Source: a virus
Taxonomy: Duplodnaviria; Heunggongvirae; Uroviricota; Caudoviricetes
IMG/VR virus record: IMGVR_UViG_2778261463_000014
Length of the DNA: 20,704 nucleotides
Reading direction: 5' to 3' (one strand)
Part shown: positions 1 through 20,704 of the stretch, one piece after another
Position numbering within the stretch: position 1 is the stretch's first letter
Layout of the letters: every line of letters begins with the position of its first letter
Made by a program: the position numbers and the translations under genes
The notes under the pieces: generated by a model
What the model saw: the letters and a program-made list of their open reading frames with translations, nothing else
What the model was told of the DNA's origin: nothing
Databases searched by the model: none

Positions 1-19
1 CTATTTGATAAATATTAAA

Positions 20-1315
20 TTAATTTTTCATTGCTTCGTTATGGGGCATGGTTGGGGCAAACTCGCTTAACTGTGTATTTAACAAAGCTACCTGTGCATT
101 ATTGTTTTCAGACATCCATTTTCCGTATACCTGAAATACCATTTGCGCATCTGCATGGCCCATCTGGTTTGCTATAAATGCCGGGTTAGCACCAGCTGTC
201 AGCGACCAGCAGGCATAAGTATGTCTCGACTGATATGATTTTCGATGGCGGAGTCCGGCACGTTTTATCGCTGCGTCCCACATCTGCCTTATTGAGTCAA
301 CGGTAAAATGGTCACCATAATTTTTTACTCTCGCTGACACTTCAGGTTGAAAAACAAAGGTGCATTTTTGTTTTTCTGTTCTGCCATACTCTCTGAGGTG
401 AACATCAATGATATGCTCTTTGCTCAGTCTCGTTAATGTCATCTGACTCCGGAGAGCGTCGATTGCTGGCTTAATAAGATGAATGACCCGATTGGTTCCC
501 GCCTGTGTTTTTGGTACCGTGAAACGGTCTTTTGCTAAATTTCTCCTGATCATCATTGTTCCATTTTTCAGATCTATGTCCTCCCATCCAAGTGCACACA
601 GCTCACCAGGGCGAACTCCAGTATAAACAGAAACACACCATAAATTTTTTGCTTGCTGATTTCTGCACGCATCGATAAGACGGATAAATTCTTCCCGCGA
701 AAGAGGATCCGGAATGGTTCTTGATTCCTTTAATGGCGAGATCCCCTTAAACGGATTATCTGCCAGGTAACCGTTATCAACACCAAACTGGAACACGGCG
801 TTAAGATTTGTCATGTAATTATTTACAGTTACAGCCGATCTCCCTGGTTGTGTAACAATATAGTTACTTTTGGGGATCTGGTATCCAGTCAGTAACTCTT
901 TACGAACCTCCAGTAATTTTTCTTTATTAATCGATGAGGCAAGATTTTTTTCACCGATTATGCTCAGGATATTTTTGATGACGGCACGGTATGTGTTGAG
1001 TGATGTTTTGGCGACTTCAGTTTCTTTCAGTGCCAGAAATTTTTCAGCCAGTTCTTTTATGGTTAAATCTTGTCGGGCCTCACCAAATTTTTCCAGATTG
1101 CGTGAGGAGGGAAACTGTTTTGCATAGTCGAAAACACCAGTTTTTATTGCGTAACAAACAGAGGAGCGTAGTTCACCTGCAACGCGCCTGTTTTTTGCTG
1201 TGTCAGGAACCCCCAGATTTTCCCTGACTCTTACGTCTTTATAAACAAACCAGATACGTAATTTCCCTCCATGGTTTTCCACGCCTGTCGGATATTTCAT
1301 TTCAACTTCTCTCAT
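20..1315 (-). CDS. Phage integrase, tyrosine recombinase (IntR/IntS-like N-terminus); start may be the internal Met at 1300
   Basis: 431-aa ORF. N-terminus MKYPTGVENHGGKLRIWF resembles the arm-binding domain of IntR-type prophage integrases; C-terminal region has Arg/His/Tyr-containing segments typical of tyrosine recombinases. Position at the prophage end followed by a small xis-like ORF. Confidence 0.85.
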   Translation of the reverse strand: MREVEMKYPTGVENHGGKLRIWFVYKDVRVRENLGVPDTAKNRRVAGELRSSVCYAIKTGVFDYAKQFPSSRNLEKFGEARQDLTIKELAEKFLALKETEVAKTSLNTYRAVIKNILSIIGEKNLASSINKEKLLEVRKELLTGYQIPKSNYIVTQPGRSAVTVNNYMTNLNAVFQFGVDNGYLADNPFKGISPLKESRTIPDPLSREEFIRLIDACRNQQAKNLWCVSVYTGVRPGELCALGWEDIDLKNGTMMIRRNLAKDRFTVPKTQAGTNRVIHLIKPAIDALRSQMTLTRLSKEHIIDVHLREYGRTEKQKCTFVFQPEVSARVKNYGDHFTVDSIRQMWDAAIKRAGLRHRKSYQSRHTYACWSLTAGANPAFIANQMGHADAQMVFQVYGKWMSENNNAQVALLNTQLSEFAPTMPHNEAMKN

Positions 1316-1334
1316 TAGTTAGTGTGGCTTTTAG

Positions 1335-1586
1335 TCAAGTAAGATGACGTCTTGGTCTCGCTGATGCCTGGCGCTCAATCCAGCGATCAATTTCTTCCAG
1401 GTTGTAAAAGCATGGACTGTTATCCCATGGCATACCGTCATGAGCGACATGCTTATATTCCCTTCCTTCCATAAACGATTTTTCCCGGGCCTTTTTTAAC
1501 GTACCTTTTTTTATTCCTTTCAGCGCAATTAACTGCTCTTCGGATACCCATTTGCCGGGAGAGACAATCATGATTACTTCGCTCAT
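1335..1586 (-). CDS. Putative excisionase / small DNA-binding protein
   Basis: 83-aa ORF immediately upstream of, and co-oriented with, the integrase; basic C-terminus. Assigned by position and size, not by recognised motifs. Confidence 0.6.
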   Translation of the reverse strand: MSEVIMIVSPGKWVSEEQLIALKGIKKGTLKKAREKSFMEGREYKHVAHDGMPWDNSPCFYNLEEIDRWIERQASARPRRHLT

Positions 1587-1615
1587 CGATTTCTTTATCT
1601 CTTACATCAGACGAG

Positions 1616-1647
1616 CGCCGGTTGCAGAATACCAGTCACAACCGGCG
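1616..1647. repeat. Perfect 9-bp inverted repeat (CGCCGGTTG / CAACCGGCG, 14-nt loop) between the exonuclease stop and the xis start
   Basis: Read directly from the sequence. No U-run follows on the transcribed (minus) strand, so it is not a classical intrinsic terminator. Confidence 0.5.
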
Positions 1648-1658
1648 ACAGTTGAACA

Positions 1659-3290
1659 TTAAGAATCAGCCTGACTCGGGATCAGTTTTTGCCAGATAAC
1701 TGAAACGTATTTTGCCTGGTAACGGGCGTCATCAAGTGCATTATGGCGCTCACCTTCGAATGGAATAGCCGTTCTGGCATCGAAGTCTATGGCTTTCCCC
1801 AGCTCAACGATTGTGCGTACATCGCGATCGTTGTAGTAACGCCACGGGCAGGGGATCCCCTGCCGTTCGTATGAACGGCGCAAAATCGTGTTGTCGAAGT
1901 TGGCTCCATTTCCCCAAACCTGAACAAAAAATTCACCGGAGTTTTCGTCGATAAATTCTCGCAATTGTAACAGTGCATCATCTAACGGGATTTCATCGGT
2001 CATAATGGCAGATTGCGCTTCGCGTGATTGCTTAAGCCACCATTTAATGGTGTCCCGATCAATGACTCCGCCAGCAGTTTCCAGATCGATAGTCTTACTA
2101 AATTCCGGTCCCATATCTCCGGTTTGCGGATCGAAAAATATTGCACCTATTGAGATGATCGGGGCATCAGGATTTTTTCCCATGGTTTCAAGGTCGATCA
2201 TTAGATGGTCACACGTCCTGCTGGTGGATGTGATTTCGTGATGACCGTTCACCTTAATTGGGTGATCTGCCGTCTCGCCAGTTTCATTATCGCTATTGTG
2301 ATGCTGATTGCCGCCAGTGTTCTCCTTGTGTGGATGTTCAGCGCCTTCCATTTCCTCCGGATCATCTTCCTGAACTTCAACCTGATACTCTTCATCGAAT
2401 GTTTCTTGGTATGTTGCGTCGCCCATCACCGCGCCACAATCAGGGCAGTTGCCGCCGCCGGTCTGACCGCAGGCGGTGCAGACTTTTTCCACTTCCTGTT
2501 GCGCTACTGGTTCAGGCTGTTTCGTTTCTGGCTCGTTTTGTAACGCATTTGGACTGTTTTGTTCCGCTTTTTGGTAGTTCCGTTCCGATTCATGCTGGTT
2601 CTGGTTCACAGAATCGCGGGTCTGGAGCCCCTTAACCCATTTCGGATCATTCGGGTCACTAATCCCTTCAACAAATTCACCACGTGATGCAGCAAGCAAC
2701 TTATCGGCGTCAGGCTGGCTGATATTGGCTGCCTGCATAATTTTGTTTACTTCGTCAGCGGTAACTTTTATCGGCTCTGGTTGTTCTGAATCTTCAGCGG
2801 TATCTACATTTTGCGGTAAGCCCGTGTATGTGCCATTTTTTCGGGCAAAATATTCTTCTTTTGTGATTTCAGTGGCGCCAGCAGCCAGTGCCTTATCCAG
2901 ACCAGAGAGTTTGTTTGCGCGACCGTATTTTTCTCCGTCCTTATCTGCGAAGAGGAAATAGAACGGCCCCTCACGCTCTACAGATGGTTCAGCTTCCGGC
3001 GCGGTTTCATTTTTTGGGATATCAGATACCTCAGTTTCCACTGCATCAGTTTGTGTTTCTGATGACTGGAGAACATCAACAGTGCCCAGGTCTGTTTCTT
3101 CATTCTCAAACACGCCCTTTGTCGTCAGGTATTCGCAGATATATTTGTTCAGTGCTACGGGATCTTTGTGAATGTCGATCGGACGCTCACGGACAAGGCC
3201 AAAAATAGTTTGGCGGTCGTAGCGAAGGGCATCAGGCTGTTTGCGCATTGATGCCGAGATACGCTGAGGTAGCCTGAGTTTAACGGACAC
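1659..3290 (-). CDS. Phage exonuclease-like protein: C-terminal DnaQ-like DEDDh 3'-5' exonuclease domain (about 1659-2231), acidic N-terminal region with a CxxC-x7-CxxC motif; IS remnants begin just upstream, so the N-terminus may be truncated
   Basis: 543-aa ORF. Exo motifs visible: I = MIDLETMG, II = WGNGANFDNTIL, III = HNALDDARYQAKY. The nearest start codon lies about 40 bp from the IS3-family orfA fragment. Confidence 0.8.
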   Translation of the reverse strand: MSVKLRLPQRISASMRKQPDALRYDRQTIFGLVRERPIDIHKDPVALNKYICEYLTTKGVFENEETDLGTVDVLQSSETQTDAVETEVSDIPKNETAPEAEPSVEREGPFYFLFADKDGEKYGRANKLSGLDKALAAGATEITKEEYFARKNGTYTGLPQNVDTAEDSEQPEPIKVTADEVNKIMQAANISQPDADKLLAASRGEFVEGISDPNDPKWVKGLQTRDSVNQNQHESERNYQKAEQNSPNALQNEPETKQPEPVAQQEVEKVCTACGQTGGGNCPDCGAVMGDATYQETFDEEYQVEVQEDDPEEMEGAEHPHKENTGGNQHHNSDNETGETADHPIKVNGHHEITSTSRTCDHLMIDLETMGKNPDAPIISIGAIFFDPQTGDMGPEFSKTIDLETAGGVIDRDTIKWWLKQSREAQSAIMTDEIPLDDALLQLREFIDENSGEFFVQVWGNGANFDNTILRRSYERQGIPCPWRYYNDRDVRTIVELGKAIDFDARTAIPFEGERHNALDDARYQAKYVSVIWQKLIPSQADS

Positions 3291-3328
3291 TCCTTCCTGA
3301 AATAGAATGGCATCAGAAGGAGCTAATA

Positions 3329-3591
3329 ATGAGCAGAAAAACCCAACGTTACTCTAAAGAGTTCAAAGCCGAAGCTGTCAGAACGGTTCTTGAAAATCAA
3401 CTTTCGATCAGTGAAGGCGCTTCCCGACTATCTCTTCCTGAAGGCACTTTAGGACAATGGGTTACCGCCGCCAGAAAAGGGCTCGGTACTCCTGGTTCCC
3501 GCACGGTGGCTGAACTGGAATCTGAAATTCTGCAACTGCGTAAGGCGTTAAATGAAGCTCGCCTTGAGCGAGATATATTAAAAAAAGCAAC
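3329..3591 (+). pseudogene. IS3-family (IS600-like) transposase OrfA fragment, interrupted at 3591/3592 by IS30
   Basis: Translation MSRKTQRYSKEFKAEAVRTVLENQ...LERDILKKAT is an IS3-family OrfA (HTH plus leucine-zipper region). Reading continues into the IS30 left end (the listed ORF 3329-3697 is a fusion artefact). The element's own left boundary (about 3290-3328) is uncertain. Confidence 0.7.
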
Positions 3592-4331
3592 TGTAGATTC
3601 AATTGGTCAACGCAACAGTTATGTGAAAACATGGGGTTGCGGAGGTTTTTTGAATGAGACGAACATTTACAGCAGAGGAAAAAGCCTCTGTTTTTGAACT
3701 ATGGAAGAACGGAACAGGCTTCAGTGAAATAGCGAATATCCTGGGTTCAAAACCCGGAACGATCTTCACTATGTTAAGGGATACTGGCGGCATAAAACCC
3801 CATGAGCATAAGCGGGCTGTAGCTCACCTGACACTGTCTGAGCGCGAGGAGATACGAGCTGGTTTGTCAGCCAAAATGAGCATTCGTGCGATAGCTACTG
3901 CGCTGAATCGCAGTCCTTCGACGATCTCACGTGAAGTTCAGCGTAATCGGGGCAGACGCTATTACAAAGCTGTTGATGCTAATAACCGAGCCAACAGAAT
4001 GGCGAAAAGGCCAAAACCGTGCTTACTGGATCAAAATTTACCATTGCGAAAGCTTGTTCTGGAAAAGCTGGAGATGAAATGGTCTCCAGAGCAAATATCA
4101 GGATGGTTAAGGCGAACAAAACCACGTCAAAAAACGCTGCGAATATCACCTGAGACAATTTATAAAACGCTGTACTTTCGTAGCCGTGAAGCGCTACACC
4201 ACCTGAATATACAGCATCTGCGACGGTCGCATAGCCTTCGCCATGGCAGGCGTCATACCCGCAAAGGCGAAAGAGGTACGATTAACATAGTGAACGGAAC
4301 ACCAATTCACGAACGTTCCCGAAATATCGAT
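3592..4331 (+). mobile_element. IS30 5' fragment (left inverted repeat plus about 60% of the transposase gene); the 3' part and right IR are missing
   Basis: Sequence from 3592 (TGTAGATTCAATTGGTCAACGCAACAG...) matches the IS30 left end as I recall it. Homology to the IS30 transposase stops near 4331, where the sequence diverges. Confidence 0.8.
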
Positions 4332-4352
4332 ATGGTAAATAGCCTATGCTAA
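3654..4352 (+). pseudogene. insI: IS30 transposase (InsI), truncated: about 225 of 383 residues followed by 7 unrelated codons
   Basis: Translation MRRTFTAEEKASVFELWKNGTGFSEIANILGSKPGTIF...GTINIVNGTPIHERSRNID matches the IS30 transposase N-terminal part, then diverges (MVNSLC, stop). Confidence 0.85.
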
Positions 4353-4574
4353 TGTCCGCTAAGAGCAAGAAGCGGAAGTTGGCAGTTTTGTGGACTGTCC
4401 CCACAAAAGTGACTACAGAAATAGTTGCAATTCATAATTGATCATGGGTTGTCAGTTAAACTCGTGGCGATTTAAATAGACTAATTGGGAGTGCGTCCAT
4501 TACTTATATCTTGTAATGTTAACTATCAGAAATGATACAAAGATAATATGTCTTTAAAGAAAAGGCTGATGGCG

Positions 4575-4597
4575 AAAAGTGGCCCGATGAGGGCCAC
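4575..4597 (-). terminator. Candidate intrinsic terminator downstream of flxA
   Basis: On the minus strand: GTGGCCC-TCAT-CGGGCCAC followed by TTTT, starting 15 nt after the flxA stop. Confidence 0.5.
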
Positions 4598-4611
4598 AAT
4601 ACGGCTGTCAC

Positions 4612-4944
4612 TTAGACGTAAATATCAATGGTGCCAGCGGTATTTGTATCGTCTTTTTTCTCTTCTTTTTTATCAGGCTGAACTGTCGCGTCTTCATTCT
4701 TTTTCTCTGCCTGCTGCCTTAACAACTGCTCCAGTTGAGCCCAGAGGCTTTCAATTTGCTTCTGTACCAATGCAGCCATTTCTTTTTTCTGCTGTGTCGT
4801 CATCCCCTCTTCCGATGAGATTTTCCCAAGCTTTTCAGTCAGCACCTGAATTTGTCTTGTGATTTTGGCTATTTCTGATGTTCCTTCCGGGGCGGAGTTG
4901 TTTGAAATAACGGTTGAGGTATTTCCCTGAATTGTGACAGACAT
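4612..4944 (-). CDS. flxA: FlxA (sigma-28-dependent prophage protein)
   Basis: 110-aa translation MSVTIQGNTSTVISNNSAPEGTSEIAKITRQIQVLTEKLG... recognised as FlxA; a sigma-28 promoter lies upstream. Confidence 0.9.
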   Translation of the reverse strand: MSVTIQGNTSTVISNNSAPEGTSEIAKITRQIQVLTEKLGKISSEEGMTTQQKKEMAALVQKQIESLWAQLEQLLRQQAEKKNEDATVQPDKKEEKKDDTNTAGTIDIYV

Positions 4945-4967
4945 AGATTTCTCCTTTTAAAAAAGCA

Positions 4968-4994
4968 CTATCGGCATGCACAAAAAAATCTTTA
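4968..4994 (-). promoter_or_regulatory. Sigma-28 (FliA) promoter for flxA: TAAAGATT-N11-GCCGATAG
   Basis: Minus-strand sequence matches the FliA consensus TAAAGTTT-N11-GCCGATAA with an 11-nt spacer, about 25 nt upstream of the flxA start codon. Confidence 0.6.
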
Positions 4995-5146
4995 ATCGTA
5001 TTTCTTGTGTCATTAATTGTTTGATGTTCAGATTGTTTTCCTCGCGGGCTGGCGCGCCTCAGAAAGTAAAGCTTGTTGACAGGGGTAAACGTTCGGCAAT
5101 AATTTTCTGCCGCATGCGGGTGTTGCATAAAACGTGTTACGTTCCT

Positions 5147-5452
5147 TTATCGACAGGTCAGGTCACCGCTCACCCGCCGACGAGAAAGCAACACTGACAT
5201 GCTAAAGCAAAAAATAGATGAATAAGTTGAGTTGTGCATATGTAGCCTGACCGTCACAAAGTATATGGTGTCTGTACCAGTAAGATGATGGCCGGACTCT
5301 TTAAAAACGAGCTGACCTGCACAATACAGGATGGACTTAGCAATGGCTGCTCCTGGCACAAAGCGGACAGTGATCACCGTTCTTACGACTACTTTCTGAC
5401 TTCCTTCGTGACTTGCCCTAAGCATGTTGTAGTGCGATACTTGTAATGACAT
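5147..5452 (-). CDS. Hypothetical protein (position corresponds to ydfV between flxA and relB)
   Basis: 101-aa ORF divergent from relB. Its sequence has no features I recognise; assignment is by synteny and size only. Confidence 0.4.
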   Translation of the reverse strand: MSLQVSHYNMLRASHEGSQKVVVRTVITVRFVPGAAIAKSILYCAGQLVFKESGHHLTGTDTIYFVTVRLHMHNSTYSSIFCFSMSVLLSRRRVSGDLTCR

Positions 5453-5465
5453 TTGTAATTACAAG
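5440..5465 (+). promoter_or_regulatory. relO-like operator: inverted repeat CTTGTAAT...ATTACAAG with TTGTAAT repeats in the relBE promoter region
   Basis: Palindrome read directly, 12 bp upstream of the relB start; RelB-RelE autoregulates through such repeats. Confidence 0.7.
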
Positions 5466-5476
5466 AGGTGTAAGAC

Positions 5477-5716
5477 ATGGGTAGCATTAACCTGCGTATT
5501 GACGATGAACTTAAAGCGCGTTCTTACGCCGCGCTTGAAAAAATGGGTGTAACTCCTTCTGAAGCGCTTCGTCTCATGCTCGAGTATATCGCTGACAATG
5601 AACGCTTGCCGTTCAAACAGACACTCCTGAGTGATGAAGATGCTGAACTTGTGGAGATAGTGAAAGAACGGCTTCGTAATCCTAAGCCAGTACGTGTGAC
5701 GCTGGATGAACTCTGA
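5477..5716 (+). CDS. relB: RelB antitoxin
   Basis: 79-aa translation MGSINLRIDDELKARSYAALEKMGVTPSEALRLMLEYIADNERLPF... recognised as RelB; stop overlaps the relE start (TGATG). Confidence 0.95.
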   Translation: MGSINLRIDDELKARSYAALEKMGVTPSEALRLMLEYIADNERLPFKQTLLSDEDAELVEIVKERLRNPKPVRVTLDEL

Positions 5717-6003
5717 TGGCGTATTTTCTGGATTTTGACGAGCGGGCACTAAAGGAATGGCGAAAGCTGGGCTCGACGGTACGTGAACAGTTGAAAAAGA
5801 AGCTGGTTGAAGTACTTGAGTCACCCCGGATTGAAGCAAACAAGCTCCGTGGTATGCCTGATTGTTACAAGATTAAGCTCCGGTCTTCAGGCTATCGCCT
5901 TGTATACCAGGTTATAGACGAGAAAGTTGTCGTTTTCGTGATTTCTGTTGGGAAAAGAGAACGCTCGGAAGTATATAGCGAGGCGGTCAAACGCATTCTC
6001 TGA
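5716..6003 (+). CDS. relE: RelE toxin (ribosome-dependent mRNA interferase)
   Basis: 95-aa translation MAYFLDFDERALKEWRKLGSTVREQLKKKLVEVLESPRIEANKLRGMPDCYKIKLRSSGYRLVYQVIDEKVVVFVISVGKRERSEVY... recognised as RelE. Confidence 0.95.
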   Translation: MAYFLDFDERALKEWRKLGSTVREQLKKKLVEVLESPRIEANKLRGMPDCYKIKLRSSGYRLVYQVIDEKVVVFVISVGKRERSEVYSEAVKRIL

Positions 6004-6074
6004 ACCAAAGCATGACATCTCTGTTTCGCACCGAAGGTGACACTTCTGCTTTGCGTTGACAGGAGAAGCAGGCT

Positions 6075-6230
6075 ATGAAGCAGCAAAAGGCGATGTTAAT
6101 CGCCCTGATCGTCATCTGTTTAACCGTCATAGTGACGGCACTGGTAACGAGGAAAGACCTCTGCGAGGTACGAATCCGAACCGGCCAGACGGAGGTCGCT
6201 GTCTTCACAGCTTACGAACCTGAGGAGTAA
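6075..6230 (+). CDS. hokD: HokD (RelF) Hok-family small membrane toxin, 51 aa
   Basis: Hand translation: MKQQKAMLIALIVICLTVIVTALVTRKDLCEVRIRTGQTEVAVFTAYEPEE; below the 60-aa cutoff of the ORF track. Confidence 0.9.
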   Translation: MKQQKAMLIALIVICLTVIVTALVTRKDLCEVRIRTGQTEVAVFTAYEPEE

Positions 6231-6298
6231 GAGACCCGGCGGGGGAGAAATCCCTCGCCACCTCTGATGTGGCAGGCATCCTCAACGCACCCGCACTT

Positions 6299-6330
6299 AA
6301 CCCGCTTCGGCGGGTTTTTGTTTTTATTTT
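6299..6330 (+). terminator. Intrinsic terminator after relB-relE-hokD
   Basis: CCCGC-TTCG-GCGGG hairpin followed by TTTTTGTTTTTATTTT. Confidence 0.7.
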
Positions 6331-6446
6331 CAACGCGTTTGAAGTTCTGGACGGTGCCGGAATAGAATCAAAAATACTTAAGTAGCGCGCAGGGATAAGA
6401 GGGATGGTCCCTTAAAGGGGAGAGCTAATTATCCGGAAGGATTCTG

Positions 6447-6698
6447 ATGATGAACATCGAAGAACTGCGTAAAATTTTTTGTGAAGATGGCCTCTATGCT
6501 GTGTGCGTTGAAAATGGAAATCTTGTTAGTCATTACCGCATTATGTGTTTGCGAAAGAATGGGGCTGCGTTAATTAATTTTGTGGATGCTCGGGTCACGG
6601 ACGGATTTATCTTGCGCGAAGGTGAGTTTGTCACTTCATTACAGGCATTGAAAGAGATCGGAATAAAAGCTGGCTTTTCTGCTTTTTCAGGAGAATAA
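6447..6698 (+). CDS. rem: Rem (small prophage protein, function unknown)
   Basis: 83-aa translation MMNIEELRKIFCEDGLYAVCVENGNL... recognised as Rem; SD-like GGAAGG upstream. Confidence 0.85.
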   Translation: MMNIEELRKIFCEDGLYAVCVENGNLVSHYRIMCLRKNGAALINFVDARVTDGFILREGEFVTSLQALKEIGIKAGFSAFSGE

Positions 6699-6764
6699 AC
6701 TCATCTACAATCTTGCGCGGGGCTGAACTCCCGCTGAGTAACACCGTGCCACCGGAGAAAACCG

Positions 6765-7043
6765 ATGGCACGCAACGCAAAATATTACAATTCTGATAAT
6801 TCGCCCGTTCTTGCCTGCACGCACGGGCGGTATTCTCACGCATTCAAGTCTGAATGGTTCCAGCACCCTCCATGCACTGCAGAACAGGCCGAATGGCTGA
6901 TTCATTCTTACCGCAGGCGCGGGTTCGAGGTTAAGAAAGCTCTCAGTCTCGACTATCGGCACTGGATAATCTCTGTCAGGCTGCCTTATTCCGAACGCCC
7001 ACCACGTGCGTCCCGCACTTTCCAGCAACGGATCTGGAGGTAA
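6765..7043 (+). CDS. Hypothetical 92-aa protein, or frameshifted N-terminal part of the DUF968 gene
   Basis: ORF with GGAG 8 nt upstream of its ATG; overlaps the next ORF by 38 nt in a different frame. Confidence 0.4.
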   Translation: MARNAKYYNSDNSPVLACTHGRYSHAFKSEWFQHPPCTAEQAEWLIHSYRRRGFEVKKALSLDYRHWIISVRLPYSERPPRASRTFQQRIWR

Positions 7044-8094
7044 CGTGCGGGTATTACTTAGACCTGTTCTGGTGCCTGAGCTTGGGCTGGTGGTCCTTAA
7101 GCCGGGCCGTGAATCCATACAGATATTTCATAATCCTCGAGTGCTGGTGGAACCGGAACCAAAAAGCATGCGTAATCTGCCATCCGGAGTCGTTCCTGCC
7201 GTTCGCCAGCCGCTGGCGGAAGACAAAACATTGCTGCCGTTTTTTAGTAACGAACGGGTGATTCGTGCTGCTGGCGGCGTTGGCGCATTGTCCGACTGGC
7301 TATTACGTCATGTTACATCCTGCCAGTGGCCTAATGGCGATTACCATCACACTGAAACAGTCATTCACCGTTATGGTACCGGCGCAATGGTGTTGTGCTG
7401 GCACTGCGACAACCAACTGCGTGACCAGACATCGGAATCACTGGAGCTGCTTGCTCAACAAAATCTGACAGCATGGGTGATTGACGTCATCTGTCACGCA
7501 ATAAGCGGTACGCAGGAGCGGGAATTATCTTTGGCTGAATTATCCTGGTGGGCGGTCTGCAATCAGGTGGTGGATGCACTACCTGAGGCTGTATCGCGTC
7601 GTTCGCTGGGATTACCAGCGGAAAAAATCTGCTCGGTGTACCGCGAAAGCGACATCGTACCGGGAGAGCAGACCGCCACCAGCATATTGAAACAACGCAC
7701 AAAAAATCTTGCACCGTTGCCTTACGCCCACCAGCAACAAAAATCACCACAGGAAAAGACGGTGGTAAGCATCACCGTTGATCCAGAGTCTCCGGAATCT
7801 TTCATGAAGCTGCCTAAACGTCGCCGCTGGGTTAAGGAGAAATACACACGTTGGGTTAAGACACAGCCGTGTGCTTGCTGCGGTATGCCAGCCGACGATC
7901 CGCATCATCTGATTGGTCACGGGCAGGGCGGAATGGGAACAAAAGCACATGATCTCTTTGTGTTGCCTTTGTGCAGAAAGCATCACAACGAGCTGCATAC
8001 GGATACAGTGGCATTTGAAGATAAGTATGGCTCCCAACTGGAGCTGATATTTCGTTTTATCGATCGCGCGCTGGCAATTGGCGTACTGGCGTAA
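7006..8094 (+). CDS. ydfU: DUF968-family nin-region protein (YdfU-like) with C-terminal Cys/His HNH-like motif; true start uncertain
   Basis: 362-aa ORF; C-terminus CACCGMPADDPHHLIGHGQGG...CRKHHNELH; lies between rem and Q as in Qin. Confidence 0.8.
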   Translation: MRPALSSNGSGGNVRVLLRPVLVPELGLVVLKPGRESIQIFHNPRVLVEPEPKSMRNLPSGVVPAVRQPLAEDKTLLPFFSNERVIRAAGGVGALSDWLLRHVTSCQWPNGDYHHTETVIHRYGTGAMVLCWHCDNQLRDQTSESLELLAQQNLTAWVIDVICHAISGTQERELSLAELSWWAVCNQVVDALPEAVSRRSLGLPAEKICSVYRESDIVPGEQTATSILKQRTKNLAPLPYAHQQQKSPQEKTVVSITVDPESPESFMKLPKRRRWVKEKYTRWVKTQPCACCGMPADDPHHLIGHGQGGMGTKAHDLFVLPLCRKHHNELHTDTVAFEDKYGSQLELIFRFIDRALAIGVLA

Positions 8095-8107
8095 GTGGAG
8101 AACGAGC

Positions 8108-8860
8108 ATGAACCTTGAAGCCTTACCAAAATATTACTCCCCAAAATCTCCAAAATTGAGCGATGACGCTCCAGCGACAGGCACCGGTTGTTTAACAATT
8201 ACGGATGTAATGGCAGCGCAGGGGATGGTGCAGTCGAAAGCACCACTTGGGTTGGCCTTATTTCTGGCAAAAGTTGGTGTTCAGGACCCTCAGTTTGCGA
8301 TTGAAGGCCTGCTAAATTACGCGATGGCACTGGATAACCCGACATTGAACAAATTGAGTGAAGAAATCCGGTTACAGATTATTCCTTACCTCGTGAGTTT
8401 TGCCTTTGCTGATTACTCCAGGTCTGCGGCAAGTAAGGCTCGCTGTGAGCATTGTTCAGGTACGGGATTTTATAATGTATTGCGCGAAGTGGTGAAACAC
8501 TACAGACGCGGGGAATCTGTAATCAAGGAAGAATGGGTGAAGGAACTATGTCAGCATTGCCATGGTAAGGGCGAAGCCAGCACAGCGTGCAGAGGGTGTA
8601 AGGGTAAAGGGATTGTTCTGGATGAAAAAAGAACCCGGTTTCATGGCGTACCGGTATATAAGATTTGTGGGCGTTGTAATGGAAACCGGTTTAGTCGTTT
8701 ACCGACCACGCTGGCACGACGTCATGTCCAGAAGCTGGTACCAGACCTGACCGATTATCAGTGGTATAAGGGGTATGCGGACGTCATTGGTAAACTGGTA
8801 ACAAAGTGCTGGCAGGAAGAAGCATACGCGGAAGCGCAATTGAGGAAGGTGACGAGATAA
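8108..8860 (+). CDS. quuQ: Late-gene antiterminator Q
   Basis: 250-aa protein from MNLEALPKYY...; Cys-rich zinc-binding region (CEHCSGTG...CQHCHGKG...CRGCKGKG) typical of Q-family antiterminators. The listed ORF start (8078) is upstream of the likely start. Confidence 0.9.
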   Translation: MNLEALPKYYSPKSPKLSDDAPATGTGCLTITDVMAAQGMVQSKAPLGLALFLAKVGVQDPQFAIEGLLNYAMALDNPTLNKLSEEIRLQIIPYLVSFAFADYSRSAASKARCEHCSGTGFYNVLREVVKHYRRGESVIKEEWVKELCQHCHGKGEASTACRGCKGKGIVLDEKRTRFHGVPVYKICGRCNGNRFSRLPTTLARRHVQKLVPDLTDYQWYKGYADVIGKLVTKCWQEEAYAEAQLRKVTR

Positions 8861-8891
8861 ATGATTTTTGCTGAAGATGGCGACATGATGT

Positions 8892-8920
8892 TTGCATTTT
8901 TCAAAAAATATGGATAAAAT
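8892..8920 (+). promoter_or_regulatory. Candidate late promoter (pR'-like): TTGCAT-17 nt-TAAAAT, about 35 bp downstream of Q
   Basis: Sigma-70-like hexamers read from sequence; position analogous to lambda pR'. Not verified. Confidence 0.35.
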
Positions 8921-8965
8921 TTTTTCAACGATGGGCTTTGTATACCCGACGTTAAGAAAAAGTAG

Positions 8966-8996
8966 AAAACCCGCTGATGAGCGGGTTTTGTGCTTT
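8966..8996 (+). terminator. Intrinsic terminator (tR'-like) about 45-70 nt downstream of the candidate late promoter
   Basis: AAAACCCGC-TGATGA-GCGGGTTTT hairpin plus T-run. Confidence 0.65.
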
Positions 8997-9281
8997 AAAT
9001 GGGGCAATGGTAATGTTGAATCTCATCCCGGGACTCATGTCTGTTAACTTATTATTTAGCTGGTGACTTGGTTATTTGCCTGATGTTTAAAATGTTTTCT
9101 TCCAGTACAATGTCCCTAAACACAATGAGTCTGCTTATTATATTATTAGCAGAGCTATTACGGCCAAAGTACAGCATAAGCTTTTAAAGCCAATCAACCA
9201 GTCATCAAGACAGACGGGGTTATTCATAAAAACTCTCCATGTGTGATCCGATGGGGCCTGAAATTAAAGCTTTAATATAGC

Positions 9282-9494
9282 TCATGAAAGGTAAACATTG
9301 GCAGCTGAAGGGCCACGCAGACCATTTATCCGGCAAAATTCCACGCGTAATCCGGTGGTAATTTCTTCTGCATCGCGGAGATTGAGCGCTGAAACATGAA
9401 GCTGGACATCGATACGACCATCGGATGGGGTGATAAGACCCTTGCCGCTTTTGCCGTCAAAGGTTTTGACAATTCCTGTCATTTTACGGGACAA
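9282..9494 (-). CDS. cspF: Cold-shock-domain protein CspF
   Basis: 70-aa translation [53 protein letters not shown]...; CspA-family fold, divergently oriented from cspB. Confidence 0.9.
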
Positions 9495-9794
9495 AAAAAT
9501 TCCTTAATACTGATAACTTGGCGCACTATACACACGTTCCTGAAGAAAGCTATAGTTTTTTGATGGGGTTGAAGATGGCTGGATGTCTAAAATAAACATT
9601 GCTTCATATGTTCAACTATGCGTTAATGATTGCGTCGGTTTGAAGAACAGACGATATACGAAGTAGTTTACTAAAGCAGTTCTCATTTCAGGTGTTATTC
9701 ACTTATTCCTTCTTTGAGTCTCTCCAATTAAGTACGAAGTCGTTTCTGTTATGCAAACCATTTATGCCGAAAGGCTCAAGTTAAGGAATGTAGA

Positions 9795-10010
9795 ATGTCA
9801 AATAAAATGACTGGTTTAGTAAAATGGTTTAACGCTGATAAAGGTTTCGGCTTTATTTCTCCTGTTGATGGTAGTAAAGATGTGTTTGTGCATTTTTCTG
9901 CGATTCAGAATGATAATTATCGAACCTTATTTGAAGGTCAAAAGGTTACCTTCTCTATAGAGAGTGGTGCTAAAGGTCCTGCAGCAGCAAATGTCATCAT
10001 TACTGATTAA
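9795..10010 (+). CDS. cspB: Cold-shock protein CspB
   Basis: 71-aa translation [51 protein letters not shown]... with RNP1/RNP2 motifs (KGFGFI, VFVHF). Confidence 0.95.
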
Positions 10011-10290
10011 AATTCATCGCTCGTCTGTATACGATAACGAAGAAGGCTGATGCCTGAGTAGAGATACGGACAGAGTAGTGAATATTGGATCTCTTTAATA
10101 AAAAGTAAGGAGGTCCAATACATGAAACAATGGCTAGCATATTTGGCAAAATCTTAATCAGGAAAAGTATGCTAACCATTGTGGTGAAGTGCAGGTTTGC
10201 TGCATGAATAGTTTTACAGCAGAAGCTAACTGCTGGCATGGCAAAACAAAGTGCGTAAGTGGATGACTCCCACAAAAAGCACCACAATCT

Positions 10291-10318
10291 CAAACCCGCT
10301 CAGGCGGGTTTTTTATTA
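10291..10318 (+). terminator. Intrinsic terminator (possibly bidirectional) between cspB and the zinc-ribbon gene
   Basis: CCCGC-TCAG-GCGGG followed by TTTTTTAT; A-rich on the 5' side. Confidence 0.6.
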
Positions 10319-10373
10319 TCTGCTTTAAATATATTATTAAAATATAAAAAATACTTGTTACTAATAAAATCAA

Positions 10374-10544
10374 TCAGGCTACAGCTTTAAGATTTGTCTG
10401 GAATACTTTGTTGCAATGAGGGCAGATCAAAAGGGCACCTTTTTGTACTCTTGAAAAACTGTGTTCTGACTCTTGGGTGCAGTTTGGGCAGGAACATTTA
10501 ACGAGATAATTACGGCGTGATTTTGAGTTTTTACGTTCTGACAT
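10374..10544 (-). CDS. ynfU: Small zinc-ribbon protein (YnfU-like), 56 aa from MSERKNSK
   Basis: CxCPxC...18 aa...CPxC motif (KCSCPNCTQES...ICPHCNK). The listed ORF (to 10595) probably over-extends the N-terminus. Confidence 0.6.
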   Translation of the reverse strand: MSERKNSKSRRNYLVKCSCPNCTQESEHSFSRVQKGALLICPHCNKVFQTNLKAVA

Positions 10545-10763
10545 AGGCTTTTCCTGTATAAATGGCCGTATACAGTACACTAAATATGAAAACATTTCTC
10601 GTATTATTATTTTATATATGACTTTCTTTCAAAATAATTACCCACATTTTTAATGTGTATGTTTTTTTAGCGCCGTTGAGAACAACGTGTGCTGTCAAAA
10701 CTACCCCGTAGACTCCGATCTTTTCAAACATATTGCACCATCCGTGTACATCGGGGTGAGGAT

Positions 10764-10979
10764 ATGAAATCAATGGATAAGTTAACAACAGGTGTTGCCT
10801 ATGGCACATCGGCGGGTAATGCTGGTTTCTGGGCATTGCAGTTACTCGATAAAGTAACTCCGTCACAGTGGGCTGCAATCGGTGTGCTGGGTAGCCTGGT
10901 TTTTGGCCTGCTGACGTATCTGACAAATCTTTATTTCAAGATTAAAGAAGACAGGCGTAAGGCTGCGAGAGGAGAGTAA
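10764..10979 (+). CDS. essQ: Class II holin / pinholin (phage-21 S-like) with dual-start motif MKSM
   Basis: 71 aa from [71 protein letters not shown]; two TM segments; Met1/Met4 dual start. The listed ORF start (10689) is upstream. Confidence 0.85.
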
Positions 10980-10983
10980 TCCA

Positions 10984-11291
10984 ATGACTCAAGACTATGA
11001 ACTGGTTGTGAAAGGAGTCCGTAATTTTGAGAATAAAGTTACGGTAACTGTAGCCTTACAGGACAAAGAACGCTTTGACGGTGAAATTTTTGACCTGGAT
11101 GTCGCCATGGACCGTGTTGAAGGAGCTGCGCTGGAGTTTTATGAGGCAGCAGCCAGAAGGAGCGTCCGGCAAGTCTTCCTGGAAGTAGCAGAAAAATTGT
11201 CAGAAAAAGTTGAGTCTTATCTGCAGCATCAGTACTCCTTTAAGATTGAAAATCCTGCCAATAAGCACGAGCGTCCTCATCATAAATATCT

Positions 11292-11295
<4 letters not shown>
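10984..11295 (+). CDS. ydfR: YdfR-like small protein (function unknown) within the lysis cassette
   Basis: 103-aa ORF between holin and endolysin; recognised as YdfR by sequence and position. Confidence 0.8.
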
Positions 11296-12319
<1,024 letters not shown>

Positions 12320-12681
12320 GGTAATATTAAATCGGAACATTTACATCGCGGAATGTAAAATTTAAATAAAAAGGACTCTTCCATGAGCCAAAATTCCTGA
12401 AATCTTAAGGGTAAGATAAAAGGTCTTAATCAGAATGACACGTTTTATTAATAAATAAAGCTATTCTTTCATTGCTGTGTTTTTCTTTACAAAAGTAATC
12501 CTTGCTATGGGTGGTTAATCATGCGTTAATGGTGTTCTGGTTTGTTACAAATTTATCTGAAGCAGTCATTGTTATAATTTTATTATTTGTACCTCTTGAG
12601 ATTTCCTTGTTGGTTTTTCTCTCTGATATTTTTTTTCGGACCATTCTGCCCAAGGGCTAATTTCTTCAAAAGGTAATAATT

Positions 12682-12894
12682 ATGTCTAACAAAATGACTG
12701 GTTTAGTGAAATGGTTTAACCCTGAAAAAGGTTTTGGTTTCATCACGCCGAAAGATGGCAGCAAAGATGTGTTTGTCCATTTCTCAGCAATTCAGAGCAA
12801 CGATTTCAAAACATTAACTGAGAATCAGGAAGTTGAATTTGGTATTGAGAACGGACCTAAAGGTCCTGCCGCTGTTCATGTAGTGGCGCTTTGA
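12682..12894 (+). CDS. cspI: Cold-shock protein CspI
   Basis: 70-aa translation [53 protein letters not shown]...; preceded by a long AT-rich leader. Confidence 0.95.
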
Positions 12895-13093
12895 GGTAGA
12901 CAATATTACAAACCATATTCACTTTAGATGCCCGTGTTGTCATGGTTCCCAGTATAGAACATCATCTTTTGATGTTTCTGACATGAATCCTTTCGGGGCA
13001 AAATGTATCTTTTGTAAATCAATGATGATTACATTTGATAATATTTCACAATACTTAAATGCCAGCCGTCTGTCGTTGGATTTAAAAAAGTGA
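12884..13093 (+). other. Unlisted zinc-ribbon reading frame (YnfU-like architecture) with no ATG/GTG/TTG start, between the cspI stop and its terminator
   Basis: Hand translation of the frame: ...IHFRCPCCHGSQYRTSSFDVSDMNPFGAKCIFCKSMMITFDNISQYLNASRLSLDLKK, stop at 13091-13093. CxCC...CxxC spacing parallels ynfU. Possible pseudogene or non-canonical start. Confidence 0.3.
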
Positions 13094-13098
13094 AAATG

Positions 13099-13122
13099 AA
13101 GGCTCCTTCGGGAGCTTTTTTG
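13099..13122 (+). terminator. Intrinsic terminator after the cspI region
   Basis: GGCTCC-TTCG-GGAGC followed by TTTTTT. Confidence 0.6.
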
Positions 13123-13240
13123 CTTGGTGTCTATTCGATGGATACTCACATACTACGGTAACATCATGAAAAAAATCATAGTTTTTTTTAACTCTGAACC
13201 AGCAGTGGTAGTGCCAGCGATGACTGGAGTTAACACCATC

Positions 13241-13396
13241 ATGCGTGAATATCCAAATGGCGAAAAAACACACCTTACTGTAATGGCCGCAGGGTTTCCA
13301 TCTCTGACCGGAGATCATAAAGTCATTTATGTAGCCGCGGATCGACATGTTACTTCAGAAGAAATTCTGGAAGCAGCAATAAGGCTCTTGAGTTGA
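13241..13396 (+). CDS. ynfN: YnfN-like small protein (51 aa from MREYPNGEK); the reading frame is open upstream to an ATG at 13166 (76-aa form)
   Basis: The internal start at 13241 has GGAG 11 nt upstream and gives the 51-aa size I recall for YnfN; the longer frame begins MKKIIVFFNS. Start choice unresolved. Confidence 0.6.
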   Translation: MREYPNGEKTHLTVMAAGFPSLTGDHKVIYVAADRHVTSEEILEAAIRLLS

Positions 13397-13567
13397 TTTG
13401 ATGCTATTGCATTGATAATTCAGGAAAATTCTCTTTGTCTGTTTGTGTAAAATTTAGACTATCGTATGTTGATTATTGCGATGTTTCATCTTATCTTTTA
13501 CACGTTTGCACCATATAATCGACTTACTGTGTAACTGGAAAGTCATAACAGACTAAAAGAGGAAATG

Positions 13568-13741
13568 ATGAATATTGAAAACTTAAAAACAAAAGCAGAA
13601 GCAGATATTTCTGAATATATAACAAAAAAAATTATTGAACTTAAGAAAAAGACCGGGAAAGAAGTTACCAGTATTCAGTTTACCGCACGGGAAAAAATGA
13701 CGGGTCTTGAAAGCTATGATGTCAAGATTAATTTAATCTGA
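13568..13741 (+). CDS. gnsB: GnsB (GnsA/GnsB family small protein), 57 aa
   Basis: Hand translation MNIENLKTKAEADISEYITKKIIELKKKTGKEVTSIQFTAREKMTGLESYDVKINLI; SD AGAGGA upstream. Below the ORF-track cutoff. Confidence 0.9.
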   Translation: MNIENLKTKAEADISEYITKKIIELKKKTGKEVTSIQFTAREKMTGLESYDVKINLI

Positions 13742-13767
13742 TGTATTCAATAATAAAATTTATCCAT

Positions 13768-13793
13768 AAACCTCGTTTTTACGGGGTTTTGTT
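13768..13793 (+). terminator. Candidate intrinsic terminator after gnsB
   Basis: CCTCG-TTTTTA-CGGGG (one G-U pair) followed by TTTTGTT. Confidence 0.45.
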
Positions 13794-13892
13794 ATATTTG
13801 AATGGTTCCGAATATCTAAATCACAATTGTTGATGGTTTTTATTAAACCAATGCAGTCCGGCTCAGGAGTGAGAGAAGCCGGACGTTATGGT

Positions 13893-14318
13893 TTAGCGTG
13901 GTAAGATCTGTGTAGTTTTCTGGATGCTTTCAGTAAATAGTAATGAATTATCAAAGGTATAGTAATATCTTTTTTGTTCGTGGATATTTGTAACCCACCG
14001 AAAAACTCCTGCTTTAGCAAGGTTTCTTCTGTATTCCTGAAATGTGATCTCTCTGGATTTCAGCTTATTAGAGGTCGTTTCTATAAGATGCCTATCCTTT
14101 GAAAATTTGACAGACACAATGTTTTTTAGGCCCTTTAATAACACTGTATTATCATTTTTTAATACAATATGAACATTCTCTGTGGCTAAATAGTAAATGT
14201 AATGTGAGACATTGTGACGTTTTAGCTCAGAATAAAACCATTGATAGTTTAAATCGTTTCGAACTTTATCAAATATTTGTTTAAAAATGACTACCTGATC
14301 CATAGATAAACCTTCCAT
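13893..14318 (-). CDS. ydfO: YdfO (DUF1398 family protein)
   Basis: 141-aa ORF; from [56 protein letters not shown]... recognised as YdfO. Confidence 0.85.
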
Positions 14319-14360
14319 GTGATATGAGGGGGCGTAGTCTGCACGATTATCTAAATTGCT

Positions 14361-14594
14361 TCAATCTGGTCTGACCTGTTTTCTGAGCAATTCAGTAATG
14401 TCACTCTTTTCTTTGTTTGCTTCAGAAGAAACTCTTTTTTCTGAGCACAGTCTCCGGCGGCAGGCTTCAATGACCCAGGCTGAGAAATTCCCGGACCCTT
14501 TTTGCTCAAGAGCGATGTTAATTTGTTCAATCATTTGGTTAGGAAAGCGGATGTTGCGGGTTGTTGTTCTGCGGGTTCTGTTCTTCGTTGACAT
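14361..14594 (-). CDS. ynfO: Small ribbon-helix-helix-like DNA-binding protein (YnfO-like), upstream of and co-oriented with ydfO
   Basis: 77 aa; basic N-terminus then RNIRFPNQMIEQINIALEQKGSGNFSAWVIEACRRRL, resembling Arc/MetJ/CopG-type RHH folds. Confidence 0.7.
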   Translation of the reverse strand: MSTKNRTRRTTTRNIRFPNQMIEQINIALEQKGSGNFSAWVIEACRRRLCSEKRVSSEANKEKSDITELLRKQVRPD

Positions 14595-14759
14595 GAGGTT
14601 GCCCCGTATTCAGTGTCGCTGATTTGTATTGTCTGAAGTTGTTTTTACGTTAAGTTGATGCAGATCAATTAATACGATACCTGCGTCATAATTGATTATT
14701 TGACGTGGTTTGATGGCCTCCACGCACGTTGTGATATGTAGATGATAATCATTATCACT

Positions 14760-14980
14760 TTACGGGTCCTTTCCGGTGATCCGACAGGTTACGGGGCGGC
14801 GACCTCGCGGGTTTTCGCTATTTATGAAAATTTTCCGGTTTAAGGTGTTTCCGTTCTTCTTCGTCGTAACTTAATGTTTTTATTTAAAATACCCCCTGAA
14901 AAGAAAGGAAACGACAGGTGCTGAAAGCGGGCTTTTTGGCCTTTGTCGTTTCCTTTCTCTGTTTTTGTCCGTGGAATGAA
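14760..14980 (+). other. Lambda-type cos site: cosQ, cosN (12-nt cohesive end GGGCGGCGACCT at 14794-14805), cosB
   Basis: Sequence ...TTTACGGGTCCTTTCCGGTGATCCGACAGGTTACG|GGGCGGCGACCTCGCGGGTTTTCGCTATTTATGAAAATTTTCCGG... matches the joined right and left ends of phage lambda as I recall them, with a few substitutions. Confidence 0.85.
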
Positions 14981-14982
14981 CA

Positions 14983-15528
14983 ATGGAAGTCAACAAAAAG
15001 CAGCTGGCTGACATTTTCGGTGCGAGTATCCGTACCATTCAGAACTGGCAGGAACAGGGAATGCCCGTTCTGCGAGGCGGTGGCAAGGGTAATGAGGTGC
15101 TTTATGACTCTGCCGCCGTCATAAAATGGTATGCCGAAAGGGATGCTGAAATTGAGAACGAAAAGCTGCGCCGGGAGGTTGAAGAACTGCGGCAGGCCAG
15201 CGAGGCAGATCTCCAGCCAGGGACTATTGAGTACGAACGCCATCGACTTACGCGTGCGCAGGCCGACGCACAGGAACTGAAGAATGCCAGAGACTCCGCT
15301 GAAGTGGTGGAAACCGCATTCTGTACTTTCGTGTTGTCGCGGATCGCAGGTGAAATTGCCAGTATTCTCGACGGGATCCCCCTGTCGGTGCAGCGGCGTT
15401 TTCCGGAACTGGAAAACCGACATGTTGATTTCCTGAAACGGGATATCATCAAAGCCATGAACAAAGCAGCCGCGCTGGATGAACTGATACCGGGGTTGCT
15501 GAGTGAATATATCGAACAGTCAGGTTAA
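14983..15528 (+). CDS. nohQ: Terminase small subunit Nu1
   Basis: 181-aa translation MEVNKKQLADIFGASIRTIQNWQEQGMPVLRGGGKGNEVLYDSAAVIKWYAERD... essentially lambda Nu1; starts just after cosB. Confidence 0.95.
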   Translation: MEVNKKQLADIFGASIRTIQNWQEQGMPVLRGGGKGNEVLYDSAAVIKWYAERDAEIENEKLRREVEELRQASEADLQPGTIEYERHRLTRAQADAQELKNARDSAEVVETAFCTFVLSRIAGEIASILDGIPLSVQRRFPELENRHVDFLKRDIIKAMNKAAALDELIPGLLSEYIEQSG

Positions 15529-16564
15529 CAGGCTGCGGCATTTTGTCCGCGCCGGGCTTCGCTCACTGTTCAGGCCGGAGCCACAGACCGCCGTTGAATG
15601 GGCGGATGCTAATTACTATCTCCCGAAAGAATCCGCATACCAGGAAGGGCGCTGGGAAACACTGCCCTTTCAGCGGGCCATCATGAATGCGATGGGCAGC
15701 GACTACATCCGCGAGGTGAATGTGGTGAAGTCTGCCCGTGTTGGTTATTCCAAAATGCTGTTGGGTGTTTATGCCTACTTCATAGAGCATAAGCAGCGCA
15801 ACACACTTATCTGGTTGCCGACGGATGGTGATGCCGAGAACTTTATGAAAACCCACGTTGAGCCGACCATCCGCGATATTCCGTTGCTGCTGGCGCTGGC
15901 TCCGTGGTATGGCAAAAAGCACCGGGATAACACGCTCACCATGAAGCGTTTTTCCAATGGTCGTGGCTTCTGGTGCCTGGGCGGTAAAGCGGCAAAAAAC
16001 TACCGTGAAAAGTCGGTGGATGTGGCGGGTTATGATGAACTTGCTGCCTTTGATGAGGATATTGAACAGGAAGGCTCTCCGACGTTCCTTGGCGACAAAC
16101 GTATTGAAGGCTCGGTCTGGCCAAAGTCCATCCGTGGCTCCACCCCCAAAGTGAGAGGCACCTGCCAGATTGAGCGTGCAGCCAGTGAATCCCCGCATTT
16201 TATGCGTTTTCATGTTGCCTGTCCGCACTGCGGGGAGGAGCAGTACCTTAAATTTGGCGATAAAGAGACGTCGTTTGGCCTCAAATGGACGCCGGATGAT
16301 CCCTCCAGCGTGTTTTATCTCTGCGAACATAATGCCTGCGTCATCCGCCAGCAGGAACTGGACTTCACTGATGCCCGTTATATCTGCGAAAAGACCGGGA
16401 TCTGGACCCGTGATGGCATTCTCTGGTTTTCGTCATCCGGTGAAGAGATTGAGCCGCCGGACAGCGTGACCTTTCACATCTGGACGGCGTACAGCCCGTT
16501 CACCACCTGGGTGCAGATTGTCAAAGACTGGATGAAAACGAAAGGGGATACCTTCTGCCCGTAA
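15503..16564 (+). pseudogene. Terminase large subunit gpA, 3'-truncated: about 350 of about 640 residues, ending ...KTKGDT then FCP-stop
   Basis: Translation MNISNSQVNRLRHFVRAGLRSLFRPEPQTAVEWADANYYLPKESAYQEGRWETLPFQRAIMNAMG... matches the lambda A N-terminal region; start overlaps the Nu1 end as in lambda; homology stops near 16550. Confidence 0.85.
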
Positions 16565-16565
16565 G

Positions 16566-17750
16566 GTGAATGGTAAGGCGCTTTCAGCGGATATAACACT
16601 GACGCCGAAAGATATTGGTACGCTTAACTCAACAACAATGTCATTCAGCGGTGGTGCTGGTTGGTTCAAATTAGCAACGGTAACCATGCCACAGGCGAGT
16701 TCTGTTGTTTCAATTACGTTGATTGGTGGCGCGGGATTTAACGTGGGGTCACCTCAACAGGCAGGTATATCTGAACTTGTTTTGCGTGCAGGTAATGGTA
16801 ATCCGAAGGGGATTACTGGTGCTTTATGGCAGCGCACATCGACAGGGTTTACAAATTTTGCCTGGGTCAATACATCTGGTGATACTTACGATATTTACGT
16901 TGCAATCGGAAATTATGCGACTGGTGTAAATATTCAATGGGATTATACCAGTAATGCCAGCGTGACGATTCATACGTCACCAGCATATTCTGCTAATAAG
17001 CCGGAAGGGTTAACGGACGGTACAGTTTATTCACTCTATACGCCATCAGAGCAGTTTTATCCGCCTGGCGCACCAATCCCGTGGCCATCAGATACCGTTC
17101 CGTCTGGCTATGCCCTGATGCAGGGGCAGACTTTTGACAAATCTGCATACCCGAAACTTGCAGCCGCTTATCCGTCAGCCGTGATCCCTGATATGCGTGG
17201 CTGGACGATTAAGGGCAAACCCGCCAGTGGTCGTGCCGTATTGTCTCAGGAACAGGACGGCATTAAATCGCACACCCACAGCGCCAGCGCATCCAGTACG
17301 GATTTGGGGACGAAAAACACATCGTCGTTTGATTACGGAACCAAATCCACGAATAACACCGGGGCGCATACCCATAGTATTAGCGGGACTGCAAATAGTG
17401 CCGGTGCGCACCAACACAAGAGTTCCGGTGCATTTGGTGGCACGAACACGAGCATTTTCCCTAATGGTTATACCGCGATTTCAAATCTAAGCGCGGGGAT
17501 TATGAGCACAACAAGCGGTAGTGGCCAGACTCGTAATGCAGGGAAGACATCATCAGATGGTGCTCATACCCACTCGCTGTCCGGCACTGCTGCAAGCGCA
17601 GGCGCACATGCACATACTGTCGGTATTGGTGCTCATACGCACTCCGTTGCGATTGGCTCACACGGACACACCATCACCGTTAACGCTGCTGGTAACGCGG
17701 AAAACACCGTCAAAAACATCGCATTTAACTATATTGTGAGGCTTGCGTAA
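16566..17750 (+). pseudogene. Side tail fibre protein, C-terminal portion only (5'-truncated; abuts the truncated A gene)
   Basis: 394 codons with repeated GAHTHS / SAGAH motifs typical of lambdoid side-tail-fibre C-termini. The frame opens only at 16536 with a GTG at 16566, so it is unlikely to be expressed as a native protein. Confidence 0.8.
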
Positions 17751-18331
17751 TGGCATTCAGAATGAGTGAACAACCACGGACCATAAAAATTTATAATCTG
17801 CTGGCCGGAACTAATGAATTTATTGGTGAAGGTGATGCATATATTCCGCCTCATACAGGTCTGCCAGCAAACAGTACCGATATTGCACCGCCAGATATTC
17901 CGGCTGGCTTCGTGGCTGTTTTCAACAGTGATGAGTCATCGTGGCATCTTGTTGAAGACCATCGGGGTAAAACAGTTTATGACGTGGCATCAGGGGACGC
18001 GTTATTTATTTCTGAACTCGGCTCATTACCGGAAAATGTTACCTGGTTATCCCCGGAAGGGGAGTTTCAGAAGTGGAACGGCACAGCCTGGGTGAAGGAT
18101 ACGGAAGCAGAAAAACTGTTCCGGATCCGGGAGGTGGAAGAAACAAAAAACAGCCTGATGCAGGTAGCCAGTGAGCATATAGCGCCGCTTCAGGATGCTG
18201 TGGATCTGGAAATCGCAACGGAGGAAGAAACCTTGTTGCTGGAAGCCTGGAAAAAGTATCGGGTATTGCTGAACCGTGTTGATACGTCAACTGCACAGGA
18301 TATTGAATGGCCAGTAGCACCTATAGGGTAA
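17750..18331 (+). CDS. tfa: Tail fibre assembly protein (Tfa)
   Basis: 193 aa, follows the tail-fibre gene with an overlapping start (TAATG); size and position as lambda Tfa / TfaQ. Confidence 0.85.
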
Positions 18332-19189
18332 ATTCGTAATGATTACCTAAATACGTTATTCTTTTGTTCAAAAAGTGATTTTGCTATAGATAGGGAGTAT
18401 GTTCTTGGATTAAGAATAAAAATCGCCATGAAAGAGCTTCATGGCGAGTACATAAACGTACAAAATGTGATGAAAGTAGAGTGGCGTAAGCCACTATATT
18501 AAGATGTGACAATAGCGAAGAAAAGTAAATAACATTTTATGGACGTTTAATTGTTAATTATAAAAACTAGAGTGCCCGATATTGTTTACCTTGCTTTAAA
18601 ATAATGTACTCAAACCAAATTTTTGAGCTAAAAGCTCAAATAATATAAATGCAATAATAATGTTTAATAAGACAATTAGCTTGCTTTGTATTTTCATTTC
18701 GGAATACTGTTAAGTAACTTTGATGACCCTAACAATAGATCGGAATTTTCTTAGAGTCAATGGTCACTGTTTTTGCTTGCAAAGCAAATGTTTTGGTGGT
18801 TATAAGTTGTCTTAATATAGTCACGCATGCAACTTGTTCCATGCGGAGATTAAAGATTGGAATATAACGCTAAGATGGAATTAAATTACATTTGCAATAA
18901 TCAATTTATTATTACTCAATAATTACCGATATTATTATTGTAAATTAATCATTAGAGTGCAAAAAGAAATGTAACGGCAAAATAAGAGGACGATAGCTGA
19001 GAAAAAAGCGTGCTTTCCCAATCTGGGGCAAATCACGTCTGAATGACACCTGAAAACAGGTGGTAGCCTCAAGAAGGCTTGGAATATTCTTCTTTAATGT
19101 TATGTAATTCATTGATTTTTCGTGTACGATTTAAAGACATTTATTCCAAGAAAAATTTTTAACTCTTTGATTTTTCGACTCTGTATCAT

Positions 19190-19251
19190 CGGTCTCGAAA
19201 ACCGGAGTGGGGGCAACTCCACCGGGGGTTCAAATCCCCCTCTCTCCGCCA
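19190..19251 (+). other. tRNA-Ser(CGA)-like 3' fragment (anticodon stem-loop through CCA); not an intact tRNA gene
   Basis: CGGTCTCGAAAACCGGAGTGGGGGCAACTCCACCGGGGGTTCAAATCCCCCTCTCTCCGCCA matches the 3' two-thirds of a class II serine tRNA; the 5' half (acceptor 5' strand and D-arm) is absent upstream. Confidence 0.75.
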
Positions 19252-19297
19252 AAATTCAATCACTTATACATCATTAAGTCAGTGACAAAAATCACAC

Positions 19298-19332
19298 TTG
19301 GAATTACTTGGAATATTTTCTTGGAATATTTT
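19298..19332. repeat. Three tandem direct repeats (CTTGGAATTA / CTTGGAATATTTT / CTTGGAATATTTT) overlapping the last codons of int2
   Basis: Read directly from the sequence; arrangement parallels the three P' arm sites abutting the 3' end of lambda int. Confidence 0.6.
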
Positions 19333-20329
19333 CAGGTAACGGGACATCAAGTGTTGGTGAAACTTTAACCTTCCGGTCATAGATTAGCACTTGCCCTTCG
19401 GTTTTGTGACCAGAGAAAAGTTGCTTATCCCGGCTGCTTCCTTCATAGTCTGAAATTCCTTTCGCCTTCAGATCATGAAAGGTGAAGTCGGTTAAAATAC
19501 CTGAAACTTTGCCTGCGCGATTTCTTGCTTCTACCCACATTTCGTTAAAGCCTTTGTACATATATCGGTTGCCGTATTGATTGCTGATCACATAGGCGGA
19601 TTTTGGTAACTGTTTTGCTTTTTCGACCGCTGCCTGTAATCGTGGACTCCATGCTTTTATCTGTTTTTTCCCTGTTTTCCCTTGCTGGATAAAGATCCCG
19701 TCGTTTCCAATCTGCTCCCATTTCAGCGATAACACATCGGAAACCCTCGCTGCACACAGATAGGCAATTTCCATTGCGATAAAAACAGGAAGGGGTGCCA
19801 CGCTTAATACTGCCTGGTATTCTTTGTCGGTTACATATCGTTCGCGGTTTTTGGCCTTGAATTTACTTACACCTGCACATGGGTTAGCCTTCACGTACCC
19901 TCGCTCATACCCCCAACTGTAAACACGGGACATACTGCTTTTTTCATGGTTGGCTTGCGTTTTACTCTGTTCCCCTCTTTTGTCCATGTATCGACGGATG
20001 TGTTCTGGTTTTATGGAATCCGCTGGTACCTTACCGAATACGGCAAGCAACTTTTTTTGATGTTGCAGATAATCTTTTTGTGTTCTTGGACTAAGATCAC
20101 TGTAACAGGCGCTGGCGAGGAATTTTTCCCACAAGCGACCGAATGTCATTGCACGATCGCGATTATTTACAGTTTCCTCATACTTTTTCCATAAAGCAGC
20201 TAAACCATCCTTGATGGCGGTTAGTGTTACAGATTCTCTGGATGTTGGTTTCCATACATAACTATATTTATTTGGGTATACATTTGGAGGTAATTTTTCG
20301 TGTTCAGGATTTTTCCTTCGTCTTCCCAT
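19304..20329 (-). CDS. Lambda-family integrase (tyrosine recombinase)
   Basis: 341 aa; N-terminus MGRRRKNPEHEKLPPNVY resembles lambda Int MGRRRSHERRDLPPNLY; C-terminal GHK...(9 aa)...Y spacing as lambda H333/Y342. Confidence 0.9.
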   Translation of the reverse strand: MGRRRKNPEHEKLPPNVYPNKYSYVWKPTSRESVTLTAIKDGLAALWKKYEETVNNRDRAMTFGRLWEKFLASACYSDLSPRTQKDYLQHQKKLLAVFGKVPADSIKPEHIRRYMDKRGEQSKTQANHEKSSMSRVYSWGYERGYVKANPCAGVSKFKAKNRERYVTDKEYQAVLSVAPLPVFIAMEIAYLCAARVSDVLSLKWEQIGNDGIFIQQGKTGKKQIKAWSPRLQAAVEKAKQLPKSAYVISNQYGNRYMYKGFNEMWVEARNRAGKVSGILTDFTFHDLKAKGISDYEGSSRDKQLFSGHKTEGQVLIYDRKVKVSPTLDVPLPENIPRKYSK

Positions 20330-20532
20330 CAGATCGCACCAAAATTCGGCTCTACCTCGCGTGGTGGTAAAGTTTTATTGCAGGTAAATAGATCCCGGCT
20401 GACAATCGGTTTGCCACTACGATTGGTATAGAACGGAAGCCCGTTTTCCATTAACCATTTTCGCTGGTGGGTTGCATATTTGCAGCCCGTTAATATTAGC
20501 AATTCATCTTCGGTTAAAAATAAGCTGCTCAT
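20329..20532 (-). CDS. Putative excisionase / small DNA-binding protein
   Basis: 67-aa ORF immediately upstream of int2 with overlapping stop/start; assigned by position. Confidence 0.6.
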   Translation of the reverse strand: MSSLFLTEDELLILTGCKYATHQRKWLMENGLPFYTNRSGKPIVSRDLFTCNKTLPPREVEPNFGAI

Positions 20533-20548
20533 AGCTATATCTCATAAC

Positions 20549-20576
20549 CGCCGCTAACTATATGCGGTTAGCGGCG
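20549..20576. repeat. Perfect 10-bp inverted repeat (CGCCGCTAAC / GTTAGCGGCG, 8-nt loop) between the exo2 stop and the xis2 start
   Basis: Read directly; same position as the 1616-1647 hairpin in the first module but a different sequence. Confidence 0.5.
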
Positions 20577-20590
20577 ATCAGGGTTGAACA

Positions 20591-20704
20591 TTAAAAATCA
20601 GCCTGATTCGGGATCAGTTTTTGTATAGTGGCTGTTACGTATTTTGCCTGGTGAAGAGCGTCATCCAGAGCATTATGGCGCACGCCTTCGAATGGAATTA
20701 CGCT
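20591..20704 (-). CDS. 3' end (C-terminal about 37 codons) of a second exonuclease-like gene, paralogous to 1659-3290; continues beyond the window
   Basis: 20580-20704 aligns by eye with 1650-1775 at roughly 85% identity, with the stop at the equivalent position. Confidence 0.7.
   Translation of the reverse strand, partial: SVIPFEGVRHNALDDALHQAKYVTATIQKLIPNQADF

Follow-up and report, generated by a model that had tools for sequence, protein, structure and literature searches.

The classical Escherichia coli genes with an AUU start codon are infC, which encodes IF3, and pcnB. In the case of infC, the weak AUU codon determines and controls how strongly the gene is expressed, and it mediates the autoregulation of IF3. 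Two small genes located behind cold shock genes, ymcF and ynfQ, reportedly belong to the same category. D'Lima et al. are said to have described YmcF and YnfQ in 2017 as cold-induced microproteins, and to have identified their non-canonical ATT starts by means of molecular genetics; the published product is reportedly a free protein of 62 aa.

D'Lima et al. 2017 (PMID 28861998) is cited by others for AUU starts in bacteria, and PMC11228462 lists ynfQ as 'Qin prophage, cold shock induced', with a transcript that is co-induced with cspI and ynfN. It should be pointed out that the 'ynfQ' of VanOrsdel et al. 2018 (PMC6001520, Table 1) is a different ORF, of 37 aa, between ydfJ and ydfK, and that the name in present-day annotation refers to the gene between cspI and ynfR.

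Here, we examine an open reading frame situated directly 3' of cspI in a stretch of viral DNA of 20,704 nucleotides (IMG/VR record IMGVR_UViG_2778261463_000014, called the window in the following), which corresponds to the late region of the E. coli Qin prophage. We will argue, with high confidence, that the frame is ynfQ, i.e. the Qin-prophage gene for a four-Cys, 62-aa YmcF-like protein that is co-transcribed with cspI and initiated at an AUU codon at position 12905, with a likely coupling to the translation of cspI. The gene is genuine and was described before, and it is neither a pseudogene nor a new find. Since ynfQ is present in RefSeq, in Pfam and in E. coli gene lists, the sighting of the frame is true without being a discovery.

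Layout and identity of the reading frame

The features considered in this work are collected in Table 1. The frame is open on the plus strand from 12884, right behind a TAG at 12881-12883, to the TGA ending at 13093, which amounts to 69 codons. An earlier note, made from the sequence alone, had described two Cys pairs in this frame (of the CxxC type), no ATG, GTG or TTG ahead of an internal ATG, and a terminator after it. The sequence agrees on all of these points: the ORF list and the inspection of the locus both give the internal ATG (a 36-aa ORF) as the only canonical in-frame start, with none upstream, and the frame is followed by a GC hairpin and a T-run. The terminator scan listed this hairpin on the minus strand only. 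The earlier note had also called the frame unlisted, which is not correct, since RefSeq/PGAP lists a CDS of the ynfQ/ymcF family with an ATT start.

Table 1. Coordinates of the features of the window that are discussed in the text.
Feature	Position	Strand	Basis and remarks
cspB	9795-10010	+	Convergent with ynfU
ynfU, small zinc-binding protein next to cspB	10377-10544	-	Pfam PF23499, NCBIfam NF038384
cspA-type cold-shock thermoregulator RNA (5' UTR and cspI coding region)	12536-12921	+	Rfam RF01766
cspI, cold shock protein gene	12682-12894	+	70-aa ORF; RefSeq cspI WP_000066495.1; stop TGA 12892-12894
Shine-Dalgarno GAGG, overlapping the cspI stop, 8 nt before ATT	12893-12896	+	Sequence; paralog alignment; csp-adjacent loci
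ATT initiation codon of ynfQ	12905-12907	+	RefSeq CDS start; ATT/ATC/ATG at this codon in 80 species loci
ynfQ CDS, 62 aa, YmcF-like	12905-13093	+	RefSeq, Pfam PF23641, codon-position differences; stop TGA 13091-13093 included
First Cys knuckle C9-P-C11-C12, inside the invariant FRCPCCHGSQYR motif	12929-12940	+	Alignment columns invariant or near-invariant
Internal ATG (Met27), not the start	12983-12985	+	Lineage-specific substitution in alignments
Second Cys knuckle C34-I-F-C37, inside the GAKCIFCK motif	13004-13015	+	Alignment columns invariant or near-invariant
ynfR, ORF of a 21-aa cold-induced small protein, overlapping the terminator hairpin	13096-13161	+	RefSeq; VanOrsdel et al. 2018 PMC6001520
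Terminator-like hairpin AGGCTCC-TTCG-GGAGCTT and T-run	~13100-13121	+	Sequence; hairpin and T-run conserved in paralog alignment (after ymcF too)

A megablast search with positions 12600-13200 against complete E. coli genomes matched 2,148 records. The annotation beneath the match comprises, in the rows sampled, cspI, ynfQ/ymcF (under the name 'cold-shock protein' or 'cold shock small protein YmcF'), ynfR and ynfN, and ynfQ/ymcF is annotated in all 29 full-length rows sampled from these records. The RefSeq CDS of K-12, strain 300709 and strain D1 (WP_071524604.1 or WP_071526745.1) maps exactly to the ynfQ interval of Table 1, and the CDS of the window is identical to those of K-12 and 300709. 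ATT is the first CDS codon in four RefSeq records, namely those of ynfQ in K-12, 300709 and D1 and that of the paralog ymcF. The gene lists of E. coli now carry ynfQ as well, in the order ynfN, ynfR, ynfQ, rzpQ. At the protein level, the Pfam YmcF-like profile PF23641 covers YnfQ from end to end (residues 1-62 on profile positions 1-62), with 109.9 bits (the cut-off being 27) and an E-value of 6.9e-32.

The YmcF-like family and the paralog ymcF

The protein search yielded 131 homologs, all belonging to PF23641, most of which have 62 aa and carry the name cold-shock protein or YmcF. The genera represented are Escherichia, Citrobacter, Salmonella, Klebsiella, Raoultella, Kosakonia, Yokenella, Enterobacter, Leclercia, Kluyvera, Shimwellia and Dickeya, with identities down to 47-55% in Dickeya, Shimwellia and Kluyvera. 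Two blocks of the family alignments, FRCPCCHGSQYRTS and GAKCIFCK, show no or almost no variation, and the four cysteines form two CxxC pairs. The invariant columns include F7, C9, P10, C12, G14, S15, Q16, R18 and S20 in the first part of the protein, and G31, A32, K33, I35, F36, C37 and K38 in the second, while C11 and C34, with at least 90% conservation, are near-invariant.

The closest described relative in E. coli is YmcF, encoded behind cspG, which has 62 aa like YnfQ, is 66% identical to it and shares its Cys motifs. The two genes are organized in the same way, in that ymcF also has an ATT start, an SD overlapping the csp stop and the same kind of terminator on its 3' side. They differ in that ymcF is the chromosomal copy while ynfQ is the copy of the Qin lambdoid prophage, behind cspI. 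The module that follows is again of the same kind, with ymcE-gnsA after ymcF and ynfR-ynfN-gnsB after ynfQ. A tblastn search of YnfQ against the window gave the ynfQ locus as its sole match, i.e. no second YmcF-like remnant is seen behind cspB.

Free lambdoid phages carry the gene as well, with Tritos, 2H10 and mEp460 as examples. Of the nine phage records in which a YnfQ homolog is encoded, five have no annotation for it, namely those of Escherichia phages PhiR42_1, PhiR63_1, 2H10 and mEp460_ev081 and of Morganella phage IME1369_01. Gene callers may skip these homologs on account of the non-canonical start, and gene finders that are limited to ATG, GTG and TTG miss genes such as ynfQ. Sequence of the cspI-ynfQ or cspG-ymcF type is also found in contigs labelled as a Veillonella parvula MAG, a Mucilaginibacter MAG and a Chryseobacterium sp. 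It is identical or nearly identical to enterobacterial loci, and most likely represents contamination in binning or assembly.

Start codon and coding evidence

From 276 genome matches in a collection with one genome per species, 80 loci were kept. At the codon aligned to residue 1 of the YmcF-like protein, 60 of them have ATT, 4 have ATC and 16 have ATG. Since Klebsiella, Raoultella and others have their ATG at precisely this codon, the position of the start is fixed. About 7-8 nt before it there is a Shine-Dalgarno (SD) sequence, T(A/G)AGG, which is invariant in the paralog alignment and has the same position in the csp-adjacent loci. The ORF check gives 49 loci in which the stop codon of csp (TAA or TGA) overlaps this SD, about 9-10 nt before the start, and with a stricter tblastn test an intact csp is found directly upstream in 47 of the 80. 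The pairwise differences at codon positions 1, 2 and 3 are 0.177, 0.110 and 0.511, respectively, a pattern that shows purifying selection on the ynfQ frame.

A different route to the protein would be a +1 ribosomal frameshift at the end of cspI, by which YnfQ would, at least partly, be made as a CspI-YnfQ fusion. The sequence CUU UGA G at 12889-12895 resembles the CUU UGA C of prfB, the +1 frame at this point is the ynfQ frame, open from 12884, and Citrobacter sedlakii has a natural ORF in which csp and ymcF are fused in frame (see below). However, the motif lacks conservation, as the end of csp varies among the homologs (CTC TAA, CTT TAA, GTA TAA, CGC TAA, CGT TGA and others). The internal SD that lies 3 nt upstream of CUU in prfB is absent here, and the start codon becomes ATG in loci without csp. 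The CUU UGA G at the end of cspI is thus probably a coincidence, and a contribution from frameshifting appears very unlikely.

The internal ATG at 12983 has in its favor that it is the sole canonical in-frame start, and its use would lead to a product of 36 aa without the first Cys pair. The corresponding Met27 is, however, specific to the K-12-type allele, the residue being Arg, Lys, Gly or Gln in strain D1, in ymcF and in other genera. Moreover, no SD is present ahead of this ATG, and FRCPCCHGSQYRTS, the most conserved block of the family, is located upstream of it. We find it hard to believe that this codon serves as the start.

The earlier note had left the choice between a recent pseudogene and an unconventional initiation, of which the latter is supported, by the ATT with the GAGG in front of it. 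In the pseudogene scenario, a former zinc-ribbon gene would have lost its ATG and its translation would have ended, and the lack of ATG, GTG and TTG upstream of the first Cys pair is in line with this. Against it, ATT or ATC is found at the same codon in 64 of the 80 species loci, with the SD conserved, and the frame is intact and has a strong third-position bias. In addition, RefSeq annotates the frame as a CDS, and the literature has a cold-induced protein. The conserved start codon and SD, the codon-position differences and the lineage-specific nature of Met27 are the reasons why both this scenario and the internal start fail, and we assign almost no weight to the former.

The idea that the frame is non-coding 3' UTR of cspI, open merely by chance, finds some backing in its AT-rich composition, its position after a stop codon and ahead of a terminator and its lack of a canonical start, but it can be dismissed for all practical purposes, as a 69-codon frame is open with a chance of only ~0.005 at the local GC content of 34.7%, the Pfam match is full-length, and both the conservation across genera, down to the identities given above, and the strong codon-position bias speak against it.

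Start codon type and the upstream csp gene

We now compare the type of start codon with the presence of csp, for which a combined table of 85 loci (L005-L089) was used. Here, an intact csp was counted as adjacent when it is co-directional and ends 9-11 nt upstream. All of the 48 loci with an intact adjacent csp have ATT or ATC, and none has ATG. In the 37 loci where it is absent, ATT or ATC is found 17 times and ATG 20 times. A naive Fisher test gives p = 1e-9 for this association, a value that ignores kinship, the ATG starts representing roughly five lineages. The ATG-start loci, all of which have lost or lack an intact adjacent csp, are those of Klebsiella/Raoultella, of C. sedlakii, of Enterobacter/Leclercia/Silvania, of Kluyvera and of Shimwellia. 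Among the 17 ATT loci without an intact adjacent csp, 5 have a partial csp match, and 12 have no upstream csp, the latter belonging to Pseudescherichia, Atlantibacter and one Citrobacter.

The pattern fits a mechanism in which ribosomes re-initiate after csp. It could equally be the result of selection that keeps YmcF low relative to Csp when both are made from one mRNA. The stronger proposal, that an AUU or AUC start in the YmcF-like family works only via termination-reinitiation coupling to csp, is one that we consider possible but doubtful, and the 12 csp-less ATT loci demonstrate that coupling is not required everywhere. If the proposal is true, the start codon would be a means by which evolution can set a fixed ratio of Csp to YmcF output in the cold. 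To our knowledge, a link between AUU/AUC starts and csp coupling in this family has not been described before, and it offers a cheap hypothesis on how rare start codons persist.

Two groups of loci retain traces of csp next to an ATG-start ymcF. In Klebsiella/Raoultella (at least eight loci), a remnant of the 3' end of csp, CCTGCGGTAGTGAATGTTGTAGCA, is present ~40 nt before ymcF, which indicates that most of csp has been deleted. In Citrobacter sedlakii NBRC 105722 (positions 1294-1689 of locus L014), csp and ymcF form a single in-frame ORF. This csp is degenerate in its RNA-binding motifs, with KWFN changed to KEFN and VFVHFSA to VFVPSSA, which suggests that csp is decaying or that the fusion is Rosetta-stone-like; an error in the assembly is also conceivable.

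Proposed mode of expression

The results can be put together in the following scenario. The cspI and ynfQ genes would be transcribed together from a cold-shock promoter with a cspA-type 5' UTR thermosensor, and the transcript would mostly end at the hairpin at ~13100-13121. The Rfam cspA thermoregulator is matched at 112.8 bits (gathering score 78, E-value of 1.5e-28), and as the span of this match (Table 1) reaches across cspI into ynfQ, the latter should ride on the cold-stabilised cspI mRNA. The presence of this element is consistent with the cold induction of YnfQ.

In the next step, YnfQ would be initiated at the AUU at 12905, read as fMet and placed by the GAGG that overlaps the UGA of cspI. 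The distance from the cspI stop to the AUU is only 10 nt, and ribosomes finishing cspI are therefore the likely source of initiation, i.e. the two genes would be translationally coupled. The cspI ORF is heavily translated and would in this way feed ribosomes to the ynfQ start. Such coupling or re-initiation may be the reason why the AUU codon works. At the same time, the weak start would hold the output of YnfQ well below that of CspI.

Like infC and pcnB, ynfQ combines AUU initiation with a normal SD. Unlike in infC, the AUU is located 10 nt past the stop of a very highly translated ORF, and across species AUU starts go together with this arrangement.

Another option considered was a hairpin that sequesters the SD and the AUU and is opened by the ribosomes terminating on cspI. 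The K-12-type junction can indeed pair the SD and the AUU with codons 5-9 (-30 kcal/mol, z of -1.84). However, RNAalifold on 20 diverse csp-ymcF junctions finds no conserved structure (-1.77 kcal/mol), and this option was dropped.

Comparison with YnfU

The earlier note had likened the frame to YnfU, the small protein encoded next to cspB in the same window, and had proposed that each csp locus here is accompanied by a YnfU-like ORF. The first of these statements is not borne out, because the two proteins belong to different Pfam families (Table 1) and have no detectable relationship. BLASTP of YnfQ against YnfU gives zero alignments at E <= 100, and the HMM search of YnfQ gives no match to PF23499 or NF038384. 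In an hhalign comparison of a 32-sequence YmcF-like alignment with a 21-sequence YnfU alignment, the probability is 3.1%, over 8 columns that cover one CPxC knuckle only. Homology of YnfQ to YnfU is not supported by the BLASTP result, the Pfam and NCBIfam assignments or hhalign, and was rejected.

Both proteins have low scores on the NCBIfam model NF047912 (ECs_2282 family putative zinc-binding protein), with 17.8 bits and an E-value of 0.0023 for YnfQ and 13.1 bits for YnfU, below the cut-off of 37. These scores are due to generic CxxC similarity.

What the two proteins share is that YnfU is also small (56 aa), with two Cys knuckles ~20 residues apart, and that in several genera its gene lies near csp. 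They differ in that ynfU starts with a canonical ATG, is transcribed as a separate unit from the opposite strand, and is not coupled to a csp stop. The label 'YnfU-like' is thus a loose analogy only, referring to two Cys knuckles in a small protein. As for the statement about the csp loci, it is right to the extent that small four-Cys proteins of both families are often located beside csp, and unsupported as far as it implies homology between them.

Several observations concern this neighborhood. A YnfU gene is found less than ~500 nt from a gene with a cold shock domain (csp) in Klebsiella, Lelliottia and Shimwellia, as well as in the present window (9795-10544), and such a linkage is not seen in the Enterobacter or Franconibacter loci sampled. 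In Shimwellia blattae (positions 404-898 of locus L089), the YnfU and YmcF-like genes are adjacent and divergently oriented. The csp loci are in this sense linked to two unrelated families of four-Cys small proteins, YmcF-like and YnfU.

Predicted structure and function

An AlphaFold2 model of YnfQ was obtained on the basis of the family alignment. Its mean pLDDT is 76, and residues 11-40 average 85-91 per ten-residue block. The model has short strands beside both Cys knuckles, followed by a C-terminal helix. The family profile finds no solved relatives in the PDB at E < 0.05. In a Foldseek search of the model against the PDB, the top neighbors are all zinc ribbons, at non-significant scores (E-values of at least 0.57, TM-scores of at most 0.41). 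They include the N-terminal domain of MqsA, TFIIE-alpha and ribosomal eL43, in which two CxxC knuckles are carried on beta-hairpins.

At these scores, the structural support for a zinc-ribbon fold is weak. YnfQ is most likely a small metal-binding ribbon, and the four-Cys YmcF-like proteins probably bind zinc. In a 2026 review, YnfQ is modelled as rubredoxin-like with a metal site. On the basis of the fold class and the operon context, one may imagine a role of YnfQ in the cold that is associated with nucleic acids or with the ribosome.

Downstream region

The region following ynfQ deserves a few comments. The ynfR ORF begins 3 nt past the stop of ynfQ and runs straight through the hairpin, and its expression therefore needs read-through of the terminator. 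Further downstream, ynfN (13166-13396) is intact here and in strain 300709, whereas it is frameshifted in the K-12 record. This means that the region is not the K-12 allele, even though ynfQ itself is identical. Finally, a match to Rfam IS009 (RF02111) with 218 bits is present at 18093-18291 on the plus strand, unrelated to ynfQ.

Follow-up and report, generated by a model that had tools for sequence, protein, structure and literature searches.

Lambdoid prophages of E. coli typically erode, while their cos-terminase and lysis modules remain near-identical to those of live phages. Two annotated remnants of this kind are found in K-12, namely nohA-stfQ-tfaQ in Qin (Kim) (Espion, Kaiser & Dambly-Chaudiere 1983, cited in PMC5811629) and nohD-aaaD(pseudo)-tfaD in DLP12. 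Infecting phages draw on the retained modules as spare parts, which has been demonstrated before for DLP12 and Qin of K-12; lambda-DLP12 recombinants that took up nu1, R or Rz from DLP12 are reported to be viable, with 10 of 19 recombination junctions adjoining cos (PMC3945230). Gram-negative PICIs of the cos type carry Rpp beside cos, have a cosB unrelated to that of their helper and undergo helper-induced excision and replication (PMC9026076). We analysed a stretch of 20,704 nucleotides (hereafter the window) and consider it highly probable that the region in question represents the right arm (cos-nohA(Nu1)-A'-'stf-tfa) of a defective lambdoid E. coli prophage with a Qin backbone, acting as a passive reservoir rather than an autonomous satellite.

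Judged by its DNA, the element is a copy or variant of Qin, a defective E. coli prophage that has long been known. Window positions 4328-15511 are 99.84 % identical to the K-12 Qin DNA and positions 1-3265 are 100 % identical to the Qin copy of E. coli EC3 (which abuts rspB), with window coordinates mapping one-to-one onto the EC3 and K-12 Qin annotation. The Qin gene order flxA-ydfV-relBE-hokD-rem-ydfU-ydfT-cspF/B-essQ-ydfR-rrrQ-rzpQ-cspI-gnsB-ydfO-ynfO-nohA is present. At the left end on the minus strand lie an intact Qin-type tyrosine integrase (20-1315; a 431-aa ORF, 426 aa from the annotated start, with Pfam domains Arm-DNA-bind_2 and Phage_integrase) and an excisionase (1335-1586; DUF1233, Pfam PF06806, E = 1.6e-31). 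An exonuclease fragment lacking its N-terminus (1659-3290, minus strand; Pfam Rv2179c-like), which is also annotated as partial in EC3, forms the left edge of a lost early region. The place of the recombination, immunity and replication region is taken by IS remnants (3329-4352, plus strand) in which only the transposase N-termini HTH_Tnp_1 and HTH_38 are recognisable, and this stretch is missing from both K-12 and EC3 Qin. Pfam scans of ORFs of at least 50 aa detected no replication, repressor, AlpA or primase domains; the early region, comprising most of exo, immunity and replication, was lost in a separate event and now consists of IS debris. A search against Rfam returned only two cspA thermoregulators and IS009; neither bears on the cos and terminase finding.

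The earlier note had proposed that Q, the holin, the endolysin and the spanins were kept, and all of them are. The late antiterminator Q (ydfT/quuQ; 8108-8860, plus strand; Pfam Antiterm) is followed by the lysis cassette (10764-12319, plus strand) consisting of the holin essQ (10764-10979), ydfR (10984-11295), the lysozyme rrrQ (11292-11825) and the spanins rzpQ (Rz, 11822-12319) and rzoQ (Rz1, 12015-12269). Every one of these frames is open and, like relBE, encodes a protein 100 % identical to that of K-12 Qin; ydfU differs at 2 residues, and hokD and the csp genes were assigned through DNA synteny rather than protein comparison.

Window positions 14432-14793 match lambda (NC_001416) 48141-48502 with 98.3 % identity by BLAST, and base-level alignment gives 100 % identity from lambda 48167 to bp 52, spanning GGGTCCT, the cohesive end and I2. 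The GGGTCCT motif (14764-14770, plus strand), the same as lambda 48473-48479, we take to be cosQ from its coordinates in the literature. The cosN site (14783-14806, plus strand), its 12-nt cohesive end GGGCGGCGACCT (14794-14805, plus strand) and I2 (14811-14843, plus strand; lambda bp 18-50) are likewise the same as in lambda, and this is the only cosN-like site in the 20.7-kb window when up to one mismatch is allowed. Downstream lies a lambda-type cosB (14843-14962, plus strand) with R3 (14843-14858, lambda bp 50-65), I1, R2 (core 14906-14912) and R1 (core 14947-14953). Divergence of cosN or cosB was among the findings that would have spoken against the earlier note, and on its sequence the site withstands this check. 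Five differences from lambda are present in cosB (bp 53 C>T, 73 A>G, 102 T>C, a 1-bp deletion at ~137 and 151 C>T), while R3 bp 55-63, which are contacted by TerS and in which packaging mutations are known at 56, 58 and 59, are unchanged, as are the I1 region (bp 74-101) and the CGTTTCC cores of R2 and R1. The spacing between cosN and cosB is that of lambda, with the first indel only at ~bp 137. In lambda-type sites cosQ acts in termination and I2 is essential for packaging (PMC4856287), and cosQ, cosN, I2 and the cosN-cosB spacing are all required (PMC4856287, PMC9026076). The site therefore has the sequence features of a lambda-type cos; it looks functional and its cleavage is predicted.

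The 53T allele of cosB is common to the window and K-12 DLP12, so that the viable lambda recombinants with DLP12 nu1 (PMC3945230) give indirect support for cleavage of the site. No free phage with the same cosB was found, the closest being 98 % identical, and a change at bp 53 or 54 was seen in none of six sampled free phages. An O157 prophage with full head genes carries the same 81-bp cos haplotype as the window, but the assembly shows a frameshift in the Nu1 of this prophage, so that the shared haplotype is no proof of function. Lambda-type cos sites as such are present in 4586 of 5426 complete E. coli genomes.

Similarity to lambda continues past the cohesive end, with window 14794-16551 matching lambda 1-1759 (97.6 %, BLAST); taken together, window 14432-16551 runs collinear to lambda 48141-48502 followed by 1-1759, with 98 % identity. 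The E-values are effectively zero, and the lambda matches and domain assignments are therefore not due to chance. The small terminase subunit Nu1/nohA (14983-15528, plus strand) is intact as the earlier note had read it, a 181-aa open frame with a full-length Pfam Phage_Nu1 match (1-164/164, E = 9e-101). It differs from lambda Nu1 by one residue (L132I), is identical to the copy in CM2010 and looks functional; non-functionality of Nu1 had been the other finding named as adverse, and Nu1 passes on this point as well. A dN/dS comparison of the lambda, Qin, DLP12 and window alleles of Nu1 yielded 3-8 codon differences per pair, too few to judge selection. Terminase A (15503-16564, plus strand) stops, as had been claimed, after 350 A codons (...DWMKTKGDT, then FCP-stop). 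GpA_ATPase is the sole Pfam domain found in this truncated product; the nuclease and portal-binding parts are gone, and without the nuclease domain the element cannot cut its own cos. Between A' and lambda A there are 31 synonymous and 4 non-synonymous codon differences, indicating that the divergence arose under selection, prior to the deletion. The exact 353-aa A' product is present in 845 blocks of an assembly-collection index.

Beyond A lies, in a different frame, the 3' part of a side-tail-fibre gene (16552-17750, plus strand), which retains ~400 codons from ~codon 587 of 972; its frame is open from 16552/16566 to 17750 and contains Collar and Phage_fiber domains. Window 17060-17345 matches lambda 21238-21523 in the 3' half of stf (87 %, BLAST). 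An intact tail-fibre assembly gene, tfa (17750-18331, plus strand; Pfam Caudo_TAP), follows, and window 17613-18312 matches lambda tfa with 92.7 % identity. BLAST gave no match in the window to lambda 1760-21237, which holds W, B, C, Nu3, D, E, FI, FII, Z, U, V, G, T, H, M, L, K, I, J and lom, and Pfam scans revealed no structural domains beyond the stf remnant and tfa. The portal, capsid and tail genes are thus missing and, with head and tail genes deleted, the element cannot build particles, in agreement with the earlier note on both points. Alignment to lambda A and to an intact stf gene, which the note had suggested as a way to place the breakpoint and look for microhomology, located the junction at the trinucleotide TAC (16549-16551) common to A (GGGGATAC|GGG) and intact stf (CGGGTAC|CTTCTG). 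The intact 972-aa stf gene used (L024) reads CGGGTAC|CTTCTGCC and the window reads GGGGATAC|CTTCTGCC. On this alignment the junction is shown to be an illegitimate deletion at 3-bp microhomology; a single event joined A at lambda bp 1759 to ~stf codon 587 and, sized by the lambda map, took out ~19-20 kb of head and tail genes. A 7-bp microhomology (GGGATAC) taken from BLAST coordinates was rejected, since comparison with intact stf leaves 3 perfect bp, or 6 of 7 with a gap; a repeat of 7-8 bp belongs to the EC3-type junction and not to that of the window. The exact A-stf junction is found in 11 of the 5426 complete E. coli genomes.

Several distinct deletions are found among sister Qin copies, which points to ongoing decay. 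K-12 Qin is joined from Nu1 codon 177 to stfQ, FORC064 Qin from lambda 703 to a J fragment followed by tfa, and WP2 Qin from A at lambda 2268 to stfQ, while EC3 Qin has the WP2 form less 653 bp between 8-bp repeats. The EC3-type junction shares the A endpoint of the window, and its derivation from the window type was considered and rejected because it matches the WP2 form less those 653 bp, its flanks being 100 % identical. At least four Qin-lineage deletions all begin downstream of cos and of all or most of Nu1, a pattern that may be owed to selection for retention of cos-Nu1, to ascertainment or to selection acting on adjacent genes. For a 'dead' element, the preservation of cos, I2, the R3 contact bases and Nu1 is striking, and this counts against a reading of plain decay.

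The window changes from K-12-Qin-type sequence to that of an att-lambda element within 68 bp (14778-14845) holding cosN, a hint, from the aligned haplotypes, that an exchange between prophage arms took place at cos. A DLP12-like element at att-lambda of CM2010-0578/1 has the same junction, and its cos-Nu1-A'-'stf-tfa segment together with the next ~0.9 kb is 99.5 % identical to the window. At least four chromosomal contexts are known for the right arm with the exact junction (at att-lambda, on the serU/yodB side, beside a second prophage and, in the window, on the Qin backbone), indicating that the segment moves between loci. We attribute this movement to inter-prophage recombination, with packaging-based transfer as the alternative. 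The element ends in an att remnant consisting of the 3' 62 nt of a tRNA-Ser (19190-19251, plus strand), which immediately precedes the integrase gene of a second prophage (19304-20329, minus strand); ARAGORN found no complete tRNA in the window. This remnant derives from a different prophage and is not the partner of the Qin-type integrase. Qin is situated between rspB and ydfJ, and in EC3 Qin an 11-bp repeat lies at ydfJ; the window, which begins inside the element, runs on its right side into the tRNA-Ser remnant and the second prophage instead of ydfJ. Comparison of window 18300-19400 with the Qin attL region gave no match of 10 bp or more, a weak test as attL itself lies outside the window. 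With the att remnant of another prophage and no attL match, precise excision by the Qin integrase is unlikely.

The earlier note likened the arrangement to a cos-containing satellite that a helper lambdoid phage could package or mobilise. Its description of the arrangement holds, the morphogenesis block being deleted and cos, Nu1, Q and the lysis genes intact, but the step to a satellite is unsupported. What is documented as mobilisation by a helper is the uptake of sequences by an infecting lambdoid phage through homologous recombination, and not packaging of the element itself (PMC3945230). We regard it as unlikely that the remnant is maintained and spreads as a cos-satellite, its cos cut by a lambda-type helper and its DNA packaged in cosmid fashion, either as an excised multimer or in situ with its flanks. 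The lambda-identical cosQ, cosN and I2, the intact R3 contact bases and Nu1, the intact int and xis and the presence of the right arm in several genomic contexts are consistent with such a cycle, as is the length of ~19.2 kb from int to the att remnant, a dimer of which (~38.5 kb) would fall at the lower edge of the lambda packaging range of 38-51 kb between two cos sites. Defective O157 prophages, moreover, can leave as particulate DNA and transfer (PMC2669165). Pfam scans found no replication genes, however, and hence no source of concatemers for cos packaging; with immunity and replication regions lost to IS scars, the concatemers that lambda terminase needs would not form. Only one cos is present in the window, the right att remnant is of the tRNA-Ser type of another prophage, and cosB is of the helper's own type, with no Rpp-like, capsid-size or interference gene found in the Pfam scans. 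PICIs possess AlpA, a primase/replicase and an origin; they are small (~10-15 kb) and are not known to have phage lysis or late-regulation genes, which the window does have. Without Rpp, AlpA or primase, and with a lambda-type cosB and one cos in the window, the defining features of known satellites are absent. The varied deletions among sister copies and the rarity of the exact junction also argue against maintenance of this form, and we infer that the element is not an autonomous satellite exploiting a helper.

It is quite unlikely, too, that cos-Nu1 is retained by selection in morphogenesis-deleted remnants because a helper terminase cuts the chromosomal cos and so promotes the spread of the remnant together with its neighbours. 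The DNA could then move by packaging between two co-oriented chromosomal cos sites, for example in tandem prophage arrays such as that at the right end of the window (where any such cos of the second prophage would lie beyond the window), or as multimers, and rejoining of cos to cos could further shuffle prophage arms and invert chromosome segments. The switch within 68 bp around cosN, the four contexts of the right arm and the four cos-sparing Qin deletions would be its footprints. If true, packaging of this kind would give a cos-phage counterpart of lateral transduction; the anatomy of the element offers no argument for it. Nu1 and truncated A, the latter with its Nu1-binding N-terminus and ATPase domain, might instead act as an anti-phage decoy, co-assembling with and poisoning the terminase of an incoming lambda-type phage, with partial protection of the host explaining their retention. 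The open 353-codon A' frame with a complete GpA_ATPase, the overlap of the Nu1 gene with A' as in lambda and the wide distribution of the same product among assemblies are compatible with this, and mixed oligomers are conceivable as terminase is an oligomer of TerS2:TerL1 protomers (PMC4856287). A protective role is nevertheless very improbable, being purely conjectural: other copies cut A elsewhere or remove it altogether (none in K-12 Qin, ~100 codons in DLP12), and with truncation at such differing points no particular form of A' is conserved. Lambda, furthermore, grows well on K-12 despite the nohA and nohD carried there, and late genes of cryptic prophages need a matching Q for expression. 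Misassembly across repeated prophage sequence, whether of the A-stf junction or of the hybrid between Qin and the serU prophage, is suggested by the coverage of the window, at most 81 % of which is found at a single place in any complete genome of the collection, and lambdoid prophages are classic sites of repeat collapse. We consider such an artefact extremely improbable given that 11 independent complete genomes, and numerous further assemblies, share the exact junction, that the order tfa, tRNA-Ser remnant, second integrase is also found in two independent genomes (L013 and L022), and that the switch from Qin-type left to right arm is a clean haplotype change, with the 81-bp cos haplotype present in 205 records.

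As a passive reservoir, the element would owe the functional appearance of its cos and Nu1 to recent descent of the module from, and its continued recombination with, working lambda-like phages. The terminase of a growing lambda-type phage could cut cos, and the phage could acquire cos-Nu1, Q or lysis alleles by homologous recombination through Red or RecA; resident prophages may be rearranged in the same way. This is the standard case for such remnants, and the gains from the present locus are small, namely a map of the deletion exact to the base, a series of independent Qin deletions on which prophage decay could be studied, and the hint of arm exchange at cos.

The anatomy of the element shows no mark of a dedicated satellite. 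Like PICIs (e.g. EcCICFT073; Fillol-Salom 2018/2019) it is chromosomal, has an integrase and lacks capsid and tail genes, its cosQ and cosN are, as in PICIs, near-identical to those of lambda-like helpers, and it too would depend on a helper TerL. Unlike PICIs, it has a full-length Nu1 adjoining cos, the R3-I1-R2-R1 of lambda, a complete Q-holin-lysozyme-Rz/Rz1 set and a length of ~19.2 kb, without replication or AlpA genes. P4-like satellites possess an alpha primase, sid/psu/delta and a P2-type cos, whereas Pfam scans found none of these genes in the window and its cos is of the lambda type. Cosmids packaged in vivo by a helper similarly carry a lambda cos on DNA devoid of virion genes, the helper giving terminase and proheads, but they replicate and form concatemers and so become packageable, while in the window no replicon was found and there is one cos in 20.7 kb. 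Defective lambdoid prophages of the O157 Sakai pool sit alongside other prophages and can interact with them by complementation and recombination (Asadulghani et al. 2009, PMC2669165), and in the window as well a second prophage adjoins; those Sakai prophages that were detected in particles have for the most part retained replication and a large share of morphogenesis, neither of which this element has. The kind of remnant is ordinary and already known from Qin and DLP12. DLP12-type elements have the left arm rusA-quuD-nmpC-essD-rrrD-bor where the window has Qin genes, and in K-12 DLP12 A is cut after ~100 codons and joined to tfa while the window keeps 350 A codons. K-12 Qin, like the window, has a lambda-type cos and a Nu1 homologue with an stf-tfa remnant replacing the morphogenesis genes, but it is deleted from Nu1 codon 177 into stfQ and retains no A, whereas the window has the 350 A codons and another stf allele. 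K-12 Qin keeps dicA, dicC, dicB and dicF and has a broken intQ, in contrast to the intact int and xis and the IS scars replacing the dic region in the window. Finally, the right arm of K-12 Qin ends in pinQ-ydfK-ydfJ, and that of the window belongs to another prophage lineage and ends in its tRNA-Ser att remnant.

By its sequence, the whole window is a copy of Qin, a cryptic prophage of E. coli. Positions 4328-15511 are 99.84% identical to Qin of K-12 MG1655 and positions 1-3265 match Qin of strain EC3 at 100% identity; in EC3 the integrase adjoins rspB. Gene-by-gene matches were found for flxA, ydfV, relBE, hokD, rem, ydfU, ydfT (Q), cspF, cspB, essQ, ydfR, rrrQ, rzpQ/rzoQ, cspI, gnsB, ydfO, ynfO and nohA, and for Q, the lysis proteins and RelBE the K-12 sequences are identical. 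Rfam places cspA-type thermoregulator leaders upstream of cspB and cspI (9634-10026 and 12536-12921). A truncated exonuclease gene (1659-3290) forms the left edge of a lost early region. The stretch 3265-4352 is absent from both the K-12 and EC3 copies of Qin, and the whole dic immunity/cell-division region has given way to fragments of two different transposases, one IS3-family orfA-like (HTH_Tnp_1) and one IS30-like (HTH_38). Between the exonuclease gene and flxA (3329-4352) Pfam detected only N-terminal transposase fragments, whereas K-12 Qin carries ydfW-ydfX-dicC-dicA-ydfABC-dicF-dicB-ydfD-ydfE at the same place. Pfam scans of the remaining window ORFs revealed no repressor, replication initiator, helicase loader, primase or AlpA. 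Given the loss of the early region and of regulators and replication genes, the element has been deleted on both sides of its late-regulation/lysis block and not in the morphogenesis region alone.

A BLAST comparison with phage lambda (NC_001416) aligned window 14432-14793 with lambda 48141-48502 (98.3%) and 14794-16551 with lambda 1-1759 (97.6%), the circularised cos being the point where these abutting blocks meet; lambda 1760-21237 has no resemblance anywhere in the window by the same search. Base-by-base alignment showed 100% identity from lambda 48167 to bp 52, a stretch that includes GGGTCCT at 14764-14770, which we take to be cosQ. The same stretch holds the 12-nt cohesive end GGGCGGCGACCT (14794-14805) and the I2 segment (lambda bp 18-50), which is essential according to Feiss and co-workers (PMC4856287). 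Nu1 (14983-15528) is an open frame of 181 amino acids whose sole change from lambda Nu1, L132I, is common to all cryptic copies compared. The terminase A frame (15503-16564) comprises 350 lambda-like codons ending in DWMKTKGDT, followed by FCP and a stop, and only its N-terminal GpA_ATPase domain was detected by Pfam. From 16552, in a frame other than that of A, run the last ~400 codons of a side-tail-fibre gene ('stf) with Collar and fibre-repeat domains; an intact tfa (17750-18331) comes next. Rfam also reports an 'IS009' candidate RNA within the 3' end of tfa (18093-18291). The frames of Q, holin, lysozyme, Rz and Rz1 are all open. The earlier note's account of this region, with a lambda-like cos, an intact Nu1, Q and lysis genes, an A gene stopping after ~350 codons ahead of 'stf in another frame and no portal, capsid or tail genes between them, is accurate in every particular.

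Alignment of the junction to lambda A and to an intact 972-codon stf (strain 2015C-3163), a check which the same note had advised, placed the breakpoint and identified its microhomology. At the joint lambda A reads AAAGGGGATAC followed by GGGAAAACG and the intact stf reads AATGGTCGGGTAC followed by CTTCTGCCCGTAAGGTGAATGG, while the window reads AAAGGGGATAC followed by CTTCTGCCCGTAAGGTGAATGG. With the left flank of A and the right flank of stf, the joint lies within the shared bases TAC (3 bp perfect; GGG-TAC matches at 6/7 with one gap), corresponding to A codon 350 and about stf codon 587. The event is an ordinary illegitimate deletion, mediated by this microhomology, that removed roughly 19-20 kb as measured on the lambda map. 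An assembly artefact would be a most unlikely source of this joint; among 5426 complete E. coli genomes, 11 have the exact 121-bp junction, and the exact 353-aa A' product is listed in 845 blocks of a large assembly index. For comparison, lambda-type A runs uninterrupted across the joint point in 3255 genomes. A lambda-type cos was present in 4586 of the 5426 genomes at up to eight places per genome, so that many chromosomes hold multiple potential terminase cut sites.

Other Qin and DLP12 copies carry different joints. In K-12 Qin, Nu1 codon 177 is joined to stfQ, altering the Nu1 C-terminus; FORC 064 Qin passes from lambda bp 703 through a 307-bp J fragment to tfa; WP2-S18-ESBL-08 Qin retains A to lambda 2268 before stfQ; and in K-12 DLP12, A ends after about 100 codons, where tfa is attached. 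The WP2 form lacks stfQ bases kept in K-12 and K-12 lacks A bases kept in WP2, so these deletions arose independently. The EC3-type Qin, whose junction was found in 48 of 5426 genomes, corresponds to the WP2 form after loss of the 653 bp that lie between two 8-bp direct repeats GGGATACG; the flanks are 100% identical. Its deletion places A codons 1-350 in frame with the stfQ C-terminus (EC3 26831-28636), and the resulting 601-aa A'-'Stf fusion is annotated as an intact 'terminase large subunit family protein', an annotation trap. The window-type and EC3-type deletions are two independent events sharing one nucleotide endpoint in A, lambda 1759 (window 16545-16551; EC3 27873-27880; WP2 3347-3353 and 4000-4006). 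The window type joins one stf allele at TAC, while the EC3 type, derived from the WP2 form, joins the stfQ allele through the 8-bp repeat, and the resemblance of both stf sites to GGG(A)TAC explains the shared endpoint only partly. Such a variety of joints at one locus is the mark of a resident prophage that is still eroding. Among the Qin copies compared for deletion starts (K-12, WP2, FORC 064, EC3 and the window) there are at least four independent morphogenesis deletions at one locus, all starting downstream of cos, within or after the Nu1 3' end. That all spare cos is a suggestive pattern.

The window also changes allele at cosN. To the left, 14436-14777 carries the K-12 Qin allele at all polymorphic sites, while from 14846 to at least 15334 all sites but one match strain CM2010-0578/1, whose DLP12-like element at att-lambda remains 99.5% identical to the window up to 19267. 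The switch therefore lies within 68 bp (14778-14845) that hold cosN, where a random crossover would fall with a chance of about 3-6% (for 1.1-2.1 kb of shared homology). Its position agrees with the findings of De Paepe et al. (PMC3945230), who reported cos-stimulated recombination with 10 of 19 junctions adjoining cos, and it would be explained by a crossover, or by rejoining of cos ends, at the packaging site. As 205 records have this 81-bp cos haplotype, however, the exchange is not necessarily recent or unique.

The arm ends in an att remnant consisting of the 3' 62 nt of tRNA-Ser (19190-19251). Between tfa and this remnant lie about 850 bp (18332-19190) that are AT-rich, hold no ORF of at least 50 aa and are 99.5% kept in the att-lambda element, where they are likewise unannotated. 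The remainder of the segment 19190-20704 adjoins the remnant directly and encodes a complete 341-aa integrase, then a DUF4224 protein, and finally the first part of an exonuclease gene; it is the left end of a second, serU-type lambdoid prophage, which abuts the cryptic element. Strain 2013C-3264 has the same order of tfa, remnant and second integrase after a complete prophage, and the identical right arm occurs elsewhere by ybhB-bioA, by yodB-zinT and by the second integrase with a DLP12-type left arm. These several contexts may be read as recombination among resident lambdoid prophages, and the Qin-left/serU-right combination suggests a rearrangement between prophages. With a Qin-type integrase on the left and a serU-type att remnant on the right, precise excision of the interval from int to tfa as a unit is unlikely. 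A weak test agrees with this: in 18300-19400 no match of at least 10 bp to the Qin attL region was found, whereas EC3 has an 11-bp repeat at ydfJ.

The cos itself probably works in trans, together with Nu1, an inference and not a demonstration. In Feiss summaries R3 covers bp 50-65, TerS contacts lie at bp 55-63, packaging mutations fall at bp 56, 58 and 59, and cosN-cosB spacing is critical (PMC9026076, PMC4669245). Relative to lambda, bp 55-63, the spacing, the I1 region and the R2 and R1 CGTTTCC cores are unchanged in the window. Its cosB differs at bp 53 (C>T), 73, 102, ~137 and 151, the change at ~137 being a 1-bp deletion in all sequences compared but the lambda reference. The C>T at bp 53 hits the first base of the R3 core (CGTTTCC; bp 53-54 are window 14846-14847) and is common to the window, the att-lambda element and K-12 DLP12; Qin of K-12 and EC3 has 54A instead. 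Both cryptic lineages thus carry one transition in the R3-core CpG, while all six free phages sampled keep CG at bp 53 and 54. These transitions could represent relaxed selection, deamination in a resident prophage or tolerated polymorphism. Lambda x DLP12 recombinants with DLP12 nu1, R or Rz are viable, and 3 of 19 right-hand junctions lay right of cos (De Paepe et al., PMC3945230), implying indirectly that a 53T cosB is usable. A prophage of E. coli O157:H7 TR01 (9001-18081 of its record) has the same 81-bp cos haplotype including 53T with full-length A and complete lambda-type head genes; in its assembly Nu1 shifts frame after about 80 codons, perhaps through a sequencing error, perhaps as another way of becoming defective. 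Lacking the A C-terminal nuclease domain, the window's element cannot cut its own cos.

The proposal that this is a cos-containing satellite mobilised by a helper lambdoid phage was not borne out, and we consider a satellite or packaging role unlikely. Enterobacterial cos-type PICIs have cosQ and cosN like those of their helpers, an unrelated cosB and an adjacent rpp whose product retargets helper TerS, and they excise and replicate upon helper induction (PMC9026076). The window has full-length Nu1 by cos in place of rpp, lambda's own cosB, no replication or regulatory module and a complete Q-lysis cassette; P4-type functions are also absent from it. Cosmids become packageable by replicating into concatemers with two cos sites (PMC4856287), whereas the window has one cos and no replication module, and so lacks what makes a cosmid packageable. 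That helper terminases act on the chromosomal cos of such remnants, which would be kept because this drives transfer or the shuffling of prophage arms, seems unlikely as well, and a role as a terminase decoy very improbable. It is plausible, and published (PMC3945230), that infecting phages pick up cos-side alleles through homologous recombination, and the same holds more generally for interactions within a pool of defective prophages (PMC2669165); the reservoir function of such remnants has already been experimentally tested.

The combination of cos, a Nu1 homologue, truncated A, an stf/tfa remnant, Q and lysis genes is already annotated in a reference genome, and the arrangement will be no surprise to a specialist. 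The K-12 annotation holds this kind of remnant twice, as nohA-stfQ-tfaQ in Qin and as nohD-aaaD (a terminase A pseudogene)-tfaD in DLP12. These are its closest known relatives, and the window, a member of their family, differs from them only at the level of alleles, in the cut point of A, the stf allele, an intact int and xis, the IS scars and the recombinant right arm.

Follow-up and report, generated by a model that had tools for sequence, protein, structure and literature searches.

The window analysed here is a stretch of 20,704 nucleotides in which two unrelated prophage modules are contiguous. Its left part is a defective, Qin-like prophage that ends with tfa, a tail-fibre assembly gene. 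Its right part carries int2, which encodes a lambda-type tyrosine integrase, followed by the gene of a small DUF4224 protein. Between the two lie an AT-rich spacer (hereafter named b region), a P arm, the 3' part of a tRNA-Ser(CGA) gene and a P' arm that runs into the end of int2 (Table 1).

Table 1. Features of the attachment region and of the genes that border it, with their positions in the window
Feature	Position	Strand	Remarks
tfa, tail-fibre assembly gene, 193 aa, last gene of the left defective prophage	17750..18331	+	Pfam Caudo_TAP, E 8e-43
b region, AT-rich spacer of the relic-bearing prophage, 655 bp	18340..18994	.	Outside the conserved attP module
P arm (left arm) of the int2-type site	18995..19189	+	Same arm at HM670 attR, in relics and in POP' contigs
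Terminator-like hairpin with T6 on the int2 strand, outer P-arm edge	18997..19040	-	Minus-strand fold, z = -1.9 only
P1-like arm-type site, direct, CTTGGAATATT	19078..19088	+	-111 from core start; motif match
IHF-consensus match, H1-like, YAANNNNTTGATW	19105..19117	-	Regex, consensus only; also in the HM670 P arm
P2-like arm-type site, inverted, TTATTCCAAG	19141..19150	-	-49..-41 from core start; motif match
IHF-consensus match near the core, H2-like	19160..19172	-	Consensus only
Core, 19 bp, CGGTCTCGAAAACCGGAGT, identical in attP and serU	19190..19208	+	Alignment of POP', relic POB', attL BOP' and K-12 serU BOB'
tRNA-Ser(CGA) 3' part, 63 nt, phage-type allele	19190 (or 19191)..19252	+	No 5' half
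P'-arm spacer, from tRNA end to P' arm-type sites	19253..19296	+	Same as attL of serU-located int2 prophages except one SNP
P'1 arm-type site, CTTGGAATTA	19297..19306	+	Covers the int2 stop codon
P'2 arm-type site, CTTGGAATATT	19307..19317	+	Within the last int2 codons
P'3 arm-type site, CTTGGAATATT	19320..19330	+	Within the last int2 codons
int2, lambda-type tyrosine integrase, 341 aa, intact	19304..20329	-	Pfam Phage_integrase and SAM-like central domain
DUF4224 protein, 67 aa	20329..20532	-	Pfam DUF4224, E 1e-14

Residues 1-313 of Int2 align with the lambda Int structures 1z1b, 5j0n and 1z1g (E 1e-12 to 4e-12). The alignment begins at MGRRR...LPPN.Y, so that the N-terminal arm-binding segment is included; Pfam gave no call for an arm-binding domain in Int2, and the domain is assigned from the alignments to lambda Int and relatives. 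With the integrase of Salmonella phage ST64B, the annotation of which cites CP-933U, Int2 shares 59% identity; ST64B integrates at serU. The DUF4224 gene is found immediately upstream of int2 in every related locus, and its product is, from this position, a probable excisionase or directionality factor. Overall, the locus combines a tyrosine-recombinase domain and an N-terminal segment with arm sites that lie on both sides of the core and are distinct from it, as in a lambda-type attP.

Five copies of an arm-type motif surround the core, two in the P arm and three in the P' arm. They had been pointed out in a sequence-only reading of this DNA, most of which stands. The 11-mer CTTGGAATATT was correctly placed at 19078-19088 and 19320-19330 and its inverted copy at 19141-19150, while the middle copy, given as 19308-19318, is at 19307-19317 and the tandem relative CTTGGAATTA, given as 19298-19307, is at 19297-19306. 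The overlap of the right-hand copies with the end of int2 was also borne out, two of them falling in the last codons and the third over the stop codon. Hence, P'2 and P'3 (19307-19330) also code for the last residues of Int2 (…NIPRKYSK; the equivalent site of Citrobacter phage Chris1 codes for …FYTK), and since the same bases serve both purposes, the arm motif and the C-terminal tail of the integrase constrain each other.

The motif is more frequent at the site than chance predicts. With at most one mismatch, the 11-mer has three matches in the window, all of them at the att site, as compared to 0.65 expected; three matches were reached in 2 of 100 shuffled windows. Across 831 kb of sequence from E. 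coli and phage loci, the exact 11-mer was found 61 times, for about 0.45 copies expected from base composition, and every one of these copies is within 160 nt of a tRNA-Ser core (61/61, none elsewhere). The 11-mer is therefore not a common repeat, a possibility that the earlier reading had named as an objection to its proposal. In addition, the inverted arm copy belongs to a perfect complement (13/13) of 19142-19154 with 19316-19328. A further TTGGAATAT copy is present at 18857-18865, 333 nt left of the core and beyond the conserved P arm, probably by chance.

With C19190, where the core starts, as reference, the motif copies are positioned at -111 (direct), -49 (inverted), +108, +118 and +131. 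These offsets are kept within about 2 nt in the type-2 P arm of E. coli 2013C-3264 and in the sites of ST64B, Klebsiella phage KpF5 and Chris1, so that, the window included, they are conserved in five attP variants with three motifs. The inverted copy ends at -41 in all five variants compared, and the direct copy at -111 is also found in the type-2 arm, ST64B, KpF5 and Chris1, each with its own motif. The motif is unchanged in the strongly divergent type-2 arm, is TGAGAAAA in ST64B and KpF5 and is TTGGTATA in Chris1. The N-terminal segment of the integrase follows the motif type: phages with TTGG(A/T)ATA carry LPPxVxxNxYSYVWKP, and phages with TGAGAAAA carry WMPKGVFFRPSGYYWKP. If the system works like that of lambda, Int2 would bind the five arm-type sites (19078, direct; 19141, inverted; 19297, 19307 and 19320, in tandem) through its N-terminal domain, and its catalytic domains would act on the tRNA-Ser anticodon stem-loop at 19190-19208, with IHF-type bends in between.

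Two matches to the IHF consensus are candidates for such bends. The type-2 P arm of 2013C-3264 prophage B, although divergent elsewhere, has the H2-like match of 19160-19172 at exactly the same offset (-30..-18). With the same kind of consensus regex, no H'-like match was found in the P' arm of the window and no exact match in the att sites of ST64B, KpF5 and Chris1. At the outer edge of the P arm, the terminator-like hairpin and its T-run are kept where the P arm is of type 1 (HM670, L011 and L012; in L012, one mismatched position has become paired) and are absent from the type-2 arm. By its position, the hairpin may be an element like tI/sib of lambda. Because a consensus terminator scan made no call at 18997-19040 and the folding z-score is -1.9, we treat it as a lead only.

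The tRNA-Ser sequence in the middle of the site had been described as a 3' half of 62 nt with no 5' half. The missing 5' half was confirmed, ARAGORN finding no complete tRNA within the whole window, and the length is 63 nt (19190-19252). When the window was aligned with a P-O-B' relic (see below), the attR of HM670, an attL and K-12 serU, the sole stretch at the junction identical in phage and host was 19190-19208. This 19-bp core corresponds to the anticodon stem (CGGT/ACCG) around the 7-nt loop CTCGAAA, and we infer from the alignment that the anticodon stem-loop is the crossover region. Two compensating SNPs in the variable arm of the tRNA tell the two parents apart: the phage allele has G19209 and C19220, and the host allele, that of K-12 serU, has A and T. 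At attL, the full serU gene is found with a 3' part of the phage allele; at attR, the P arm is followed by a 3' part of the host allele. Therefore, the crossover is located left of 19209. The phage carries a tRNA 3' part, and the gene is intact at attL with a 3' fragment at attR, as in tRNA-gene-targeting attachment sites of the anticodon-loop class. An end of the shared core at 19253-19267 was considered and rejected, as chance similarity between P' and B' had lengthened the BLAST match.

From 19190 rightward, the window is identical to the attL of int2 prophages, which reads mtfA - serU (intact) - P' - int2 - DUF4224 - exo. Exact copies of Int2 are indexed in 1,981 blocks of a public assembly collection, and in 9 of the 9 genome contexts shown the protein adjoins mtfA with serU in between. 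On the left, the window has the P arm of this type of phage. In HM670, an int2 prophage of the CDT-I type, with cdtABC, is located at serU, and its far end matches window positions 19030-19189, both motif copies included, before continuing into the core and a tRNA 3' part of the host allele. Across the same tRNA-Ser core, this CDT-I prophage directly abuts an element with tcpC, a MobQ relaxase and RepL, the serU locus of HM670 being a prophage-plus-island tandem. The outer limit of the conserved P arm is set at 18995, because the homology of six short viral or metagenomic contigs carrying a P-O-P' site begins exactly there.

Phage DNA is thus found on both sides of the core, the left flank being always linked to a tail-fibre assembly gene, and the site is of the POP' type rather than a host-prophage junction, as had been proposed from the sequence. 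Host chromosome left of the core, the result that would have spoken against this proposal, was rejected as an explanation: the same P arm is found in captured attR relics, some of them in phages, and at the right end of the int2 prophage of HM670.

Exact-protein look-ups returned only the canonical serU attL context, for Int2, and the context of a relic, for Tfa. The exact Tfa protein is found in defective prophages beside ybhB-bioA, and each time it is followed by a serU relic and an AraC-family gene. The order there is tfa - spacer - P arm - core - host-allele tRNA 3' part - about 300 bp - AraC-family gene - IS2 remnants, and the 300 bp are identical to the DNA downstream of K-12 serU. As the core is followed by the host tRNA allele and by serU-downstream DNA, these relics are captured serU attR junctions (P-O-B'), that is, host-derived attachment sequences inside another phage or prophage. 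Three phage records (ev099, mEp332 and PhiR70_1) and about 225 complete E. coli genomes have both the b region between tfa and the P arm and the relic module between tfa and the AraC-family gene. About 2 kb beyond this module, ev099 has integrase and excisionase genes of its own. The relics of ev099 and PhiR70_1 are intact; in that of mEp332 (around 4730-4860), both the arm site (CTTGAAATATT) and the core (CATCCGTCTCG) are mutated, and this relic may be unusable as a landing site.

The prophage that carries the relic in the window is itself composite. Window positions 1-3265 are 100% identical to Qin of strain EC590, next to rspB, and from 4328 to about 14950 the two are nearly identical (4 mismatches in 10 kb). 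Up to that point the window is Qin by sequence and by gene order from the integrase, and this part is found at ydfJ/rspB in many E. coli. The 1 kb of Qin early region at 3266-4327 has no counterpart in the Qin of EC590, where about 6.4 kb of IS66/ISNCY-laden DNA is found instead. The window departs from Qin at about 14950, with 24 mismatches in 15120-16357, and 14944-16551 has a single mismatch to the defective prophage usually located beside ybhB-bioA (att-lambda). The whole match to this relic-bearing prophage, 14432-19267, has 99.4% identity, and its ORFs have the same lengths as those of the window (181, 353, 394 and 193 aa). The switch, at about 14950-15100, is around the start of a nohA-like gene (14983). 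The left prophage is therefore a recombinant, which implies that two resident prophages had previously been joined by an exchange or an inversion. Just past tfa, on the strand opposite to it, 18447-18423 (minus strand) can form a strong terminator-like hairpin of 11 pairs followed by a T-run. A search of complete E. coli genomes found none that contains the whole window.

The origin of the junction can be read from marker SNPs. At 19064, 19110 and 19133, the P arm of the window carries the alleles of the relics, unlike the P arms borne by the phages of HM670 and L012; from 19209 onward the window carries phage alleles. Hence, the exchange took place within 19134-19208, an interval that contains the 19-bp core. 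This position around the core indicates that an int2 phage most likely inserted into the relic, rebuilding a junction equivalent to attP. The left half of the site consists of P arm and core from a captured serU attR relic (P-O-B') at the right end of a defective prophage, here the recombinant of Qin and of the prophage usually at att-lambda, and the right half is the P' arm of an incoming serU-specific phage. Exchange by Int in the relic's core would then give P-O-P'-int2...phage...P-O-B', with the second junction (P-O-B'-AraC) predicted past the right end of the window (20704). The site is located in a chromosome, not in a free phage. Overall, we regard it as probable that 18995-19330 forms a complete attachment site of the P-O-P' type, an attP equivalent for the adjacent int2, and, jointly with this, that it originated by insertion into the relic. 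The sequence-only reading had left a choice between an unrecombined attP and a hybrid site between tandem prophages. The hybrid, as a site between adjacent prophages, is the better supported of the two, with the refinement that the left arm derives from a captured serU attR relic and not from a second int2 prophage at serU.

As the window holds the left junction only, this insertion is directly documented in one other genome, that of E. coli 2013C-3264, which has both junctions. There, a prophage located at argW/dsdC contains the complete nested structure. At one end, the order is tfa - spacer - P-O-P' - int2; at the other, some 50 kb distant, it is espJ - tccP - P(type 2)-O-B' - AraC - IS remnants - intS. 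The exchange is inside the core, before the first of the tRNA SNPs. Homologous recombination in the arm is unlikely in this genome because the type-2 P arm of the incoming phage is too divergent.

A type-1 P-O-P' site was found in 11 of 5,426 complete genomes. A scan of viral contigs gave two contigs with a P-O-P' site, and a scan of one genome per species gave none. The int2 gene is annotated as frameshifted in several genomes with such a site (among 2013C-3264, 98-3133 and 2013C-4991); it is intact in the window and in the O55:H7 strain DEC5B.

A P-O-P' junction would also be expected from a classical tandem double lysogen, in which two int2-type phages integrated in turn at serU and homologous recombination at nohA/tfa later joined Qin to them. 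Such tandems are real: the serU locus of the O157:H16 strain 98-3133 reads mtfA-serU-P'-int2...nleG-P-O-P'-int2..., and the same middle junction, nleG-P-O-P'-int2, was found in DEC5B and 2013C-4991, of which this part of the locus was examined. Recombination between prophages has, moreover, clearly shaped the window. However, what lies left of the core in the window is the material of the relic-bearing prophage, as the exact Tfa protein, the b region and the P arm all match it, and the three diagnostic positions of the P arm have its alleles instead of those of phage-borne arms. In addition, none of the six viral or metagenomic POP' contigs has the b region (18340-18994), and among complete genomes with a P-O-P' site this relic spacer is present in 2013C-3264 only. 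A tandem origin of the window's junction is thus unlikely.

The exchange interval also spans 56 bp of P arm shared by the two parents, where RecA-dependent recombination between the P arm or late region of a type-1-arm phage and the resident prophage would give the same product as insertion. Alternatively, the join could be an assembly artefact from reads of the excised circular phage, since a free circular phage would give true attP reads, and the six short contigs do carry POP'. These two routes, taken together, appear quite improbable. Against RecA, the exchange in 2013C-3264 is inside the core in spite of the divergent type-2 arm of the incoming phage. Against an artefact, the P-arm alleles of the phage itself would be expected at the join, whereas the window has relic alleles up to 19133. 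In addition, a phage with the defective terminase/tail-fibre fusion of the window as its late region would be non-viable. We infer that Int, and not RecA, carried out the exchange.

Finally, an unrecombined attP of one phage genome running from Qin-like late genes into int2 would agree with the order tfa - spacer - attP - int - xis - exo, which is that of the vegetative lambda genome, but is hardly credible, because the left 15 kb are the chromosomal, defective Qin prophage, which has an integrase of its own where the window begins, a terminase/tail-fibre deletion and no head or tail genes, and the element would carry two integrase modules.

Insertion of an int2 phage into the relic would explain why two unrelated prophage modules are contiguous in the window, which matters for the delimitation of prophages and for the interpretation of prophage clusters of pathogenic E. 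coli. We also propose, tentatively, that the captured serU attR could act as a mobile landing pad, the insertion giving a phage flanked by attP and attR in place of attL and attR, a pair that, by analogy with the lambda att pairings, might recombine with Int alone; we consider this conceivable rather than likely. Such a pad would ride in defective prophages and in phages deposited as complete genomes (ev099, mEp332 and PhiR70_1). Since it keeps the full P arm, insertion of a serU phage would rebuild a complete attP beside int2, and a P-arm element affecting int expression, for instance the hairpin at 19040-18997, would be back in cis to int2. Nested prophages could then differ from the same phage located at serU in stability and regulation, and could travel with their host phage. 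The site also provides a sequence-level map (arm sites, core and likely bending sites) for a very common E. coli integrase. The geometry conserved across relatives with different motifs supports this map, and binding and recombination experiments are easy to design from it.

The attP of lambda has the layout P1-H1-P2-X/F-H2-COC'-H'-P'1P'2P'3, with an arm consensus that differs from CTTGGAATATT. The site of the window resembles it in several ways. Int2 is an integrase of the heterobivalent type, homologous to lambda Int from residue 1; two arm-type sites are present in the P arm, and three in tandem in the P' arm abut or overlap the int 3' end; matches to the IHF consensus, as putative bending sites, are positioned between arm sites and core. 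In contrast to lambda, a tRNA anticodon stem-loop takes the place of the lambda core, the putative P-arm sites are mutually inverted and no H'-like IHF match was found in the P' arm. As in tandem double lysogens of lambda, a P-O-P' junction arises where a second phage enters an existing prophage junction.

Int2 belongs with the serU-targeting integrases of ST64B and of E. coli prophages of the CP-933U/Sp14 type, with which the site of the window shares the tRNA-Ser(CGA) 3' part in attP and the arm-site offsets. ST64B and KpF5 differ from int2 in their motif, TGAGAAAA, in the type of integrase N-terminus and in the P' sites, which are downstream of the int stop codon instead of inside the coding sequence. 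In the available part of the ST64B paper (PMC12455584), attP appears as a qPCR and in vitro substrate only, with no arm-site mapping. Our literature searches, which were noisy (serU being confounded with 'serum'), returned no published arm-site mapping for the int2/ST64B integrase group and no earlier description of tandem or nested serU prophages or of their arm sites.

Integration of phages into host-derived attachment sequences inside prophages has been described before (attB-in-PP_1, _2 and _3; Nakamura et al. 2021, PLoS Pathog, PMC8112680). [quoted passage not shown] The site of the window is a fresh example of this known process and not a new mechanism: here too, a host-derived attachment sequence within a prophage would be the landing site of another phage, and the serU-derived site would be the fourth of its kind. 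How attB sequences enter phage genomes was left open in PMC8112680, and capture of a whole attR suggests one route. Unlike in the published cases, the captured piece is a whole attR, consisting of P arm, core and B', and therefore the insertion regenerates a full equivalent of attP instead of an ordinary attL.
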